A stretch of DNA of 64,000 bases, from the NCBI GenBank assembly GCA_021163155.1, contig JAGGXI010000038.1, positions 7,731 to 71,730 of the forward strand. The letters run 5' to 3'. Origin of the DNA: Candidatus Aerophobota bacterium. GTDB lineage: Bacteria; Aerophobota; Aerophobia; Aerophobales; JAGGXI01. The notes under the pieces are model-generated. The model worked only from the letters and a program-made list of their open reading frames with translations. It was not told the origin of the DNA and ran no database searches. Below are positions 1 through 64,000 of the stretch, piece by piece. Within the stretch, counting starts at the first letter, position 1. Each line of letters begins with the position of its first letter. Position numbers and translations under genes: made by a program.

Positions 1-42
1 ACGGAATTCTAAATTAAGTTTTAAGGAGACTTATATAAATCT

Positions 43-690
43 ATGCCAATAAATCCTAAAAGAAGAGTTAGACATACAAATGTGGAAGAGAAGACTTTCG
101 AGGCTCTTAAAGATATGATTTTAGTACAGGAGTTAAAACCTGGGGAGAGAATAATCCAGGATTCTGTTGCTAATAATCTTGGAGTGAGCAGAACACCAGT
201 AAAGAAAGCTTTAACAAAACTTGCTGAATTAGGGCTGGTTACTGTCAATTTAAAAGGACAAATTTATGTCAAAAGATTCTCTAAAAAGGAGATGCTGGCA
301 ACATATGATGTTCGAGAGGTATTGGAAGGATTATCTGCAAGACTGGCAGCAGAAAAGATAGGGGAGAAGGATATAAAAAAGATGCGAGAGATGTTTACTT
401 GTTTAAAGGAATCCGTAGGCGAATCCCCTTCTAAATTATATGCAGCTACTGATTTAAAATTTCATGAGTTTTTAGCACAGAAAAGTGGCAATGAGGTTTT
501 GTGTAAAATTATTCAAGGTTTTGGTATTCAAATTGCTGCATTTGAACCAGGAGTATTTAGATCTCCCAAAGATACTTTAAAGGACCATCTTAAAATCATT
601 GATGCTTTGGCGAATCATAATGGAGAGTTAGCTGAAACTTTGATGCGTACGCATATTAGAGCTACAAGAAAAAAAATTGCAAATTCATAA
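43..690 (+). CDS. GntR-family transcriptional regulator (wHTH plus FCD-like C-terminal domain)
   Basis: The N-terminal HTH 'GVSRTPVKKALTKLAELGLV' is typical of GntR. Length is 215 aa. It lies immediately upstream of the kor operon. Confidence 0.75.
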   Translation: MPINPKRRVRHTNVEEKTFEALKDMILVQELKPGERIIQDSVANNLGVSRTPVKKALTKLAELGLVTVNLKGQIYVKRFSKKEMLATYDVREVLEGLSARLAAEKIGEKDIKKMREMFTCLKESVGESPSKLYAATDLKFHEFLAQKSGNEVLCKIIQGFGIQIAAFEPGVFRSPKDTLKDHLKIIDALANHNGELAETLMRTHIRATRKKIANS

Positions 691-713
691 AAAAAGCTTT
701 AAAAGGAGAAAGG

Positions 714-929
714 ATGAAAAAAATTCATATAGATGAAAATCTATGCACAGGATGCGGTATTTGCATAGAATTTTGCCCTAAAAATGTTTTATCTTATTCA
801 CCCCAACGAAGTATTAGAGGAATTTATCCTGCACAGGTAGAAAATTTAGAGACTTGCACTCTCTGTAGGGTGTGTGAGTTATACTGCTCAGCTTTTGCTA
901 TAGCTGTGGAAGGAGAAAAAAATGAATAA
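714..929 (+). CDS. korD: 2-oxoacid:ferredoxin oxidoreductase delta subunit (2x[4Fe-4S] ferredoxin-like)
   Basis: Two CxxCxxCxxxCP motifs ('CTGCGICIEFCP', 'CTLCRVCELYC'). It overlaps the start of the alpha subunit. Confidence 0.7.
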   Translation: MKKIHIDENLCTGCGICIEFCPKNVLSYSPQRSIRGIYPAQVENLETCTLCRVCELYCSAFAIAVEGEKNE

Positions 930-2070
930 AAGAATTCTTTCCGGCACTCATCTCTTTCAGGGTGATGAAGCCTGTGTTGAAGGAGCCATAGCTGCCGGCT
1001 GCAATCTATTTGCCGGGTATCCAATTACTCCAGCTACTGAAATTTCTGAAAGACTATCCTGGAGATTATTTGACGTTGGAGGAATCTTTGTCCAGGGTGC
1101 AGATGAGCTTGATTCTTTAACTATTGTTATTGGCGCTGCTTGTGCTGGCTGGAAGTCTATGACCGCCACCTCAGGCAACGGAATATGCCTGATGCAGGAA
1201 TGCATAGGTTACGCAGCTATAACTGAAACTCCCTGCATAATTGTAGATGTGCAAAGAGCAGGCCCAGGAACAGGAGCAGCTACCAAAACTATGCAAGGGG
1301 ATGTCTATCAGGTAAGGTACGGGAGTAACGCCGATTACTCTATAATAGCACTTGCTCCAGAATCTCCACAGGAGATGTTTGACCTCACTGTGGAAGCTTT
1401 TAATCTCTCAGAGACTTATAGAGTGCCTACTTTTATTCTTGCTGATGAGATAGTTGGCCATATGAGAGAGAAAGTGGTCATTCCAGAAAAGGTAAAAATC
1501 ATCCAAAGAAAAAGAGCAAAATTCCCCCCACAGGAATTTCTTCCTTTTAAAGTAGAAAGTGATACCGATGTTCCCCCCATGCCCGCCTTTGGAGAAGGAT
1601 ATAGAATGCCAGTATCTGGCCTTACTCATACAGAAACAGGCTCCCCATCTACAGATTATGAAGTTCAGAAAAGAATGGTTTCCCGGTTGTGGAATAAAGT
1701 TGAAAAAAATGTAGAAAAGATAACCAAAATTGAGTCTGCATATCTGGAGGATGCACAAGTAATAGTTTTAGCTTATGGTTCTGTAGCAAGGTCTGCAAAG
1801 AGTGCTGTCCTTGAAGCAAGAAGACAGGGACTTAAAATAGGTTATCTTAGACTGATAACTATCTGGCCTTTTCCAGATAAAGTTATTGAAAATATTGCAA
1901 AAAGAAAGCCTAAGGCGATAATTTTTCCAGAAATGAATATGGGGAAAATGGTCAGAGAAGTAAAGAGAGTTGCTGGAGAGAGAACAAAGGTTATTTCTTT
2001 TCCTAAACCAGGGGTTGAACTTCATAAACCAAAAGAAATATATAATCTTATAAGGAGGGTAACCAATTGA
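922..2070 (+). CDS. korA: 2-oxoacid (2-oxoglutarate/pyruvate):ferredoxin oxidoreductase alpha subunit
   Basis: The 382-aa product resembles the KorA/PorA family ('GYPITPATEI', 'ILADEIVGHM'). It is translationally coupled to the delta and beta subunits. Confidence 0.85.
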   Translation: MNKRILSGTHLFQGDEACVEGAIAAGCNLFAGYPITPATEISERLSWRLFDVGGIFVQGADELDSLTIVIGAACAGWKSMTATSGNGICLMQECIGYAAITETPCIIVDVQRAGPGTGAATKTMQGDVYQVRYGSNADYSIIALAPESPQEMFDLTVEAFNLSETYRVPTFILADEIVGHMREKVVIPEKVKIIQRKRAKFPPQEFLPFKVESDTDVPPMPAFGEGYRMPVSGLTHTETGSPSTDYEVQKRMVSRLWNKVEKNVEKITKIESAYLEDAQVIVLAYGSVARSAKSAVLEARRQGLKIGYLRLITIWPFPDKVIENIAKRKPKAIIFPEMNMGKMVREVKRVAGERTKVISFPKPGVELHKPKEIYNLIRRVTN

Positions 2071-2903
2071 AAAAACATCCAGCTTTAAAATATTTTAGAT
2101 TTGATCGCCCAGGAAACCCTCATCTCTGGTGCCCAGGATGTGGAATACCTCAAATATGGTATTATACTATTAAAGCTATAGAGGAATTAAAATTGGATAT
2201 AGATAAAATTTTGTGGGTAGGGGGCAGCGGTTGCACGGGAAGAATGTGTACTTACTGGATAGGGGATTATTTTCATACCCTTCACGGTAGACCATTAGGG
2301 TTTGCCACTGGTGTAAAATTGGCTAATCCTGAGCTTACAGTAATCTGTCATATGGGGGATGGTGAAGTCGCCGGTATTGGTGGAAACCATCTCATCCAAA
2401 CAGCAAGACGAAATGTTGACCTGACAGCTATAGTAGTGAATAACTTTAACTATGGAATGACCGGTGGACAATTCTCGCCCACTACTCCTCGAGGGGCTTT
2501 CACAATGACCTCTCAATTAGGACATATCGAGTATCCTTTTGATTTATGCAAGCTGGCCGCTACTTGCGGAGCTACCTACGTAGCCAGATGGACTACTTTT
2601 CACTCTAGAGCTTTAATTAACTCTATTAAAAAGGGTATCCAAAAAAAAGGACTCTCTTTTATAGAGGTTATATCTCAATGTCCCACTCAATACGGAAGAA
2701 GAAATAAGATTGGGAATGGGATGCAAATGATGAAATGGTTTAAAAGGAGTTCAATAAGGAAAGAAAAAGCAGAAAAAACGCCTAAGGAAGAATTAAAGGA
2801 CAAATTTATTGTTGGCGAATTTGTAGATATAGAAAAGGCTGAATTTGGTGCCTCCTTGAGAGGACTTATTAAAAAAAGGAGAAAAGAAAGTGTCAAGAAT
2901 TGA
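2067..2903 (+). CDS. korB: 2-oxoacid:ferredoxin oxidoreductase beta subunit (TPP-binding)
   Basis: 'CPGCG' and 'GDG...G' TPP motifs are present. The start overlaps korA by 4 bp. Confidence 0.85.
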   Translation: MKKHPALKYFRFDRPGNPHLWCPGCGIPQIWYYTIKAIEELKLDIDKILWVGGSGCTGRMCTYWIGDYFHTLHGRPLGFATGVKLANPELTVICHMGDGEVAGIGGNHLIQTARRNVDLTAIVVNNFNYGMTGGQFSPTTPRGAFTMTSQLGHIEYPFDLCKLAATCGATYVARWTTFHSRALINSIKKGIQKKGLSFIEVISQCPTQYGRRNKIGNGMQMMKWFKRSSIRKEKAEKTPKEELKDKFIVGEFVDIEKAEFGASLRGLIKKRRKESVKN

Positions 2904-3426
2904 GGTAAGATTAACTGGGTTCGGCGGGCAAGGAGTAGTGCTTTCAGGAATCATTTTAGCCAGAGCGGCGATGTATGATAAAAAGGAGATGGTCCAGACT
3001 CAATCTTATGGTCCCGAGGCAAGGGGCGGAGCTTGCCGATCTGAGGTGGTTATCTCTGAGGAAGCTATACTTTATCCTTTAGTAGAAGAGGCTGATATTT
3101 TGGTAGCTATGTCTCAAGAAGCTCTGGATAAGCATATAGACAGTATAAAAAAAGGAGGAACTTTAATTATAGATTCAGATACAATATCTCGAGTCCCTGA
3201 AAAAATTGGAATTAAAGTGAATAAAGTCCCAGCTACCAGTATAGCCTCAGAAAAATTAGGCAAGGGGATTGTCGCTAATATAGTAATGCTGGGAGCTCTT
3301 ACCAATTTAGCAGATATAGTTAGCAAAGAAGCTATGGAAAAAGCAGTTAAAGAGAGCGTCCCACAAGGAACAGAGGCGATTAATTTAAAGGCATTAGAAG
3401 AAGGTTATCTTTGTGCCCAAAAGTAA
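2890..3426 (+). CDS. korC: 2-oxoacid:ferredoxin oxidoreductase gamma subunit
   Basis: 'LTGFGGQGVVLSGIILA' is the signature of the gamma subunit. Length is 178 aa. Confidence 0.8.
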   Translation: MSRIEVRLTGFGGQGVVLSGIILARAAMYDKKEMVQTQSYGPEARGGACRSEVVISEEAILYPLVEEADILVAMSQEALDKHIDSIKKGGTLIIDSDTISRVPEKIGIKVNKVPATSIASEKLGKGIVANIVMLGALTNLADIVSKEAMEKAVKESVPQGTEAINLKALEEGYLCAQK

Positions 3427-3573
3427 GGAGGGGAAGAAGGATTAAAGGATTAAAGGGGCAGAGGGAAAAACAAAACAGTGAGAAGTAAATTGGTAGCCGC
3501 AAGGCTCAGAGCCTGCGAAGAGGTGATATGTGAGAGGGGAAAACAAGAAAACATTAAAAAACAAGGAGAGGAA

Positions 3574-4779
3574 ATGAGATTATACGAATTTGAAGCTAAG
3601 AATATTTTTGCCTCTTATGGAATCCCTCTTCCTCAAGGAAAAATTATTACTACACCAAAAGAGGCAAAAAAAGTAGCTGAAGAAATCGGTAAGGAGGTAG
3701 CTCTTAAGGCTCAGGTGTTGGTTACAGGAAGAGGAAAATTGGGGGGAGTGAAATTTGCCTCCATCCCTGAAAAGGCCGAAAGTACTGCTTCTAAAATGCT
3801 TAAGGCCAGGATAAAGGGTTACTCTGTAGAACAAATACTAATTGAGGAAAAATTAGTAATAGAGCAAGAATTATATTTAGGGGCTACTTATGATGAAGTA
3901 GCAAAAAAAAGGATAATGATTTGTAGCAGTATGGGCGGTATGGATATAAATGAGGTCTCCCAAAAGCATCCAGAAAAAATATTCAAAGTGTTGATTGACC
4001 CTTTTATAGGGTTTCAACCTTATCAGGCTAAGGAGCTATCATATACATTAGGATTACCTCCCAAGATGTCTAAAACTATTCAATCAATAATACTTAATGT
4101 ATGGGAAATATTTATAAAATTTGATGCTACTCTCACCGAGATAAATCCTTTAGGATTAACAAAAGAAGGTAAGCTGATTATTTGTGATGCTCATATTGAA
4201 ATAGAAGATGATGCTCTATTTAGACAAAAAAAGAGATTGGAAGGGTTTGGTATTAATGAAAGAGAAGATAAAGCTCGTCCTCCAACCGAGTTTGAGATAA
4301 AAGCTGCTGAAATTGACAGGGCGGATTATCGAGGAGTTGCCGGAAGAGTAACTGAGTTTGGTGGTAATCTTGGTTTATTAATTGGAGCGGGCGGAGGCAG
4401 CCTGACTACTTTTGATGCCGTGCTTAATCATGGAGGAAAACCTGCTAATTACTGCGAAGTGGGAGGAAATGCTCCTGTAAGGAAAATATATAATTTAACT
4501 AAACTGATTTTAACCAAACAAAATGTAAAAGGACTGGCAGTAATCACTAATGTATATAGCAACTCAAGAGTGGATTTTATAGCCAGAGGGGTAATTAAAG
4601 CTATGGTAGAATTAGGGATAGACCCTAAAAGGTATCCCATTTTATTTAGGTCTGCTGGCGCCTTTGAAAAAGATGGCTATGCTATCCTTAGAAAGTACGG
4701 TGTAGAGTATTATGGCCGAGAGACTCCAATGGATGAAGCAGCAAGATTGGCGGTAGAGATGATGAAAAAGAGGGAGTAA
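3574..4779 (+). CDS. sucC: ADP-forming succinyl-CoA synthetase beta subunit (ATP-grasp)
   Basis: 'MRLYEFEAKNIFASYGIPLPQG' matches the SucC N-terminus. I use the ATG at 3574 with RBS 'aggagagg' rather than the GTG at 3478 in the ORF track. Confidence 0.75.
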   Translation: MRLYEFEAKNIFASYGIPLPQGKIITTPKEAKKVAEEIGKEVALKAQVLVTGRGKLGGVKFASIPEKAESTASKMLKARIKGYSVEQILIEEKLVIEQELYLGATYDEVAKKRIMICSSMGGMDINEVSQKHPEKIFKVLIDPFIGFQPYQAKELSYTLGLPPKMSKTIQSIILNVWEIFIKFDATLTEINPLGLTKEGKLIICDAHIEIEDDALFRQKKRLEGFGINEREDKARPPTEFEIKAAEIDRADYRGVAGRVTEFGGNLGLLIGAGGGSLTTFDAVLNHGGKPANYCEVGGNAPVRKIYNLTKLILTKQNVKGLAVITNVYSNSRVDFIARGVIKAMVELGIDPKRYPILFRSAGAFEKDGYAILRKYGVEYYGRETPMDEAARLAVEMMKKRE

Positions 4780-4782
4780 AAA

Positions 4783-5688
4783 ATGGCTATATTAATTGAT
4801 GAAAAAACTAAGGTGATAATTCAGGGTATTACGGGAAGGGAAGCGGTAACCTTTACCAGAGGAATGCTTGATTATGGAACAAAAGTAGTTGCTGGAGTAA
4901 CTCCAGACAAGGAAGGACAAAAAATATATGGTGTACCTGTATACAATTGTGTAAAAACTGCTTTGAAAAATCATAAAGCGAATACTTCTATTGTCTCTGT
5001 TCCTCCCAGATTTGCCAAAGATGCTACCTTTGAGGCTATAGATGCTGGAATTAAATTAATAAATGTATTTACAGAAAGGATCCCCCGAGCCGATGTTATA
5101 GAAATGATAGCTTTTGCTAAACAGAGAGAGGCAAGAATCGTTGGGCCTAACTCTCTGGGTATGATTTCTCCAGGAAAAATAAAATTGGGTTCTATAGGAG
5201 GACCTGTAGATGAATGTAATAAAGCTTTCACTCCCGGAAATGTGGCTGTTCTCTCTCGAAGTGGGGGAATGCTTGTAGAAACCTGCAGTCAGCTCTCTTT
5301 AAATGGGATAGGCCAAAGTATTGCTATAAACATTGGCGGAGACCCCATAATAGGCTCTACCTTTTATGAACTTCTTCCCTTATTAGAAAAAGACCTTCAA
5401 ACAAAAGTAATAGTGCTTTTCTGCGAGCCGGGAACTGTTCAGGAAGAGATAACGGCTAAATTTGTTAAAGAAGCCTCTTACACAAAACCTATTGTAGTTT
5501 TTATTGCTGGAAGCTTTGTAGATAATATGCAAGGGATGAGATTTGGGCATGCAGCAGTAATTGTTCATGGAGAGATGGGTTCTACTAAAGTAAAAGCCCG
5601 TATAATGAGAGAAGCTGGAATAAGAGTTGTAGATTACCATTCACAAATTGTAACTGAAGTAAGAAAAATATTAAAAGAGATTTCTTGA
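4783..5688 (+). CDS. sucD: succinyl-CoA synthetase alpha subunit (CoA-binding, phospho-His 'FGHAA')
   Basis: The CoA-binding N-terminus and 'MRFGHAAVIV' phosphohistidine loop are present. It directly follows sucC. Confidence 0.8.
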   Translation: MAILIDEKTKVIIQGITGREAVTFTRGMLDYGTKVVAGVTPDKEGQKIYGVPVYNCVKTALKNHKANTSIVSVPPRFAKDATFEAIDAGIKLINVFTERIPRADVIEMIAFAKQREARIVGPNSLGMISPGKIKLGSIGGPVDECNKAFTPGNVAVLSRSGGMLVETCSQLSLNGIGQSIAINIGGDPIIGSTFYELLPLLEKDLQTKVIVLFCEPGTVQEEITAKFVKEASYTKPIVVFIAGSFVDNMQGMRFGHAAVIVHGEMGSTKVKARIMREAGIRVVDYHSQIVTEVRKILKEIS

Positions 5689-5915
5689 GGGGGGTTATTA
5701 TGGGAATGTTTATCCAGATAAAAATTGATAAAGACAGATGTCAGGCTTCTTTAAATGATTGTAGAGAATGTATTAATATTTGCCCTGTAGATGTCTTTCA
5801 GTTTAAAGATGGACAGATAGTAACTATACCTTATAATGAAGATGAGTGCACTTTATGTTATATGTGTGAGAAAAAATGTCCTGATAAGGCAATAAAGGTT
5901 GTAAAACTCTATTAA
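5685..5915 (+). CDS. small 2x[4Fe-4S] ferredoxin
   Basis: Two Cys clusters ('CRECINICP', 'CTLCYMCEKKCP'). The gene overlaps the end of sucD. Confidence 0.6.
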   Translation: MRGVIMGMFIQIKIDKDRCQASLNDCRECINICPVDVFQFKDGQIVTIPYNEDECTLCYMCEKKCPDKAIKVVKLY

Positions 5916-5977
5916 TTTATAAACCTAAATTGGGCGATTTAAATTTTGTTCACTAAAATAATATCTGGAGGGAAAAT

Positions 5978-7363
5978 ATGAATAATCTTGATATGATTAT
6001 TAAGTCAAAAAATGTATTTATAGATGGCAGATTAATAGATTGCAGTATAGGAATAAAAGAAGGGAAGATTGCATCGATAAGCAAAACAGAATTAGAAAAA
6101 GCTAAGATAATTATTGATGCAAAAGAGAAAATTGTATTACCAGGCACTATAGACCCGCATGTGCATATAAGAGCTCCTGGACATGAAGAAAGGGAGACAT
6201 TTGAGACAGGTACAAAAGCAGCTGCAGCAGGTGGGGTTACCACATTAATTGAACATCCAATCTCTACCCCACCACCACATTCTCCAGAACTGGTAAAAAG
6301 AAGGATGGAGATAGCAAAAAATCAAATTGTAGTTGATATTGCATTTTTTGGTGCTGCAGGCATAGAATATTTAGATGATATTATTCCTTGCTCGAAAACT
6401 GGTATTGTTGCATTTAAAACTTTCTTGCATGAGGCTCCCAAAGGAAGAGAAAAAGAATTCGAAGGACTTACTGCACCCTTAGACGGGGACCTATACGAAG
6501 TTATGAAAAAAATAGCCAGAACAAATCTTTTAGCTGCCTTTCATGCAGAAAATAATAGCATAATAAAAAATCAAATTAAGATTTTTAGAGATAAAGGGGA
6601 AACCTCTCCAATTTATCATGTTAAATCTCGACCACCAATTGCTGAAATAGAGGCAACTTCAAAAATTTTATTATTTGCTGAAGAAACTGGTGCAAGGGTT
6701 CAAATATGTCACATCACCACACCAAGAGCTGTTGAATTAATAAATGATGCAAAAAGAAGGGGTATAGATGTAATAGCAGAAACATGCCCTCAATACTTAC
6801 TACTTAATGAGGAATACCTTAACAAATATGGTGCATATGCCAAATGTAACCCACCGCTTAGAACTGAGGAAGAGCGAAAAGCTATGTGGAGACTGGTAAA
6901 CGATGGAAGCATTGATACAATAGGTAGCGACCATGCTCCTTACACAAGGGAAGAAAAAGAGAGAGGCAAGGATAATATATTTAAGGCACCTTCAGGCTTA
7001 CCTGGTATTGAACAGAGATTACCCCTACTTTTCACTAAAGTAAAAGAGGGAGAACTTGCTTTAGGAAGAATGGTAGACCTTATTAGTAGAAACCCTGCAA
7101 AAATATTTGGTCTGTATCCAGGAAAAGGGACAATTACGATTGGCTCTGATGCAGATTTTGTAATTATTGATCCAAATAAAAAGGAAATTATCTCAAGAGA
7201 TAAAATGTTTACTAAAGTAAGAGATGTTGCAAAAGTATATGAAGGATGGGAGGTTTATGGAATACCTGAGATTACCATAGTCCGAGGAAATGTAGTTTTT
7301 GATAATGGTGAAATAAAGGTTTCTCCAGGATATGGGAAAATTATAAAACGACAACAGCATTGA
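5978..7363 (+). CDS. cyclic amidohydrolase (dihydropyrimidinase/hydantoinase/allantoinase family)
   Basis: The 'DPHVHIR' metal-binding motif and 461-aa length fit an amidohydrolase. Confidence 0.75.
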   Translation: MNNLDMIIKSKNVFIDGRLIDCSIGIKEGKIASISKTELEKAKIIIDAKEKIVLPGTIDPHVHIRAPGHEERETFETGTKAAAAGGVTTLIEHPISTPPPHSPELVKRRMEIAKNQIVVDIAFFGAAGIEYLDDIIPCSKTGIVAFKTFLHEAPKGREKEFEGLTAPLDGDLYEVMKKIARTNLLAAFHAENNSIIKNQIKIFRDKGETSPIYHVKSRPPIAEIEATSKILLFAEETGARVQICHITTPRAVELINDAKRRGIDVIAETCPQYLLLNEEYLNKYGAYAKCNPPLRTEEERKAMWRLVNDGSIDTIGSDHAPYTREEKERGKDNIFKAPSGLPGIEQRLPLLFTKVKEGELALGRMVDLISRNPAKIFGLYPGKGTITIGSDADFVIIDPNKKEIISRDKMFTKVRDVAKVYEGWEVYGIPEITIVRGNVVFDNGEIKVSPGYGKIIKRQQH

Positions 7364-7440
7364 GGATAAGGATTAATCTCTCTTTTTAAGAACTTTCTGC
7401 GATCACTTGATAGTACCAAAAAAGTATTAGTTTGCCAGGT

Positions 7441-7615
7441 TTATGGGTATCAAGGGATTTTCCCTGAAGGAGCCTTATAAGTTTGGGTAGATAAGTAGAG
7501 AGTGAATGAGTAGATGAGAAAAAGAGTAAATGCTAATGCATAAAGATGATGAGAAGGACTGTTCCTCTTACCCATCAACCCATCATTCCATTCACCCATT
7601 TACTCCTAAACAGCG
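7441..7615. repeat. compound family-A-related element with GA-rich and CT-rich imperfect inverted arms ('gggtagataagtagagagtgaatgagtagatgag' / 'cccatcaacccatcattccattcacccatttactcc')
   Basis: It shares the 'ttccctgaaggagccttataag' motif with 52625 and the 'cacccatttac' arm with 38600. Confidence 0.55.
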
Positions 7616-7680
7616 ATGGAGAGGAAGAATCCCGAGATATTCTTGACAGCTAGCTTTTGGAGGAAAATCCTTTTATAAAA

Positions 7681-7706
7681 TAGGGAACGGTCGCGACCGT
7701 TCCCTA
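7681..7706. promoter_or_regulatory. perfect 26-bp palindrome TAGGGAACGGTCGCGACCGTTCCCTA (candidate protein-binding site or GC hairpin)
   Basis: Read directly from the sequence. It lies in a 650-bp intergenic region upstream of the dpp-like operon and appears unique in the window. Confidence 0.4.
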
Positions 7707-7837
7707 CCTCAATAAATGTGGAATCTGTGATTTTGAAATTAATCTTTCTCTTCTTACATAGATCGTTATTAATGCAAATATTACGGATTTCAAGATATTC
7801 TAAAAATCTAACAAGATGAGTTTCCTACAAAAGTTGG

Positions 7838-7872
7838 TTGACAAAAAAAGGGAATAATATAAAGATAAGGTT
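7838..7872 (+). promoter_or_regulatory. candidate sigma70 promoter (TTGACA..TATAAA) for the peptide ABC operon
   Basis: A TTGACA at 7838 is followed by an A-rich spacer and TATAAA. It lies about 170 bp upstream of the gene at 8038. Confidence 0.35.
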
Positions 7873-8037
7873 TGATTTTGATAAGGAAAAGGCTAAAAAT
7901 AAGACCAAAAGGAGGTGAGAGAATAAATATAGTTATTAGCTGGGGAGAGAGAGTTTCGGAAGAAAGAATATATTAAATAACTAAATTTTTTAAAAATCTT
8001 TTAGGGAAAATAAATAATATCAAGGAGGCTGTGAAAG

Positions 8038-9618
8038 ATGGTAAATACGAGATGGAAATTGTTAGTTAAGAATATGACGATGCTGATATTAATAGTCTTT
8101 ACAATGGCGCTTTTTATCGGAATCGGCAGTGCTAACGAAGTAAAACCAACTTATGGAGGTACGCTAAAGGTTGGTGTATATAGACCTATTCCTAGCTTAG
8201 CCTATTATAGATCCTATGATGTGTCGCAAAATCTGACAACTATGGCAATCTGGGATACTTTGCTTCAATATGATGAAAACGGAAATCTATTACCTTGTCT
8301 TGCAGAGTCATGGGAAGTCCCAGATGCCAAAACAATTGTGCTTCATCTTAGAGAAGGAGTAAAATTTCACGATGGAAACACAATGGATGCAGAAGACGTT
8401 GTTGCAAGTATCAAATTTGCTACTTCACCAGAGGCAAAATCTCCTATGGCCTGGATGTTTGATTCAATGGAGAGCATAAAGGCACTGGATAATTTAACAG
8501 TACAAATAAATCTTAAGACACCAAGTACTGTTGATATTTTATATGCCTTAGCTACAGGTGAAGGCGGTGTTACCAGCAAGGAGGCTATAAAGAAATACGG
8601 TGTTGGACTTGGGGAACATCCAATAGGTGCAGGGCCATTTAAATTAGAAAAGTGGGAAAGGGGAAGTCGCGCAGTATTGGTTAAATTCGATGACTATTGG
8701 CAAAAAGGGAAACCTTATCTGGATAAAATTATCTTCAACATTATACAGGAAGAGTTTACAAACCTTACAAGTCTCAAGAGTGGAGATATTAACATGGCGT
8801 ATAGGATATCCTATAAGAATTTGAAATTACTTACAAATGTAGAAGATATTAACATCAATGCTTTTCCTACCTATAACATTTACTATCTTGCTTTAAAAGA
8901 CAATAAAGCTCCATTTAATGATGTGCGGGTTAGAAAAGCATTAAATTATGCTATTGATAGAAAAGCGTTAACAGAAGCCGTTACCTTTGGCTACGCTGTC
9001 CCGGCAATAACAGGTATTCCACCAAACTTAGCAGGTTCATTAGCAGGAATTGAGCCTCTGTATCCTTATGATCCAAAAAAAGCAAGGGAGCTTTTGAAGG
9101 AAGCAGGATATCCAAATGGTTTTTCATTTGAAGCGATAATTGGCGCTGTATCCCCTGATTTGGAGACAGGTTTAGTGCTTCAAAGGTATTTTAAGGCAAT
9201 TGGCGTTGACCTTAAACTTGTTGCAGAAGAACCAAGTACTATGTGGAGCCATCTACAAGCAGGAGCTTATAAGGATGCTGCTTTCAGTTTTTGGTATCCT
9301 GACTTCCCAGATGCCATGGGGACGCTTAGGCCTTTTTATTACTCAACAAATGCACCACCAGAAGGTTGCTGCAACTTTTCCTACTATGCCAATAAAGAGG
9401 TGGATAGATTATTAGATGAAGCAGCAAAAGAAACCGATAATGAGAGAAGAAGCAAGCTTTATATAGAAGTAAATAAGATACTTTACAATGATGCTGCAAA
9501 AGTATGGCTATACCACGTTCAGGAAGCATTACCTGCGTTAGCTAAAGTAAAAGGATTCAAGGCCGGTCCAATGTTTGGCTTCCAACACCTTATGACAGAT
9601 GTCTGGCTGGGGAAATAA
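8038..9618 (+). CDS. ABC transporter substrate-binding protein, peptide/nickel family 5
   Basis: The 526-aa product has a signal/TM N-terminus and a family-5 SBP fold. Downstream lie two permeases and two ATPases. Confidence 0.85.
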   Translation: MVNTRWKLLVKNMTMLILIVFTMALFIGIGSANEVKPTYGGTLKVGVYRPIPSLAYYRSYDVSQNLTTMAIWDTLLQYDENGNLLPCLAESWEVPDAKTIVLHLREGVKFHDGNTMDAEDVVASIKFATSPEAKSPMAWMFDSMESIKALDNLTVQINLKTPSTVDILYALATGEGGVTSKEAIKKYGVGLGEHPIGAGPFKLEKWERGSRAVLVKFDDYWQKGKPYLDKIIFNIIQEEFTNLTSLKSGDINMAYRISYKNLKLLTNVEDININAFPTYNIYYLALKDNKAPFNDVRVRKALNYAIDRKALTEAVTFGYAVPAITGIPPNLAGSLAGIEPLYPYDPKKARELLKEAGYPNGFSFEAIIGAVSPDLETGLVLQRYFKAIGVDLKLVAEEPSTMWSHLQAGAYKDAAFSFWYPDFPDAMGTLRPFYYSTNAPPEGCCNFSYYANKEVDRLLDEAAKETDNERRSKLYIEVNKILYNDAAKVWLYHVQEALPALAKVKGFKAGPMFGFQHLMTDVWLGK

Positions 9619-9785
9619 GGCTTTAGAAAAAATTTCGATTATAGTAATTATGAGTTAAAGGACAAGCTCATAGGTTAATTGTTGGTTGGGGAGTATATGC
9701 TCTCTCTAACCAAACTTTTCTTTAAGTAATTAGTCAATGGATGGGATTAACTGATTAATCAGTGTGAGAAGGTAAGGAGGTTTTT

Positions 9786-10817
9786 ATGGATCTTCTAAAA
9801 CAATTGAGTGAGGCTTCAGGAATCCCCGGACATGAAGAAGGGATTCGTAAAATTATCACCGAGACACTGAGAGGCTATGTAGACACAGTTGAGGTGGATC
9901 GTTTGGGAAATTTGATCGCCCATCGCAAAGGTGAAGGACCAACGGTGGCAATCGCTGCCCACATGGACGAGATTGGTTTCATTGTCAGCTTTATTGAAAA
10001 GGATTCTGGCTTCCTACGAATCCATCCCCTTGGCGGTTTTGATGTTAAGACACTAATTGCCCAAAGGGTGATCGTGCACACCGAGAAGGGAGATCTGATT
10101 GGATGCATTGGAAGCAAACCAGTGCATATCATGACCGATGAGGAACGTAAAAAGCCACCCGAGATGAAAGACCTGTTCATTGACCTTGGCTTACCTGAAA
10201 ATAGAGTGAAGGATTCTGTCAATATTGGAGACACAATTACTCTCCGCCAGGAGTTCCTTACCTATGAGAATGTTGTCTCTGGAAAGGCACTTGACGACCG
10301 TTCCGGCTTATATATTGGGATTGAGGCGATCAAGCAGGCTAAAAATACCGCTTGTAATCTTTACTTTTTGGGAACAACACAGGAGGAGGTTGGGTTGCGT
10401 GGGGCACGGGTGGCTGGGTTTGCAGTAAAGCCGCAGATTGGGATCGCACTTGATGCAACAATTGCTGCTGACATGCCTGGTGTCCCTGGCCCACAACAGA
10501 TAACAAAATTTGGGAAGGGTGTTGCAATCAAGTTGACTGATTCCTCCTCCATCTCTCATCCTGGATTAGTGCGAGCAATGCGCAAACTCGCTGATGAACG
10601 GAATATCCCCTATCAGATGGAAATCCTTCCTCATGGAGGTACCGACGCTGGGACACTGCAGATGGCTCAAGAAGGGGCAGCCGTGGTCACCCTTTCTCTT
10701 CCCACTCGATATGTCCACTCGGTAGTGGAGATGGCGCATACATCTGACCTTAAGGCGGCGATTGACCTGCTTGCAGCCTTCATCGAGACAGCAGATAAGT
10801 TAGATCTCACGCTCTGA
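9786..10817 (+). CDS. M42 family aminopeptidase (glutamyl aminopeptidase/FrvX-like)
   Basis: 'AHMDEIGF' and 'LDDRSG' motifs are present in a 343-aa product. This gene is clearly more GC-rich (about 50%) than its neighbours (about 35%). Confidence 0.8.
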   Translation: MDLLKQLSEASGIPGHEEGIRKIITETLRGYVDTVEVDRLGNLIAHRKGEGPTVAIAAHMDEIGFIVSFIEKDSGFLRIHPLGGFDVKTLIAQRVIVHTEKGDLIGCIGSKPVHIMTDEERKKPPEMKDLFIDLGLPENRVKDSVNIGDTITLRQEFLTYENVVSGKALDDRSGLYIGIEAIKQAKNTACNLYFLGTTQEEVGLRGARVAGFAVKPQIGIALDATIAADMPGVPGPQQITKFGKGVAIKLTDSSSISHPGLVRAMRKLADERNIPYQMEILPHGGTDAGTLQMAQEGAAVVTLSLPTRYVHSVVEMAHTSDLKAAIDLLAAFIETADKLDLTL

Positions 10818-10892
10818 CAAAAGAGAAGAAGAGAATTTTAAATCATTGAAATTTAAAAAATTTATTCTAATTAAATAAAGGAGCAGCACAAT

Positions 10893-10924
10893 CTTGAGGG
10901 GATATGAAACATTGTCCCCTCAAG
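10893..10924 (+). terminator. 10-bp-stem hairpin cttgagggga..tcccctcaag after the M42 gene
   Basis: The inverted repeat is read directly. It has no clear T-tract, so its terminator function is uncertain. Confidence 0.3.
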
Positions 10925-10952
10925 TGTCTTGCGTAAGTATAAAGGATAAACT

Positions 10953-11903
10953 ATGAGTGCAGATTTAGTAGCTTTTATATTGAGAAGACTTGTAACTGCA
11001 ACCCTTACAGTTATTGGAGTCTCTCTTGTAATTTTCTTACTATTGCAAGCAGCACCTGGTGACCCAGTTACTCTTATGACAGCTGGTCATAAGGTACCTA
11101 AAGAGACGATTGAAAAGATAAAACAAGGATTGAATTTAGATAAACCACTGTATATACAATATTGGCTATGGCTTAAAGGTATTATGCACGGAGATTTTGG
11201 AATCTCTTTCCTTAAAGATATCAAGGTTAGTAAACTGATATTAGAACGGCTGCCCGTTTCTTTACAACTTGTTTTACTAAGCGGACTATTAACTTTTCTA
11301 TTATCAATTCCAACTGGAATATTGGCGGCGCTTAAGGAGGCCACCATTACTGATAACGTCTTCATCACTCTTGCGATTATTACCTCATCAATGCCTGTAT
11401 TCTGGGTTGGGTTATTATTCATTATAATTTTCTCAATTTGGTTAGGATGGTTTCCTCCAATGGGTCTACACAGGCTCTTTGATATTAAGCATTTGGTTCT
11501 CCCTTGCTCAGCTTTATCATTTTCATTTACTGGCCTCCTATTCAGAATGACCAGGGCAAATATGTTGGAGGAATTGCAAAAAAATTATATAACAAAAGCC
11601 AAAGCAATGGGAATTCCGAATAAAAAAATAGTCGGAAGAGCTTTCAAAAATTCTTTAGCACCGATTCTAACCATATCGGGATTTATGATTGGCTCATATA
11701 TAGTTTTTGCAGTTCTTGTTGAATATGTGTTTGGATTGGGTGGGCTTGGTAGCTTATTAGTTGGGGCTACTCTCGCTCAAGATTATCCAATAGTTCTTGG
11801 TGTTACGGTATTTATTTCTATAGTCTTCGTATTCTCAAATTTTGTCGTTGATATACTATATGGTGTATTAGACCCCAGAATACGATATACTTCAAAGAAG
11901 TAG
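10953..11903 (+). CDS. ABC transporter permease (DppB/OppB-like)
   Basis: The 316-aa protein is multi-TM and ends with the conserved 'DPRIRY' tail. Confidence 0.85.
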   Translation: MSADLVAFILRRLVTATLTVIGVSLVIFLLLQAAPGDPVTLMTAGHKVPKETIEKIKQGLNLDKPLYIQYWLWLKGIMHGDFGISFLKDIKVSKLILERLPVSLQLVLLSGLLTFLLSIPTGILAALKEATITDNVFITLAIITSSMPVFWVGLLFIIIFSIWLGWFPPMGLHRLFDIKHLVLPCSALSFSFTGLLFRMTRANMLEELQKNYITKAKAMGIPNKKIVGRAFKNSLAPILTISGFMIGSYIVFAVLVEYVFGLGGLGSLLVGATLAQDYPIVLGVTVFISIVFVFSNFVVDILYGVLDPRIRYTSKK

Positions 11904-11911
11904 GTAAAAAT

Positions 11912-12775
11912 ATGGCTCGCTATGGATTCTTCAGCAGACAACTAAAAAAAGCATTTGGGGATATTTCAGCAAGCAACTTAGCCATAATAGGAATTGTAAT
12001 TGTAGGAATTTTTGCTATTATTGCTATTTTTGCTCCTTTTTTTGCTCCTTACAACCCTTATGATATAGATTTAATGGCTACATATCAATCCCCTTCGTTT
12101 GAGCACTTATTTGGCACTGATAATGTGGGTAGAGATACTTTCAGTCGTATTTTATATGGTTCACGGATGGCTTTTACAATTACTTTACTCATTGTAATTT
12201 TAGAACTGTCTATCAGTGTTCCATTAGGCTTGATATCTTCTTATATAGGAGGATATTTTGATGAAATAATAATGCGAATAATGGATATAATAATATCGAT
12301 TCCTCACCTTCTCCTGGCTATTGTAATAGTTGCTCTTTTAGGGCCTAATGTGCGTAATGCTATATTAGCAATAGGGATCAGTTATATACCGATGCTAACA
12401 AGGTTAGTTAGAAGTGTTACATTATCTATTAAAGAAGAACCTTATATTGAAGCCTGCCAGGTATTAAGATTTAGTGTGAAAAGGATTGTCTTTTATCATA
12501 TCCTTCCAAATATTGTTTCAGTGATTATTGTTCAAGTTTCATTGGATCTTGGATATGCACTTATTGATATGGCTTCACTTAGTTTTATAGGATTGGGAGT
12601 GCAACCCCCAAAAGCATCATGGGGTGCTATGTTATCAACTGGAAAGAATTATCTATTAAACACTCCCTGGATGTGTATATTCCCAGGTATAGCAATAGCC
12701 TTACTCGTTTTTGGCTTTAATCTTTTTGGAATAGGTTTGGAAAGAATTCTAAATCCAAGATATCAAAAGTATTAG
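11912..12775 (+). CDS. ABC transporter permease (DppC/OppC-like)
   Basis: The 287-aa protein is multi-TM with an EAA-like loop. Confidence 0.85.
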   Translation: MARYGFFSRQLKKAFGDISASNLAIIGIVIVGIFAIIAIFAPFFAPYNPYDIDLMATYQSPSFEHLFGTDNVGRDTFSRILYGSRMAFTITLLIVILELSISVPLGLISSYIGGYFDEIIMRIMDIIISIPHLLLAIVIVALLGPNVRNAILAIGISYIPMLTRLVRSVTLSIKEEPYIEACQVLRFSVKRIVFYHILPNIVSVIIVQVSLDLGYALIDMASLSFIGLGVQPPKASWGAMLSTGKNYLLNTPWMCIFPGIAIALLVFGFNLFGIGLERILNPRYQKY

Positions 12776-12821
12776 AGATTAAGTAATTGTAACTATTCAG
12801 CCTGTTCAATTATAGTATGGG

Positions 12822-12965
12822 GCTAATTGGCTGTTTAGTGGGTAGGGTGAGCTAATCGCCATTTGCAAAACAAGAGTTAGAGGTAATTGGGAGGCTAAAG
12901 CCTCCCCTACCCTGTAGAGAGCTTTAATAGATTGTCGAATCCTGGGCTAAAGTTAGTAGAGAGTA
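12822..12965. repeat. family-A REP-like intergenic element (core GGGAGGCTAAAGCCTCCCCTACCC plus 'ttgcaaaacaagagttagag') inserted between dppC-like and dppD-like
   Basis: Near-identical copies occur at 40945-41050 and, inverted, at 27720-27792. Confidence 0.8.
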
Positions 12966-13024
12966 CCTGAATAGTTACAAGTAATTTTCATAGGAAATTG
13001 TTGATATTGAGAAGAAAGAAAAAA

Positions 13025-13990
13025 ATGAAAATTAATAATAGTTTTCTTTTGATTAGAAATTTGTCAATATATTTTTATGCAAAGAAAAAAATTATAAAGG
13101 CGGTTGATGGGGTTACTTTAGAAGTCAAAAAAGGTGAGACAGTAGGAATAGCTGGTGAAAGTGGTTGTGGAAAGTCAACTCTCGCAAGATCAATTTTACG
13201 GCTTGTACCTCCTCCGGGGGAGATTGTTTCAGGCGAGATCCTTTATAAAAGATCTAATATACTTAAGATAAACGATCAGCAACTAAGGAATATAAGAGGT
13301 AATAAAATCTCTATTATTTTCCAGGATCCATCAATTTATTTAAATCCAACCGTTAGCATTGGGAAACAGATTTGTGATGTCATCATGGCTCATAATAATG
13401 TGAGTTTTAAAAATGCAAGAAGTAAAACTATACAATTATTAGACGAATTAGAGATTCAAGAACCTGGGGATAGATTTAAGAATTTCCCTTATGAATTCAG
13501 TGGAGGAATGAAACAGCGTGTTTTAATTGCAATGGCAATATCTTGTAATCCAGAATTGGTTATCGCTGACGAGCCTACCACTGCTTTGGATGTAACTATC
13601 CAAAGACAAATTCTGGAGTTAATAAAAGGAAAGTTGATAAAGAAGGATTCTTCCTTTCTTTTCATAACTCACGATTTAGGTATATTAGCTGAGATCTGTG
13701 ATAGAATATATATAATGTATGCAGGTAGTATTGTTGAACAGGCGAAAGCGACTGACCTTTTTCAGAAACCTTTACATCCTTACACCCAGAAACTTTTAGC
13801 TGCTATACCAAGACATGACATAAGAAAAGAATTAACAGAAATAAAAGGGTCTCCCCCCAGGCTGGATAATTTACCAATAGGATGCAGCTTTTATCCCCGT
13901 TGTGATATTCATACAGAGAAATGCTATCAAGAGAGGCCGCCTCTCTATAAAGTAGATGAAGACCATTTTGTGAGATGCTACAATGTTTGA
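13025..13990 (+). CDS. ABC transporter ATP-binding protein (DppD/OppD-like)
   Basis: Walker A 'GESGCGKST', signature 'FSGGMKQR' and Walker B 'IADEPT' are present. I prefer the ATG at 13025 over the TTG at 12998. Confidence 0.85.
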
Positions 13991-14990
13991 AGAGGAGATC
14001 AAATTACATAATCCTGTGCTAAAAACAATAAATTTAAAAAAGTACTTTCTTAGTGAGAAGAGTCTCCTCACCAGATTATTAGTTGGAGCAAAATGGGTGA
14101 AGGCTGTAGATGGAATCAATCTAGAGATGTATCCAGAGGAGGTGTTAGCCCTGGTTGGTGAAAGTGGATGTGGGAAGACAACCTTAGCTAAACTTATCCT
14201 CGGTCTACTTACACCTACCGATGGCAAGATTTATATTTATGGTAAATCACCCAGAGAATATGGTGCGCAATTAGCTACTATTTTGCAAATAGTTTTTCAA
14301 GAAGGACCTGCTTCTTTAAACCCACGAAAGAGGGTGGGAAGTTTAATTAAAGAAGTCATTAAGGTTCATAAAGTAGTAGATGTTGACAAAATTGATGAGA
14401 AGGCGAACTCAATTCTCGAAATGGTCGATCTGGGTAAAGAGTTTAAAGAAAGATTCTTCCATGAATTGAGTGGAGGTCAGGCTCAACGGGTGGTTATTGC
14501 AAGAGCATTAGCACTTAATCCTTCTATTTTAATAGCGGATGAACCAACATCAGCTTTAGATGTATCAATTCAAGCACGAATACTAAATTTATTGATGAGA
14601 TTGAAAAAAGAATTCCATCTGACGATGTTATTTATAACTCATAACCTGGGCATTGTTAGACAGATATCAAATAGAGTTGCTGTTATGTATTTGGGGAAAA
14701 TCGTTGAGTTGGGTAATACAGAAGAGATATTTGATTATCCTCGGCATCCCTATACTAAAGCTCTGTTGTCTGCGGTACCTATACCTGACCCCACTGTGAA
14801 AAGGGGAATAATTGTTCTAAAAGGAGAGACCCCAAGCCCAATAAATAGACCATCAGGTTGTGCGTTTCATCCCCGATGTCCATTTAAAAAAGGGATATGT
14901 AAGAATAAGGAACCCGAACTATTGAATTTAAATAATAATCATTATGTTGCTTGTCATTTTCCTATGAACTATAATTCTTCCAAATTTTGA
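13983..14990 (+). CDS. ABC transporter ATP-binding protein (DppF/OppF-like)
   Basis: Walker A 'GESGCGKTT', signature 'LSGGQAQR' and Walker B 'IADEPTS' are present. Confidence 0.85.
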   Translation: MFEEEIKLHNPVLKTINLKKYFLSEKSLLTRLLVGAKWVKAVDGINLEMYPEEVLALVGESGCGKTTLAKLILGLLTPTDGKIYIYGKSPREYGAQLATILQIVFQEGPASLNPRKRVGSLIKEVIKVHKVVDVDKIDEKANSILEMVDLGKEFKERFFHELSGGQAQRVVIARALALNPSILIADEPTSALDVSIQARILNLLMRLKKEFHLTMLFITHNLGIVRQISNRVAVMYLGKIVELGNTEEIFDYPRHPYTKALLSAVPIPDPTVKRGIIVLKGETPSPINRPSGCAFHPRCPFKKGICKNKEPELLNLNNNHYVACHFPMNYNSSKF

Positions 14991-15187
14991 TTAGGTAGCT
15001 AATTGCGGTGTGTTTAGTTTGAAAAGAGAACCTAATCTATTCTCTTGATAGTAATCAAATATGCTTTAAAAACCAGGCGAAGAAGGTCTGCAAATCTATC
15101 GTCTTACAGAGTTGGGATAGAGAAGAGAAAATGGATGGTAATTTTATGATACTAAATTCCAAAAATTTTAACCAGGAGGTATAAAAA

Positions 15188-15955
15188 ATGTCATTTAACA
15201 ATTGTTTAGAGCTTCTAACCAAGCATGAGTATGATAAGGCAAAATTTGATAAAGCAATACTCCCTGTTGGGTCAACGGAATGCCATGGGGAGCATTTACC
15301 CTACGGTACCGATGCTATAGTTGCTCAAAGATTATCTATGGAAATTGCAAAGAATGTAGGGGGTCTACTTGTATTGCCAACCATATCTTACGGAATGAGT
15401 ATGCATTACGCAAAATTCCCTATATCTATAACTCTCTCATCGGGGACTTTAATATCTGTATTGAAAGATGTTCTCTCATCCCTTCTTAATCATAATATTA
15501 AGAAATTAATAATAATTAATGGGCACGATGGTAACATAGCACCAATAGAAATTGCTACAAGAGAATTCAGAGTTATACACCCGGAGATAAAAATATGTGT
15601 ATTAGAAGCATGGTGGATAACAGCTGGCAAGCTTCTTCCCAGGGGAACATTTGCAGTTTGGGATGGACTTGGTCATGCTGGCGAAGGAGAAACTTCAATA
15701 ATGCTTGCTATGGAGCCTGAACTTGTAAAAATGAAATATGCTAAAGGGGTAGTCCCTAATTTACCTTCGGGAGATATTGAAATCAAGTGGCTTTTTGATG
15801 AGTTAACCCCTTACGGTGCTACAGGAGGTCCAGATAAAGCTACTAAAGAAAAAGGCGAAAAAATGGTGAAAGTTCTTGTCGACCATCTGGTAACTTTTAT
15901 TAAAGAAATGGATAAAAATGATTGGAAATATGGAATAGAAAAAGTGGATAAATAA
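15188..15955 (+). CDS. creatininase-family amidohydrolase (creatinine amidohydrolase/ArfB-like)
   Basis: The 'STECHGEHLPYGTD' motif is present. Length is 255 aa. Confidence 0.8.
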   Translation: MSFNNCLELLTKHEYDKAKFDKAILPVGSTECHGEHLPYGTDAIVAQRLSMEIAKNVGGLLVLPTISYGMSMHYAKFPISITLSSGTLISVLKDVLSSLLNHNIKKLIIINGHDGNIAPIEIATREFRVIHPEIKICVLEAWWITAGKLLPRGTFAVWDGLGHAGEGETSIMLAMEPELVKMKYAKGVVPNLPSGDIEIKWLFDELTPYGATGGPDKATKEKGEKMVKVLVDHLVTFIKEMDKNDWKYGIEKVDK

Positions 15956-15999
15956 CTATCTAAGTTTTATTAACTGATTTTTGGGGAGGGGTGATTTAA

Positions 16000-16899
16000 T
16001 TGTTAGTTATGCTCGTGCATGGAGGTGCATCTTCTCAAGTTAAAAATAGAGAAGCAAGAAACCAAGGTATACTAAAGGCTTTAAATGAAGGTTGGGCAAT
16101 TCTTGAGGGAGGTGGGTCCTCCGTAGATGCAGTAGAAGCAGCCATAACAACACTTGAAGATAATAAAAATTTCAATGCTGGTAGAGGTTCCCTGCTTCAA
16201 CTTGATGGTATCGCCAGAATGGATGCTTCTATAATGGAAGGCGAACATAGGAATGCTGGTGCTGTAGCCGCTCTGGAAGGGATTGCGAATCCAATTAAAG
16301 TAGCGAGATTAGTAATGGAAAAAACTCCTCACATATTGTTAGTAGGGAAAAAAGCCAAAGAATTTGCTCTCCACTATAAAGTAAAGGAAATGAAAACTAA
16401 TACAAATAAAAGGACGGAGTATCAGGAGAAAGCTTTGAAGAAAGGAGGAGCTATAGTAAAGATATACAAGGAGATATTTGGCACCGTAGGTGCTGTAGCC
16501 ATAGATTCAAAAAATCTTATTGCTGCCGGTGCTTCTACAGGTGGTATTTTAGGAATGCTGCCTGGTCGGGTAGGAGATAGCCCTCTAATAGGCTGCGGTA
16601 TATATGCCGATAACAGTGTGGGGGGTGTCTCTATGACCGGTACAGGTGAGAAGATAATTAGAATGACTTTAGCTAGAAACATAAACTATGAAATGGCTAA
16701 TGGTTATGAAGCTTTATCTTCTGTAAAAAGAGCTTTGAGAGAAATGTTAATTAGTATTGGAGGTGAAGCTGGAGCTATAGCCATAAAGAAAGACGGAGAC
16801 TTTGGCATAGCGCATACTACAAAATATATGTTTGCTGGATATAAAACAGAAACTGAGGGACCTTATGTTTCTGATAGGTTTAAAATAGTGCAAAAGTAG
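16000..16899 (+). CDS. isoaspartyl peptidase / L-asparaginase (Ntn-hydrolase, plant-type asparaginase family)
   Basis: The 'GTVGAVAID' Thr nucleophile, an 'AGASTGG' motif and 299-aa length fit this family. Confidence 0.8.
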   Translation: MLVMLVHGGASSQVKNREARNQGILKALNEGWAILEGGGSSVDAVEAAITTLEDNKNFNAGRGSLLQLDGIARMDASIMEGEHRNAGAVAALEGIANPIKVARLVMEKTPHILLVGKKAKEFALHYKVKEMKTNTNKRTEYQEKALKKGGAIVKIYKEIFGTVGAVAIDSKNLIAAGASTGGILGMLPGRVGDSPLIGCGIYADNSVGGVSMTGTGEKIIRMTLARNINYEMANGYEALSSVKRALREMLISIGGEAGAIAIKKDGDFGIAHTTKYMFAGYKTETEGPYVSDRFKIVQK

Positions 16900-16907
16900 A
16901 AATTTGA

Positions 16908-17180
16908 TTACTCTGGTATCAAGTAGGGATCTTCTGGAATAGCTATAATTTTGGTATTTTCCCCATATTTAGAAAAAGCTCTCTTAAGCCCTTCTTCCAT
17001 TGAAGCAATAGGAGTAACTAATAAATTTCTTAAAACATTATCATCTATTTCATCTGAATAATACATAATCTCAGCTTTTTTTAAAGTCTTACATATCTCC
17101 TCAACCTGCCATTGGTCAATTACAAAAAATTTAGGATTATTAATTTTATTAAGGAATTCATCAGCACTTTTTGTTTGCAT
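16908..17180 (-). CDS. hypothetical protein (only the distal 91 aa of the 170-aa ORF is likely real)
   Basis: The ORF-track N-terminus (17181-17420) runs through the repeated promoter module and reproduces the peptide 'NNKQFTINFFFVNP'. The same peptide appears at 25792..26022, so that part is an artefact. Confidence 0.3.
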   Translation of the reverse strand: MQTKSADEFLNKINNPKFFVIDQWQVEEICKTLKKAEIMYYSDEIDDNVLRNLLVTPIASMEEGLKRAFSKYGENTKIIAIPEDPYLIPE

Positions 17181-17320
17181 TAATAAATCCTCAAACTCTT
17201 TTTCCTCTATCCTGTTTTTGCATGAAGAGCAGATAATGATTGTTCCTCCTTCTTTAATTGCAGAAGGAAGAATTTCTTCCGAAAAACTTTTTCGCGTCGG
17301 AGGGTTGACAAAAAAAAAAT

Positions 17321-17385
17321 TAATAGTAAACTGTTTATTGTTGACAATTATTATAAAAATGTCTACAACATAAATACTTATTTTA
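17321..17385 (+). promoter_or_regulatory. repeated promoter/operator module 'agggTTGACAaaaaaaaaattaatagtaaactgtttattgTTGACAattattataaaaa' plus GntR-type palindrome ATGTctacaACAT (17359-17371)
   Basis: About 58 bp are identical to 25831-25900. It sits immediately upstream of the GntR-family gene. Confidence 0.55.
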
Positions 17386-17387
17386 AG

Positions 17388-18083
17388 ATGAGGTATTATA
17401 TGCCAATTTTTGAAAAACAAGAACGGTCAACAATGTTTACCAAAACTTTGAAACAGATTAGGAAGGCTATTAAATCCGGGAAGCTAAAGTCGGGAGATCG
17501 GCTTATTGAATCCAGGTTGGCTGAAGAGATGCAAATAAGCCGATTCCCTATACGTGAGGCAATACGCTATTTAGAAAAAGAAGGGCTCGTTGTTACAATC
17601 CCATTTAAGGGAGCTTATGTTGCTAATTTTGGTGAAAGAGATTTAGAGGAAGTTTATACTTTAAGGAGTGCACTCGAAGAACTTGCAGTACGAAAGCTTA
17701 TGGAAAGCCTTGACAGTAAAAAAATTGAGAAATTGGACTCTATCCTCAAAATGATGAAAAAAGCATCACAAGAGGGGAAAATAGATAAGTTGGTTTCGGT
17801 AGACATGAAGTTTCATCGAACGATCTGTGAGTTATCAGATCACCGTAAATTGCTGGATATGTGGCTAACCCTGGAGCATCAATTAAGGACGTTTATTACG
17901 TTGGAAGAACATCTGTATAAGGAACCGGATGCCCTTGTTAAAACTCATTATCCTGTCATTAAGGATATTAAATCTGGAGATATTAAACGTGCAGAGGAAA
18001 GCATTAGGAAGCACCTTTATAATGCATTGAATATAATTAAACATAGTTACATAAAAACATCTGCACATCAAAAAAATAATTAA
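17388..18083 (+). CDS. GntR-family (FadR/FCD subfamily) transcriptional regulator
   Basis: 'ESRLAEEMQISRFPIREAIRYLEKEGLV' forms the HTH, followed by a C-terminal FCD-like helical domain. The true start may be the ATG at 17400 or 17433. Confidence 0.75.
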   Translation: MRYYMPIFEKQERSTMFTKTLKQIRKAIKSGKLKSGDRLIESRLAEEMQISRFPIREAIRYLEKEGLVVTIPFKGAYVANFGERDLEEVYTLRSALEELAVRKLMESLDSKKIEKLDSILKMMKKASQEGKIDKLVSVDMKFHRTICELSDHRKLLDMWLTLEHQLRTFITLEEHLYKEPDALVKTHYPVIKDIKSGDIKRAEESIRKHLYNALNIIKHSYIKTSAHQKNN

Positions 18084-18189
18084 TTTAGAAATACACTATA
18101 AAATCACGAAAAGAATAGAAACAAAAATCAGAGAGAAGACTTTAAATAAAGTTGATATCTATTTTTATTTTACAAAAACAGAGGGGGTT

Positions 18190-19470
18190 ATGATGAGTAA
18201 TTTTCAAATCAGTGATGTCAGAGCAAGAGAAATTATTGATTGTAGGGGTTTTCCTACAGTACAGGTAGATATCTGCGTTGGCGATAAGATGATGGGTAGA
18301 GCAAATGTACCTGCGGGAAGGTCTACAGGGAGTAACGAGGCACATGAGCTTCGAGACGGAGATAAAAATCGTTATAGAGGACTAGGGGTTAAAAAGGCAG
18401 TAAACAATGTTAACGAGGTAATTGGCCCCAGATTGAAGGGATTAGACGTCACAGAGCAGAGGAAGATCGATATGGCGATGATCAGATTAGACGGAACACT
18501 AAATAAGAGCGCATTGGGGGCAAATGCGATTACAGGTGTATCATTAGCTATTGCTCGTGCCGCTGCCAATGTTTGCGGTCTCCCGCTCTATAGATATCTC
18601 AACCCAAACGGATATATTCTTCCAGTGCCTTTTATGAACTTATTAAATGGTGGGAAGCTTACCTCAAACTATCTTGAGATTCAAGAATTCATAATGGTTC
18701 CGGTAGGTGCGAAATCATTTAAAGAAGCACTTCAAATGACCACAGAAATAAATCTTATACTAAGAGATTTAGTGATAGAAAAGTATGGTATTTTAGCAGT
18801 GAATACGGGGGATGAAGGGGGATACGCCACACCGATGCATGGGATAAGAGAGCCTTTTGAATTTATGGCAAAAGCTGTAAAAAAAGCGGGATATGAAGAG
18901 AAGGTTGTATACGCGATGGACTGTGCGAGTACCCACTGGTATGACAAGAAAGAAAAAGTATATAAACTAAATAAAAAAAGTTATGATAGAGAAGAGCTAA
19001 TCAATCTTTATCGAGAATTAATTAACGAGTTTCCTATTATTTCGATGGAAGATCCCTTGGATGAGGATGACTTTGAGGGTTATGCTAAGATCACAAAAGA
19101 TTTAGGAATTCAAATTATAGGTGATGATCTATTTGTCACAAATGTAGAACGTATAAAGGAAGGCGTAAAGAAAAGAGCAGCTAATGCATTACTTCTAAAA
19201 GTGAATCAAGTGGGAACGCTTTCTGAAGCTTTGGATGCTGCAGACTTTGCTTATCGTAATCAATATAAAGTGCAGGTTTCAGAACGTTCTGGAGAAACGG
19301 AGGACTCTTTTATAGCAGATTTGGCAGTGGGATTAAACTGTGGACAAATCAAAACAGGCGCACCAGTACGTGGCGAGAGAACATCGAAATATAACCGTTT
19401 AATACAAATAGAGGAGGAACTAGGGACTTCAGCAATATATGCTGGCACAAAACTTGTAAAGTCTTTCTGA
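18190..19470 (+). CDS. eno: enolase (phosphopyruvate hydratase)
   Basis: 'EIIDCRGFPTVQ', 'STGSNEAHELRDGDK', 'LLKVNQVGTLSEA' and 'SERSGETED' are present. Confidence 0.85.
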   Translation: MMSNFQISDVRAREIIDCRGFPTVQVDICVGDKMMGRANVPAGRSTGSNEAHELRDGDKNRYRGLGVKKAVNNVNEVIGPRLKGLDVTEQRKIDMAMIRLDGTLNKSALGANAITGVSLAIARAAANVCGLPLYRYLNPNGYILPVPFMNLLNGGKLTSNYLEIQEFIMVPVGAKSFKEALQMTTEINLILRDLVIEKYGILAVNTGDEGGYATPMHGIREPFEFMAKAVKKAGYEEKVVYAMDCASTHWYDKKEKVYKLNKKSYDREELINLYRELINEFPIISMEDPLDEDDFEGYAKITKDLGIQIIGDDLFVTNVERIKEGVKKRAANALLLKVNQVGTLSEALDAADFAYRNQYKVQVSERSGETEDSFIADLAVGLNCGQIKTGAPVRGERTSKYNRLIQIEEELGTSAIYAGTKLVKSF

Positions 19471-19514
19471 ATGTGTAGGTTTATTTAAGGGAGAGGAAGA
19501 GCGGAAAAGGTTTA

Positions 19515-19575
19515 TTAGCCTCCCCTACCCAGGCCAAGCACTCTAACAGTTTGCCGAATCTGGGTTAAATATATC
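19515..19575. repeat. family-A REP-like element (inverted orientation) downstream of eno
   Basis: 'agcctcccctacccaggccaagcactctaacagtttgccgaatctgggtt' is the reverse complement of the copy at 27568 and 31746. Confidence 0.75.
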
Positions 19576-19597
19576 ATATGATGGAGGTAAATAGAGT

Positions 19598-20674
19598 ATG
19601 AAGACAAATAATTTTTTAGGACGTGATTGGATTGATGCAGAATTAGATTTTTCAAAAGAAGAATGGGAAACACTTATTGATATTGGTTTGGAGTTAAAGA
19701 AATTGCATGCTCTAAAACAAGATCAAACCCATATATTAAAAGGGAAAACATTGTTCACTATGTTTTTTAATCGGTCTCTCCGCACCAGGAGTACTTTCGC
19801 AACCGGAATTCAGCAGTTAGGTGGTTTTCATGTTAGCTTAGAGCCGGGTAAGACATATACACCCACAACTAAGGGGTATGACATACCCTACAAGACAGAA
19901 AGAATTTCTGATGTAGCTATGATTTTAGATAGAGTTGGCGACGCAATAGCTATAAGGATGTATGGTGAACCAACATATTGGATTTATGGATTTGCAAACC
20001 AGACAATGAAAGAATTTGCTAAATATGCGGAAATCCCAATAATTAACATGGAGGGTGATAAATACCATCCCACTCAAGCTCTGGCAGATATGATTACTAT
20101 AAAAGAAAAATTTGGTACTTTTAAAGGAATCAAGCTAACAATGTCATGGGCTTACTCTGGTTCAATTGCAAAGCCAAGAGCCGTCCCACAATCAACTATT
20201 CTTGCAGCAACAAAGATGGGCATGGATGTAACTCTCGCATATCCAGAAGGCTTTGAGCTCGATACTAAGGTTATCGAACATTGTAGAAAATTTGCAAATG
20301 AAAACAATGGTTCATTCAAAACTACTAATGATTTCAACGAAGGTTTTAAAGATGCACACGTTGTTTATCCTAAATCTTGGGGACCGGTTTCGTGTTTTAG
20401 CTATGTAGATAAAAGTGGAAAAGTTATCAAAAAATATGATCACGAAAAGGCAAGAAAACTAAATGAATCCAACAAAAGCTGGATTACTACTAAAAAACAG
20501 ATGGAAATAATTCATAAAGATGGTATATATATGCATTGCCTCCCGGCTGATAGAGGACAGGAAGTTACAGATGAGGTAATAGATGGTAAAAATTCTGTTA
20601 TAATTGATGAAGCAGAAAATAGACTTCATGCTCATAAAGCAATAATGGCAATGATTATGGGTGGTAGGTTATAA
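19598..20674 (+). CDS. carbamoyltransferase of the OTC/ATC superfamily (YgeW-like, substrate unknown)
   Basis: 'SLRTRSTF' is a variant of the STRTR motif, and the 'HCLPADRGQEV' HCLP motif is present. Length is 358 aa. Confidence 0.7.
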   Translation: MKTNNFLGRDWIDAELDFSKEEWETLIDIGLELKKLHALKQDQTHILKGKTLFTMFFNRSLRTRSTFATGIQQLGGFHVSLEPGKTYTPTTKGYDIPYKTERISDVAMILDRVGDAIAIRMYGEPTYWIYGFANQTMKEFAKYAEIPIINMEGDKYHPTQALADMITIKEKFGTFKGIKLTMSWAYSGSIAKPRAVPQSTILAATKMGMDVTLAYPEGFELDTKVIEHCRKFANENNGSFKTTNDFNEGFKDAHVVYPKSWGPVSCFSYVDKSGKVIKKYDHEKARKLNESNKSWITTKKQMEIIHKDGIYMHCLPADRGQEVTDEVIDGKNSVIIDEAENRLHAHKAIMAMIMGGRL

Positions 20675-20953
20675 ATATCAAAAAAGAATAACAGCTCAAT
20701 GAAAATTAAATTACGAATGTTTTTAAATATATATTTTCCCCTTTTATTTTAGTTTGTGGAATTTTATCTCCTGGGTTTATCCGTCCCCCTCATCTTCTTA
20801 ATGTAATTCGCCAGGAAAGTATTAGGTTGAGGATGCAATTCATAATTCCTTAAATAAAGGTCTTTTGACGAGATAAAAACAGAAGATACGATGGGCAAGT
20901 ATAAAATATGAGAATAAACGAAGACCTTTTTTAAAGAGAGAATTGTTGAAAAA

Positions 20954-21002
20954 TTATTTTTTTTAGAAACTTTCAGAGAAAGATAAATTAAATTATTTAT
21001 TA
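20954..21002 (+). promoter_or_regulatory. conserved upstream motif 'aaagagagaaNtgttgaaaaatta...ttttagaaactttcagaRaaa' (copy 1)
   Basis: The same motif occurs at 26329-26380 upstream of dctP. Confidence 0.4.
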
Positions 21003-21025
21003 TTAGAAAGGAATAAGGGCAAATT

Positions 21026-22381
21026 ATGTACATTAAAAACAGAGAGAAACTTACCTCACATGGTTATAAAAAAGGAAGGGAGGCAGCGATAGATATTATT
21101 GAATATACATTACATGCTATAGATCCTTATATAGCTACAAAAAATCTTGTTAAACTTTGTGGAGAAACCTTAACCGTTGGCCCTCTGAACTTTGACTTAT
21201 CCCAAAGAGGTAACATTTATGTTCTTGGCGCAGGGAAGGCTACCTTTCCCATCGCTAAAGCTCTCGAAGAGATTTTAGGGGGAAAAATTGCGAAAGGTCT
21301 TATAATCGTTAAGAAAGGTCAAGATGGGACTCTAAAAAAGATTAAGATAAGAGAGGCTTCTCATCCACTGCCTGGCAAAGAAGGGTTTAATGCAGCAAAA
21401 GAGATAATGAAAATAGCTAAACAAACACAAAAAAAAGATATTGTTTTTTGTACTATTACAGGAGGAAGTTCAGCCTTAGCTCCTCTTCCTGTCTCAAGCA
21501 TCAGTTTAAAAGAGAAAAAACAAATTAACGAGTTGCTTTTAACCAGCGGCGCTACAATAAGAGAAATCAATACAGTCAGAAAGCATCTTTCAAATATTAA
21601 GGGGGGGAAACTTGCTCTTTCCATATTTCCTGCAGAAATTATTAATTTAACAGTTTCTGATGTTACAGGGGACCCCTTAGATTACATAACTGGTCCAACT
21701 GTTCCAGATACTTCAAATTTTTCAGAAGCAATCTCTGTTCTAAAAAAATATAATTTATGGGATAAACTACCAAAATCGGTTATAAACTATTTACAAAATG
21801 CTACTCCAGAGTTAGAAACTCCTAAAAATTTTGGGAAATTCAGCTCCCTTGTCCACTCTTTTATTTTAATAAAAAGTGGAGTAGTATGTGAATCAGCGGC
21901 TGAAAAGGCAAAAGAACTCGGCTTTACCCCTATGATTCTAACTACTATGCTCGAAGGAGAGAGTAAAGAAGTAGGCATAGTATTGACAGGAATTGCTAAA
22001 GAAATCATACATCATAATAGGCCATTAATTCCTCCCTGTGCACTTATTGCGGGAGGAGAAACTACTGTCAAAATCAATAATGAACATGGTAAGGGAGGGC
22101 CGAATCAAGAATTTGCTTTAAGTGCCGCTTTACAACTCAGTTCCTATACCAACGTCACTGTTGCAGCAATTGATACAGATGGAACAGATGGACCAACTAA
22201 TATAGCCGGGGGACTTGTAGATAATTCCACAATGGAAAGGGCTAAAGAGAAGGGCTTTAATATATTTGAGTGTCTAGTAAAACATGACACTTCTCGTGTC
22301 TTACTCTCATTGGACGATGCAGTTATAACCAAAGCTACAGGAACTAACGCAAATGATTTTAAAATACTATTAGTGAGTTAA
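21026..22381 (+). CDS. glycerate 2-kinase (MOFRL/DUF4147 family)
   Basis: The 451-aa product has the 'GAGKA' and 'TGGSSA' motifs typical of GckA/TtuD-type glycerate kinase. Confidence 0.8.
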   Translation: MYIKNREKLTSHGYKKGREAAIDIIEYTLHAIDPYIATKNLVKLCGETLTVGPLNFDLSQRGNIYVLGAGKATFPIAKALEEILGGKIAKGLIIVKKGQDGTLKKIKIREASHPLPGKEGFNAAKEIMKIAKQTQKKDIVFCTITGGSSALAPLPVSSISLKEKKQINELLLTSGATIREINTVRKHLSNIKGGKLALSIFPAEIINLTVSDVTGDPLDYITGPTVPDTSNFSEAISVLKKYNLWDKLPKSVINYLQNATPELETPKNFGKFSSLVHSFILIKSGVVCESAAEKAKELGFTPMILTTMLEGESKEVGIVLTGIAKEIIHHNRPLIPPCALIAGGETTVKINNEHGKGGPNQEFALSAALQLSSYTNVTVAAIDTDGTDGPTNIAGGLVDNSTMERAKEKGFNIFECLVKHDTSRVLLSLDDAVITKATGTNANDFKILLVS

Positions 22382-22503
22382 CTCCAGTTCTTCGATAATA
22401 AAAGAAATTATACCATCTATTCCTTTATAAATTCCTAAATTATTAAGGTTTAAATCATAAAAGAATAAGAAAAAATAAAGAAAAAACAAGGAGAGTAATT
22501 AGT

Positions 22504-23664
22504 ATGAAGATTACGGGTTATATGAGGTCGGATGGTTCAGTGGGAGTCAGAAATTATATTGCTATTCTTCCGTCAGTTGGCTGTGCAAACGATTTCGTTT
22601 TAAAATTAGGAAATATTTACCCAAATGTTAAACTTTTAACACACCGTCAGGGATGTAGTCAAGTGGGTTTGGATAACGACCAAACAGTTCGTACTCTTAT
22701 TGGTTTGGGGAAAAATCCTAATATTGCAGGTGTACTAGTAGTTGGTTTGGGTTGCGAAACAATCAAGGCAGAATATATTGCAAAGGAAATATCAAAAACG
22801 AAAAAGATGGTCGAGTGTTTGGTTTTAAATAATGAAAATGGGGTTGCGTCTGCACTTTCAAAAGGGGCAAGATTGTTGAACCCAATGTTACAAGATGCTT
22901 CAAAAATGAAAAGAACCACCTGTGATATGGAACAGTTAATTATTGGTGTTAAATGTGGTCTCTCAGATTCAACATCTGGTATCACCTCCAATCCCGCTAC
23001 AGGCATTGTATCTGACATGGTTATTGAATCTGGGGGCACTGTCATTTTTGGAGAAACCCCTGAAATTATTGGAGTTGATCATATATTGGCTAAAAGGTCA
23101 GCAAATCAGGATGTTGTAAATAAATTACATCGTTTAATAAATGATTGCAAAGAGAGAGTAAAGGCATCAGGCGGAAATATACAAGAAGCAAACGTTGCTC
23201 CTGGTAATATAGCTGGTGGAATTACAACTATTGAAGAGAAATCTATTGGAGCTATTACAAAAGGAGGAAGAAAGACTTTGCAAGATGTACTTAAATATGG
23301 AGAGAAGCCAAAAGGAAAAGGCTTATTTTTTATGGATAGCCCTGGTCGAACTCCAGAAGCACTAACCGGCTTAATTGCAGCTGGAGCTCAGATTATCATT
23401 TTTTCAACTGGAGGAGGATCACCAGGAGGATCTCCTATTTCTCCAGTAATAAAAGTTACAGGAAACCGAAATACAGCACAACGATTAAAGGATATAATTG
23501 ATGTAGATGTCAGCTCAATAATTATGGGTAAGGAAACTTTAAAAGAGGCAGGTATAAAAATTTTCAAAAAGCTATGTAACGTAGCTAGTGGAGAAGTGAC
23601 AAAAGCAGAGATTCTTGGATATGGTTTAATAAGTATTTGGAATATATCTCCTTTATCTGGATAA
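22504..23664 (+). CDS. UxaA/GarD-family sugar-acid dehydratase, large (C-terminal) subunit
   Basis: The 386-aa protein resembles the altronate/galactarate dehydratase catalytic domain. The matching SAF subunit is encoded immediately downstream. Confidence 0.65.
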   Translation: MKITGYMRSDGSVGVRNYIAILPSVGCANDFVLKLGNIYPNVKLLTHRQGCSQVGLDNDQTVRTLIGLGKNPNIAGVLVVGLGCETIKAEYIAKEISKTKKMVECLVLNNENGVASALSKGARLLNPMLQDASKMKRTTCDMEQLIIGVKCGLSDSTSGITSNPATGIVSDMVIESGGTVIFGETPEIIGVDHILAKRSANQDVVNKLHRLINDCKERVKASGGNIQEANVAPGNIAGGITTIEEKSIGAITKGGRKTLQDVLKYGEKPKGKGLFFMDSPGRTPEALTGLIAAGAQIIIFSTGGGSPGGSPISPVIKVTGNRNTAQRLKDIIDVDVSSIIMGKETLKEAGIKIFKKLCNVASGEVTKAEILGYGLISIWNISPLSG

Positions 23665-23780
23665 GAAATAGATTAAGAAATATTAGTTTACATTTAAACG
23701 CCTATGATATAATTGGTCGAGAATTCTGTTCGAAAAATGTAAAAAAATGAGTTTTTAGCTATAGTAGCTGTAAAAATAGC

Positions 23781-23812
23781 ATAGTTTGCCGAATCTGGGT
23801 TAAAAATAATGA
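23781..23812. repeat. partial family-A repeat arm ('catagtttgccgaatctgggtt')
   Basis: It matches the arm of the 19515 copy. Confidence 0.5.
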
Positions 23813-23821
23813 TGGAGGATA

Positions 23822-24106
23822 TTGATGGAGGAAAAAAATGCAATTATGATGGAGGAAAAAGATAATGTAGCTACAGTTCTCTCTGCAGTAGAGAAAAACG
23901 ATAAAGTTAAGATTATACTGGGCAAGAATCATTTTACTGTACTGGCCAAGGAATCAATTCCTTTTGGGCATAAAGTTGCTTTAAGAAAAATAGCAAAAGG
24001 GGAAAATATCATTAAATATGGAGAAGTAATAGGTCGTGCAAGAGATGAAATTAAAAAAGGAACTTATATACATGTACACAACACACAAAGCATTGCTGGC
24101 AAATAA
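23822..24106 (+). CDS. SAF-domain small subunit of UxaA/GarD-family dehydratase
   Basis: The 94-aa product resembles the SAF/FlgA-like N-domain. The start is ambiguous because 'atgatggaggaaaaa' is tandemly duplicated. Confidence 0.55.
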   Translation: MMEEKNAIMMEEKDNVATVLSAVEKNDKVKIILGKNHFTVLAKESIPFGHKVALRKIAKGENIIKYGEVIGRARDEIKKGTYIHVHNTQSIAGK

Positions 24107-24376
24107 TCATCAATATTAAGTAATATATTTTACTGATATTCTGCATTAAGAGTGTATGAAAATAAATAAGTATTACAATAAAGGTATGGTTTAATCTTCT
24201 GTGAAATTGTCTATTTCTTTCTCATAATTATTATACACTTTTATTTGGCAATTGCCCTCTCATACAAGGATAACGTAAATGTGCAGTAATAAATTATGGG
24301 AGATCTGAACGCTCACATAAAGGATAGTGTCGAAAGATTAATCTTTTTTTAGGGGCTTTCCTAGTAGGAGAAGAAT

Positions 24377-25651
24377 ATGAATATTATCCTTCCTTATGGA
24401 AAAGATCGAGTCTCCGTCTCCTTTGACAGGGAACGCTTAGCGTTTATCTTAAATTTAAGTGAAGCATCTGGGCTAACTGACCTGAAAGTAGAAGTTGAAA
24501 GAGCACTTCAAAATCCGATTGGTACAAGTGGATTAAAGCATTTAGTAAAAGCAAACGATTCAGTAGTAATTCTTGTAGATGATAACACTCGGTTAACTCC
24601 TGTGAAAAGGATTATTCCCTATGTATTAAGTGAGTTGCTTAAAGTCGGAGTAAGTGAAAAAATGATTACTATATTAGTAGCCGCTGGCACGCACCGGGAT
24701 ATGACAGATTTAGAATTACGTGAGAAACTAGGTGCTAATATCTGCGATCGTTTTAAGATAGAGCAGCATAATTATAGAGATAAAAAACATCTCAGAAAGG
24801 TAGGAGAAACCGATGGCATTCCGATAGCGGTGAATGCTACTGCGGTTGAGGCAGATTTTCTGATGGGGATTGGAAATATTATTCCACACTGTGATTTCGG
24901 TTTTTCTGGTGGTGCAAAGATAGTAGAGCCAGGAATTTGCGGTTATACAGCTACTGCTTTTACTCATACACTATGTCAAATTGGTGATGAGATTCCATTA
25001 GGAAAAGTAGAGAACCCCGCTCGACTTAAAGCAGAAGCGATGGCGAAAAAGGCAGGACTGGCATTTATATTAAATGTAGTGCTCAATTCTAAAAATGAAA
25101 TAGTATCTATAGTGGCAGGAGATCCAGTTAAAGCACACCGTGAAGGAGTTAAAAAATCACGGTCTATTTATGGAGCATCCTTTTCGGAACCTGCAAAAAT
25201 CCTTATCTGCAGTGCCTATCCAGCAGATAAGGATTTCTGGCAAGCAGCTAAAGGCCTTGCAGCAGCCTATTTTGCTTGTAAGAAAGATGGTATAATTATA
25301 CTTACCTCACCATGTCGTGAGGGAGTTGCTGATAAAGTTCACTTACAATGGACGAATTATTGGTTAAAAATGACCTTTGCTGAGATTTGTAAGAAGTTAA
25401 ATAAGGCTGATTACGAAGATGAGGAGTTGGACTTTATAGCTGGTGGGGGAGCTGCGATGATTGCTCGAATTCGTGAACATGCTACTGTAATCCTTGTGTC
25501 AGATGGGATATCGGAAAAGGATACTGCGCGATTAGGATTTTTGAAAAGTCCCTCACTTCAGGAAGCGACTGATTTTGCTCTTCGCAGATTCAGAGATGGT
25601 TCTGTGGGTGTTATTCCAATGGGCGGAGACACATTGCCCCTGCGAATTTAG
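24377..25651 (+). CDS. LarA-like protein (nickel-pincer-dependent 2-hydroxyacid racemase/epimerase family, DUF2088)
   Basis: The 424-aa product has LarA-like size and an N-terminal DUF2088-like region. This call has low-moderate confidence. Confidence 0.55.
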   Translation: MNIILPYGKDRVSVSFDRERLAFILNLSEASGLTDLKVEVERALQNPIGTSGLKHLVKANDSVVILVDDNTRLTPVKRIIPYVLSELLKVGVSEKMITILVAAGTHRDMTDLELREKLGANICDRFKIEQHNYRDKKHLRKVGETDGIPIAVNATAVEADFLMGIGNIIPHCDFGFSGGAKIVEPGICGYTATAFTHTLCQIGDEIPLGKVENPARLKAEAMAKKAGLAFILNVVLNSKNEIVSIVAGDPVKAHREGVKKSRSIYGASFSEPAKILICSAYPADKDFWQAAKGLAAAYFACKKDGIIILTSPCREGVADKVHLQWTNYWLKMTFAEICKKLNKADYEDEELDFIAGGGAAMIARIREHATVILVSDGISEKDTARLGFLKSPSLQEATDFALRRFRDGSVGVIPMGGDTLPLRI

Positions 25652-25830
25652 TATAGGGTTTTTGTTAAAAAGTGTAAAAGTTTTAGGAAGAGAAGAATTA
25701 GGAATAAAGCCGAAAGAGAGATAAAAAACAAGTAAATTATTAGAGACCTCTGGGTATATTATGCTATAGATAGCATAATATTGTAACATAACTATGCCAC
25801 CGAAATAGTGTTAAAAGTGATTTGATACAG

Positions 25831-25906
25831 AGGGTTGACAAAAAAAAAATTAATAGTAAACTGTTTATTGTTGACAATCATTATAAAAAATGTCTGTAAT
25901 AGACAT
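25831..25906 (+). promoter_or_regulatory. second copy of the repeated promoter/operator module plus palindrome ATGTCTgtaatAGACAT (25890-25906)
   Basis: The sequence is identical to 17321-17385 except for 1-2 nt. It points toward the dctPQM TRAP genes. Confidence 0.55.
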
Positions 25907-26328
25907 GGTTCAATCTTCTCTGAAGTGCAATAGTTCTTTATTGTAATTATTCCACACTTTTCTCTCATTTGGTAATAGTAAACCGGGCTGAAAAGAAGTA
26001 GAAGGTCTAATCTGAGTTTCAAACCGATACCAACTGAGAGAAAAATTGAGGTAATATACAGGGTAGTAAAAAGAGAAGTTAAGGAAAAAGTTAAATAAGT
26101 AAGACAGAAAATTTTTTAAAAAAAAGGAACAGGGAAGGAAGTTGAATCCATCTGAGGGAAAGATAGAATTCGTAAAGTACCCTATTACGGGTTTGAAAAG
26201 GTATATAGAAATGGCGACCATAAAAGAAAACCAAAGGGGTTCTGGTAAGGAGAAGGTTAAAAATAAAGCCGAGCAAGGAGGTGAAAATATAAGAAGGTTA
26301 TTAGCCGGGAAACAAAGGAAAGCATCTT

Positions 26329-26380
26329 AAAGAGAGAAGTGTTGAAAAATTAACCTCTCTTTTTAGAAACTTTCAGAAAA
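26329..26380 (+). promoter_or_regulatory. conserved upstream motif (copy 2) immediately upstream of dctP
   Basis: It matches 20954-21002. Confidence 0.4.
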
Positions 26381-26442
26381 AAATGAACCATGTCTTTATG
26401 TTTATTATGCGTAAAAAATAAATAAATACAAGGAGATTTATT

Positions 26443-27525
26443 ATGAGGAAGATTCTAACAATGTTAGGTATTGTTGTTATGATAATCTTTACTTTCGGCC
26501 TGGTTTTTGCCGAAGGCCAAGAGGTTAGCAAGAAAGATCCCATAGTTATTAATATGGGTAACATTGATACTCCCTTTGAGCTTAATTTGAGCAATACAAA
26601 TGGTCAATTCTCCTCTACAGACATAAAATGCAGAGCATTTAAGAAGATTCTAGAAGCAAAAAGCCATGGAAGATTTAAAGTGAAAATTTATCCTAATGGT
26701 CAATTGGGAAATCAACAAGAAATGATGGAAATGAACAGAGAAGGATCTCTACAAATGACTGGATGCTCAGCCTCACCTATTGTTAGATATACCAAAGAGT
26801 TTATGGCATTTCAGATTCCATATATTTTTAAAGACGTAAATGTAGCATTAAAAGCAATGAATGGCCCTTTAGGAGAAGAGTTTAATGAGTTATTTGTGGA
26901 AAAAACTGGTATAAGATTTCTTGCTTGGGGGTTTGAGGGTTATTTCAATGTTGGTACAGTGAATAAGAAAGTTGTTGTTCCTTCTGATATGAAAGGCTTA
27001 AAGATAAGAAGTGGTATGTCTGCAATTAATGTGCAGATATTTAAACTTCTTGATGCAATTGCAACCCCAATACCTTTTACTGAAATTTATACCTCATTGC
27101 AGCAAAGAGTCATTGATGGAGTGTCAACACCAACAGGGTTTCATTATGCATTGAATTTATATGAGCAGGAAAAATATTTAAATATGGCTGATATTCTTTT
27201 TTCCTGGTCTCCAATCTCTATTAATGAAAAGTTTTATCGTTCTTTATCTAAAGAAGATCAATACCTCATTAAAGATGCTGCAGTAGAAGCTATGAAGACC
27301 TTTCAAGGTATGGTATTATGGGGACGTAGTCTGTGGATGGAGGAATTAAAAAAACAAGGTATGGAAGTAATAATCCCTACGCCAGAACAAAAGGCTTTAT
27401 GGATAAAAACTCTTAGAGATCCTATGATAAAATGGGCCAAAAAACAAATAGGTCCAGAATGGGTGGATAAGGTATTTAATGCTAGTAAGGAAGCAGAAGA
27501 AAAATTATACGGTTCTACCCAATAG
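26443..27525 (+). CDS. dctP: TRAP transporter substrate-binding protein (DctP family)
   Basis: The 360-aa product has a signal peptide, and DctQ and DctM follow it. Confidence 0.85.
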   Translation: MRKILTMLGIVVMIIFTFGLVFAEGQEVSKKDPIVINMGNIDTPFELNLSNTNGQFSSTDIKCRAFKKILEAKSHGRFKVKIYPNGQLGNQQEMMEMNREGSLQMTGCSASPIVRYTKEFMAFQIPYIFKDVNVALKAMNGPLGEEFNELFVEKTGIRFLAWGFEGYFNVGTVNKKVVVPSDMKGLKIRSGMSAINVQIFKLLDAIATPIPFTEIYTSLQQRVIDGVSTPTGFHYALNLYEQEKYLNMADILFSWSPISINEKFYRSLSKEDQYLIKDAAVEAMKTFQGMVLWGRSLWMEELKKQGMEVIIPTPEQKALWIKTLRDPMIKWAKKQIGPEWVDKVFNASKEAEEKLYGSTQ

Positions 27526-27567
27526 ATATCGAAGTTAAAGCTGTTAAAATATTCATATTTATCATAG

Positions 27568-27792
27568 ATTTGGCAAACTATTAGAGTGCTTGGCCTGGCT
27601 ATTGGAAAACCAATAAACCTCTTCCACCCTTCCTCTCCCTTAAGGGGGGTATAACCCTCACCTTAGTCCTCCCCCGTAAAGGGAGAGGGGAAGCGGAAGA
27701 AGTTCTGCTGGGTGAGGGTGAGGGTGACCCAGCCTCCCAATAGCCTCTAACTCTTGTTTTGCAAAGGGTGATTGAAGTCGCCCTACCCATTA
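27568..27792. repeat. full-length composite family-A REP-like element with a GC-rich internal hairpin
   Basis: It contains both arms ('tggcaaactattagagtgcttggcctgg' ... 'cagcctcccaatagcctctaactcttgttttgcaaa'). The ORF 27599..27790(-) lies inside it and is spurious. Confidence 0.8.
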
Positions 27793-27867
27793 AAAAGAGT
27801 ATTTTTGATTAGGGAAAAACCCTTTGAAAAATATAAGAATTAGACCTAATGCCATGTTTTGGAATTA

Positions 27868-27908
27868 ACTTTAGCTAATATTATTCAAATTGCCGAATCT
27901 AGGTTTAT
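27868..27908. repeat. partial family-A arm 'ttagctaatattattcaaattgccgaatctaggttt'
   Basis: It is near-identical to 31836-31872. Confidence 0.6.
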
Positions 27909-27946
27909 ATGTGAACAATTTTAGATAAAGGTGATTAGTAAAAACC

Positions 27947-28429
27947 ATGAATAAAATATTTTACTGGATTTGCAAAGTAGTTACTATCTTTTTAGTTCCA
28001 TTAATGACGATTGTTGTCTTTACACAGGTTATCATGCGTTATGTTTTTTCATCTCCCTTTCCTTGGGCTGAGGAGTTATCCAGGTATATTTTAGTATGGA
28101 TTTCATGCTTTGGAGCCGCTGTTGGAGTAAGAGAAGGGGTGCATGTAAGCATACTTACATTAAACAAACGATTGAAAGGGTGGATTAAATCTTTTGTAAC
28201 GTTTGCCATCCATTTTCTAGAAATAGGTTTCTTTACTGTCACTACAATCTCAGGTACCTTTCTTTCCTTAGGTATGTGGAACATAGAATCTTCAGCCATG
28301 AGGATACACATGACATTGCCTTATATTGCAATTCCTATCAGCTTTTTTTTTATGATGATATTTAGTTTTGAGTCATTGATTAGAGATATAAAAAATATCT
28401 TTTTAATAAATAACAAAACTGGAATTTAG
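27947..28429 (+). CDS. dctQ: TRAP transporter small permease (DctQ)
   Basis: A 160-aa protein with 4 TM helices, lying between dctP and dctM. Confidence 0.8.
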   Translation: MNKIFYWICKVVTIFLVPLMTIVVFTQVIMRYVFSSPFPWAEELSRYILVWISCFGAAVGVREGVHVSILTLNKRLKGWIKSFVTFAIHFLEIGFFTVTTISGTFLSLGMWNIESSAMRIHMTLPYIAIPISFFFMMIFSFESLIRDIKNIFLINNKTGI

Positions 28430-28439
28430 GAGAAATACC

Positions 28440-29717
28440 TTGCTGATACTGTTTTTCATAATATTTTTACTTGCCATAGTGATAGGTTTACCCGTAGCAT
28501 GGGCTCTGGGAGTAAGCGGTCTTATAGCTATGCCTCTTATGGACTTGCCTCTCAGTATAGTTCCTAGAAAAATTTTTATGGGTATGAACATATATGTACT
28601 GATGTGTATACCATTCTTCATCTTAACTGGAGAAATAATGGCTAGAGGAGGACTCACAAAGAGATTATTGAATTTTGCAGTTCTTCTAGTTGGTAGAATA
28701 AAAGGGGGCTTATCTTTAGCAAATGTTTTGGCAAGTATGCTATTTGGCGGAATTACGGGTTCGGCGGTTGCTGATGCAAGTGCATTGGGTTCTATAGAAA
28801 TACCTATGATGGTAGAGAATGGGTATGATGCAGATTTTTCTGCAGCGATTACTTCTGCTTCTGCATGTATAGGGCCTATAATTCCTCCGAGTATACCAGT
28901 AGTTATATATTCAATGGCAGTTGGTGGTGGAGTTTCAATAGGTGCTTTATTTGCAGCAGGTATAGTCCCTGGTATTTTGGTGGGAGTGGCTCTGATGTTA
29001 GCTTGCTATATAATTTCAAAAATAAGAGATTATCCAAGAAGAGAGCAAAGAGTAGCAATTAAAGATCTTTTAATTGGCTTTAAAGATGCATTTTTAGCAC
29101 TTATGACTCCCATTATTATTTTAGGTGGTGTAATAGGAGGTGTATTCTCACCTACAGAAGCCGGGGCAATAGCTGTTGTATATTCTTTTATCATTTCATT
29201 TTTTGTTTATCACGAATTAAAACTTTCTGATTTGCCAAGTTTGTTTTTACGAAGTGGTAGAACCTCTGCAATGGTAATGATCATAATTGGTACGTCCAGC
29301 ATCTTTGGGATGGTCATTGCGTATGGGCAAGTAGGATTAAAACTTGGAGAGTTTTTAAAACCAATGGGTTATTATGGTTTCATCCTGTCGGTAAATATTA
29401 TCTTACTTATTGTAGGTGGTTTCATGGATAATAATCCTGCCATAATAATTTTAGCTCCAATTTTTGCACCTATAGCAGCCAGGCTGGGAATAAATCCCAT
29501 TCATTTTGGTATTATTTTTGTCATGAATCTTATTATTGGTTTAATTACTCCTCCACTGGGGGAAGTTCTTTTTGTTGCTGCTCCACTTGCAGGCATATCA
29601 TTCGAAAAGGTTACAAAGGCAGTTTTGCCATTTATGATCATAGAAATTGGAGTTCTCTTGTTAGTAAGTTATATACCTTCTATTTCGCTATGGGCACCTA
29701 AAATACTTGGTTTTTAA
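28440..29717 (+). CDS. dctM: TRAP transporter large permease (DctM)
   Basis: The 425-aa multi-TM protein has a DctM-like N-terminus ('GLPVAWALG'). The start is a TTG. Confidence 0.85.
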   Translation: MLILFFIIFLLAIVIGLPVAWALGVSGLIAMPLMDLPLSIVPRKIFMGMNIYVLMCIPFFILTGEIMARGGLTKRLLNFAVLLVGRIKGGLSLANVLASMLFGGITGSAVADASALGSIEIPMMVENGYDADFSAAITSASACIGPIIPPSIPVVIYSMAVGGGVSIGALFAAGIVPGILVGVALMLACYIISKIRDYPRREQRVAIKDLLIGFKDAFLALMTPIIILGGVIGGVFSPTEAGAIAVVYSFIISFFVYHELKLSDLPSLFLRSGRTSAMVMIIIGTSSIFGMVIAYGQVGLKLGEFLKPMGYYGFILSVNIILLIVGGFMDNNPAIIILAPIFAPIAARLGINPIHFGIIFVMNLIIGLITPPLGEVLFVAAPLAGISFEKVTKAVLPFMIIEIGVLLLVSYIPSISLWAPKILGF

Positions 29718-29795
29718 TTAAAAATGTTATTTAGATTTACGGGGAAAAAATTATAAACAAAAACTTAAATTATATAAAGTAAATGGAGGAAAATT

Positions 29796-30653
29796 ATGGA
29801 AGTAAAAAATACCGTATGTCTTAACTCTACTGGTAAACTTAAACGTGTTCTACTATGTAAGCCAAAATATTACAAGCTTCTTCCCATTAGTGATGTAGCT
29901 AGGGATCTCGCTGATAAAGGAGTTGAGCAGAACAGGAATGAGGCATTAAAGATACACAAGGAGTTAGAAAATGTTTTTATTGATTTGGGCACTGATATTA
30001 GCTGGGTGGAACCAACTGAAGGATTTGGATGGCAAATATCAACTAGAGATACAGGGGTTAATACGCCCAAGGGAATGTTAATAGGGAGATTTCGTTATGC
30101 TGAGCGCAAAGGAGAAGAGATTTGCGTAAGGAAAACATATGAGAAGTTAGGAGAAAAAGTAGTAGGGCAAATTACCAGGGGTTGTGTAGAAGGAGGTGAT
30201 TGTTTTTTAATAAATGAAAACACACTAATTATAGGAAATGGTAATCGCAGTACCTATTCTGGATTTAAGAATGCAAAAGAGATTTTGAATCCCTATGGAA
30301 TACGAGTTTTTGTTGTTGAATTTCTTTCTAAGTGGAATCACTTAGACATGATTTTTTCACCTGTTGCTGAAAAATTAGCATTAGTTTGTGAAGATGCGGT
30401 CCCAGATTATCTAATTGGGCTTCTTGATGCACTTGGATGGGAGATTATAAGGCTTCCAGGTGAATATGCATTTAAGGGTGAGATTAACATGGCTGCTCTT
30501 GGAGATGGAAAAGTACTTTCATTTCGAGGAAACAGGATTAACAAGATGCTTAAAGCAAGAGGATTAGAGGTTTATGATCCAGAGTTTAGCTTTTTTGTGG
30601 CTGCTGGTATTGGACCGCATTGTGCGACTCTTGAGCTAGAAAGGGAGCCTTAA
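29796..30653 (+). CDS. pentein-superfamily guanidino/ureido hydrolase (DDAH/amidinotransferase/arginine-deiminase-like)
   Basis: The C-terminal catalytic Cys motif 'GIGPHCATLELE' is present. Length is 285 aa. Confidence 0.6.
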   Translation: MEVKNTVCLNSTGKLKRVLLCKPKYYKLLPISDVARDLADKGVEQNRNEALKIHKELENVFIDLGTDISWVEPTEGFGWQISTRDTGVNTPKGMLIGRFRYAERKGEEICVRKTYEKLGEKVVGQITRGCVEGGDCFLINENTLIIGNGNRSTYSGFKNAKEILNPYGIRVFVVEFLSKWNHLDMIFSPVAEKLALVCEDAVPDYLIGLLDALGWEIIRLPGEYAFKGEINMAALGDGKVLSFRGNRINKMLKARGLEVYDPEFSFFVAAGIGPHCATLELEREP

Positions 30654-30732
30654 ATTTGGTTTCATAATTGTTCTGATATATTTCTATAACCTCAATATAA
30701 AATTTGAAATTAAAGATTGAGAGGTATTTAGT

Positions 30733-31746
30733 ATGGAAAGAAAGGAAATTTCGAATTTAAATAATTTAATTTGGTTGTTAGATGATGTTTTTGATTCACA
30801 TTTAATAGAAAAGATAAGGGAGATTTTAAATAAACATGGTTACAATTTGATTACTACGAGGGGTAACAATTTTGAGCATGATTACACTAAATATGCTAAG
30901 AGTGTAAAAGGTATTTTACTACAGGTTGGTTTTCCATTAGGTGAAGAGGCCATAAAAGGACTAAAATCTTGTAAGATTATAGCGGTTACCGGTATAGGTA
31001 TTGATGATCTTGATATAAATGCAGCTACAAAATATAGGGTTGTTGTTACTAATGTGCCTGTTTTTTGTGTTGATGAAGTTTCTGATCATGCTTTAGCTCT
31101 AATTTTAGCACTTAATAGGCGATTACCAGATTGTCAAAATATGACTAAAAGTGGTTTATGGGACGCTGTTAATCTTAAATCCATAAGAAGACTCAAAGGC
31201 CAGGTTCTTGGAATAATTGGATTTGGTAAAATTGGAAAATTAGTTGCTAAAAAGGCAAAATGTTTTGGTTTACAAGTTAAAGTATATGATCCATATATAT
31301 CTAAATCAGAAGTTAACAGCTTAAAAATCAAAGATGTAGGGTTTGATGAATTAATAAGCACTGCTGATTACATCTCTTTACATTTACCTCTAAATAAAGA
31401 AACATATCATATGATAAATTCAAAGTTTTTTAACTCTATGAAAAAAACAGCTTATCTAATAAATGTTTCTAGAGGGGAAATAATAGATGAATCTGCATTG
31501 ATAAATGCATTGAAAACAGAAAGAATTGCAGGAGCTAGTCTGGATGTTTTATCTCATGAACCTCCTGAAATAACTAATCCATTACTATCAATGAAAAATG
31601 TTATAGTTACTCCTCATTCAGCGTTTATTTCTGAAGATTCATTGAAGAATCTCATAGAGATTTCCACAAAATCTATTATTGACTTTTTTGAAGGGAAGAA
31701 ACCTGAAAATATTATTAATCCTCAGGTTTTAAAAAATTATAGATGA
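30733..31746 (+). CDS. D-isomer-specific 2-hydroxyacid dehydrogenase (glycerate/hydroxypyruvate reductase-like)
   Basis: The NAD-binding motif 'GIIGFGKIGKLVAKKA' is present, with a catalytic His near the C-terminus. Confidence 0.85.
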   Translation: MERKEISNLNNLIWLLDDVFDSHLIEKIREILNKHGYNLITTRGNNFEHDYTKYAKSVKGILLQVGFPLGEEAIKGLKSCKIIAVTGIGIDDLDINAATKYRVVVTNVPVFCVDEVSDHALALILALNRRLPDCQNMTKSGLWDAVNLKSIRRLKGQVLGIIGFGKIGKLVAKKAKCFGLQVKVYDPYISKSEVNSLKIKDVGFDELISTADYISLHLPLNKETYHMINSKFFNSMKKTAYLINVSRGEIIDESALINALKTERIAGASLDVLSHEPPEITNPLLSMKNVIVTPHSAFISEDSLKNLIEISTKSIIDFFEGKKPENIINPQVLKNYR

Positions 31747-31872
31747 ACCCAGATTCGGCAAACTGTTAGAGCGCTTAGTCTGAGTAGAGGAGGCCAATAA
31801 ATTTCTTCCGCTCCCTTGAGGTGAGGATTGTGTTTTAGCTAATATTATTCAAATTGCTGAATCCAGGTTTAA
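31746..31872. repeat. family-A REP-like element downstream of the dehydrogenase
   Basis: 'cccagattcggcaaactgttagagcgcttagtctg...ggccaataaa...ttagctaatattattcaaattgctgaatccaggttt'. Confidence 0.75.
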
Positions 31873-31913
31873 GAATTTACCCGGCATTTAGAGATAAATC
31901 AAAGTAGTCAAAT

Positions 31914-32213
31914 TTAAAATGAAGACGTGTTATGTTCTCCGAGTTTAGTTAATTTATCTATTAATTTTCTTAACTTTTTAGGAAATGCTTTTATAAACTT
32001 CTCTGCTTTCCGGGTAGCTACTGCTCCCTGTAGGGATGGCTTAATTAAATCTTGCTCTTCTAAAATTCTCAAAGAGTATCTAACTTTATGTTGTGGACAA
32101 CCACTCAATTCGGATAACTTTATAATGCCAATAGGACTATTCTCAATAACAAATTTTAAAATGGTAATATGTCTTCCTAATAATTCTACTTCCTCATTAA
32201 GTTTACTTAACAT
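31914..32213 (-). CDS. small winged-helix DNA-binding protein (MarR/TrmB-like)
   Basis: The 99-aa product has an HTH-like 'LSELSGCPQHKVRYSLRILEEQDLI'. Confidence 0.45.
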   Translation of the reverse strand: MLSKLNEEVELLGRHITILKFVIENSPIGIIKLSELSGCPQHKVRYSLRILEEQDLIKPSLQGAVATRKAEKFIKAFPKKLRKLIDKLTKLGEHNTSSF

Positions 32214-32306
32214 TGCTTATCCCCCCTTCCATCAAAGTTAATTGAGGTTAATAATATCCCCTGCCCTCCTACTAATAAAATATTGGTTACTTTATTTATT
32301 ATAGTT

Positions 32307-32395
32307 CAACCCAGATAAGGTAATCGGGAGGTTAAAACCTCCCTTACCCAGGTCCGTCAACTTAACACTACTGAATCTGAGTTCGATTTTCCTAA
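32307..32395. repeat. family-A REP-like element (variant core GGGAGGTTAAAACCTCCC)
   Basis: 'cccagataaggtaatcgggaggttaaaacctcccttacccagg'. A further partial palindrome 'aggctttagcctc' lies at 32452. Confidence 0.65.
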
Positions 32396-32506
32396 TTGAT
32401 AGTCGCAAGACTCAGAACCTTTAAATAGTCTATAGCTATGGCTGAATCATCGCAGGCTTTAGCCTCTCACATCTCACGTTTCACCTCTTACGCATCACTT
32501 TTTTAT

Positions 32507-33079
32507 TTACCCTTTTAATCCTTTAATCCTATTCTTACGCAACCTAAAGGAGTTTAGCTGTTGGATATAAATCTCTCGTATATGCTCAAAAATCTCAAGA
32601 TATTCAGGGCTTCTATAGTCGGGGTAGGTCCATTCCCATGGAGCAAATCCCTTTTTTCTTCTGTATCTGAGGGTAACCTCAGCATAAATTCCTTTGCCAA
32701 GATAAAGACGGTGTTGATAATTCTTTGTTGTAGCCATAACTACCTTAGCAAGGGTGAGATAACCAGGGTCAAGGTTTAAATGGCGAGTATGAGAATAGGG
32801 ATAAAAAAATTTTTTCTCAAGTTCATTAGTGAATAATTTAGCTTCTATAATTTCTTCGGGACTAATTAATCTTTTAAAGCTGATAAATTTTCTCTTTAAC
32901 TTTTCACCCATCTCCTTTTTGTAGTAGGGGGTAAAATTAAAAAGCAAAACAGAACTCTTAAAATCGATGGGGCCGAATTTCTGACTCATCATATCCTCTG
33001 CTTGAGAAAATAAATCTTTTTCACTGGAAAGCATACCTACAATTAACTTCACTGAAATAGGTTGTTTGACTTTTCCCAC
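32507..33079 (-). CDS. conserved hypothetical protein (possibly DUF4416-like)
   Basis: The product is 190 aa. No catalytic motif was recognised. Confidence 0.4.
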   Translation of the reverse strand: MGKVKQPISVKLIVGMLSSEKDLFSQAEDMMSQKFGPIDFKSSVLLFNFTPYYKKEMGEKLKRKFISFKRLISPEEIIEAKLFTNELEKKFFYPYSHTRHLNLDPGYLTLAKVVMATTKNYQHRLYLGKGIYAEVTLRYRRKKGFAPWEWTYPDYRSPEYLEIFEHIREIYIQQLNSFRLRKNRIKGLKG

Positions 33080-33092
33080 AACTTACTTCCCA

Positions 33093-34091
33093 CTATTTTA
33101 TTACTAAAATTAAAAAATATCCTCCAATAGCAAGAGTCACTATCATCGCTATAGCATCATAACCCAATTTTAAAAAAGACTTGCGAGATCTATAAATCAA
33201 CCCTACTATTACTATAGCAGTGAGAATTATACCCAGGATAGCGGTAATTAAATGATTAATAGAGATATATCCTAAGAGTTCACCCTTCCGAAAGAAAAGG
33301 TCACACACAGGGATAATCATCATATCAAGAAAATTTGCTCCTAAGATATTTCCTATGGACATATCAAGAGAAAACTTAAGACTGCTTATGGAAATCACTA
33401 ATTCCGGTAGAGAAGTAGCCACAGCAAGAAAACTTGTCCCCACCAATGTCTCACTTAAACTCATTACCTTTGCTATATCTTCTCCAATTGTAGAGAGCCA
33501 TATTCCCAAAAAAACAATAGCAATAAAGCATAAGGAAAACTTTATAATTAGAGGAGCTAATCTATTTCTTTCTTCTTTTTTTCCAAAAGAAGAAATCTTT
33601 TTGTTTCTTTTATCATACTGGAATACAAGTATCAACCCTATAATGTAGATAAGGAGAATAATGAGGCTATCCAACCCAAATCCAAAAATACCTAATTTAA
33701 TATTTGACTGAAATCTAATAAGGATAAAGAATGAAATAATTCCAAGGGAAATTATGCATAAACCACTGGGGAGAATATGGTTTATCTCCACTCCCTTTAA
33801 TAAAGGGCCTTTACCCTGAATTAAATCTAAGAGGGCTATAATCATTAAATTTGCAACAATGGAACCAAAAATATTACCTACAGCTAAATTAGGAGAGCCA
33901 ACAACAGTTATTGAACTAACACTGGTAACAAACTCAGGAAGGGTGGTAGCTAAGGCTAAAAAGAAAAAACCCATTAAACCTCTTGTAATATTAGTCTTTG
34001 CACAGATGGCGTCCGCATATAAAGATAATCTATACCCTACAAAAAGAATGAGCAAAGCACAAATAAAAAATTTTAACCAGATAAATATCAA
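33093..34091 (-). CDS. Na+/Ca2+ exchanger family (CaCA/YrbG-like) membrane protein
   Basis: Two alpha-repeat motifs 'GNIFGSIVANL' and 'GNILGANFLDM' are present in a 332-aa product. Confidence 0.8.
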   Translation of the reverse strand: MIFIWLKFFICALLILFVGYRLSLYADAICAKTNITRGLMGFFFLALATTLPEFVTSVSSITVVGSPNLAVGNIFGSIVANLMIIALLDLIQGKGPLLKGVEINHILPSGLCIISLGIISFFILIRFQSNIKLGIFGFGLDSLIILLIYIIGLILVFQYDKRNKKISSFGKKEERNRLAPLIIKFSLCFIAIVFLGIWLSTIGEDIAKVMSLSETLVGTSFLAVATSLPELVISISSLKFSLDMSIGNILGANFLDMMIIPVCDLFFRKGELLGYISINHLITAILGIILTAIVIVGLIYRSRKSFLKLGYDAIAMIVTLAIGGYFLILVIK

Positions 34092-34100
34092 TCTATTTCC

Positions 34101-35024
34101 TTAATTTATGTTAATGGTTCCTATTAACTCCCTAAAATTGCCAATCCCTTTTTTATTTAAGTACTCTCTAATCCCCTCCTTCACCTTGAAGGGAGTTTGA
34201 GGGTCCACAAAATTTGCTGTTCCTATAGCTATTGCACTTGCCCCGGCAAGGATAAATTCTAAAGCATCTTCTGTACTCATAATTCCCCCCATTCCAATTA
34301 TAGGTAAACCTACTTTTTGAAATACTTGCCAAACCATCCTTACAGCAACAGGCTTTATCGCTGGCCCAGAAAGCCCTCCGGTAATATTACCTAATTTTGG
34401 TTTTCTTGTCTCTACATCAATAGCCATACCCCATAATGTATTTATCAAGGATAAAGCATCTGCTCCTCCTTCTTTGGCGGCCTGAGCAATTTCTACAATA
34501 TCAGTTACATTAGGAGTAAGTTTAACTATAAGAGGAAAATCAACAACATTTTTTAAGCCCTTAACCAAAGAAAAGACTAATTTTGGTTTGGTGCCTAAAA
34601 TAAACCCCCCTTTTAGGACATTAGGGCAGGATATATTAACCTCTAAGCCATCAATCCCTTCTAAGTGACTTAATCTTTGCCCAAGATGGAAATAATCCTC
34701 CTCATCTTCTCCACCAATACTTACAATTATCCTTGTATTTAGTTTTTGCAAAAAGGGGAATTTTGTCTTTATAAATACTTCTACGCCGGGATTTTCTAAT
34801 CCAATAGCATTTAAAAGGCCGCAAGGGGTTTCTGCCAGGCGAGGAGGCAAATTTCCTTCTCTTGGTTCCATGGTTACCGTCTTAGTTACTATACCCCCTA
34901 ATTCATTAATATCTATTAACTGAGAATACTCTTCTCCAAAACCAAATGTCCCTCCAGCAACCAAAACAGGATTTCCAAAATTAATCCCCCCAATTTCGAT
35001 TCTTAAACTTTCATCCTCTTTCAC
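34101..35024 (-). CDS. pyrD: dihydroorotate dehydrogenase catalytic subunit-like (class 1 DHOD / dihydropyrimidine dehydrogenase-like TIM barrel)
   Basis: 'NISCPN' and 'GLENPG' motifs are present in a 307-aa product. The gene is translationally coupled to the upstream rnfB-like gene. Confidence 0.75.
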   Translation of the reverse strand: MKEDESLRIEIGGINFGNPVLVAGGTFGFGEEYSQLIDINELGGIVTKTVTMEPREGNLPPRLAETPCGLLNAIGLENPGVEVFIKTKFPFLQKLNTRIIVSIGGEDEEDYFHLGQRLSHLEGIDGLEVNISCPNVLKGGFILGTKPKLVFSLVKGLKNVVDFPLIVKLTPNVTDIVEIAQAAKEGGADALSLINTLWGMAIDVETRKPKLGNITGGLSGPAIKPVAVRMVWQVFQKVGLPIIGMGGIMSTEDALEFILAGASAIAIGTANFVDPQTPFKVKEGIREYLNKKGIGNFRELIGTININ

Positions 35025-35827
35025 TCATTCATTCCTATTTCTACTATTACATCTCGGGGACATTTTTGGGCACATACACCACAACCCTGGCAATTTCTCT
35101 CATCTATATAAGGAAGCCCATTTATCATATGGCAAGCATCGAAAGGACAAATTCTTTCACAAATCCCACAGCCTATACAAGATTTTAGACAAATCTCCCG
35201 TGCCTTCTTCCCTTTATCCAAAGAAGCACAAGCTATTTTATATTGAACATCTCTATTTAGAATTTCTAAGGAGATTAAATTTCTCGGACAAGCTTTTACA
35301 CAACTTCCGCATCCAGTACATTTAACAATATCAATCTCTGGCAAGCCTTTCACCATAGTGATAGCATCAAAAAGGCAAGCATCTTCGCAATCTCCATAGC
35401 CAAGACAACCATAACAGCATGCTAAATCCGCTCCTAAAATCATATCTGCTGCACTACATTTTTTGATACCTTCATAATCTGCCTTTTTCATCTTTTCGCC
35501 ATTATGGGCTCTACAATGAACAAAAGCTATTTTTTTCTCTGTTGATTTTAGCTCTACTCCCATTATTTTAGCTATTCCCTGAGCAATACTTTCCCCTCCA
35601 ACTACGCAGGCATTAATAGAAGCATTCCCCTTAACAATCTCTTCCGCATAATTACGGCAACTCGCATGTCCACAACCACCACAATTAGCTCCAGGGAGAG
35701 CTTCCAAAATTTTCTCTATCTTAGGGTCCTCCTCAATCTTAAATTTTACATTAGCAATAGATAAAATAAAAGCAAAAAGAGCTCCTAAACCTCCCATTGT
35801 AGCAACAGAAATTAAAATTAAATTCAT
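35021..35827 (-). CDS. rnfB: RnfB-like iron-sulfur protein (N-terminal TM helix plus multiple 4Fe-4S motifs)
   Basis: A TM N-terminus is followed by 'CGGCGHASC' and four ferredoxin-type CxxCxxCxxxCP motifs. Confidence 0.65.
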   Translation of the reverse strand: MNLILISVATMGGLGALFAFILSIANVKFKIEEDPKIEKILEALPGANCGGCGHASCRNYAEEIVKGNASINACVVGGESIAQGIAKIMGVELKSTEKKIAFVHCRAHNGEKMKKADYEGIKKCSAADMILGADLACCYGCLGYGDCEDACLFDAITMVKGLPEIDIVKCTGCGSCVKACPRNLISLEILNRDVQYKIACASLDKGKKAREICLKSCIGCGICERICPFDACHMINGLPYIDERNCQGCGVCAQKCPRDVIVEIGMNE

Positions 35828-35847
35828 TTTTTCTCCCCAACTTTATA

Positions 35848-38021
<2,174 letters not shown>

Positions 38022-38177
38022 TTACCTGTTTTCCCAATTTTCTCACTCCGCCAGTGTAAAATTATCTCATGGTTCATAGCAAATTCAAAACAAAGTTTAA
38101 ATTACCTCATCGTTTATGTGGAAGCAAAATCTTGTATCCGCTGTTAGACAAAACAGTAATATCATTATCTTTTCATT

Positions 38178-38495
38178 TTATTTATTGAAGTATTCTCTTT
38201 GTATTACAGCCTGGGAAATTTTACTGCTAGGGCCATCTCCTCTGGCAACATTAACAGATACTTTGCCCTCTAGTGCCTGAAATATCTCTGATACATCACT
38301 ATGTGTAAAGCCAGGACAAAGTATAATTGCATCTATTTTCTCTTTTTCATAGATACTTTTAGAAACTTTTATTGCTTCGTCTTGAGTCTTCACAACAAAT
38401 GTTAAAAGTCTATACTTCCCTGTATCAATAATACTTTTATGTTTTTCATAATCTGCATCAGGTGCATGTGCTAGAAATAACGCCTTAAAAGCCAT
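38178..38495 (-). CDS. hypothetical protein
   Basis: The product is 105 aa with no recognised motif. Confidence 0.35.
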   Translation of the reverse strand: MAFKALFLAHAPDADYEKHKSIIDTGKYRLLTFVVKTQDEAIKVSKSIYEKEKIDAIILCPGFTHSDVSEIFQALEGKVSVNVARGDGPSSKISQAVIQREYFNK

Positions 38496-38523
38496 AATTT
38501 ACCCCCTTTTTTATTTTGAATTT

Positions 38524-38628
38524 CAACCTGCATTCGGTAAACTGTTAGAGTAATTAGGCTGGGTAGGGAAGGCCAATAAACCTCTTTTCCTCATTTACTC
38601 ATCCACCCATTTACCCATCTGCCCAGAG
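38524..38628. repeat. family-A REP-like element between the hypothetical gene and ispG
   Basis: 'cattcggtaaactgttagagtaattaggctgggtagggaaggccaataaacctc...cacccatttacccatctgccc'. Confidence 0.7.
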
Positions 38629-38634
38629 TTAATT

Positions 38635-39699
38635 CTAATAATTTCTTATACAATCAAGTAAAACTTTAGCTACCTCTTTTTCCTTAATTTTTCTTACTAC
38701 CTTCCCCTTTTTAAAAAGAATAGCTTCTCTTTTTCCGCAAACTACCCCTATATCTGCTCTCTTAGCTTCTGCAGGACCGTTAACTTCGCAACCCATAATA
38801 GCCACTTTTAAAGGAATCTTAATATCCTCAATTCCTAAAAGAACATCATTAACAATAGAAAACATATCTACTTTGCATCTTCCACAGGTAGGACAGGAGA
38901 TTAGAAGAGGAGTTTCTTTATATAAATTAAGACAATGTAAAATTTCGTAAGCTATCCTCACTTCCTCTACAGGGTCTGCAGTTAAAGAGACTCTAATAGT
39001 ATCCCCGATTCCTTGAGCAAGAAGAGTCCCAATCCCTATAGATGCCTTCACTACGCCCTGTGGAGGAGGACCCGCAGCAGTTACCCCTAAATGAAGAGGA
39101 TAAATGGTCTTCTTCGCAATAAGTTGATAAGAAAAAATACTGGCAAAAACATCGTGAGATTTCAGGGAAATAATAATGTTTAAAAAACCATTTTCCTCTA
39201 ACAATCTCACGGTTTCCAGTGCACTTTCTACCATAGCTTTAGCTATTATTTGAGGATTATTTCCCTGAGTTTTAATTTTCTGATCTAATTTTTTTTGCAA
39301 AGAACCTTCATTAACTCCTACCCGTAAAGGCATCCCTTCCTTTTCCGCTCTATCTGCTATAGATAATATCTCTTTTTTACTTATATTTCCCGGATTAATC
39401 CTTACCTTATCAATTCCTCTTTCTATAGCTTCCAAAGCTAATTTATAATTAAAATGAATATCAGCTATTAAAGGGACTTCTACTTTATCCTTAATTTGAG
39501 ATATAGCTTTAGCTGCTCTTGCCGTGGGGACAGCCACTCTTACCATCTTAGCTCCTGCTCTCTCAAGTTGCTGAATCTGTTTCACAGTAGCTGTTACATC
39601 CTCTGTATCTGTCTTAGTCATCCCTTGCACTACTATTGGATTACCAGCGCCGATATTTACCTTCCCCACCTTAATTAACTTACTTTTTCTCTTTTCCAT
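38635..39699 (-). CDS. ispG: 4-hydroxy-3-methylbut-2-en-1-yl diphosphate synthase (GcpE)
   Basis: The 354-aa product has a C-terminal 'CPTCGRC' 4Fe-4S motif. Confidence 0.9.
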   Translation of the reverse strand: MEKRKSKLIKVGKVNIGAGNPIVVQGMTKTDTEDVTATVKQIQQLERAGAKMVRVAVPTARAAKAISQIKDKVEVPLIADIHFNYKLALEAIERGIDKVRINPGNISKKEILSIADRAEKEGMPLRVGVNEGSLQKKLDQKIKTQGNNPQIIAKAMVESALETVRLLEENGFLNIIISLKSHDVFASIFSYQLIAKKTIYPLHLGVTAAGPPPQGVVKASIGIGTLLAQGIGDTIRVSLTADPVEEVRIAYEILHCLNLYKETPLLISCPTCGRCKVDMFSIVNDVLLGIEDIKIPLKVAIMGCEVNGPAEAKRADIGVVCGKREAILFKKGKVVRKIKEKEVAKVLLDCIRNY

Positions 39700-39767
39700 T
39701 CCTCTTTAATCATTATAAAAATAAGATAGAATGAGGCCAGGTCTTATAGCCTGGCCCACTCTTAAGG

Positions 39768-39953
39768 TTACTCTTCTTCTAAGGTGATAGCCTCCGAAGG
39801 ACAAGATTCTACACAAATGCCACATTCATCACAGTCATCAGGCCTAACCAAAGTAGCCACATCATCCACTAATTCGAGACAATTATTTGGACACTCATCA
39901 ACGCAAATCTCGCATCCTGTGCATACACTCTCATCAATAATAGGTTTCCCCAT
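39768..39953 (-). CDS. 2x[4Fe-4S] ferredoxin
   Basis: 'CTGCEICVDECP' and 'CDECGICVESCP'. Length is 61 aa. Confidence 0.7.
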   Translation of the reverse strand: MGKPIIDESVCTGCEICVDECPNNCLELVDDVATLVRPDDCDECGICVESCPSEAITLEEE

Positions 39954-39992
39954 TACCCACCTCCTATTGTAATATTTATATTTTTGCTTTCT

Positions 39993-40829
39993 TTAAAAGA
40001 AAGCAAAATCAAGAATCTCCATTAATATTGGCCTAATCTTTTTTCTTTCCACTATTAAATCGATCATCCCATGTTTCAATAAAGATTCTGATTTTTGAAA
40101 TCCATGAGGAATCTGTTGTTTGATGGTCTGTTTTATAACACGGGGACCAGCGAATCCTAAAAGAGCTCCAGGCTCTGCCAGAATAATGTCTCCTTGACCA
40201 GCAAAGCTTGCCATTACTCCTCCCATTGTAGGATGAGTAAGAAGAGAGATATAAAGCAATCCTTCACTTTTGAATCTAGCTATAGCGGCACTTGTCTTTG
40301 CCATTTGCATTAAGGAAAATAATCCCTCCTGCATTCTCGCTCCCCCTCCCGAACCAGAAATAATTAGAAGAGGATATCTTTTCTCCATAGCCTTCTCTAT
40401 AGAGAGGGTTACTCTCTCCCCCATCACTGACCCCATACTTCCCCCCATAAAGTTAAAATCGGTAACTACAACTGTTATTGCCCGACCGCCGATTTCCCCT
40501 TCTCCAGCTATAAGAGCCTCATCTAAACCTGTCCTTTCTCTACTTTTCTTTAACTTTTCTACATATTGAGGAAAGTTGAGAGGATCATCTGAATTCATCT
40601 GAAAATCATATTCTATAAAACTATTTTTATCTAAGATAATTTTTAGCCTCTCTTTAGCTCCTATACAAAAATGATAACCACATTTAGGGCAAACCTTCAT
40701 ATTGTTCTTTAAATTTTTGTTATAAATAATCTGGTGGCAATTATCACATTTAGTCCATAAACCATCAGGAATATCTATCTTTTTCTTACCTTTCTTTATT
40801 TTATTATAGGTACTTTCAAACCAGCCCAT
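39993..40829 (-). CDS. accD: acetyl-CoA carboxylase carboxyltransferase beta subunit
   Basis: An N-terminal Zn-ribbon 'CDNCHQ...CPKCGYH' is followed by a carboxyltransferase domain. Confidence 0.85.
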   Translation of the reverse strand: MGWFESTYNKIKKGKKKIDIPDGLWTKCDNCHQIIYNKNLKNNMKVCPKCGYHFCIGAKERLKIILDKNSFIEYDFQMNSDDPLNFPQYVEKLKKSRERTGLDEALIAGEGEIGGRAITVVVTDFNFMGGSMGSVMGERVTLSIEKAMEKRYPLLIISGSGGGARMQEGLFSLMQMAKTSAAIARFKSEGLLYISLLTHPTMGGVMASFAGQGDIILAEPGALLGFAGPRVIKQTIKQQIPHGFQKSESLLKHGMIDLIVERKKIRPILMEILDFAFF

Positions 40830-40944
40830 AATATTATACTCCCAAACTATTAAATTTTAGATCCTAAAAAATATCTAATTGAGGTGATCTAAAAACTTCT
40901 TTCACTCTATTTTTAACCTACTTCAACCCCCAAAATTTTAGACA

Positions 40945-41050
40945 ACCCACTTGTGGGTAGACTAATCGCCCTTTATAAAACAAGAGTTAAAAAGCGATTG
41001 GGAGGCTAAAGCCTCCCCCTACCCAGGTGGAGAACTTTAATGAGCTCATC
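40945..41050. repeat. family-A REP-like element (core GGGAGGCTAAAGCCTCCCCCTACCC)
   Basis: It is near-identical to 12822-12913. Confidence 0.8.
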
Positions 41051-41149
41051 TAATTACCAAACAAGAGTTGTTTTAGAATTTGTTTAGGGTTTAGTATTTT
41101 AATTTAATTTAATTTATATACTAATTTAAAATTGTCAAAATTTTTTAAG

Positions 41150-41250
41150 GAGGCCTTTCTTACACAGATTATTAAAAATGATTACAGCAATTTAACAAGG
41201 ATAATCTAATTTGTGTAATTTGGACTTCTATCTGCGAAATTAAAGATTTA
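41150..41250 (-). repeat. family-C repeat (inverted orientation)
   Basis: The reverse complement matches 42530-42625 ('aaatct.t.atttcgcagata.aagtccaaattacaca..' plus 'gtaatcattttaa.aatctgtgtaa'). Confidence 0.7.
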
Positions 41251-41269
41251 TCCCTTTAGAAAGAATTCT

Positions 41270-41500
41270 TTAACAGGATTTACCAGATTCTATCTTCCCC
41301 AATTTAGAAAAAATCTCTGCCTTACCTCTAATTTTTACGGCAGATATATCTCTGGTGAATTGACAAATCCAGACCTCGTCTTTGTCTAACTTTTCTGTAT
41401 GGTGAATTACGGTCTCTTTGCCTCGAGTTAAGCCTATAATAGTTACAGAATCTTCTAATGCTTTTACTACAATAAAATCGGCTAACTCTGCCTCTTCCAC
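41270..41500 (-). CDS. hypothetical small protein
   Basis: The product is 76 aa with no motif recognised. Coding status is uncertain. Confidence 0.3.
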   Translation of the reverse strand: MEEAELADFIVVKALEDSVTIIGLTRGKETVIHHTEKLDKDEVWICQFTRDISAVKIRGKAEIFSKLGKIESGKSC

Positions 41501-41589
41501 TTTATATTCACCTCTCTCCTTAAATACTTTTGATTTATCTTCGGTTAAATAATAATACAGTTTTTAATTTAGGTCAACTATGACAAATT

Positions 41590-41616
41590 GGGGGTCAGGT
41601 CTCAACATTTGACATT
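41590..41616 (+). repeat. GGGGTCAGGTCTCAACATTTGACATTT motif (left inverted copy flanking eamA)
   Basis: It is the reverse complement of 42842-42869. Related copies lie at 53949 and 56600. Confidence 0.7.
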
Positions 41617-41618
41617 TC

Positions 41619-42488
41619 TTATCCCCATATTCCTACTAAAAATACTCCTGCAAATATTGCAGTCATGCCTAAAAACGAACTTTTAGTAGGTTTTTCTTTT
41701 AAAAATAGAATACTGAGAAAAAAAGCAAACAATACTACAAGTCCTCTAATGGGAGACAATAAACTTGCTCGTTCTATTTTTAAAGCTGATAACCAAAAAA
41801 TCCAACCAATAAAGGAGCCGAAGAATCCAGATAAAATAGCTACTTCTACTCCTTTTATAGAACACTTAAGCCTTCTTTTAGCTCGACTGATTAATCCTGT
41901 GAGACCCCAAGCAATACTAATCACAACCATTAAAATAAATTGATATGCAAGGGGGTCCATTCCGTGATTAAAGCAGTATTTAGTAGGAATAACCTCAGCT
42001 ATCCCCCAAATAAGGCCTGCGGAAAGAGCCAGGATAGACCCCAATTTTGGGGTATAAAAACAGTTCTCTTCTCGTTTAGTGAGAAGATATGCTCCCCAAA
42101 CTACCAGAAAAGCCGAGAGAAATACCACAAATTTTGCTTCTTCACCCAAAAGTAGTATTGCAGCAGAAACTCCCCAGAAAGGGGCAGTATTTGCCAAAGA
42201 TGTGGCTTTGTGAACTGCAATTTTACTTATAGCGATAAGGTACAGCATCTCGCCAATAAATGAATCTAAGAATCCCCCTATAATGGCAATCAGAATAAGT
42301 TTAGGTTCAGGAAAGTCTAATCCTCCGCTTAACAAAACATAGGGAATGAAGAAAAGTAATCCAAAGAGACTTCTAATAGTCGCATAAACTGCAATATCTG
42401 TATCTCTTAAGGCAATTTTATTTATAACTAAAGATATTGCCCAAAATAGAGATGCTCCTGCGGCAAGCACAATAGGCAATGGGTTCAT
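41619..42488 (-). CDS. EamA/DMT-family transporter
   Basis: A 289-aa protein with 10 TM helices and two EamA repeats. Confidence 0.8.
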   Translation of the reverse strand: MNPLPIVLAAGASLFWAISLVINKIALRDTDIAVYATIRSLFGLLFFIPYVLLSGGLDFPEPKLILIAIIGGFLDSFIGEMLYLIAISKIAVHKATSLANTAPFWGVSAAILLLGEEAKFVVFLSAFLVVWGAYLLTKREENCFYTPKLGSILALSAGLIWGIAEVIPTKYCFNHGMDPLAYQFILMVVISIAWGLTGLISRAKRRLKCSIKGVEVAILSGFFGSFIGWIFWLSALKIERASLLSPIRGLVVLFAFFLSILFLKEKPTKSSFLGMTAIFAGVFLVGIWG

Positions 42489-42503
42489 TAGTATCTCCTC
42501 TGT

Positions 42504-42650
42504 TAGAGATTTCTAGAAAAGTCAAAAATCTCTGATTTCGCAGATAAAAGTCCAAATTACACAGATAAATTATTCTTACTAAATCAGTGTAATCATTTTA
42601 AAAATCTGTGTAATCAGAAGCCTCTGGAGATTTTTCAGAGGTCTCCTGAT
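42504..42650 (+). repeat. family-C repeat, long copy
   Basis: 'gagatttctagaaaagtcaaaaatctctgatttcgcagataaaagtccaaattacacagat...gaagcctctggagatttttcagaggtctc'. Confidence 0.8.
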
Positions 42651-42728
42651 AAATGGTTTGGTATCCTGATATTATAAAACTACTTTACTGTATATATCAG
42701 AAAAACAATTTTTATCAAATTGAGCTAT

Positions 42729-42826
42729 TTTGAGATTTCTAGAAAAGTCAAAAATCTCTGATTTCGCAGATAAAAGTCCAAATTACACAGATCAAAGGAC
42801 TCTGGAGGTTTTTTTAGAAGCTTCTT
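42729..42826 (+). repeat. family-C repeat (tandem second copy, about 225 bp after the first)
   Basis: 55 bp are identical to 42504-42570. Confidence 0.8.
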
Positions 42827-42841
42827 ATTTTATAAAATGTT

Positions 42842-42869
42842 AAATGTTGAGACCTGACCTCTATTCTCT
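42842..42869 (-). repeat. GGTCAGGTCTCAACATTTAACATTT motif (right inverted copy flanking eamA)
   Basis: It is the reverse complement of 41590-41616. Confidence 0.7.
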
Positions 42870-42880
42870 TAAATTTAAAT

Positions 42881-42915
42881 TTGACATAAAGATAGCTTTT
42901 GATAGGATTAGGGAC
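42881..42915 (+). promoter_or_regulatory. candidate sigma70 promoter TTGACAtaaagatagcttttgaTAGGAT for metG
   Basis: The hexamer spacing is appropriate and it lies 40 bp upstream of the metG start. Confidence 0.35.
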
Positions 42916-42953
42916 AAGCAAAAACAGGATTAAAGAGAGCAAAGGAAGAGAAG

Positions 42954-44489
42954 TTGAAAAAAAATTTTTATATTACCACTCCTATATACTATGTTAATGA
43001 CATCCCTCATTTAGGGCATGCGTATACTACTATAGCTGCTGATGTTTTAGCAAGATATAAACGCTTAAGAGGATACAATGTATTTTTTCTTACAGGAACC
43101 GATGAACATGGAGATAAGATTGCCCGAACAGCAGAAAAAAAGGGGATCAGTCCTCATGAGCTTACAGATAAGGTAGTAATTAGATTTAAAAACCTCTGGA
43201 AAGAACTTTATATTTCTAATGACGATTTTATTCGAACTACTGAATTTCGACACATTGAAGCTGTAAAAGAAGTTTTCTTGAAATTATATAAACAAGATGA
43301 TATCTATAAGGGAAAATATAAGGGATGGTATTGCATTTCCTGTGAAAGTTTTTGGCTGGAATCTCAACTAAAAGAAGGAAATCTTTGCCCAGAGTGTGGA
43401 CGAAAAGTAGAGAAAGTGGAGGAAGAGAGTTATTTTTTTCGACTCTCTAAATACCAAAAAAAACTATTGGAGCATTTTGAAAAAAATCCCAATTTTGTCT
43501 TACCTCCTACTCGCAGAAATGAGGCAATAAAATTTATTAAAAGCGGATTGAAAGACCTTAGCGTCACCCGTTTAAAATTAAATTGGGGTATACCCTGCCC
43601 CATCCAAAAAGAACATACCATTTACGTGTGGGTTGATGCACTACTCAATTATATTTCTGCTATAGGATATCCTTTTGGAAAGGAAAAATTCTCCTTCTTT
43701 TGGCCTGCAGATGTTCAGATAGTTGGCAAAGACATCTTAAAGTTTCATGCTATAATCTGGCCCTCTATTTTAATGGCTTTAGGTTTAAAACTTCCCAAAA
43801 TAGTTTTTGCTCATGGTTGGTGGAAAGTAAATAACGAAAAAATGTCAAAATCAAAAGGTAATGTAATCGATCCCAAAGAGATAACAGAAAAATATGGAGT
43901 CGATCCTCTTCGTTACTTTCTTCTTAGAGAACTTCCTTTTGGAGGAGATGGAAGCTTCTCTACATTTTTATTTATCAAGCGGGTAAATAGCGACCTGGCA
44001 AATAATTTAGGGAATCTACTCAATAGAACACTTCCTTTGGTAATAAAGTATTGCGATAGCAAAGTTCCTTACCCTGATAAAGAAAATAACGATGAAATAG
44101 GAATAAAGAAGAGAGCAGAAGAAATCATTTCTCAATTAGATGAGATGATGAATACTCTCTCCTTTTCCAAAGCTCTCTCTTTAATCTGGGAAATAGCAAA
44201 ATTAACTAATTTGTATATAAATAAGTCCGCACCCTGGAGTTTGGCTAAGGATAAAAGCAAAGAAGGAGAATACCGCACAGTTTTATATAATGTTTTGGAT
44301 TCCTTGCGGATAATTACCATTCTTGTCTTCCCTTTTATTCCCCAATCAGCAAAAAAGATGTGGAATCAATTGGGGATTGAAGAAGAGCTGGAAAAGCAAA
44401 TTTTGGATGAAGAAAGTATTAAAAAAGGAATAATCCCAGGAACAAAGATAAAAAAAGGACCTCCTCTTTTCCCTCGTATTGAAGAATAG
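42954..44489 (+). CDS. metG: methionyl-tRNA synthetase
   Basis: 'HLGHAYT' (HIGH) and 'KMSKSKGN' (KMSKS) motifs plus a Zn-knuckle are present. Length is 511 aa. Confidence 0.9.
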   Translation: MKKNFYITTPIYYVNDIPHLGHAYTTIAADVLARYKRLRGYNVFFLTGTDEHGDKIARTAEKKGISPHELTDKVVIRFKNLWKELYISNDDFIRTTEFRHIEAVKEVFLKLYKQDDIYKGKYKGWYCISCESFWLESQLKEGNLCPECGRKVEKVEEESYFFRLSKYQKKLLEHFEKNPNFVLPPTRRNEAIKFIKSGLKDLSVTRLKLNWGIPCPIQKEHTIYVWVDALLNYISAIGYPFGKEKFSFFWPADVQIVGKDILKFHAIIWPSILMALGLKLPKIVFAHGWWKVNNEKMSKSKGNVIDPKEITEKYGVDPLRYFLLRELPFGGDGSFSTFLFIKRVNSDLANNLGNLLNRTLPLVIKYCDSKVPYPDKENNDEIGIKKRAEEIISQLDEMMNTLSFSKALSLIWEIAKLTNLYINKSAPWSLAKDKSKEGEYRTVLYNVLDSLRIITILVFPFIPQSAKKMWNQLGIEEELEKQILDEESIKKGIIPGTKIKKGPPLFPRIEE

Positions 44490-45329
44490 ATGAAATTAAG
44501 AGATAAGGTAGAGTACCTTTGGTATAAATACAATTTCACTCCTAGAAGAGACTTAGGTCAAAATTTTCTCATTGACTCTCACATAGTTGAAAAAATAGTG
44601 GACACTATTAAACCCGATAAAAAAGATACAATCTTGGAAATAGGAGCAGGAACAGGGGTCTTAACAGAAAAATTAGTTAAAAAAGGGGGGAAAGTAATTG
44701 CTGTGGAAATAGATAAAAACCTGGGAGAGGCATTAAAGAAAGAATTTAAAGAATATTTAAACTTAAAGATAATTTGTGGAGATATAACACAAATATCCTT
44801 TGATGAAGAGTTTAAGCAAGCAAAGTCGGTTAAATTAGTAGGAAATCTACCTTATTACATAGCTTCCCTAATTTTATTGGATATGATTAAAAAAGATTGG
44901 GTTAAATTTATGGTAGTAATGGTACAAAGAGAGGTGGCAGAAAAACTTTTAGCTAAACCAGGAAATAAAAAAAGAGGAAGATTAACTGTTTTAATGAACT
45001 ATTACGGGCAAGGAGAAAAAATAATTGATATTCCTCCTCAAGCCTTTACTCCTCCTTCTAAGGTCGGGGCAACTCTGCTTAAAATAGAAAAAAGGGAGAG
45101 ATGCAAGTTAAAAGATGAGAACAACTTTTTCTCTGTAGTGAAAGCAGCTTTCTCTTTGCGGCGCAAAATGATTACAAATTCCTTAAGTAAAGAATTAGGA
45201 ATAAATAAAGACTCAATTAAAGAAAAATTAGAAAGTATAGGAATAGATTGGAGAAAGAGGGCGGAAGACTTAACAGAGGAAGAATTCATCAGCATAAGCA
45301 ACAATTTAGGAGTAAAAAATGCCCATTAA
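44490..45329 (+). CDS. rsmA: 16S rRNA (adenine1518/1519-N6)-dimethyltransferase
   Basis: 'GQNFL' and 'EIGAGTGVLT' motifs are present in a 279-aa product. Confidence 0.9.
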   Translation: MKLRDKVEYLWYKYNFTPRRDLGQNFLIDSHIVEKIVDTIKPDKKDTILEIGAGTGVLTEKLVKKGGKVIAVEIDKNLGEALKKEFKEYLNLKIICGDITQISFDEEFKQAKSVKLVGNLPYYIASLILLDMIKKDWVKFMVVMVQREVAEKLLAKPGNKKRGRLTVLMNYYGQGEKIIDIPPQAFTPPSKVGATLLKIEKRERCKLKDENNFFSVVKAAFSLRRKMITNSLSKELGINKDSIKEKLESIGIDWRKRAEDLTEEEFISISNNLGVKNAH

Positions 45330-46359
45330 TACTATAGAATGGATAGATAGCCAAATTAAAATTATTGACCAGACTCTACTTCCTCAAAAGCTAAAATATA
45401 TTTATTGCAAAGATATAGAGAGTTTAAAAAAAGCAATAGTTTCTCTTAAAATAAGAGGAGCTCCAGCTTTGGGGATAGCTGCGGCCCTGGGAATAGTCCT
45501 GGAAATGAAGAAATCTTCTGCTAAAGATTACTCCCACTTTAAAGAAGAGCTGGAAGATACGATAAGCTATATAGGTTCTTCTCGTCCTACAGCAGTAAAT
45601 CTTTTTCGGTCCTTAAAAAGGATGCATAATTGTATGGAAAAAAATAGGAAGAAAAAAATAGAAAAAATTAAAGAGGCTTTAGAGAAAGAAGCTCTCCAAA
45701 TTATAGAAGAAGATAAAAGATGTAATCGTCTAATAGGGAAAAAGGGGGCCTCTCTCATTAAAGATGGAGATACTATTCTTACCCATTGCAATGCTGGAGC
45801 ATTAGCCACCGCTGATTATGGAACTGCTTTAGGAATTATTTATAGAGCTAAAGAGGAGGGAAAAAGAGTCAGGGTTTATGTTGATGAGACAAGACCTCTT
45901 CTTCAGGGAGCAAGATTGACTACCTGGGAACTTTTAAAAGAGGGAATTGAAACCACACTTATATGCGATAACATGGCAGGTGAGGTGATGAGAGAAGGAA
46001 AAATTGATAAGATTTTAGTGGGAGCGGATAGGATAGCCGCCAACGGAGATACAGCTAATAAAATAGGAACTTATACTTTAGCTGTCCTGGCAAAAGAGAA
46101 TAGAATCCCTTTTTATATAGTCTCTCCTTTATCAAGCATTGATTTATCCTTACCAAAAGGAGAAGAGATCCCTATTGAACAAAGAGATAAAAATGAAGTG
46201 ATAAAAGGATTGGGGAAAGTTATCGCCCCTGAAGAAGTTAAAGTTTATAATCCCGCTTTCGATATAACCCCCGCTAAATATATTAAAGGTATAATTACAG
46301 AAAAAGGAATATATAGGTCTCCTTACAAAAAGAGTTTAAAAAATTTAGGAGGAAAATAG
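45319..46359 (+). CDS. mtnA: S-methyl-5-thioribose-1-phosphate isomerase / eIF-2B-like family
   Basis: 'GADRIAANGDTANKIGTY' is present in a 346-aa product. Confidence 0.8.
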   Translation: MPINTIEWIDSQIKIIDQTLLPQKLKYIYCKDIESLKKAIVSLKIRGAPALGIAAALGIVLEMKKSSAKDYSHFKEELEDTISYIGSSRPTAVNLFRSLKRMHNCMEKNRKKKIEKIKEALEKEALQIIEEDKRCNRLIGKKGASLIKDGDTILTHCNAGALATADYGTALGIIYRAKEEGKRVRVYVDETRPLLQGARLTTWELLKEGIETTLICDNMAGEVMREGKIDKILVGADRIAANGDTANKIGTYTLAVLAKENRIPFYIVSPLSSIDLSLPKGEEIPIEQRDKNEVIKGLGKVIAPEEVKVYNPAFDITPAKYIKGIITEKGIYRSPYKKSLKNLGGK

Positions 46360-46361
46360 AT

Positions 46362-46664
46362 ATGAAAAAGATTATAGATAAAGAACAAACAAGATATATT
46401 GCTCATTTAGCAAGACTAAAATTAAGTAAAGAGGAAGAGAAAAAATTTACTAAACAACTAAGAGATATCTTATCTTATGTAGATAAATTAAAAGAAATAG
46501 ACACTAAAAATATTCCCCCCACCTCTCACATTATTCCTCTTAACAATGTGTTTAGAGAAGATAAAAAAAGAGACTCTTTACCTTTAGAAAAGGTTTTATC
46601 CAACGCTCCTCAGCAAAAACGGAAATATTTTCAAGTTCCCAAAATAATTGATATAATAGGTTAA
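46362..46664 (+). CDS. gatC: Asp/Glu-tRNA amidotransferase subunit C
   Basis: The 100-aa product has the 'IAHLARLKLSKEE' GatC N-terminus. Confidence 0.8.
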   Translation: MKKIIDKEQTRYIAHLARLKLSKEEEKKFTKQLRDILSYVDKLKEIDTKNIPPTSHIIPLNNVFREDKKRDSLPLEKVLSNAPQQKRKYFQVPKIIDIIG

Positions 46665-47147
46665 TCACTTCTTTTTTTTTATGCCTTCTTTTATTATGAA
46701 AATAGGTAAGACTAAAAGAGAATTATAAAGAGAGGAAAGAAAAACAAGAAAAGTTAAATGAGTTCGTGAAAAAGAAGAGATGTGAAAAATTGAGGAAAAA
46801 GAAATAAGGAGAAATCCATTAAGAATAGTAGATAAGCACATAATAATGAGAAGAAGTATTAAATTCTCTTCATAAACTTTCTCTCTTATTTCCCCAACAA
46901 GAAAACCAACTATACACAAGGTAAATGCATTTACACCCCAAAGAGGAAAAAAGAGAACATCTTTTAAAATGCCTATTATAAAACCAGATATTACCCCTTG
47001 CCTCCATCCATTATACCAAGCCCATAAAACAAGTAAGATTAAAAAAAGGTCGGGGCTGCCCCTTTTAATTTGAAATCCTCCTATCAAAGTAATCTGGAGA
47101 ATAAGAATGACTAAAAATAAAATAATAAATATAATTGCTTTCTTCAT
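46665..47147 (-). CDS. mreD: rod shape-determining protein MreD
   Basis: A 160-aa polytopic protein directly downstream of mreC. Confidence 0.7.
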   Translation of the reverse strand: MKKAIIFIILFLVILILQITLIGGFQIKRGSPDLFLILLVLWAWYNGWRQGVISGFIIGILKDVLFFPLWGVNAFTLCIVGFLVGEIREKVYEENLILLLIIMCLSTILNGFLLISFSSIFHISSFSRTHLTFLVFLSSLYNSLLVLPIFIIKEGIKKKK

Positions 47148-47959
47148 TCTTCTATCTTTATAATGAATAACTCCTCTAATTTTCTAAAATCTACATAAGG
47201 AGTTACTTCTACATATTGGAATAATTGGTGAGGATTCTTCTTTATCAGAGAAATTTCTCCAACAAGAATCCCTTTAGGGAAAATTCCTCCTAATCCAGAG
47301 GTTATTATCTTATCTCCTACTTTAACGGATACTTTATTGGGCAGGTATATCAATTCACATTTTTCCTCCTCACCCTTACCTTGAAGGATAGCTATATCTC
47401 TAGTTTTTTCATCCCGAACCCCTACCTTACTTCTTTTATCAAGAATTGATAATATTTTAGCCTGATGAGGATAAATCTCAATTATTCTTCCTACTAACCC
47501 CTGAGCATTAACTACCACCATATTTTTCTTTACCCCTTCTTTACCACCCTTCCCAATAAAAATGGTATCAAAATAGCTAAAAGGAGAATAAGCTATAACT
47601 TCTACAGGTATAAGATTAAATGCTTGCCTCTTTTTAAACTCAAGCGTTCTCTTCAATTTATCATTATCGGAAAGGATATGGCGGTAATAATTTTCTTGCT
47701 GGAAAGTGAGCTTATTAACCTTCTCCTTAAGCATCTGATTTTCTTTTCTTAATTTTTTGGCTTCATAAATATTCCCTATAGACTCGGTAAGCTCTGTTTT
47801 GAAATTAAAGAAGCATCTCTGGAAAGATTCCACAAAGAAATAACTCCTCTCTTTCACTTCAATGGGTAGGTCTCTTTTATAGTTAGAAACTAATATTAAA
47901 ACAAAAGATATAAAAAGAAAACTAATTAAAAAAATTGTCTTTGAACCAATTTTTCCCAA
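47144..47959 (-). CDS. mreC: rod shape-determining protein MreC
   Basis: An N-terminal TM helix and coiled coil are followed by a C-terminal beta domain. It lies between mreB and mreD. Confidence 0.85.
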   Translation of the reverse strand: MGKIGSKTIFLISFLFISFVLILVSNYKRDLPIEVKERSYFFVESFQRCFFNFKTELTESIGNIYEAKKLRKENQMLKEKVNKLTFQQENYYRHILSDNDKLKRTLEFKKRQAFNLIPVEVIAYSPFSYFDTIFIGKGGKEGVKKNMVVVNAQGLVGRIIEIYPHQAKILSILDKRSKVGVRDEKTRDIAILQGKGEEEKCELIYLPNKVSVKVGDKIITSGLGGIFPKGILVGEISLIKKNPHQLFQYVEVTPYVDFRKLEELFIIKIEE

Positions 47960-47979
47960 TTCTTGCTCACTTTATTTAA

Positions 47980-48073
47980 ACTCAGATTCGAAAAAGTTAA
48001 AAATCTCTGATTTCGCAGATAAAAATCGAGATTACACAGATTGAGGCCTTTGGAGGTTTTTCAGAGGCCTCTA
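47980..48073 (+). repeat. family-C repeat in the mreB-mreC intergenic region
   Basis: 'aaatctctgatttcgcagataaaaatcgagattacacagattgaggcctttggaggtttttcagaggcctc'. Confidence 0.8.
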
Positions 48074-48103
48074 ATAAATTACCAAATCTGGATAAACATA
48101 ATT

Positions 48104-49138
48104 TCAATAAGGAGTTATTTCTACCGAGGATAAAATATCGGGGTTATCCAATAGCTTCCCTGTCCCTAAAGCTACTGAAAGAAGAGGGTCGGAAGCTAAT
48201 TTTACTGGAAGGTGTATTCTCTGATATAGATATTTATCAAAACCTTTAATACAGGATCCACCACCTGTAAGATATACTCCCCCCCGTCTTACATCTCCAG
48301 CAAGATCTGGAGGACACTTTTCTAAAACAGCTTCTACCATCTCACAAATTGCATTAATCACCGGCGAAAGAGCTTCTCCTATCTCCTCCGAATTTACTTC
48401 CATCTCTACAGGAAAGCCTGTGTTTAAATCTCTTCCATCTATTTTCATCTTCTCTTCCTTGGGAGGAGGATAAATACATCCTATCTCTATCTTTATTTTT
48501 TCCGCCATCTGTTCCCCGATAAGCAAAGCATGCTTTTCCTTTAAATAATGGATTATGGCCTCTGTCATCTCATCACCAGCTACTCGAATAGAATCGCTAA
48601 CTACTATACCATTCAAGGAGACTATTGTCGTTTCACTGGTTCCTCCCCCGATATCTACCACCATACTGCCTGACGGCTTAGATATAGGTAGATTTATTCC
48701 AATAACAGCGGCTACAGATTCAGCCACAAGGTGAACTCGTCGCGCTCCTGCAGCCATTCCCATATCCATTGCTGCTCTCTTCTCCACTTTAGTTGCACAA
48801 GAAGGAATACCAATTACAAGGCGAGGTCCAATTAAAACACGGTGAGGCAAAACATGGGAAATAAAATATTTAACCATCTTTTCTGTGATATCAAAATCAG
48901 CGATCACTCCATCCTGAAGAGGTTTAATAGCCAAAATATTTTGAGGAGTCTTGCCTATCATCTCCTTAGCTTCTTTTCCTATGCCTACAATTTCCCCATT
49001 CCCTTGACTAACAGCCAACACAGAAGGCATATTTAAAACAATTCCTTTCTTTTGAGCATAAATTAAAGTATTAGTAGTCCCTAAATCTATTCCCAAATTG
49101 TTTCCGAATATTCTAAAGCTAAAGATATCTTTAAGCAT
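48104..49138 (-). CDS. mreB: rod shape-determining protein MreB (actin-like ATPase)
   Basis: 'IDLGTTNT', 'VVDIGGGTSE' and 'LTGGG' motifs are present. Confidence 0.95.
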   Translation of the reverse strand: MLKDIFSFRIFGNNLGIDLGTTNTLIYAQKKGIVLNMPSVLAVSQGNGEIVGIGKEAKEMIGKTPQNILAIKPLQDGVIADFDITEKMVKYFISHVLPHRVLIGPRLVIGIPSCATKVEKRAAMDMGMAAGARRVHLVAESVAAVIGINLPISKPSGSMVVDIGGGTSETTIVSLNGIVVSDSIRVAGDEMTEAIIHYLKEKHALLIGEQMAEKIKIEIGCIYPPPKEEKMKIDGRDLNTGFPVEMEVNSEEIGEALSPVINAICEMVEAVLEKCPPDLAGDVRRGGVYLTGGGSCIKGFDKYLYQRIHLPVKLASDPLLSVALGTGKLLDNPDILSSVEITPY

Positions 49139-49248
49139 AATAGTCTCTCTTCTTCCTTACTATATTATATTATATCTGCATAGAAAGAGAAAGTCAAATT
49201 TGCAAAATTTGAAAATAGATATATAATGCTAAAAAAGAGGAGATTATA

Positions 49249-51111
49249 ATGATACTTCGTCAATTAAGAAACTCTGTCAAACCAATAGTATGGGCAATAA
49301 TTATAGGGTTTTCAGCTTCTCTTTTTTTTATGTACGGTCTCCACAGATCAGAAAGAGAAAAACCTATTGTTAAAGTTAATGGTGCCCCTATATCTTATAC
49401 AAACTTTGCACAAGCTTATCAAAATGCCTATGATAGTTATCAACAAAAGTATCAGGGAAATATAACTCCCCAAATAGAGAAGTATTTAAGATATCAGATA
49501 TTATCTCAGTTAGTAACTACAGAACTCATCTGGCAAGAAGTGAAAAAATCCAAGATAAATGTAAACGAGCAAGAATTAACGGAGGAGATAAAGAAGATAA
49601 TAAAAAATTTTCCTTCTCGAGAGGCATTTATAAGATATCTCAACTATAAACATATTCCTTACAATGACTTTAAACAGGAGGTTAAAAAGCAATTAGCCAT
49701 AAATAAACTTATCGAAAGAATTAAAGAGAGTGCCTCAATAACTGATGAAGAAATTAAAGACTACTGGCTAAAGGAAAATGAGAGGATAAAGGCTGAATAT
49801 ATAATCCTTAAAACAGAAAACTACGAAAAAGAGATAAATACTACTCAAAAAGAGATAAAAAAATATTATACAGAACATAAAGAAGAGTTTACCATTCCTG
49901 AAAAGGTGAGTGTAAACTATATTATTATAAACCCTGAGGATTTTAATAAAAAGATAAAAATCACAGAGGAAGTACTAAAAAAATATTACGATAGTCATTT
50001 AAAAGAATTTGAAGTTCCTGAAAAAAGGAGAGCCAGCCACATCTTGATAAGAATACCCTCTAATGGAGAGGGAAAAGAAGCAAAGGAAAAAATAGAAGAG
50101 ATAGAGGAAAAAATAAAGCAAGGCTCTAATTTTGCTCTCCTGGCTAAAAAATATTCTCAAGATAAAGCATCAGCTAAAGAGGGAGGAGACATAGGATTCG
50201 TTACTTCTAAAGAGATAGTCCCCTCTTTTAGTGAGGCTCTTTTCTCCTTGGAAAAAATAGGAGAGGTCAGTGAAGTTGTAAAAACGCCTTTTGGTTATCA
50301 CCTAATTAAGCTAACAGGTATAAAACCAGCTTACACCAAATCTTTTGAAAAAGTAAAAGGAGATATTAAAAAAAGATTATTAAAGGAAAAGAGCGAAGAA
50401 TTAGCTAAAAAAGAGGCAGAAAAAATCAAGAAAGAATTTAAAGATTACATTAAAAAATATCCAGATAATTTAAAAACTACTCCTCTTTTTGCTCGCACTG
50501 AATCATTTATTAAAGAATTAGGATGGGTTCCTCAATTCACTAAGGTAGCTTTTTCCCTTAAAAAAGGAGACATCAGTTCTCCTATAAAAACCTCTATGGG
50601 ATATTGCCTTCTTAAATTAAAAGAGAAAAACCCTTCTTATATTCCTGAGTTAAAAGAGATAACTGAAGAGGTAAAAAAAGCGGTAATCAAAAAGAAATCT
50701 ATGGAATTCGCCTATAAAAAAGCAGAACAAATAGTTAAAGAAGGAGAGGAAGGAAATTCTTTTTCTTCTCTTGCTCAAAAATTTAATTTGGAATATAAAA
50801 GCTTAAAATACCTTAAAAGAGGGGAGCAGATAGAAGGGATTAATAGCAATGAGGATAGGGAGAAGTTCCTCAACACCGCCTTTTCTCTGGGAAAGAGAAA
50901 AATAAGCAAGCCTTTACTCCTACAAAATAGCTATTATATAATAAAATTATCAGATAGAGACCCTCAGTGGGAGGAATTTCATAAAAAAGAAAAGGAAATT
51001 GCCAGGAATTTACTCTCCCAGAAAAAGAGAGAATATGTAAATACCTGGCTTGAGAAATTAAATAAAGAGGCAAAAATAGTAGATAATACCAAGCTATTCT
51101 TCCCCTCTTAA
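49249..51111 (+). CDS. ppiD: periplasmic chaperone/peptidyl-prolyl isomerase PpiD-like (SurA-N plus parvulin domain)
   Basis: An N-terminal TM helix and a parvulin domain ('SHILIR...GGDIGFV...FGYHLIKL'). Length is 620 aa. Confidence 0.75.
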   Translation: MILRQLRNSVKPIVWAIIIGFSASLFFMYGLHRSEREKPIVKVNGAPISYTNFAQAYQNAYDSYQQKYQGNITPQIEKYLRYQILSQLVTTELIWQEVKKSKINVNEQELTEEIKKIIKNFPSREAFIRYLNYKHIPYNDFKQEVKKQLAINKLIERIKESASITDEEIKDYWLKENERIKAEYIILKTENYEKEINTTQKEIKKYYTEHKEEFTIPEKVSVNYIIINPEDFNKKIKITEEVLKKYYDSHLKEFEVPEKRRASHILIRIPSNGEGKEAKEKIEEIEEKIKQGSNFALLAKKYSQDKASAKEGGDIGFVTSKEIVPSFSEALFSLEKIGEVSEVVKTPFGYHLIKLTGIKPAYTKSFEKVKGDIKKRLLKEKSEELAKKEAEKIKKEFKDYIKKYPDNLKTTPLFARTESFIKELGWVPQFTKVAFSLKKGDISSPIKTSMGYCLLKLKEKNPSYIPELKEITEEVKKAVIKKKSMEFAYKKAEQIVKEGEEGNSFSSLAQKFNLEYKSLKYLKRGEQIEGINSNEDREKFLNTAFSLGKRKISKPLLLQNSYYIIKLSDRDPQWEEFHKKEKEIARNLLSQKKREYVNTWLEKLNKEAKIVDNTKLFFPS

Positions 51112-51402
51112 TCGGGTGACAGCGCCTCTTTGTACTCTTAACTTTACCTTATCCTCTACTTCTATTTCTAAATAATTTTTCTTAACATTAGTAACAGTTC
51201 CATATATTCCCCCGGTGGTAATTATCTTATCTCCCTTCTTCAAACTTTCTACCATTTGTCTATGTTCTTTCTGTTTCTTCCTTTGAGGAAGGATGAGAAG
51301 AAAGTAAAAAATAACAAAGATAAGAACAAGAGGCATTAAAGATCCAATCATTCCTCCTGCTCCTCCTGTTTGCCCATTAGCAGCCCATGCAATAGCATTC
51401 AT
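51094..51402 (-). CDS. yajC: preprotein translocase subunit YajC
   Basis: A 102-aa protein with a single TM helix, upstream of tgt as in many bacteria. Confidence 0.8.
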   Translation of the reverse strand: MNAIAWAANGQTGGAGGMIGSLMPLVLIFVIFYFLLILPQRKKQKEHRQMVESLKKGDKIITTGGIYGTVTNVKKNYLEIEVEDKVKLRVQRGAVTRLRGEE

Positions 51403-51407
51403 TTCTT

Positions 51408-52529
<1,122 letters not shown>

Positions 52530-52618
52530 TTATTTTAGAATCAAGAAAACCCATTTTGTTCCCTTTAATCCTGCTTTTCCTTGACCGTATCAGGAAATTA
52601 TACCTATAATCTACTACT

Positions 52619-52660
52619 GAGGGTATTTCCCTGAAGAAGCCTTATAGGAGCTACCTTAAC
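52619..52660. repeat. partial family-A-associated motif 'gggtatttccctgaagaagccttatagga'
   Basis: It matches 7447-7480 ('gggtatcaagggattttccctgaaggagccttataag'). Confidence 0.5.
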
Positions 52661-52756
52661 GAGAAGACGAGCAGAAACAATTCAAAGCAGATATACAGCG
52701 ACGAAAGGGAATACCCAAAATCTTCTTGATATATAATATCAGGAATATAAAGGAAG

Positions 52757-53782
52757 TCAAATTATGAGCATTGCATCTCCGAAGGAGAGGAAACGATATT
52801 TTTCCTTTATTGCTTCCTTGTAAGCGGCAAGCAATTTTTCCTTACCCACAAAAGCAGATACTAATAGAATAAGTGAGGTCCCTGGCATATGAAAGTTGGT
52901 AATAAGGGAATCCACTATCTTAAATCTATATCCCGGATAAATGAACAGCTTTGTCCATCCCTCTCCCTCCTCAATTAAACCAGTAGATTTAGCCTGTGTT
53001 TCCAGAGCTCGAGTAGCACTGGTTCCTACAGTTACCACTCTTCTCGCTTCCCTAATAATCTTAGCTGCTTTAGCCTCAATTTTATAAAATTCCTCTGGAA
53101 TTTGATTCTCTTCCACTATTTCTTTATTTAAACGCTTAAAGCTGGCCCATCCGGTATGCAATGTCACCTCTACTATTTTCACCCCTTTATCTTTTATTTT
53201 TTGCAATAAAGAAGGGGTAAAATGGAGTCCTGCTGTGGGAGCAGCAATGGCTCCTCCCTCTTTAGCATAAACAGTTTGATATCTTTCTCTATCTTCGGGG
53301 CTGGGGCATCCTTCCCTTTTGATATAAGGAGGAAGAGGAACCTGACCAATCTTCGCTATAACTCTATTTAATTTGCTTGGAGGAGTAAATTTAACTACTG
53401 CCTTTGCTCCTTCACCCTTCTTTAATATATATGCTTTAAGTTCTGTCTCCGGGAAAAAAATTGAACTATCTTCTCTTATGCTCTTAGCCGGTTTCAGTAA
53501 ACATTCCCAAATATCTTCCTCTTTTTTCTTTAAAAGAAGAACTTCAGCTTTGCCTCCCGTAGTTTCTTTTTTTCCTTTCAATCGAGCAGGTATCACATAT
53601 GTATTGTTTAATACCAATACATCCCCTTCCTGGAAATAATGCAGAATCTCATAAAATCTTTTATGCTCTATTTCCCCCTTTTCTCTGTGAAGCACCAAAA
53701 GACGAGACTCATCCCTTTGGGGAGCTGGATATTGAGCAATTAATTCTCCTGGAAGCTGATAATAAAAATCTTTTAACCTCAA
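52757..53782 (-). CDS. queA: S-adenosylmethionine:tRNA ribosyltransferase-isomerase
   Basis: 'LPPYI' and 'TVGTSATR' motifs are present in a 341-aa product. Confidence 0.9.
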   Translation of the reverse strand: MRLKDFYYQLPGELIAQYPAPQRDESRLLVLHREKGEIEHKRFYEILHYFQEGDVLVLNNTYVIPARLKGKKETTGGKAEVLLLKKKEEDIWECLLKPAKSIREDSSIFFPETELKAYILKKGEGAKAVVKFTPPSKLNRVIAKIGQVPLPPYIKREGCPSPEDRERYQTVYAKEGGAIAAPTAGLHFTPSLLQKIKDKGVKIVEVTLHTGWASFKRLNKEIVEENQIPEEFYKIEAKAAKIIREARRVVTVGTSATRALETQAKSTGLIEEGEGWTKLFIYPGYRFKIVDSLITNFHMPGTSLILLVSAFVGKEKLLAAYKEAIKEKYRFLSFGDAMLII

Positions 53783-53948
53783 CTGATTTTCCTTTATTCT
53801 TTTCTTTTAAAATTACCAATAATTACTCATTGGTCAAGAAGATTTCTAGCTTTCCCCTCCATCGCTGTCCATTACGAGTAAATGGGTAAATGAGTTAATT
53901 GGACAAACTTTGTACTATTTTTTGTAGTTTCTTTACTTTTTCCTCATA

Positions 53949-53975
53949 TGGGTCAGGTCTTCAAACTTGACATAA
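53949..53975 (+). repeat. GGGTCAGGTCTTCAAACTTGACATAAA motif (left boundary of the accessory island) with an adjacent hairpin
   Basis: A direct copy lies at 56600. It is followed by the inverted repeat gtcttcaaacttgacataaat...atttatgtcgaagac. Confidence 0.65.
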
Positions 53976-54114
53976 ATATTAATTTATGGTAATGATAATT
54001 TATGTCGAAGACCATTAAGAATTTCCCATCCAGGCGCCCTTTATCATATCAGTACAAAGCATAAGGAATACAGTAGCCGCGGCAGACATCGACGTCACAA
54101 GAATTCCATCAAAA

Positions 54115-54714
54115 TTGGAAGCGCGAAGTGGACTTGGAAGCCGCGCTGAAGTTATACCAGCCATAGATAAACTTTTTGGCGAGTTATACAAAGACGCTCA
54201 AGAAAACGCACTTTGCATAATTGCGGAATGTTTAATAGCAGAAAGCCCACAATTGGCCGAAAGCGTACAAGAAATTCTTGGAAAAGACGGTTATCAATTC
54301 ATTGATGGTTCATTTGTTCCTGTTGGTTTACTAGATCAAAGAGAGGCCAAGTTCTTGCCTATAAGCTCAGCCACCGAGATTGCTAGAGCTACCTCTCGAT
54401 TAATTAATGGTGATTACAGCGGCGCAATAACATCAGCATGTGGTGCCGTCGATATCGTAATGCAGTAAATCTATAAAGAGCAAGGCCTGGGCGAAGCAGG
54501 TAAAGCCTCCTTTCAGGCTAAAGTGAATACTGCTGCTAAGCAATTACGCCTATTTGAAGCAATGGAAAGCGAATTTCGGAAAGTAGGCATGCCTGAAAAG
54601 GATACATCGGAATTAGTAAAGGAAATGAAAAGTGCCACTAACCATGCAGCACAGGCGTTACAAGTCTTGAGGCGTGCTATGGGAGACACCCATGGCATCT
54701 CTAAGATACAATAG
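54115..54714 (+). pseudogene. GC-rich ORF of unknown function interrupted by an in-frame TAA (54466-54468); the C-terminal segment carries a HEPN-like 'RAMGDTHG' (Rx5H) motif
   Basis: ORFs 54115..54468 and 54523..54714 are in the same frame and separated only by the stop. The frame is also open upstream to 54019 with no start codon there. Confidence 0.4.
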
Positions 54715-54958
54715 CCAGGGATTCTCTAATTCTTCTTTAGTCACAAAACGCCATTTACCGCTATCTTCCAAAACTTTTGTATTCTCATCCAGCAAAGAGT
54801 ATAGAACGATAGTCCTAAAAACACTTCCCAGTCTTCTTACCCACCATTTGTGAATAAAGTAAATCGGCGGTATTTTTCCTTGGCGTGGGCTTCCCGTTCC
54901 GCAATTTCGTTAACCTGTTCAATAGGGAAATCTATTTTTATAGGTCTTTGTTTCACTT

Positions 54959-55351
54959 TTATTCCTCTATTGCCTTTGCGACAATTTCATCTATAACTTT
55001 AATGAATTCCTCAGCTTTCTCAAGCCAGGTCTTGATATCTTCCTTGTTGAATTCAACAAAGTCTTCATAATCTCCCCTTTGCCTGAATTCAAACATTTTA
55101 TTGTAAAAATCTCCGAATTTTTCCCCAACAACACCTGCCTTTACAAATTCTCTATTAAATAAGCTCCTTATTCCACTGTGTTTTGAAGAATAAAGATCCT
55201 TTGTTAGAAGAAGTGCAACAGATTCATAAAAGATGGCATAATATATTCTGTTGACAGTGGCAAACAGTTTTGAATTATCAAACATTATCTTTGCTTCTTC
55301 AAAGGTCTCTTTGGCTCTCTCCCTCCTGTAGTTGATAATTTTCTCTTTCAT
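54959..55351 (-). CDS. HEPN-domain protein (toxin component of a HEPN/MNT pair)
   Basis: The 130-aa product has an 'RQRGDYEDF' Rx4-6-type motif region. Its start overlaps the MNT gene stop by 4 bp. Confidence 0.75.
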   Translation of the reverse strand: MKEKIINYRRERAKETFEEAKIMFDNSKLFATVNRIYYAIFYESVALLLTKDLYSSKHSGIRSLFNREFVKAGVVGEKFGDFYNKMFEFRQRGDYEDFVEFNKEDIKTWLEKAEEFIKVIDEIVAKAIEE

Positions 55352-55695
55352 TTAACAGGCACTCCTTCTTTGTCAATATTCCAGTGAATGGGCATAGCTT
55401 TTGCCAATGGTGATTTCCAGAAGTTGGTAGCTTCTATAAGGATTCCAAATACGACATTGTACTTTAACTCTATTCTGAAGCTCATACTGAAAATCTTTTC
55501 TCTTAAACTGTCATTGACATCACATTCAAGTAGAATTAATACATCAATATCCGATTCCTCATCAAAATCTCCTCTTACCTTAGAACCGTAAAGAATGACC
55601 CCAGCATCTGGGAATCTTTCCAGCACTCTTTTTTTTAACTCCTGTAAAGCTTTTTTCTCATTTTCTTTTAATTTCAACTCTTCTACATTCTTCAT
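55348..55695 (-). CDS. minimal nucleotidyltransferase (MNT, pol-beta superfamily; antitoxin/AMPylase component)
   Basis: 'YGSKVRGDFDEESDIDVLIL' matches the GSx9-13Dx[DE] motif. Confidence 0.85.
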   Translation of the reverse strand: MKNVEELKLKENEKKALQELKKRVLERFPDAGVILYGSKVRGDFDEESDIDVLILLECDVNDSLREKIFSMSFRIELKYNVVFGILIEATNFWKSPLAKAMPIHWNIDKEGVPVK

Positions 55696-56150
55696 TTTCT
55701 TACCTCAATCATCGGAACAAAGCATTCCATCAAACTTAATCCACCATGAAAATATATACTGTATTTTCCCGGTACAGGCCATATATATCGGGATTTCACA
55801 AGATAATAACCAGAAAAATCTACAACATAACCATCTTGCACCAGATGAGAAGCATCTGCTTGATTCATAGAGATGTATCTATTGCTGCCAAAAACATCCC
55901 TTAAAGCTCTCTTCTTGTTATCCGGAACTGGGAAAGCAAATCCAGCTTCTGAACGAATATACCCATGGTCAGATAGAATTATAATCTTGCTGGTTTTAAG
56001 TTTAGTTGCCAATTCCATCACGATTTTTTCTGTAGTTTCATGCATATTCTCAAGAGATGAGATTACAGTATGCCCTACCTGAATTTTGTCCAGCAAACAA
56101 TCCGGAAAATAAGACCAGATATATTTTTCCCTACCCGTAATCCTTATCAT
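55692..56150 (-). CDS. short alkaline-phosphatase-superfamily protein resembling the C-terminal part of a PglZ domain
   Basis: 'ILSDHGY' and the C-terminal 'HGGLSLMECFVPMIEV' fit the PglZ family. The protein is only 152 aa, bounded by a stop immediately upstream. Its start overlaps the MNT gene by 4 bp. Confidence 0.4.
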   Translation of the reverse strand: MIRITGREKYIWSYFPDCLLDKIQVGHTVISSLENMHETTEKIVMELATKLKTSKIIILSDHGYIRSEAGFAFPVPDNKKRALRDVFGSNRYISMNQADASHLVQDGYVVDFSGYYLVKSRYIWPVPGKYSIYFHGGLSLMECFVPMIEVRK

Positions 56151-56185
56151 TTAAATCAATTTTTATTTACTATTTTCATATTGTA

Positions 56186-56413
56186 TTATTTCTCCTCTGG
56201 AATATACACAAGTAACTCACCAACGGAGCAATTTAAAGCCTTGCAAAGTTTTTCGAGAACCTCGTAGGTTACCTGTTTTGCACCTGTGCCACCATTTTTC
56301 CCCATCTTGGAGAGAGCATTAATAGAAATACCTGTCCTCTTGCTTAACTGGGTGTAATTCAGGTCTCTCTCAGCTAAAAGTATCTTTAATCTATTTTTTA
56401 TCATTTTTTCCAT
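56186..56413 (-). CDS. XRE/Cro-C1-type HTH transcriptional regulator
   Basis: 'LSKRTGISINALSKM' forms the HTH. It is the first gene of the minus-strand operon. Confidence 0.8.
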   Translation of the reverse strand: MEKMIKNRLKILLAERDLNYTQLSKRTGISINALSKMGKNGGTGAKQVTYEVLEKLCKALNCSVGELLVYIPEEK

Positions 56414-56599
56414 CCCTAAGTAACTTTTTTATATTTAAAATTTGGATATTTACAATGAGAAATGTATAAAACCACTTGACAAGTATAAACGGATATGGCA
56501 AAATTACAATAGTAGATGTAAATAATTAACTTACAAAATGATTATATACACTAACTATTATAATCCAAATATTTCCTGAGTCAATATTTTCTTAGTATA

Positions 56600-56616
56600 G
56601 GGTCAGGTCTTCAAGA
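56600..56616 (+). repeat. GGTCAGGTCTTCAAGAG motif (right boundary of the accessory island)
   Basis: Direct copy of the motif at 53949. Confidence 0.6.
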
Positions 56617-58075
56617 GGCCTGTTCTCTTATTGAACTCTTTAATTAGTTTATCTATTTTACCAACTTGTTTATGAATATTACCCCAATAGTCTTCACAAT
56701 CATACCATTGAGCATTTAACTCATCCAATTCTTTACCCTGCTGTTCTATCCAGGTGTAGTATTTAAGGTTATGAATTCGTTTTTTATCATAATAAGTTAA
56801 CTCTTCCATATAATCAGTAGATAACCCAAGTAAATGTTGGTGATAGTCAACAGCAGCATCTATCTTGCCATATGAATTATTATATTCTTCTTCCATTTCT
56901 TTTAATCTTGATTTATAAAGCTCCATAGAATCTGTAAATACAGTCATAACTATATCATTCTTAGTTAATTCATAATACTTAGCAAACTTAATAGCCATTA
57001 TTACATTAGCCGCACTGGAAATACCTAATAAAGGCAACTGTTCAATTAATCTCTTAGAAACATTCATTTCTTTTAAATAATCTTTGCCAGCGGGTTCATT
57101 AAATACCCGCACCAGTCCCATGCTATCATTATCATCAACATCAATTATCATATCGGTATTCTTTACATTGTGAATCCAGGGTACGTGTTTGTCACCAATA
57201 CCTTCAATCCTATGAGCACCATAACCATTAGATAATAAAGTTGGACACTGCAGGGCTTCACCAACAACAATTTTACTGGTTGGATACAACTCTTTTAAGT
57301 AATCTCCGCATCCTAAAGTACCTGAAGAACCAGAAGTTAAAACAACTCCGGCATATTTATCATCTGGACCCATTACCTCTTTTAAAACTTCTTCCATAGC
57401 ATGACCGGTAACTTCATAATGCCAGAGATGATTACCAAATTCATCAAACTGGTTAAATACTACTACATTATCTCTTGTTTTTTTTAATTCCCAGGATTTG
57501 TCAAAAATCTCTTTTACGTTGCTTTCACTTCCAGGAGTAGCAATAACTTCTCCTGCCACTTTAGTTAGCCAGTCAAAGCGTTCTTGACTCATCCCTTCGG
57601 GTAAGATAGCAATTGATTCACAGGATAATAAATCAGCATCATAAGCACCGCCCCGACAATAATTACCTGTAGAAGGCCAAACTGCCTTATGAAAAGTAGG
57701 GTCAAATTGTCCAGTAATCAGTCTGGGTACTAAACAACCAAAGGTAGCTCCAACCTTATGAGAGCCGGTTGGAAACCATTTACCCACTAAAGCAATGATT
57801 TTAGCGTCAACTCCTGTAAGTTCTTTGGGTAATTCTATATAATTGACTCCACTATACAAACCACCATTTTTCACTGGTTCATTTTTCCAGGTAACCCTGA
57901 AAAGATTATATGAATTAATGTCCCATAACCCTATATTTTTAAGTTTATTTTTAATCCTATCAGGAACAAGTTCAGGATTCTCCATCTCCTCAAAAGTGGG
58001 AATGATAATATTCTTCTCTTTAGCTCTTTTTATTGTCCTTTCAAGTTGTTCTTCATTAATAGTTAAATCAATCAT
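56603..58075 (-). CDS. PLP-dependent enzyme, fold type II (tryptophan-synthase-beta/threonine-synthase-like) with a roughly 100-aa N-terminal extension
   Basis: 'FPTGSHKVGATFG' is the PLP-lysine motif (compare ThrC PTGSFKDR). Length is 490 aa. Confidence 0.6.
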   Translation of the reverse strand: MIDLTINEEQLERTIKRAKEKNIIIPTFEEMENPELVPDRIKNKLKNIGLWDINSYNLFRVTWKNEPVKNGGLYSGVNYIELPKELTGVDAKIIALVGKWFPTGSHKVGATFGCLVPRLITGQFDPTFHKAVWPSTGNYCRGGAYDADLLSCESIAILPEGMSQERFDWLTKVAGEVIATPGSESNVKEIFDKSWELKKTRDNVVVFNQFDEFGNHLWHYEVTGHAMEEVLKEVMGPDDKYAGVVLTSGSSGTLGCGDYLKELYPTSKIVVGEALQCPTLLSNGYGAHRIEGIGDKHVPWIHNVKNTDMIIDVDDNDSMGLVRVFNEPAGKDYLKEMNVSKRLIEQLPLLGISSAANVIMAIKFAKYYELTKNDIVMTVFTDSMELYKSRLKEMEEEYNNSYGKIDAAVDYHQHLLGLSTDYMEELTYYDKKRIHNLKYYTWIEQQGKELDELNAQWYDCEDYWGNIHKQVGKIDKLIKEFNKRTGLLKT

Positions 58076-58399
58076 TTTTCATACTCCTCATTTATTTTAA
58101 AAAGTCTCAAAGCCCTGATTATATGTTTCTCTTGAATTCGCTTCTATACTTTATTCATTCATTATTTTATAGCAAGACCTTCTTTTTTCTTACCGTTTAC
58201 TTTACTGTCTCCTTCAGATTTTAACTTTATTTTAATAAAAATCCAGTAGATTGACAACCAACTTTTATAGAAAATTCATCTTATTAGATTTTTAGAATAT
58301 TTAGAATATTTTGAAATCCGTAATATTTGCATTAACAACGATCCATATAAGAAGAGAAAGATTAATTTCAAAATCACAGATTCCACATTTAGGGTATGG

Positions 58400-58600
58400 T
58401 TACCTTTGTAGCATCTGAGTTTGCGCTACAAAGGACGGTAGCCGCAACCTTTACCCCGCTAAATAGTAGTAACATCTAATGGGGTTTAGGTTGTGCTGTT
58501 TTACGCAGGTGGTAGCCGCAACCTTTAGGTTGCGCAAAGAAGACCGTTACACAATAATGCAGGCTCTGAGCCTCGCGGCTACCATTTTTCCTGCAAAAGA
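58400..58600 (+). ncRNA. candidate structured 5' leader RNA or riboswitch upstream of gspE (GC-rich, nested hairpins, ends in a hairpin plus T-tract)
   Basis: - The 17-mer GGTAGCCGCAACCTTTA occurs twice, at 58439 and 58512.
- A hairpin cctttgtagc/gctacaaagg is present.
- A 9-bp outer stem ggtagccgc...gcggctacc is followed by 'atttttcc'.
- GC content is well above the local background. Confidence 0.35.
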
Positions 58601-58686
58601 TAGCTGACAAATGGTATTAAAGCTATTTACAAGCAAAAAATAGATAAACACAAGACTTATTTTTCTTAATTCTTAGTTTTAAATTA

Positions 58687-58783
58687 TTGAGATTTCTGAA
58701 AAAATCAGAAATCTCTGATTTCGTAGATAAAAATCGAGATTACACAGATTAGAGGCCTCTGAAGGTTTTTCAGAGATCTCTTA
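58687..58783 (+). repeat. family-C repeat immediately upstream of gspE
   Basis: 'gagatttctgaaaaaatcagaaatctctgatttcgtagataaaaatcgagattacacagattagaggcctctgaaggtttttcagagatctc'. Confidence 0.8.
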
Positions 58784-58837
58784 TTGTCAGGTTGACGAAA
58801 ACTTCTATTATAATATTATATAAAAGAAAGGGCAATC

Positions 58838-60556
58838 ATGGCAAAAATAGCGAGAGTAAGTCTTAGTGATATTCTGCTTAAAGAAGGATTCATTTCCGAA
58901 AAAGAGATTCAAAAAGCTGAAGAGTATCAAAAGAAACATAAAGGAAATCTTTCTGAAATATTTATTAAATTAAGAATGGTTACTGAGGATGAACTGGTAA
59001 GGGCACTAGCAGAACAGTTAAGTATCCCCCATATGAAACTCACCAATTATAAACTAGATCCTGAGATAATGAGTATGCTTCCAGAGAAGGTAATTAGAAA
59101 AAATAAAGTTGTCCCTTTATCTAGAACTGCTAATACTCTTACTGTGGCTACCGCTGACCCCCTTAATATTCTCCTTCTTGATAATCTTAGAGCAATGACA
59201 GGGTGCAATATACAAACTATTGTTTCCACAAACTCTGACATCGAGCAAGCCATCGGTGACTACTATTCAACAATGGCTTCAAAAGACCTTGAAAATTTAA
59301 TTAAACAATCCGAAAGGGATAAAGGAAAAATAGAACTAATCATAGAAAGAGAAATGGTAAATTTAGACGAGTTAAAAAAACAGGCTGAAGAAGCTCCTGT
59401 TATAAAAATAGTTAATCTTATCTTTTCTCGAGGTATAAAAGAGCGAGCCAGCGATATTCACTTAGAGCCCTTTGAGAAAAACTTACAGATAAGATATAGA
59501 ATCGATGGGATTCTATATACTGCATTTCTTCTTCCTAAAAAATTACAAAATGCCATAATCTCGAGGATAAAAATTCTGTCAGAAATGGATATTGCTGAGC
59601 ATAGACTCCCTCAAGACGGAAGATTTAGAATTAAAGCCTATAATAGAGACATTGACTTCCGCGCTTCTACCATTCCAACTCGATTTGGAGAAAAAGTTGT
59701 TCTTCGCCTTTTAGACAAGGCTCATCTTCAAGGATTAACTATCGATACATTAGGATTTGAAGAAAATGTCTTAAAAAAATACAAGAAAGCAATACATCAG
59801 CCCTATGGAATGATTATTTTAACCGGTCCTACTAGCTGTGGAAAATCTACCTCTCTTTATGCAGCCATCAGAGCTATAAATAGCTCTGATAAAAATATTC
59901 TTACTATTGAAGACCCTGTAGAATATGAATTAGAAGGTATTAATCAAGTCCAAATTCATGAAGAAATAGGGCTAACCTTTCCTCGAGCCCTTCGTTCTTT
60001 TCTCCGCCAAGATCCGGATATAATTATGGTTGGTGAGATGAGAGATACAGAAACAGCAAATATAGGAATACAAGCCTCTCTTACTGGCCACCTTCTCTTT
60101 ACCACTCTTCATACCAATAACGCTACTGGAGCTATAACCAGACTGATTAATATGGGAATAGAACCATTTCTTATTGCCGGAACTCTTAATTTTGTGGGAG
60201 CGCAAAGATTAATGAGAAAAGTATGCAAACACTGCCGTATTGCTTATAAACCCTCCAAAAAACTTATTGAAGAATTAAAAATAGAGGATAAAATAAACAA
60301 AGAGACTCTATTCTATAAAGCAAAAGGATGTCCTTTATGTAATAATACCGGTTACCAGAGGAGAATGGCTGTTATGGAAGCATTGGAAATAGATGATGAT
60401 ATAAAAGAGTTAATTCTCGCTAAAACTTCCGATGCTGAATTAAAAAAAGCTGCCATTTCCAAAGGAATGGTTAGCTTAAAAGAGAATGCCTTATCTAAAG
60501 TGATAAAAGGGGAGACTACCATTGAAGAGTTAGCCAGAGTAACAGGAACATTGTAG
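58838..60556 (+). CDS. gspE: type II secretion / type IV pilus assembly ATPase (GspE/PilB) with an N-terminal MshEN-like domain
   Basis: Walker A 'GPTSCGKST', Asp box, Walker B and a tetracysteine motif ('CKHC...CPLC') are present. The N-terminal 'LSDILLKEGFISEKEIQKAEEYQ' and 'LSEIFIKLRMVTEDELVRALAEQ' repeats resemble MshEN. Confidence 0.9.
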   Translation: MAKIARVSLSDILLKEGFISEKEIQKAEEYQKKHKGNLSEIFIKLRMVTEDELVRALAEQLSIPHMKLTNYKLDPEIMSMLPEKVIRKNKVVPLSRTANTLTVATADPLNILLLDNLRAMTGCNIQTIVSTNSDIEQAIGDYYSTMASKDLENLIKQSERDKGKIELIIEREMVNLDELKKQAEEAPVIKIVNLIFSRGIKERASDIHLEPFEKNLQIRYRIDGILYTAFLLPKKLQNAIISRIKILSEMDIAEHRLPQDGRFRIKAYNRDIDFRASTIPTRFGEKVVLRLLDKAHLQGLTIDTLGFEENVLKKYKKAIHQPYGMIILTGPTSCGKSTSLYAAIRAINSSDKNILTIEDPVEYELEGINQVQIHEEIGLTFPRALRSFLRQDPDIIMVGEMRDTETANIGIQASLTGHLLFTTLHTNNATGAITRLINMGIEPFLIAGTLNFVGAQRLMRKVCKHCRIAYKPSKKLIEELKIEDKINKETLFYKAKGCPLCNNTGYQRRMAVMEALEIDDDIKELILAKTSDAELKKAAISKGMVSLKENALSKVIKGETTIEELARVTGTL

Positions 60557-60590
60557 TCAGAGGCCCAGGCACTTCAAAAGGAGAAATAAT

Positions 60591-61823
60591 ATGGCTATTT
60601 ATAGTTATATAGCTATAGACCATAATGGGAAAAGAAAAAAGGAAATGATTGATGCAGAGAACGAAAGAACAGTAATCGCTCAACTGAGAATGCAAAAATT
60701 AATCCCTCTTTCTATAAAAAAGAGAAACAAACTTTCCGTTTCTCTCACTAAAAAATCGAGTTCTGGAATGGCGATCTTTAAACCTCGTATAAAAGGGAAA
60801 GATATAATTATTTTTTTCCGCCAATTTGCAACCCTTATTAATGCTGGGCTTCCCATGGTCCAAGCACTTGATATTATGATTAACCAGACCCAGAACACAA
60901 CTTTAAAAACCATAGCAGGGGAGGTAAAAAAAGATGTAGAGGCAGGAATATCCTTATCTGAAGCCTTATCTAAACATTCTAAAATTTTTTCTTCTCTTTC
61001 TCAAAATATGATAAAGGCAGGAGAAATGGGAGGAGTTATCGATGTAGTTCTTCTCCGATTAGCTGATTATTTAGAATATACAGAAAGTATAAAACGACGA
61101 ATGAGCTCTGCTATGCGTTATCCTATTTTCGTTCTCTTTATGGCTGGTGGACTTATTGGGATTCTCCTCTTTATTGTTCTTCCTAAAATGGAGGTTCTTT
61201 TTAAAGAATCCCTTCATACTAAACTTCCCGCACTTACTCAATTTATACTTACATTATCAAATGTAGCCAAGCAAAAATTTTACTTTATTTTCCTTATTGT
61301 TGGTATTATTTTACTTTTCTATTATTTTATTAAAAAATCAGTGAGAGGAAGCTATATTTTGGATAAAATCAAGCTAAAGCTTCCTGTGATAGGAAAATTA
61401 TTTCATGAAATTGCCTTATCGAGATTTGCGAGAACACTGGCTACTTTATCTGATAGTGGAGTCCCTATACTCGATTCTATAGAAATGACAGGAAAAATGA
61501 GTGAGAATAAATTCATCGAAAAAGCAACTATGGAGGCGAAATCCTCTTTGAAGGAAGGAGAAACATTATCTGCTCCCTTACGGAAATACACAGTATTTCC
61601 CCCTATGGTAACAAGTATGATTTCTGTAGGTGAAAAGACGGGAGCGCTTGATGAGATGCTTAATAAGATTGCCGATTTTTACGACCGAGAAGTAGAGGTA
61701 ATGGTGAATTCTTTAGCCAGTTTAATAGAACCACTCTTAATAATCTTTTTAGGAGCAACAGTGGGAATAGTAGTAGTAGCTATGTATCTTCCTTATTTTA
61801 CTATGTTTCAACACATTGGCTAA
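60591..61823 (+). CDS. gspF: type II secretion system F / type IV pilus platform protein (GspF/PilC)
   Basis: The 410-aa product has two T2SSF repeats and 3 TM helices. Confidence 0.9.
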   Translation: MAIYSYIAIDHNGKRKKEMIDAENERTVIAQLRMQKLIPLSIKKRNKLSVSLTKKSSSGMAIFKPRIKGKDIIIFFRQFATLINAGLPMVQALDIMINQTQNTTLKTIAGEVKKDVEAGISLSEALSKHSKIFSSLSQNMIKAGEMGGVIDVVLLRLADYLEYTESIKRRMSSAMRYPIFVLFMAGGLIGILLFIVLPKMEVLFKESLHTKLPALTQFILTLSNVAKQKFYFIFLIVGIILLFYYFIKKSVRGSYILDKIKLKLPVIGKLFHEIALSRFARTLATLSDSGVPILDSIEMTGKMSENKFIEKATMEAKSSLKEGETLSAPLRKYTVFPPMVTSMISVGEKTGALDEMLNKIADFYDREVEVMVNSLASLIEPLLIIFLGATVGIVVVAMYLPYFTMFQHIG

Positions 61824-64000
61824 CACAGAGGAGAAAAAGATAGAGAAGAAAACTTCTTATATCGATTTATCCCTTAAGATCGGACTTATAGAATTATTCT
61901 TTCTTACCCCTCTTATTTTTTATGCCTGGGCAACCACATTCACCGTCACTAAAAATACGGTAGCAGAAATTATTATTCTTACCCTCACCGCTTTATGGGT
62001 AATTAACCTTATAGAGGGAAAAAATTACCCTTCTCTTAAATTTCCCTTAAGTTTACCTATACTCTCTTTTTTGGTAGTTATCTTGATCTCTTTATTCCAA
62101 ACTCATACTTATTATACCTCCTTTTTAGACCTTGCTCGATGGAGTAGCTATATCCTTGTTTACTTTATTATCACTTCTTGTTTAAGGAGAAAAAAATGGA
62201 TAAAGGTACTGCTCATCGCTGTTCTCTCGGCCTCTTTCATCGCCTCATCTTATGCTATTTTTCAGTTTTACGGAATCGATTTCCCTTTCTGGAAGAAGCT
62301 CTCCGGAAGAATGCGTCTTTTCTCTACCTTTGGCAACCCAAATTATCTCTCTGGGTATTTAGCCGCCTGCCTTCCCATTGCTTTCACTTTTTTTTGTTTA
62401 TCTAAAAAAAGATTATTTTTAGGGATTATTATAGTCATTCTTTATACAGGAGTATTAATAACCAATATTGGAGGATGCATCGCTCTCTTTGGAGCAGCCA
62501 TTTTTATATTATTAACTCTTCTGATTTATAAGGAAAAAGTTTTTTTTAAAGATAACCACCTCTCTTTATTGCTGCTTATTCTTGCTTTTACAATAGTTAC
62601 CGCAATTTACTCCACTCATAATCCTTTAAATCCCAAAGGGAAAAATGTGATTGCAGAAGGGACAGCTTATACCAACTTTGGATATTCTTCTACCCAACAG
62701 CGTTTTTTAATCTGGCTCTCTACATATGAAATGATTAAAGAGCATCCCTTTCTTGGTTCTGGGGTAGGAACCTTTAGAATTCATTACCCCGCTGCCCAGG
62801 GAAAAATTCTCTCCCAAGAAAAAAATAGAAAATATATCCCCCAGGCAAATAAATCTATAAATGCTCACAACGATTATCTACATATATGGGTAGAAACAGG
62901 AATTATAGGCCTTCTCTGTTTTATCTGGATTATAGCTATCTTTTACAAAAAAACCTTCTTTTACCTTAAAAAAGTAAAAAAGGAAGAAAAATTTTTTTTA
63001 ATTGGCTTATCTGGGGGAGGAGTAGCTATCCTTATCCATGCTTTATTTAGCTTTCCCTTTCATATTATACAAAATGGTCTTCTTTTTTGGCTTTTCCTTT
63101 CTCTATCCACCTTAATAGGGGAGAAGAAGATTAAAGAGGAAGAAGAGGGGGGGAATAAGGAAAATAAGGATGGAGGAAAATTTATTATTTTAAAAAGAGC
63201 CATCCAAATAAGCGTAGTTCTTTTAGCCATTTCTTTAGGAATTTTAAGAGTAAAGCTCTTTATCGCTGATACTCACATAAAGATTGCAGAAATGATGATG
63301 AAGGAAAAAGCTTATCCCGCGGCGGCTTCTGAGTTAACCAAATCTTTAAAATTTGATAACCATAACGGATTAGCCTTTGCCAATCTGGGAGAGTGTTATG
63401 GATATTTAAAATTATACGATAAATCTTTTTACGCCCTAAAGAGAGCGGAAGTAAACTGGATATATCCTTATCTTTATAACAATTTAGGATGCTCTTATAT
63501 AGGTATGAAAAAATGGGATGAGGCTGAGAAAATGTTTAAAAAAAATATCTCGCTTTTCCCCAATTCTGCTAACGCTTATTTTAATTTGGGTAATCTCTTT
63601 CTTCTTAAGGCAAAGGAGGATATTCTTAATGAAAATACGAAACTGGCAAAAAAAAATTTAAATAAAGCTTTTATTCTTTATGAGCAGGGTAAGATTTTTA
63701 AGCATACTTTTCCTTTACCTTTAAGACTCGCTCAGGCTTATAATAAAGTAGGGGAAGGAGACTTAAAAGAGAAAGCTCCCTCACCTTTCTCTTTTTTTAC
63801 CCCTAAATCTTCTCCTTTCCTTGACATTCTTATTCCCTTAATAAAATGCGGTGGAGAAGGATGTTTTAGATTATTTTTTTATCTTCCCCCGCAGGAAAAC
63901 TATACTCCAAAAGCAAAGATAAATATAGAAATAGAGGATGAGGAAAAAAAATTGGTTGAAAATTTCACCCTAGAGAAAGAAATATTCCCTTTTAATAATA
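61816..64000 (+). CDS. O-antigen-ligase-like (Wzy_C) polytopic membrane protein fused to C-terminal TPR repeats; partial, continuing beyond the window
   Basis: A single frame is open from about 61816 to the window end. 'NAHNDYLHIWVETGIIGLL' is an O-antigen ligase motif and is followed by TPR-like repeats. It is missing from the ORF track because there is no stop codon. The start (TTG at 61816) is uncertain. Confidence 0.65.
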   Translation, partial: MANTEEKKIEKKTSYIDLSLKIGLIELFFLTPLIFYAWATTFTVTKNTVAEIIILTLTALWVINLIEGKNYPSLKFPLSLPILSFLVVILISLFQTHTYYTSFLDLARWSSYILVYFIITSCLRRKKWIKVLLIAVLSASFIASSYAIFQFYGIDFPFWKKLSGRMRLFSTFGNPNYLSGYLAACLPIAFTFFCLSKKRLFLGIIIVILYTGVLITNIGGCIALFGAAIFILLTLLIYKEKVFFKDNHLSLLLLILAFTIVTAIYSTHNPLNPKGKNVIAEGTAYTNFGYSSTQQRFLIWLSTYEMIKEHPFLGSGVGTFRIHYPAAQGKILSQEKNRKYIPQANKSINAHNDYLHIWVETGIIGLLCFIWIIAIFYKKTFFYLKKVKKEEKFFLIGLSGGGVAILIHALFSFPFHIIQNGLLFWLFLSLSTLIGEKKIKEEEEGGNKENKDGGKFIILKRAIQISVVLLAISLGILRVKLFIADTHIKIAEMMMKEKAYPAAASELTKSLKFDNHNGLAFANLGECYGYLKLYDKSFYALKRAEVNWIYPYLYNNLGCSYIGMKKWDEAEKMFKKNISLFPNSANAYFNLGNLFLLKAKEDILNENTKLAKKNLNKAFILYEQGKIFKHTFPLPLRLAQAYNKVGEGDLKEKAPSPFSFFTPKSSPFLDILIPLIKCGGEGCFRLFFYLPPQENYTPKAKINIEIEDEEKKLVENFTLEKEIFPFNN

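Follow-up and report, generated by a model that had tools for sequence, protein, structure and literature searches.

An accessory segment bounded by tips of a dispersed hairpin repeat between queA and a PLP-dependent enzyme gene in an Aerophobetes genome

In the 64-kb window (the whole stretch of DNA analyzed), a 2.65-kb segment lies between queA and a gene for a PLP-dependent enzyme, and both of its edges coincide with the tip of a dispersed hairpin repeat, here named R1. Judged from gene order, the segment is an insertion relative to close relatives, and its content is a patchwork of broken anti-phage genes together with one intact, putative MNT-HEPN toxin-antitoxin pair. R1 forms a family of hairpin repeats not reported before, and within 70 kb its ends fall at three independent presence/absence breakpoints. 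On balance, we favor the explanation that the segment is a lineage-specific and now immobile remnant of mostly anti-phage accessory DNA in a hot spot between the PLP gene and queA, having entered by recombination between two R1 copies and then decayed.

The segment, its cargo and its conserved flanks

Sister Aerophobetes lineages have the PLP gene adjoining queA, so the segment is lineage-specific. In relatives L290, L291 and L294 (queA 90-91% identical at the amino acid level) and L293 (90%), the PLP gene is followed directly by queA at a spacing of 98-100 bp or 49 bp. The sequence-only reading of this DNA had proposed an insertion between these two genes, which the relatives bear out, and had allowed that related genomes might all carry the same segment with identical boundaries, which these four do not. 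The island-free spacers are of two kinds: those of L290, L291 and L294 hold a 76-bp perfect R1 palindrome, equivalent to two inverted copies of the motif, and that of L293 holds no R1 copy. The four lineages are roughly equidistant, and the ancestral state of the spacer is ambiguous because R1 is missing there from L293. The PLP gene itself ends in ...LLKT-stop, with the stop codon at 56603-56605 overlapped by the right-hand repeat, relative to ...LL-stop in L290 and L294 and ...LLEER-stop in L293. All eight contigs that carry the exact HEPN protein share the same context. Searched against genome contigs, the PLP protein has homologues of 65-81% identity in many phyla, none with queA nearby, and these are uninformative on synteny; queA has a best match of 53% in metagenome contigs, where matches are dominated by low-complexity peptide patterns.

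Table 1. Features of the segment, its flanks and R1 in the window (position 1 is the first base of the window)
Feature	Positions	Strand	Remarks
R1-like arm GGGTCAGGTCTCAACATTTGACAT	41592..41615	+	3 nt beyond EamA stop codon
Inverted partner arm at EamA	42838..42862	-	Pairs with arm at 41592..41615
queA, conserved left flank	52757..53782	-	Pfam Queuosine_synth, E 7.6e-126
Left 15-mer, outer tip of truncated R1 copy R1b	53950..53964	+	Exact match; in register with other R1 tips
R1b, ~100-bp copy of dispersed hairpin repeat	53950..54052	+	89.9% identical over 99 bp to sufC-proximal copy
Abi_C-family gene, internal fragment	54047..54695	+	96.5% nt identity to about nt 107-755 of intact 843-nt genes in L296-L298
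DUF1156 / HmaB-like DNA adenine methylase, frameshifted 5' stub, about 88 codons	54696..54958	-	Directly downstream of HEPN
HEPN-domain protein, 130 aa, intact, putative toxin of MNT-HEPN pair	54959..55351	-	Pfam HEPN E 1.1e-18, positions 3-116 of 117
Minimal nucleotidyltransferase MNT, 115 aa, intact	55348..55695	-	Pfam NTP_transf_2 E 1.2e-12; PADLOC PDC-S09 E 1.4e-16
PglZ-domain gene, 3' half, 152 codons left, 5' half deleted	55692..56150	-	Homologues of ~300 aa match at residues about 150-300
XRE/Cro-type HTH regulator, 75 aa, intact	56186..56413	-	Pfam HTH_26 E 5.4e-19, full profile length
AT-rich leader, GC 0.226	56414..56599	-	Near-consensus promoter TTGACT-16-TATAAT (56584-56557)
Right 15-mer, solo tip of second R1 copy R1a	56600..56614	+	Truncated at CAA microhomology with PLP gene end
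PLP-dependent enzyme gene, 490 aa, conserved right flank	56603..58075	-	Pfam PALP; adjoins queA in relatives

Damage to the cargo takes several forms (table 1). The Abi_C fragment (649 bp) has lost both its 5' and its 3' end, contains an in-frame stop at 54466-54468 and matches Pfam Abi_C weakly; its intact homologues in other genomes come after a DUF262 gene. The DUF1156 stub scores 27.9 bits against Pfam DUF1156 (cut-off 24) and aligns with the N-terminus of PADLOC HmaB (positions 10-65 of 967). The PglZ stub aligns with positions 590-725 of 855 of PADLOC PglZ, and its match to Pfam PglZ is under the cut-off. The end of the MNT gene and the start of the HEPN gene overlap by 4 nt, and the leader holds a predicted promoter for the XRE operon, starting about 16 nt inward from the right junction. 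BLAST of the island against plasmids and phages gave no match, and no tRNA lies within positions 45000-64000. As the sequence-only reading stated, there is no integrase among the neighboring genes (tgt, queA, the PLP gene and T2SS genes), over about 20 kb around the site, or in the segment itself, whose ORFs are all accounted for and include no recombinase.

The Abi_C fragment is the only compositionally foreign piece of the segment. Its GC content, 0.439, is among the highest 2% for windows of 650 bp, and its tetranucleotide distance (0.535) exceeds the 95th percentile (0.444). The part from XRE to DUF1156 (54700-56599) cannot be told from the host in composition, with a distance of 0.225 and a background mean of 0.229. 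A sliding-window analysis, proposed earlier as a check, sets this fragment apart but not the remainder, and the accompanying claim that the segment is GC-richer than queA and tgt does not hold (0.366 for the island vs. 0.386 for each gene; 0.357 for the window).

R1 at the segment edges and at other loci

The direct repeats reported at the segment edges are confirmed as an exact 15-mer, GGGTCAGGTCTTCAA, with no third copy in the window at two or fewer mismatches (0.06 expected). The pair alone is not rare because the window has 23 distinct exact direct-repeat pairs of at least 15 nt, six of them within 5 kb of each other. We nevertheless take it as real because both copies are at junctions and both belong to a recognizable repeat family. 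The left copy is the outer end of R1b, and the right copy is all that is left (15 bp) of R1a, which abuts the PLP gene where R1 of the relatives also abuts it and is the source of the PLP gene codons K-T-stop. The two tips point the same way. Both R1 copies and the genes between them meet at abrupt junctions, two with 3-nt microhomology (TAT and CAA); the TAT junction truncates R1b on its inner side. The outer flank of R1b is orthologous to that of the relatives (window ...GACCC ATATGAGGAAAAAG vs. L294 ...GACCC CATATAAAAAGGAG).

R1b is a degenerate hairpin with arms at about 53956-53977 and 53998-54014, and its fold energy is -20 kcal/mol (z about -2). The palindrome of the relatives has 27-bp arms and folds at -51.6 kcal/mol (z -10.9), with a perfect stem in L290. 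Strong purifying selection on the palindrome was considered and rejected: L290 and L294 differ at 2 of 76 nt, not fewer than the 7 of 203 in the neighboring PLP 3' end. The box and inverted repeat reported to follow the left 15-mer are both present, as a TTGACA at 53967, inside R1b, and an imperfect repeat (53969-53984 / 53991-54006, 16 nt, 81% complementary).

Several expectations attached to the direct repeats fared less well. Of the pattern resembling att or target duplication, the insertion flanked by direct repeats stands, but the 15-mer is the tip of a dispersed repeat. Nor do the two copies represent a target-site duplication: the left one terminates a ~100-bp element that is the ortholog of the relatives' palindrome, and the right one is a truncated second copy. 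An empty site with a single motif copy had been predicted; relatives have two inverted copies or none. Excision would yield the junction GGCCTC-TTGAAGACCTGACCC-ATATGAGG (longer form AACAGGCCTC TTGAAGACCTGACCC ATATGAGGAAAAAG), and a circle or tandem would carry ATGTCAAGT-TTGAAGACCTGACCC-TATACTAAG (longer form TATTTATGTCAAGT TTGAAGACCTGACCC TATACTAAGAAAATATT). The predicted empty-site junction CCTCTTGAAGACCTGACCCATAT had no match in metagenome contigs, and the circle-junction and longer R1 patterns had none in viral contigs. The 15-mer has at least 120 matches in viral contigs, which we attribute to chance because their flanks extend the match no further. Finally, the suggestion that the motif might be a common element unrelated to boundaries is half right, in that the R1 tip occurs at no fewer than two other loci of the genome, but there, too, it is at the edges of variable DNA.

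R1 was found at three loci in this genome (about 70 kb of it and about 60 kb of relatives examined). All copies are intergenic, and the tip GGTCAGGTCT is invariant in eight of eight aligned copies. The sufC-proximal copy is 245 bp long, has inverted GGTCAGGTCTT ends and is 90% identical to window positions 53951-54049; synteny between the window and L290 upstream of sufC stops exactly at the R1 tip. At the third locus, inverted R1 arms bound a 1.27-kb insertion with an EamA transporter gene (41592-42862) that is not in L304, whose mtrB-metG spacer is otherwise conserved. Flanks of the L290, L294, sufC and EamA copies show no matching target-site duplication, and neither the 64-kb window nor the related loci contain a transposase, RAYT or recombinase linked to R1. 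A search of R1 against Rfam returned sub-threshold matches to generic miRNA hairpins only, and the literature searched on the motif and on mobile elements of Aerophobetes held nothing relevant. From its structure and distribution, R1 appears to be a MITE/REPIN-like dispersed hairpin repeat and not a unique integration site.

Two rearrangements of R1 itself were also rejected. In one, inverting the stretch from the solo tip to the degenerate inner arm would rebuild a full palindrome; the sufC copy has the same continuity of arm and interior, which is therefore native to the long form of R1. In the other, the island would have split one long R1, for which the right tip is wrongly oriented.

Resemblance to known systems

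REPINs are inverted REP doublets mobilized by RAYT transposases and present in hundreds of copies; the Correia elements of Neisseria are bacterial MITEs that carry a promoter-like TTGACA box and duplicate a TA target. R1 is likewise short (76-245 bp) and extragenic, is apparently dispersed (three loci in about 70 kb of this genome), is often located just beyond a stop codon, marks sites of rearrangement and has two inverted arms that form a long hairpin. The 76-bp palindrome and the 245-bp sufC copy are short noncoding units bounded by terminal inverted repeats, as in MITEs, and the former is a strongly folding extragenic inverted doublet, as in REPINs. R1 shares the TTGACA box with Correia elements but, unlike these and MITEs in general, shows no target duplication at the four copies inspected. 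It also differs from REPINs and MITEs in that no RAYT or parent IS was found in the window or related loci, and from REPs in that its arms have no internal REP-type palindrome.

The island as a whole resembles integrase-less att-flanked elements, such as the cis-mobilizable elements (CIMEs) of streptococci, and decayed islands at gene 3' ends in having direct repeats at its ends, accessory cargo, no integrase, and one repeat that runs into a conserved gene and completes its 3' end. It differs in that the repeat is the tip of a dispersed element instead of a unique att core, the empty sites are not single-copy, and no cognate integrase-bearing element is known. Among the features of integrase-borne islands, the locus has the direct repeats, and lacks an integrase, a single-core attB and a junction-specific core. 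Conserved flanks with alternative contents (empty, hairpin or island), cargo of defense and toxin-antitoxin genes and mosaic divergence across the spacer are shared with the minimal mobile elements of Neisseria and with defense hot spots, although the island junctions are at the repeat tip and not, as in the Neisseria elements, within flanking genes. Within the cargo, MNT is upstream of and overlaps HEPN, and both encode Pfam domains of the expected full length, as in type VII HEPN-MNT systems; here, however, the predicted operon also includes an XRE regulator and a truncated PglZ-domain gene. Of BREX there is only the 152-aa C-terminal half of a ~300-aa PglZ-domain protein, with no other BREX genes.

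The topology, in which a short core is followed by cargo and by a full hairpin site ending in the same core, is like that of integron cassettes, and toxin-antitoxin cargo is common in chromosomal integrons. Compared with attC sites, R1 has no R''/R' boxes (RYYYAAC/GTTRRRY), the base of its stem being GGGTCAGG/CCTGACCC, the stem of the relatives' R1 is perfect with no extrahelical bases, and there is no array of sites; neither an IntI integrase nor attI was found among called genes near the island. It is conceivable, if quite improbable, that Aerophobetes have an undescribed trans-acting system for cassette capture, with R1 hairpins as its dedicated recombination sites. Crossover would take place in the 15-bp tip, as the core, the hairpin would be the arm to which protein binds, and single genes (EamA) or defense modules would be inserted and stacked beside the stop codons of core genes. 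The logic of such a system would be like that of integron attC sites or Xer-dependent modules; its sequence is unrelated to both.

How the segment may have arisen

According to the explanation that we favor, foreign DNA that was circular or flanked by R1 and had its own R1 copy would have met the resident R1. A Campbell-type single crossover between the copies could then have produced an R1-island-R1 arrangement, either through their homology (76-245 bp) or with the help of a trans-acting enzyme specific to R1. Deletions mediated by microhomology may later have stripped R1a almost completely, taken away the inner half of R1b and eliminated much of the cargo, leaving the Abi_C, DUF1156 methylase and PglZ-domain stubs, the intact XRE regulator and the MNT-HEPN pair; as a putative toxin-antitoxin module, the pair may keep the remnant from loss. 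The PLP gene would have survived because the R1 tip happens to provide K-T-stop. Recombination between R1 copies requires several subsequent deletions in this scheme. No donor molecule, intact R1a or intermediate state was found, and since R1a is only 15 bp, a short-core site-specific event is inseparable from homologous recombination followed by deletion.

Such an event is the basis of an alternative that we regard as unlikely, in which a tyrosine or serine recombinase inserted a circular element through an attP with the 15-bp core TTGAAGACCTGACCC into an identical core at the PLP 3' end. The PLP side would be attL and the queA side attR, whose P arm would contain the hairpin. Loss of the integrase and most of the cargo would have followed, and R1 copies at other loci would be either scars of att sites or secondary sites used by this family of elements. 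The topology agrees exactly (B-core-P' at 56600-56614, P-core-B' at 53950-53964, in direct orientation), the core overlaps the end of a gene and restores its stop codon, a near-consensus promoter is just within attL, and the cargo is typical mobile defense and toxin-antitoxin material. The start of contig L307 coincides to the base with that of the PLP-side core, which a second path joining the assembly graph at this point would explain, but a SNP in the Leu codon preceding that core (CTC vs. CTT) could explain it equally well. Against integration are the lack of an integrase within about 20 kb, the absence of a single-core attB from every relative, and the failure to find the empty junction in metagenome contigs or the circle junction in viral contigs. 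Moreover, inverted pairs of tips around the 245-bp element and EamA are unlike the behavior of att sites. A shared sequence, TAAGAAAAT, beside the PLP-side core and one sufC-locus core was considered as a conserved P' arm and rejected, this island-side likeness not being significant (shuffle test score 22 vs. a shuffle mean of 26.9).

The inverted tips are instead what would be expected if R1 arms were terminal inverted repeats for a transposase encoded elsewhere, R1-bounded units were nonautonomous transposons and the island were cargo rearranged later. Inverted GGTCAGGTCT ends on the 76-bp, 245-bp and 1.27-kb EamA units, the absence of the EamA unit from the otherwise conserved spacer of L304 and the scatter of R1 copies in intergenic DNA are all consistent with transposition. 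We consider it improbable as the origin of the segment, in view of the direct orientation of the island tips, the lack of a recognizable target-site duplication at any R1 copy and of a transposase in the window or related loci, an exact EamA protein known from one context only, and the absence of the motif from viral contigs (with its flanks) and from the literature searched. It is also highly doubtful that the repeat is incidental, with the island swapped in by homologous recombination via the PLP gene and queA, in the manner of the Neisseria minimal mobile elements, and the solo 15-mer being debris of the resident repeat with no role. The spacer does behave as a recombination breakpoint, L290 and L294 diverging by 3.4% in the PLP 3' end and palindrome vs. 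13.5% in the queA 5' end. Nearby spacers carry different cassettes by lineage (a methylase and an unknown gene between queA and tgt in L293; GH130 and two unknown genes between mreD and gatC in L290), and exact 15-mers are not rare in the window. However, both island junctions match the same R1 tip to the base, R1 tips mark two further presence/absence breakpoints, and any one 15-mer would lie at a particular junction by chance with a probability of ~1e-4.

Taken as it stands, the locus is a fairly ordinary case of accessory and defense DNA accruing and decaying at an intergenic hot spot, in a poorly known uncultured phylum. It also serves as a worked example of direct repeats at the flanks of an island that prove to be tips of a dispersed hairpin element, and not an att site or a target duplication; such tips are a pitfall for the calling of islands, whether by eye or by software. 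If the R1 family were an active substrate of recombination, it would offer a handle on gene flux in Aerophobetes.

A lineage-specific segment between queA and a PLP-enzyme gene

The direct copies that the sequence-only reading placed at the island's edges are borne out: the exact 15-mer GGGTCAGGTCTTCAA occurs on the plus strand at 53950–53964 and 56600–56614, and no further copy with up to two mismatches is present in the window (0.06 expected). The PLP-enzyme gene (56603–58075, minus strand) ends within the right copy, and the gene strand there reads ...CTC TTG AAG ACC TGA CCC (...L L K T stop). As described, a TTGACA box (53967) and an inverted repeat come after the left copy; the inverted repeat is imperfect (53969–53984/53991–54006). 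Exact direct-repeat pairs of 15 nt are not rare in the window (n = 23; six with copies less than 5 kb apart), and weight therefore falls on the positions of the copies and their membership in a repeat family.

The queA protein and its closest relatives are annotated at source as Candidatus Aerophobetes. Eleven same-population contigs are 99.8–100% identical to the window, and every one that reaches the island has it. In four sister lineages (L290, L291, L293, and L294; queA 90–91% identical in amino acids and 88–92% in nucleotides), the PLP gene adjoins queA with no segment between them; the segment is therefore lineage-specific, consistent with the earlier suspicion of an insertion. The spacer between PLP and queA is 98 bp in L290 and L291, about 100 bp in L294, and 49 bp in L293. 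In L290, L291, and L294, it contains a 76-bp perfect palindrome (GGGTCAGGTCTTCAAACTTCACATAAG - 22 nt - CTTATGTGAAGTTTGAAGACCTGACCC) with its start 4 nt past the PLP stop codon and a folding energy of −51.6 kcal/mol (z = −10.9), and there is no trace of the motif in the L293 spacer. An empty site with a single motif copy, as had been anticipated, is thus not what relatives hold.

The proposed GC richness relative to flanking core genes fails for the segment as a whole (0.366 vs. 0.386 in both queA and tgt; window, 0.357) and applies only to 54047–54695, the sole deviant part, where GC is 0.439 (top 2% of 650-bp windows) and tetranucleotide distance exceeds the 95th percentile. Composition of 54700–56599 is host-like. 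Between the 15-mers, the cargo is a patchwork in which a single regulator and a single MNT–HEPN pair are intact and lie among stubs of defence genes. The deviant part is a 649-bp plus-strand piece with 96.5% DNA identity to the interior (about nt 107–755 of 843) of intact Abi_C-family genes that, in other metagenome contigs, adjoin an upstream DUF262/GmrSD_N gene. It lacks both ends, has an in-frame stop at 54466–54468, and is convergent with a frameshifted stub of about 88 codons that adjoins the HEPN end and corresponds to the N-terminus of a DUF1156/HmaB-type adenine methylase. The PglZ-domain ORF is a 5'-truncated gene because its matches cover only the C-terminal half of full-length relatives (residues about 150–300 of a ~300-aa family) and positions 590–725 of 855-residue PADLOC PglZ profiles. 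The reported lack of an integrase extends to any recombinase gene in the segment or its neighbours (yajC, tgt, queA, PLP, T2SS-E/F, Wzy-like, and sufBD/sufC), and no tRNA was found in 45000–64000.

Features of the cargo, the EamA unit, and further repeats (window positions)
Feature	Position	Strand	Remark
Near-consensus promoter TTGACT-16-TATAAT	56584–56557	minus	upstream of four segment ORFs
XRE/HTH_26 regulator	56186–56413	minus	intact
PglZ-domain ORF	55692–56150	minus	152 codons
MNT nucleotidyltransferase	55348–55695	minus	intact
HEPN protein	54959–55351	minus	intact; start overlaps MNT end by 4 nt
EamA-family transporter gene	41619–42488	minus	inside unit 41592–42862
Further repeats, first group	58223–58451, 7713–7872		
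Further repeats, second group	58687–58785, 47990–48075, 42730–42813, 42506–42566		
Further repeats, third group	53833–53892, 7589–7647		

The R1 repeat family and the island junctions

Judged from alignment, the 15-mer is the tip, or outer end, of a dispersed hairpin repeat, R1. Homology of the window to the relatives' palindrome and to a second R1 copy in the same genome extends from 53950 to about 54052. The second copy, 245 bp long with inverted GGTCAGGTCTT ends, is located about 1.9 kb past the window end on the upstream side of sufC (15275–15521 of contig L299); it is 90% identical to window 53951–54049. A variant R1 at 41592–41615 (GGGTCAGGTCTCAACATTTGACAT) and its inverted partner at 42838–42862 bound a 1.27-kb unit with the EamA gene and two copies of another repeat (~60–100 bp). 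GGTCAGGTCT is invariant in all eight aligned R1 copies. Presence/absence breakpoints coincide with R1 ends at all three loci (island, EamA, and sufC). In the relative L304, mtrB adjoins metG across a 242-bp spacer with no EamA, and homology between the window lineage and L290 upstream of sufC ends at the R1 tip. This region, with the R1 copy, spans L299 15275–19105 (~window 65865 on); past the tip, it contains about 800 bp of non-coding sequence that is very AT-rich, other repeats, a CN-hydrolase gene, and split DHDPS fragments, in place of which L290 has yebC directly upstream of sufC. No match to R1 or the island was found among the Rfam families, published sequences, plasmids, or phages searched.

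On the queA side, the flank outside the tip is GACCC ATATGAGGAAAAAG in the window versus GACCC CATATAAAAAGGAG in L294; the flanks are orthologous, which identifies the left copy (R1b) as the resident element. Its interior is exactly as in the sufC copy (...ATTAAGAATTTCC.ATCCAGG.GCC.TTTATCATAT), and the sequence switches from R1b to Abi_C across a common TAT. On the PLP side, a stump of 15 nt of R1 tip (R1a) is left, oriented like R1b with the R1 interior toward the PLP gene, and the switch to PLP occurs at CAA, the TTG Leu codon common to all lineages. In the relatives with an R1, a single copy borders the queA flank at one tip and the PLP stop at the other; in the window, R1b occupies the queA-side position and R1a the PLP-side position. 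The PLP protein is 490 aa long in the window and 488 aa in L290; the L293 protein also has 490 aa but ends in a different tail. Contig Ga0186713_158507 (L307), a second contig from sample 3300016457, has its start exactly where the PLP-side 15-mer starts (position 1 = window 56614), which suggests an assembly-graph branch there, from a strain SNP or an alternative junction. Homologues of the PLP enzyme with 65–81% identity are found in Atribacterota, Halanaerobiales, Synergistota, Chloroflexota, Thermotogota, and others, in unrelated gene neighbourhoods, so the gene itself seems to have been widely transferred.

Other variation nearby

At least three more families of short interspersed repeats (R2, R3, and R4) are located in intergenic spacers, among them the one of 760 bp upstream of PLP and an extra ~140 bp upstream of queA that is absent from relatives. 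R2 (window 58430–58600; L299 16090–16170) has a GC-rich long-range stem, GGTAGCCGC...GCGGCTACC, then a T-run, a pattern like that of a terminator or of the 3' end of a structured RNA; no Rfam match reached gathering score. One gene away from the island, queA and tgt are adjacent in the window and L290, and L293 (2608–5833; MAG GCA_034659655.1) has a cassette-like hot spot with a 440-aa methylase-like and a 420-aa unknown gene between them. Likewise, mreD and gatC are adjacent in the window lineage and separated by GH130 and two unknown genes in the L290/L291 lineage (L290 16863–20361). The gcpE–pyrG spacer has a DUF6506 gene in the window lineage (L312 7994–8311) and an MNT-like nucleotidyltransferase with a 48-aa ORF in L304 (2225–2947).

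Possible histories of the island

The presence/absence pattern, family membership of the repeats, orthology of flanks, and junction sequences are observed; the crossover, the enzymes behind it, and the sequence in which deletions occurred are inferred. The simplest account, and the one we lean toward, has the resident R1 recombine with another R1, carried on incoming DNA, before deletions set in. The incoming DNA could be a circle cut out of a different region bounded by R1, or another kind of replicon, and a Campbell-type single crossover would yield R1-cargo-R1 in direct orientation. Microhomology-mediated deletions would then take out much of the cargo, the inner half of R1b, and the R1a interior as far as the PLP gene. 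The PLP reading frame would have survived because the R1 tip supplies Lys-Thr-stop. HEPN-MNT pairs are toxin-antitoxin systems, and the intact pair may stabilise the remnant.

Integrase-mediated att duplication as the source of the direct 15-mers fits the island topology precisely, and the start of contig L307 exactly where the PLP-side core starts is a hint that the assembly graph has a second path. However, this source is unlikely given that an integrase is absent, a single-core attB is present in no relative, the predicted empty junction was not found in metagenome contigs, the tip occurs as inverted pairs too, and the sole apparent conserved island-side arm is not significant. Transposition in which R1 arms act as terminal inverted repeats would suit the EamA unit, but it is quite improbable because the island tips are direct in orientation, target duplications were not found at any R1 copy, and no transposase was seen. 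Between L290 and L294, divergence is 3.4% across the PLP 3' end and palindrome (the PLP side) and 13.5% at the queA 5' end (L290 9700–10200), a jump at the spacer that indicates a homologous-recombination breakpoint between these lineages. This mosaic and the other cassette-like differences nearby speak for exchange through the flanking PLP and queA genes, with the repeat incidental. Such exchange does not account for the coincidence of both junctions with the same R1 tip, and we regard it as very improbable.

It is very doubtful that R1 serves a trans-acting cassette-capture system as its dedicated recombination site, a role that present evidence does not favour over a passive one as portable homology. 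The defining tests place neither R1 nor the island among integron cassettes, integrase-bearing islands, or BREX systems. In behaviour, R1 resembles a MITE or REPIN, and the island resembles a genomic islet that has decayed at a hot spot. Both belong to known kinds, in a host phylum that is little studied.

Follow-up and report, generated by a model that had tools for sequence, protein, structure and literature searches.

HEPN proteins carry a motif defined as Rx4-6H, and AbiJ is a HEPN family that combines this motif with variable N-terminal domains (Anantharaman et al. 2013, PMC3710099). Proteins of the AbiJ/Abi_C type (PF14355) are about 270 aa long; their N-terminal domain varies, and the helical domain at the C-terminus contains the conserved Arg...His pair (Rx4-6H). 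They occur as solitary genes in defense or mobile islands, at times beside restriction-modification (R-M) or ParB/DUF262 genes. The locus described here lies in a 64-kb stretch of DNA (the window, meaning the whole stretch that was analyzed) and contains part of a gene whose parent family is similar to these proteins in the above respects; Abi_C and AbiJ were the only recurrent profile matches of this family, and the fold search returned HEPN structures. Unlike the described proteins, the parent family scores under the curated cut-offs, its N-terminal domain matches no model, and the conserved Arg is followed by Arg/Ala, where N/D/H is typical. The copy in the window differs further in being an internal fragment, very probably dead, that is without the last HEPN helix. 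With a probability of roughly 0.93, we regard 54047-54695 as a non-functional pseudogene relic of a horizontally acquired AbiJ-like HEPN gene, truncated at both ends and interrupted by a TAA codon; we infer that the relic has no present function.

Translation of 54019-54717 on the plus strand gave a single frame that begins directly after a TAA (54016-54018), contains one internal stop, the TAA at 54466-54468, and ends with a TAG (54712-54714). The translation agrees with a preliminary description of this DNA, according to which the two ORFs called in this region share one frame and are split only by the TAA, and the frame is open upstream to 54019 without a start codon. There is no in-frame ATG before 54460 in the frame starting at 54019. 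The open frame itself was correct; its upstream extension and its tail are unrelated junction sequence. The frame is far beyond a chance ORF, with 304 database proteins matched and a best E-value of 8.5e-123.

The GC enrichment that had been estimated as about 45% against about 34% is present, although the measured values are 43.8% for 54019-54714 and 35.7% for the window. The core (54047-54695) has 43.9% GC, and only 1.8% of the 649-bp windows across the 64 kb are as GC-rich. This composition and the different gene contexts in which the closest relatives are found are both signs of a foreign origin.

In a blastn search, 54047-54695 matched four metagenomic contigs without gaps over 649 bp (L003, L002, L001, and L004, with 96.6, 96.5, 96.5, and 95.5% identity, respectively). 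The counterparts of the fragment in these contigs are intact genes encoding 278-280 aa, and the matching block falls within their interior. The best protein matches to the conceptual translation were two proteins from these contigs, P0001 (280 aa, 94% identity, E = 8.5e-123) and P0002 (278 aa, 89% identity), the latter encoded at 6263-7099 of L004. Both are colinear with the window copy and align to it without gaps. Unlike the window copy, they are complete, start with ATG, have CAA in place of the TAA, and lie next to GmrSD_N and DUF5677 genes. Relatives with an intact frame, which the preliminary description had proposed looking for, exist. A tblastn search of the window detected neither of the two neighbor genes, nor a second copy of the fragment. 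Each homologue is one single protein; the lengths range between 237 and 304 aa (median 268 aa, 120 matches listed of 304).

In P0001 numbering, the block corresponds to residues 37 to 251/252 of about 280, so that of a parent gene of about 840 bp the 649-bp middle part is left in the window. Similarity to L001, L003, and L004 breaks off sharply at 54047; the 3' limit at 54695 lies just past His251-Gly252. The lost N-terminus comprises 36 residues with the start codon and a helix (H19-33) that contains nearly invariant columns (L25, Y26, and A28-N34). Beyond His251-Gly252, the intact homologues run on as 'SKPAFRHTAY..IKWAS.IC.L' for about 28 residues (S253 onward), including a last helix (H258-274) whose columns are likewise nearly invariant. 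Both helices were placed with an AF2 model of P0001 (pLDDT 87). The mean column conservation is 0.80 for the missing N-terminus and 0.87 for the missing C-terminus, compared to 0.75 for the retained part. When residues 36-252 of P0001 were searched against the window with tblastn, only 54047-54695 matched, and tblastn found no trace of the missing termini anywhere in the window. Amputated at both ends, the gene would be dead even without the TAA. A functional gene is expected to have a start codon, an uninterrupted frame, and full length relative to its homologues; 54019-54714 has none of these. The features of the region are collected in Table 1.

Table 1. Features at and next to the AbiJ/Abi_C-like fragment (positions in the window)
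Feature	Position	Strand	Remarks
Internal fragment of an AbiJ/Abi_C-like HEPN gene, very probably a pseudogene relic of foreign origin	54047..54695	+	Ungapped 649-bp blastn matches, flanks unrelated
Unrelated lead-in, in frame by chance, outside the gene	54019..54046 (28 bases)	+	Similarity starts only at 54047
Unrelated read-out 'ISKIQ' followed by TAG, past the 3' breakpoint	54696..54714	+	Similarity ends at 54695
Nonsense codon TAA, Gln176 CAA to TAA (C to T)	54466..54468	+	CAA in L001, L003, and L004
R-x6-H-G motif (RRAMGDTHG), catalytic-type, of the HEPN-like domain	54670..54696	+	At the very end of the fragment
ORF, TTG start, 117 aa	54115..54468	+	Same frame as ORF 54523-54714
ORF, GTG start, 63 aa	54523..54714	+	Same frame as ORF 54115-54468
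DUF1156-type DNA methylase remnant, N-terminal, frameshifted and truncated	54715..54956	-	Its broken end joins the Abi fragment at the 3' breakpoint
HEPN-MNT toxin-antitoxin pair, intact (HEPN 54959-55351, nucleotidyltransferase 55348-55695)	54959..55695	-	Neighbor, outside the pseudogene
152-aa ORF, C-terminal fifth of a BREX-type PglZ phosphatase	55692..56150	-	PADLOC PglZ, E = 1.1e-9

The outgroup sequences L018 and L019 also encode Gln at position 176. With CAA in the close relatives and Gln in the outgroups, the TAA is a derived C-to-T change on the branch leading to the window copy. Across the 120 homologues listed, column 176 is always a sense codon (A, Q, D, or E) and never a stop. Apart from the nonsense codon, the window copy has eight derived amino-acid changes; G49D and H116D affect columns that are invariant across the 120 homologues listed, and M72I affects a column that is Met in 118 of them. 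On the window branch as a whole there are 12 changes (9 non-synonymous, 3 synonymous; omega about 0.9), of which 9 run from GC to AT; this substitution pattern fits unconstrained drift toward the low GC content of the host. The P0001 lineage (L001 and L003) has an omega of about 0.07 and is under strong purifying selection. The P0002 lineage (L004) is intact, with about 12 non-synonymous and 3 synonymous changes, among them V38A and A47R at nearly invariant positions; its omega of about 1.2 may reflect diversifying or relaxed selection. Because an intact lineage also reaches this value, dN/dS alone is no proof of decay, and we dropped it as a decisive test for a pseudogene. The suggestion that this is a nonsense-inactivated Abi gene was thus borne out as regards a single gene with a derived TAA; the TAA is not the sole damage, since the ends of the gene are lost as well.

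All assemblies of the strain have gene calls for the 117-aa and 63-aa ORFs, and these ORFs, or one of them, could be real small genes kept for a new role, for example as a decoy, as a regulator, or as an inhibitor that acts on the adjacent HEPN toxin or on a related Abi protein. In general, a domain fragment of a toxin can be a dominant-negative partner. We nevertheless consider small genes, which the preliminary description had also put forward, quite improbable. Their starts are non-ATG codons, and a Shine-Dalgarno sequence is absent at both candidates (TTG at 54115 and GTG at 54523); purine-rich Shine-Dalgarno sequences are present for most real genes nearby, among them queA, tgt, yajC, the HEPN gene, the MNT gene, and the PALP gene. 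The 117-aa ORF begins within helix 3 of the N-terminal domain. No database family has the extents of the 117-aa or the 63-aa ORF; the short matches in the profile search are a mix of extents, and the homologues are single proteins of the lengths given above. The neutral-like substitution, with radical changes at invariant sites, also argues against retained small proteins. We infer that both ORFs are artifacts of ORF calling.

A related idea is that the fragment is not inert. One of its two ORFs, or an RNA from it, might be expressed and modulate a HEPN toxin, which could be that of the adjacent HEPN-MNT pair or an intact paralogue encoded elsewhere in the genome. The fragment might instead be a silent donor cassette that recombines with an intact Abi gene. 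Apart from the fragment, the parent family in its intact form may be an uncharacterized anti-phage system. We judge this set of proposals to be very improbable.

Support for the TAA in other assemblies, which the preliminary description had proposed checking, was found in seven other contigs (L005-L011), all of which hold the exact 30-mer around the codon. These copies were retrieved through exact matches to the neighboring HEPN and QueA proteins, with Logan SRR14000035/36 among the sources. Five contigs span the complete 1176-bp intergenic stretch (53783-54958) at 100% identity (one from JGI 3300017593, three from JGI 3300016457, and ENA ERZ23499514); the remaining two (ERZ23499535 and SRR14000035) cover part of it and agree. 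At least four other samples have contigs in which the TAA and the whole 1176-bp stretch are unchanged. Since the TAA and both junctions are base-identical across contigs, an assembly error is not the explanation. As all copies are 100% identical, they demonstrate that the allele is real; they are uninformative on selection.

These contigs also bear on the idea that assembly or binning chimerically joined a foreign Abi piece to this contig and that the TAA is a sequencing error. Such an artifact would agree with the foreign-looking GC content, with the homology of about 96% to genes of other metagenomes, and with the observation that several short contigs of the strain terminate within or close to the segment. 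However, both junctions and the TAA recur base for base in the spanning contigs from the two JGI data sets and from ERZ23499514, and the 22-29 differences from every intact copy found show that none of these copies was mis-joined here. We hold an artifact to be highly unlikely.

TAA is the stop codon of 17 of the 44 long ORFs found in the window; ppiD, the HEPN gene, and the HTH gene are among these 17. The genetic code is therefore standard. The reading in which an otherwise complete Abi gene was inactivated by the nonsense codon only, or in which the TAA is suppressed or read through as a switch to yield an active HEPN protein of about 230 aa (programmed readthrough was named as a possibility in the preliminary description), is hardly credible, because, although a single frame with one stop retains the R-x6-H-G motif and the TAA is reproducible in the seven other contigs, the product would still be without 36 N-terminal and about 28 C-terminal highly conserved residues (the last HEPN helix included), a start codon is absent upstream of the homology, the invariant G49 and H116 are mutated, none of the 120 homologues listed has a stop in this column, and in this window TAA ends ordinary genes.

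Under the favored reading, a relic truncated at both ends, the gene would have entered a variable defense island between queA and the PLP-enzyme gene by horizontal transfer. A 5' deletion would have taken away the conserved first helix together with the start codon; a 3' deletion would have taken away the last HEPN helix and fused the stump to that of a DUF1156 methylase. The C-to-T mutation turned the CAA of Gln176 into TAA, and further substitutions, mostly from GC to AT and mostly amino-acid-changing, accumulated by drift. In the interval 53700-55000, neither terminal repeats nor IS ends nor target duplications mark the breakpoints, and the counts of promoters and terminators in this interval are within the expectation from shuffled sequences. 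A scan of genome and metagenome contigs with QueA (185,579 species-representative genomes and 241 million metagenome records) found no empty or intact site in relatives; the best QueA relatives (Firmicutes, Omnitrophota, and others) are 50-53% identical. With no close relative of this kind, the order of events and the origin of the breakpoints through deletion are our reconstruction. The host lineage is poorly sampled, yet identical contigs recur in a handful of samples.

The assignment to the HEPN superfamily began with the 'LRRAMGDTHG' stretch, in which the preliminary description had recognized an Rx4-6H arrangement. The stretch is present, with R244/R245 encoded at 54670-54675 and H251 at 54691-54693. 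R244, G248, H251, and G252 are invariant in the 120 homologues listed, so that R244...H251 forms R-x6-H; R245 is nearly invariant and gives R-x5-H with the same histidine. In distant members of the family, the H and G are invariant and the R is at least 90% conserved. The window copy thus has the conserved Rx4-6H motif of HEPN proteins; the helical bundle is incomplete, since the helix after the motif (H258-274) is absent.

In Pfam searches, the Abi_C model (PF14355) matched the fragment with 13.8 bits, the 63-aa ORF with 16.7, and P0001 with 17.0, all under the gathering threshold of 24 bits; the weak match covers the R-x6-H-G stretch. Abi_C was the only recurrent Pfam match, with E <= 0.01 in 22 of 120 close members (best 2.2e-4) and E <= 0.001 in 2 of 48 distant ones. 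Abi_C is also listed for many members in precomputed tables that are based on a newer version of the model; the entry for P0029 is unmarked (E <= 1e-5). The PADLOC AbiJ profile (PDLC02347) had a weak match to P0001 (residues 149-254 against profile positions 156-249 of 281, E = 0.017, 12.9 bits) and none to the fragment or to P0029. Apart from this weak AbiJ match, no PADLOC, NCBIfam, or PHROGs family was found for the fragment or its intact homologues. The N-terminal domain of the family matched neither a described AbiJ-NTD nor any other Pfam, NCBIfam, PHROG, or PADLOC model.

For the structural comparisons, we used the AF2 model of P0001 and that of a C-terminal-domain member (pLDDT 95.6). 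When the whole-protein model was searched against the PDB with Foldseek, the HEPN protein 2hsb stood out (probability 0.87, TM 0.63, E > 0.8). For the C-terminal domain, the top PDB matches were the HEPN proteins 2q00 (probability 0.84), 1ufb, 1o3u, 4nqf, 3o10, and 1wol, with TM values of 0.5-0.59 and E > 0.8. The whole-protein search returned nothing at E <= 0.001 from the PDB or BFVD, and in BFVD nothing was outstanding by probability either. A search of the family profile against the sequences of solved structures gave nothing meaningful (best match a geranyl diphosphate synthase, E = 0.95). These lines of evidence are consistent with one another, each of them below its threshold, and with moderate to good confidence we regard the parent family as AbiJ-like HEPN proteins whose helical N-terminal domain is undescribed. 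The intact ancestor was most likely a single-protein abortive-infection or toxin-type RNase. In such a protein, the N-terminal domain would sense or regulate, and the HEPN domain would cleave RNA, with the metal-independent RNase activity expected of the HEPN superfamily.

A profile search against 1.84 billion cluster representatives returned 301 clusters at E <= 0.001, and additional N-terminal regions are present in part of these clusters. The parent family is an unannotated, mobile family of about 300 clusters at 50% identity. In its closest relatives (L001-L004 and L019), the Abi_C-like gene is preceded by a GmrSD_N/DUF262 gene and followed by a DUF5677 gene. The Abi_C-like gene lies 4 bp downstream of the GmrSD_N gene, which encodes 592 aa and matches PADLOC PDC-M55C with E = 1.6e-41. 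The DUF5677 proteins of L001 and L019 have no similarity detectable by blastp. In L004, a SMODS and SLATT_4 pair is next to the Abi_C-like gene. This cluster may be an uncharacterized multi-gene defense cassette. Distant members are solitary, amid TA genes, transposases, and R-M genes (for example in Nitrococcus mobilis and other large contigs); others were located on plasmids of Burkholderia, Cupriavidus, Ralstonia, and Pseudomonas that are conjugative or mobilizable, with the annotation 'hypothetical protein'. We rejected an obligatory two-gene system of GmrSD_N and Abi_C, since in more distant members the gene stands alone.

The 3' breakpoint of the fragment is joined tail-to-tail to another stump. 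Two minus-strand frames joined by one frameshift read 'MKQRPIKIDFPIEQVNEIAEREAHAKEKYRR/PIYFIHKWWVRRLGSVFR...' here; after repair of the frameshift, the resulting 82 aa matched Pfam DUF1156 with 28.1 bits (cut-off 24, E = 2.2e-6), and the match crosses the frameshift. There were also weak matches to PADLOC HmaB methylases. The remnant covers the first approximately 80 residues and the PADLOC methylase profiles have about 970 positions; it is therefore a stump as well. It begins 3 bp past the stop codon of the HEPN gene. Gene callers cut this stump into meaningless small ORFs.

The HEPN-MNT pair beyond it had significant matches to Pfam HEPN (E = 1.1e-18) and NTP_transf_2 (E = 1.2e-12), and its two genes overlap by 4 bp. 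The preliminary description had placed the fragment convergent to this toxin-antitoxin operon, which agrees with their orientations (fragment on the plus strand, pair on the minus strand). The pair and the fragment share the same island and, in the broad sense, the HEPN superfamily. In contrast to the fragment, the pair is intact, lies on the opposite strand, has a nucleotidyltransferase partner, and belongs to another HEPN family (PF05168); the two have no sequence relationship.

The 152-aa ORF matched positions 590-725 of 855 in the PADLOC PglZ profile and positions 574-725 of 844 in the NCBIfam profile for BREX-1 PglZ type A (22.8 bits, cut-off 270). It overlaps the start of the MNT antitoxin gene by 4 bp (ATGA) and has no Shine-Dalgarno sequence. 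The ORF probably represents a further gene remnant of this island; alternatively, it could conceivably be a small PglZ-C domain protein that was kept and is co-transcribed with the HEPN-MNT pair. An XRE-type HTH gene lies beyond it. The region from queA (53782) to the PLP-enzyme gene (56603) looks like a defense island in decay, as marked between queA and the HTH gene by the Abi, DUF1156, and PglZ stumps, in a poorly sampled lineage of low GC content.

For annotation, a single entry, labeled as a pseudogene fragment, should replace the separate 117-aa and 63-aa ORFs. Although real, the feature is ordinary, very probably debris of a defense-type gene. Its 96% nucleotide identity to intact donors, the neutral-like drift from GC to AT, and two apparent deletion scars would make the locus a clean case of decay after a recent horizontal transfer. 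The fragment also points to an unannotated AbiJ-like HEPN family that is a candidate for anti-phage activity.

Two further observations concern other parts of the window. An AT-rich imperfect palindrome at 53969-54006 (GACATAAATATTAATT / AATGATAATTTATGTC, with 16-nt arms and a 6-nt spacer) is situated immediately to the left of the 5' breakpoint, within the spacer upstream of queA. Both strands carry promoter-like hexamers that overlap the palindrome, which may be an operator or promoter element. Rfam had no matches in the whole window. The most GC-rich stretch of the window is found at 9786-10817 on the plus strand (up to 49.8%, compared to 35.7%) and contains a 343-aa ORF. Its translation looks like an M42-type aminopeptidase, and the flanking ORFs resemble components of a peptide transporter; this ORF is possibly another horizontally acquired gene.

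Follow-up and report, generated by a model that had tools for sequence, protein, structure and literature searches.

A PglZ-like open reading frame beside an MNT-HEPN pair is probably a relic of an eroded Type-3 BREX-Related defence operon

Type-3 BREX-Related (BR) systems are defined by a DUF499 ATPase, a DUF1156 methyltransferase, a nuclease-less BrxHII-like helicase and a standalone PglZ. In the describing paper, an iSTAND (BrxB/BrxF-like) component is present in 82% of taxa, HEPN (sometimes MNT-linked), PIN and OLD/TOPRIM proteins are embedded in BR loci as 'backup effectors', and a 'guard/backup' logic is proposed for BREX/BR loci (Rakesh & Krishnan, NAR 2026; PMC12839542). Type-3 BR is related to 'Hma' (HmaA/B/C) and to Type-3 BREX. 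Modules that join a minimal nucleotidyltransferase (MNT, PF01909) to a HEPN protein of the PF05168 ('HEPN-T') type have been predicted to be type II/VII-like toxin-antitoxin (TA) pairs (Anantharaman et al. 2013, PMC3710099), and the HepT (DUF86/PF01934)-MntA pairs are their experimentally characterised relatives (PMC7641770, PMC4621449).

In the window, the whole 64-kb stretch of DNA that was analysed, both the ORF list and the sequence place four minus-strand ORFs at 54959-56413 (Table 1). The tight packing of these genes described in the initial annotation was confirmed, with a 35-nt gap between the XRE and PglZ-like genes followed by ATGA overlaps at the PglZ-like/MNT and MNT/HEPN junctions, and the XRE, MNT and HEPN identities given there were upheld by profile matches (HTH_26, 5e-19; NTP_transf_2, 1.2e-12; HEPN PF05168, 1.1e-18). 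At least eight contigs, drawn from different samples and representing three haplotypes that differ at 25-40 positions per 1455 bp, carry the same layout. These contigs are 98-100% identical and represent one species-level lineage only, and the layout is fixed in the population, which was sampled at several sites. The region sits between queA and a PLP-enzyme gene.

Table 1. Features of the locus, with positions in the window
Feature	Coordinates	Strand	Evidence
Sigma-70-like promoter, TTGACT-16 nt-TATAAT, 11/12 matches	56557..56584	-	Consensus scan; predicted function
XRE-family HTH regulator	56186..56413	-	HTH_26 5.4e-19, HTH_3 3.5e-7
35-nt spacer, deletion/recombination junction	56151..56185	-	Sequence and homology start points
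3' half of standalone PglZ gene (Type-3 BR type), 152-aa ORF	55692..56150	-	Domain hits and family alignments
MNT, 115 aa, minimal nucleotidyltransferase, GS-x10-DxD motif (GSKVRGDFDEESDID)	55348..55695	-	NTP_transf_2, Polbeta
HEPN, 130 aa, PF05168 ('HEPN-T') type	54959..55351	-	HEPN 1.1e-18 and motif search
DUF1156 N6-adenine methyltransferase 5' stub, ~88 codons, one frameshift, pseudogene	54697..54956	-	tblastn
Abi_C-like gene, convergent with operon, pseudogene	54079..54714	+	Comparison with L009

The 152-aa ORF had been suspected of PglZ similarity, and this stood up against the PADLOC PglZ model PDLC02564 (1.1e-9, model positions 590-725 of 855), but the match to Pfam PglZ (PF08665; 1.5e-4) reached only 22.3 bits against a gathering cut-off of 25, and covered profile positions 118-176 of 179 only. 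A full-length relative (L023) scored 28.1 bits with the same profile, and the NCBIfam BREX PglZ models gave the ORF 15-23 bits (cut-offs 140-400). The PglZ family also matched 9nv3_C, a solved BREX PglZ, in a PDB profile search (1.1e-5, profile positions 150-295). The reading of 'SDHG' and the C-terminal motif as signs of the PglZ/alkaline-phosphatase clan was borne out by alignment, since 9nv3 has ADHG and HGGAMLQEVCVPV, and PorX has DHG and HGGISLEEMLVPV, at the aligned positions of 'SDHG' and HGGLSLMECFVP, and S60-D61-H62-G63 and H135-G136-G137 are invariant across the PglZ family. The shared features extend to DHG, HGG(x)SL(x)E(x)(x)VP and the cap region between the two motifs in both canonical BREX PglZ (BrxZ, ~750-890 aa; PDB 9nv3) and the PorX domain (PDB 7pv7).

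In contrast to canonical BREX PglZ, the family found here is a ~300-aa standalone domain with no N- or C-terminal extensions, and in contrast to 9nv3 and PorX, the window copy has the second half only. The ORF corresponds to residues ~153-304 of the intact 300-334-aa standalone proteins (alignment columns 164-318) and misses their N-terminal ~152 residues, so that it keeps the DHG and HGG metal-site motifs without VMDGMS and PSDT. By alignment to PorX, VMDGMS would supply the first metal-binding Asp and PSDT the nucleophilic Thr, with PSDT aligned to PorX PTAT in a statistically weak stretch and the motif's final Thr being Ala in the 7pvk chain. Because the half that contains both motifs is missing, the fragment cannot be an active phosphodiesterase or nuclease, and it is most likely a non-functional passenger. 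In three relatives with intact PglZ genes, the DNA match to the window sets in around the ORF's ATG, at 56148 (L001), 56123 (L007) and 56129 (L008), and no Shine-Dalgarno-like sequence was seen ahead of the ORF upon inspection. An AlphaFold2 model of the fragment had a mean pLDDT of 46.6 and a pTM of 0.40, which is compatible with a fragment unable to fold alone, but proves nothing given an alignment of 11 sequences.

An in-frame TAA does lie directly before the ATG ('...KLI*MIRITG'), as the initial annotation had stated, and from it a self-contained mini-protein had been proposed, with the proviso that a full-length PglZ gene in homologous loci would make the ORF a remnant. Just such a gene, ~300-330 aa long, occupies this position in homologous loci, and the proposal was given up; full length here is ~300 aa, not ~850. 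Descent from a canonical ~850-aa BREX PglZ was likewise rejected, since the ORF has 53-72% identity with the ~300-aa standalone proteins, whose last residue coincides with its own, and only 26-30% with the long PglZ genes, of which three were recovered (L053, L060, L061).

Searches with the PglZ fragment found 64 genome loci, in which, by tblastn, ATPase, PglZ, optional cargo and methyltransferase genes follow one another with overlapping junctions. Throughout ~60 genomes, the order (HTH_17)-DUF499-like ATPase-standalone PglZ-[variable cargo]-DUF1156 N6-methyltransferase-small protein-SNF2 helicase is conserved, with the helicase present downstream of the methyltransferase wherever the contigs of the relatives extend. 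Their ATPase, a short form of ~800 aa that falls below the Pfam DUF499 thresholds, matched PADLOC models for HmaC (3e-20), DUF499 (1e-11) and BrxC (1e-7). The methyltransferase, of 913-990 aa with Pfam DUF1156 and N6_N4_Mtase, matched HmaB (6e-42), DUF1156_MTase (4e-28) and PglXI (1.5e-27), and the helicase contains SNF2-rel_dom, ResIII and Helicase_C, with a nuclease domain not found. Judged by these profiles, the parent operon matches the published defining features of Type-3 BR, having a DUF499/HmaC-like ATPase, a DUF1156/HmaB/PglXI-like methyltransferase, a nuclease-free SNF2 helicase and an unfused PglZ, as well as embedded cargo (HEPN with or without MNT, PIN, OLD/TOPRIM-Gabija, Schlafen) of the kind that PMC12839542 describes. 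It differs in that no iSTAND component was identified, and that a conserved protein of 130-142 aa, which matches DUF8076 only, follows the methyltransferase.

MNT-HEPN occupies the slot between PglZ and methyltransferase in at least ten close-clade lineages and, independently, in Ca. Brocadia. The slot holds RHH-PIN in eight distant-clade loci, VapBC in two others, and Gabija or PIN pairs in other lineages. PglZ + MNT + HEPN, which had been put forward as an undescribed system, is instead an internal segment of an ATPase-PglZ-MNT-HEPN-DUF1156 methyltransferase-...-helicase operon, and embedded HEPN/MNT modules are already reported (PMC12839542). The 4-bp overlaps, taken earlier as the sign of a four-gene unit, are inherited from the ancestral operon (seen in L011, L013, L016, L026 and L001). 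Unlike a functional Type-3 BR system, the window contains the PglZ C-terminal half and the 88-codon methyltransferase stub alone, and is missing the ATPase, the helicase and any iSTAND. Across the 64 kb, no match was found to the ATPase (tblastn with L007 and L008 as queries), the helicase, or the methyltransferase beyond the stub, and none of the canonical BREX (types 1-6) genes BrxC, BrxA, BrxB, BrxL and PglX is at the locus. Canonical BREX combines a long PglZ, of about 640-890 aa, with BrxC and genes specific to each subtype.

The methyltransferase stub is 84-87% identical, in two frames, to residues 1-87 of the L001 and L007 methyltransferases (913 and 934 aa), and its frameshift is seen upon three-frame translation; the haplotype at L009 shares the end point and has a second frameshift. 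The Abi_C-like gene adjoins the stub and stands in place of the remaining methyltransferase. In L009 the gene is intact (211 aa, 98% identical) and gives a weak Pfam match to Abi_C; the window copy carries a stop at Gln128 and Ala where L009 has its GTG start codon.

Compared to these remnants, the MNT-HEPN dyad is well preserved. MNT is the 5' member and HEPN the 3' member, GAGG and GGAG (Shine-Dalgarno sequences) precede them, and both Pfam matches are full-length (NTP_transf_2, 48.5 bits, cut-off 21, with Polbeta at 2.8e-6; HEPN PF05168, 67.9 bits, cut-off 22). MNT also matched the PADLOC candidate PDC-S09 (1.4e-16). Orthologues in the same slot of eight loci (L001, L011, L013, L015, L016, L019, L022 and L026) are 47-78% identical for MNT and 50-58% for HEPN, a more divergent pair is in the slot of L018, and the DNA match between the window and L001 (1029 bp, 69% identical) continues without a break across MNT and HEPN as far as the start of the methyltransferase gene. 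In HEPN, the motif R-Q-x-x-D-Y-x-D and a conserved His in 'SKHSG' are shared by the window protein and five homologues, consistent with the description of PF05168, in which D replaces the conserved H and a conserved H is found elsewhere (PMC3710099, Table 1). The likeness to the MNT-HEPN modules of that study includes gene order and overlap, small proteins, GS...DxD in MNT, association with R-M-like operons and, in HEPN, D for the motif His, a conserved His elsewhere and a conserved Tyr that follows the motif.

The pair is, in contrast, outside the HepT-MntA family of type VII. MNT scored 25.3 bits with NCBIfam MntA (NF047752) and did not reach the cut-off of 60, HEPN had no NCBIfam hit, and HEPN is of the PF05168 type, with the R.{4,6}H (Rx4-6H) motif absent from the window protein and four orthologues. 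Because of the missed cut-off and the absent motif, RNase activity and AMPylation-based neutralisation would be extrapolations from HepT-MntA. By analogy, MNT-HEPN is probably a toxin-antitoxin or abortive-infection-type module, with HEPN as the presumed toxin and MNT as the presumed neutralising partner. The latent HEPN anticodon nuclease PrrC is embedded in a type I R-M locus, EcoprrI. In the relatives, a HEPN-family gene is likewise lodged inside an R-M-like system, with effector genes on one side and modification genes on the other, and by analogy this placement suggests the 'guard/backup' logic, but PrrC has no sequence relationship to the window protein, which has a separate MNT partner and whose guarded system is gone from the window.

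The XRE gene has another origin. Its ORF is 75 aa long, but the second ATG, at 56404, is the likelier start, since the resulting 72-aa form is called publicly (P0015; 72 aa, 100% identical, 'helix-turn-helix transcriptional regulator [Candidatus Aerophobetes bacterium]') and aligns with the GTG start in L081. The block at 56191-56586 is 83% identical to L081 and 81% to L082, with homology that covers the gene and ~220 bp upstream and ends at the XRE stop codon, and the predicted promoter is at the 5' edge of this conserved cassette. In L081, a 92%-identical XRE homologue is directly upstream of BrxA-BrxB-(BrxC), and in L082 a similar cassette heads a ResIII-like gene. The initial annotation was right about the position and identity of the XRE gene at the operon head, but it is not an ancestral part of the PglZ operon; its candidacy as the ancestral regulator was rejected because an HTH_17 gene stands first in intact relatives and none of the 64 PglZ-family loci has an XRE homologue, even at E <= 1. 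On the strength of these alignments, XRE plus promoter is a portable cassette foreign to the BR system, and XRE may be autoregulatory. Controller (C) proteins are small regulators that head restriction-modification operons, and the XRE gene is likewise small (72 aa), encodes an HTH domain that scores above threshold, has conserved DNA ahead of it and comes first in defence operons (L081, L082); this is a general resemblance and not a test of family membership.

Taken together, these results make it likely, with a probability of roughly 0.8, that the locus is the relic of an eroded Type-3 BR defence operon in which the C-terminal half of PglZ is a passenger and MNT-HEPN and XRE survive. The ancestral order would have been (HTH_17)-DUF499-like ATPase-standalone PglZ (~300 aa)-MNT-HEPN-DUF1156 N6-methyltransferase-small protein-SNF2 helicase. 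A deletion or recombination event probably took out the start of the operon together with the ATPase gene and ~152 codons from the 5' end of PglZ, and joined the break to the portable XRE-plus-promoter cassette, while at the other end the methyltransferase past codon 88 would have been lost beside the Abi_C gene. The 152-aa open frame and its ATGA overlap with MNT would then be inherited. What could still work is the XRE repressor and the MNT-HEPN dyad, now presumably transcribed from the XRE-controlled promoter, with HEPN acting as an RNA-targeting toxin and the MNT encoded upstream of it as the neutralising nucleotidyltransferase. The addictive nature of such a pair would explain why MNT-HEPN outlived its host system.

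An alternative is that XRE, mini-PglZ, MNT and HEPN form a functional four-gene module with the 152-aa protein as a third partner, such as a sensor, adaptor or decoy. The fixed layout, the tight coupling of the ORF to MNT by the ATGA overlap, and a frame open in all three haplotypes with pN/pS of 0.17-0.37, similar to that of MNT and HEPN, fit such a module. The synonymous excess in the fragment reached nominal significance in two of the three comparisons when a naive site model was applied (P = 0.002 and 0.008), although the pN/pS values rest on 12-19 substitutions, transition bias is not part of the model, and the haplotype pairs are not independent; the low values leave some constraint on the fragment possible. 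We nevertheless judge this module quite improbable, because the layout is confined to one species-level lineage and all other relatives have the ~300-aa gene with ATPase and methyltransferase, because the fragment is without half of the alkaline-phosphatase fold, VMDGMS, PSDT and a Shine-Dalgarno sequence, and has a poorly predicted structure, and because the overlaps are ancestral. Furthermore, the fragment diverged from L009 at the same rate per site as the adjacent methyltransferase pseudogene (0.026 and 0.027), compared to 0.015 for MNT, 0.018 for HEPN and 0 for XRE.

That the whole locus is dead, with MNT-HEPN a decaying passenger in a defence-island graveyard between its two housekeeping flanks, is also unlikely. 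The pseudogene neighbours, the lack of a canonical Rx4-6H in HEPN, and five non-synonymous changes against one synonymous change in HEPN between the window and L009, with a shifted stop codon, would agree with decay, but MNT keeps GS...DxD and shows one non-synonymous change against four synonymous, HEPN keeps all residues conserved among its homologues (VNRIYY, SKHSG, RQxxDY), both have Shine-Dalgarno sequences and full-length Pfam matches, and XRE is invariant across haplotypes. A chimeric contig that fused the XRE gene to mid-PglZ by an assembly or binning error might be suspected from the metagenomic source and from a junction exactly at the ORF start. The chance of this is negligible, as the identical XRE/PglZ junction is found on at least eight independently assembled JGI and ENA contigs, diverged haplotypes included, and those long enough to reach the housekeeping flanks have the same ones.

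As an eroded Type-3 BR relic, the locus adds a further defence-island remnant to a parent system and a HEPN/MNT embedding that are already in the literature. It is a modest worked example in that a short ORF that looks 'novel' and has half of a catalytic motif set may turn out to be a gene fragment, and in that MNT-HEPN, as an addictive pair, and XRE, as a portable cassette, can persist after the loss of their defence system. The PglZ effector is often the first BR component to break, being intact (300-334 aa) in 14 of ~21 close-clade lineages and broken in the other 7. PglZ has been reported to be toxic without its methyltransferase, and the early breakage fits this toxicity. The recurrence of small TA-like RNase pairs, from unrelated families, between PglZ and methyltransferase provides a testable lead on what links 'backup effectors' to BREX-like systems. 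It is a speculative and rather improbable idea that the pairs in this slot are functionally wired to PglZ or methyltransferase as a PrrC-like guard, and that the retained C-terminal half, with its apparent purifying selection, docks or senses for the orphaned MNT-HEPN; if true, the guard would fire upon inhibition of the system, and the C-terminal half would keep MNT-HEPN regulated after system loss.

Scans of the whole 64-kb window for tRNA genes and Rfam families gave no matches, and thus no tRNA-linked integration site, and a repeat search around the island gave no convincing direct or inverted repeats bracketing it. A palindromic element of ~65 nt lies at 53950-54012, and a relative of it is present in L009.

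The initial annotation described this locus as an operon of four minus-strand genes (XRE, mini PglZ, MNT and HEPN), and the ORF table and sequence bear out the positions and overlaps of the ORFs. The XRE gene and the 152-aa PglZ-like ORF are separated by 35 nt, two ATGA start/stop overlaps are present, and an in-frame TAA lies directly 5' of the ATG of the 152-aa ORF. SD-like motifs were seen upstream of MNT (GAGG) and HEPN (GGAG), and inspection of the sequence upstream of the 152-aa ORF revealed none. The island covers 2.7 kb with a GC content of 0.36, the same as the window average, and lies between two groups of housekeeping genes, one with queA and tgt and the other with a PLP enzyme and type IV pilus genes. 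Several samples yielded this layout, on at least 8 contigs and in three haplotypes (25-40 differences per 1455 positions), and the truncation is therefore real and predates haplotype divergence. A public protein 100% identical to XRE carries the label Candidatus Aerophobetes.

Features of the island and its surroundings (window positions)
Feature	Position	Strand	Basis or remark
XRE	56186-56413	-	ORF table and sequence; Pfam HTH_26 5e-19
152-aa PglZ-like ORF	55692-56150	-	ORF table and sequence; Pfam PglZ 1.5e-4
MNT	55348-55695	-	ORF table and sequence; Pfam NTP_transf_2 1e-12
HEPN	54959-55351	-	ORF table and sequence; Pfam HEPN PF05168 1e-18
Methyltransferase remnant	54697-54956		first 88 codons only, one frameshift
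Abi_C-like pseudogene	54079-54714	+	codon 128 CAA to TAA (Gln128 stop); start codon lost
XRE cassette	56191-56586		XRE gene and ~220 bp upstream
Sigma-70-like promoter match	56584-56557		strong
Palindromic element	53950-54012		~65-80 nt; between queA and Abi_C
Half copy of palindromic element	56600-56625		after PLP-enzyme gene
Non-coding region	58252-58610		5' of pilB-like gene

The resemblance of the 152-aa ORF to PglZ was likewise upheld, with PADLOC PglZ models matching over model positions 590-725 of 855 (1.1e-9) and a Pfam score of 22.3 bits, slightly under the PglZ cut-off of 25 bits. Only 14 relatives were found in a 5.8-billion-protein collection, each of them short and with PglZ, and their alignment gave a common protein length of about 300 aa; in most of the 64 loci recovered by scanning species-representative genomes, the matched reading frame measures 300-334 aa. 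Within the full-length protein, the window ORF spans residues ~153-304 and is without the N-terminal half, where the conserved 'VMDGMSIRE' and 'IPSDT' sit. Homology of the window DNA to intact or partial PglZ genes at three related loci starts at 56148 (L001), 56123 (L007) and 56129 (L008), at or slightly inside the ATG of the ORF, and the fragment models poorly in AlphaFold (pLDDT 46.6). By these sequence comparisons, the 152-aa ORF is half a gene. A profile built from intact members matches, over the region of the DHG and HGG motifs, the solved BREX PglZ 9nv3 (1.1e-5) and also PorX (7pv7). The family 'VMDG' and 'PSDT' align with PorX 'LIDN' and 'PTAT' in a stretch that is statistically weak, and the 7pvk chain has Ala at the last Thr of 'PTAT'. 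By this weak alignment, and by analogy with the alkaline-phosphatase superfamily, the absent half would bear the counterparts of the nucleophile and of the first metal ligand.

The signals of selection on the fragment are mixed. Compared with L009, a near-identical contig with the same layout, the fragment shows a per-site divergence of 0.026, about that of the methyltransferase pseudogene (0.027), and so looks to be evolving neutrally; the values for MNT, HEPN and XRE are 0.015, 0.018 and 0. A synonymous excess in the fragment is nominally significant in two comparisons, on 12-19 substitutions in non-independent pairs, and its pN/pS of 0.17-0.37 (Nei-Gojobori, three non-independent haplotype pairs, 12-19 substitutions, transition bias ignored) is no higher than that of MNT (0.06-0.35) or HEPN (0.33-1.17). 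We consider it very improbable that the fragment is functional.

Locus contexts, together with tblastn across all loci, showed that the relatives' operon is conserved and translationally coupled. In the close clade it opens with a small HTH_17 gene; the other components, in order, are a ~800-aa ATPase, a standalone PglZ, an optional insert, a 913-990-aa methyltransferase, a DUF8076 protein of 130-142 aa and an SNF2 helicase. The ATPase matches PADLOC HmaC (3e-20) as well as DUF499, BrxC and SspC models, and the methyltransferase matches PADLOC HmaB (6e-42), DUF1156_MTase and PglXI (1.5e-27), with Pfam DUF1156 and N6_N4_Mtase. The Type-3 BREX-Related system of Rakesh and Krishnan, reported from 569 taxa, combines a DUF499 ATPase, a DUF1156 N6-methyltransferase, a nuclease-less helicase and a 'standalone' PglZ without fusions (PMC12839542). 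The relatives' operon has the same ATPase, methyltransferase, helicase and PglZ features, and by these defining features we would assign it to that system.

The cargo between PglZ and the methyltransferase differs from locus to locus. MNT(-HEPN) occupies this slot in L001/2, L011, L013, L015, L016, L018, L019, L022, L026 and the window lineage, and an unrelated MNT and PF05168 HEPN pair occupies it in L046 (Ca. Brocadia). Gabija (GajA and GajB) is found in L007, L008, L014 and L021; in the distant clade, there are RHH(-like) and PIN pairs (L049-51, L054, L056-59) and VapBC pairs (L041, L043), with PIN matches of 1e-10 to 4e-18. Other loci carry DUF3800, HD, or PHP-ATPase plus Schlafen/AlbA_2 genes, and the slot is empty in L012, L017, L023-25, L028 and most distant-clade loci. 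The DNA alignment between the window and L001 is unbroken across MNT and HEPN and extends into the methyltransferase's first 88 codons (69% over 1029 bp), and ATGA overlaps are already present in intact operons. MNT-HEPN is thus cargo of the parent operon. The architecture, which the initial annotation had not recognised, was already described: HEPN (sometimes with MNT), PIN, Schlafen and OLD/TOPRIM modules inside BREX/BR loci are reported as 'auxiliary and backup effectors' (PMC12839542). Unrelated TA-like RNase dyads (MNT-HEPN, RHH-like and PIN, VapBC) recur at this one position. In L018 (781-2339, a Methanosarcinales MAG), a 363-aa TnpB/OrfB-like ORF with CSRCG...CSDCG zinc-ribbon motifs interrupts the HEPN of an MNT-HEPN pair. 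The slot in L020 and L021 (10423-14304) holds a ~905-aa PHP and ABC/AAA_21 ATPase protein followed by a ~385-aa Schlafen/AlbA_2 and HATPase_c_4 protein, in L021 upstream of an additional Gabija pair.

In the window, the XRE gene with its promoter region stands upstream in place of the ATPase, HTH_17 and one half of PglZ, the methyltransferase stub 3' of HEPN abuts the convergent Abi_C-like gene, and no other pieces of the parent system were found within the 64 kb. The window locus is a degraded copy, a relic of a known system: the parent system, its standalone PglZ and the embedding of HEPN/MNT effectors have all been published. The Abi_C-like gene is intact in L009 (98.4% identical; 2086-2721, 211 aa), where a GTG start codon stands in place of the Ala of the window, and in the identical contigs L074-76 and L080, gene callers predict two separate ORFs of 117 and 63 aa for it.

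The XRE cassette has 83% DNA identity to L081 3685-4077, directly upstream of a BrxA-BrxB-(BrxC) BREX operon, and 81% to L082 3822-4219, upstream of a ResIII-like gene, with homology ending at the XRE stop codon. Its non-coding part is conserved to the same degree as the gene, which suggests operators, and XRE shows zero variation among the three haplotypes. The cassette has the look of a portable module that controls defence operons and would now drive the remnant, and the C proteins of R-M systems would be an analogue.

MNT retains the GS-x10-DxD signature. HEPN, of the PF05168 'HEPN-T' type, has no Rx4-6H motif; R-Q-x-x-D-Y-x-D is conserved instead, as is the His in SKHSG. This pattern agrees with the family description, in which 'D replaces conserved H ... 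conserved H elsewhere', the conserved Tyr is a possible nucleotidylation site, and R-M operons are often nearby (Anantharaman et al., PMC3710099). The pair lies outside the experimentally studied HepT/MntA family: the MntA model gives 25.3 bits, where the cut-off is 60, and HEPN had no HepT match in the model search. From family knowledge, HEPN is likely an RNA-targeting toxin that the upstream-encoded MNT would restrain by complex formation, possibly with nucleotidylation, and the pair is likely expressed from a promoter that XRE represses.

Of ~21 close-clade lineages, 7 have a disrupted standalone PglZ (L001, L003, L007, L008, L022, L026 and window/L009), and the lesions differ between lineages: deletions at the N or C terminus, one internal deletion and single-base frameshifts. 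A frameshift in L022 joins PglZ and MNT into one 421-codon frame, and that in L026 falls at Lys-Lys codons immediately before IIILSDHG. The ATPase is likewise broken in L001, L003 and L020. The PglZ lesions suggest frequent inactivation of the effector, and possibly phase variation.

The palindromic element bordering the island (core GGTCAGGTCTTCAAACTT...AAGTTTGAAGACCTGACC) is a repeat that resembles REP/MITE elements or a bidirectional terminator; in L009, a complete additional copy (123-186) is inserted at the site of the window half copy. The non-coding region 5' of the pilB-like gene, which had no Rfam match, holds two exact GGTAGCCGCAACCTTTA copies (58437 and 58511, spaced 74 nt). It is 81% identical to L009 2826-3039, which flanks Abi_C there; this points either to a different arrangement of L009 on this flank or to a dispersed repeat.
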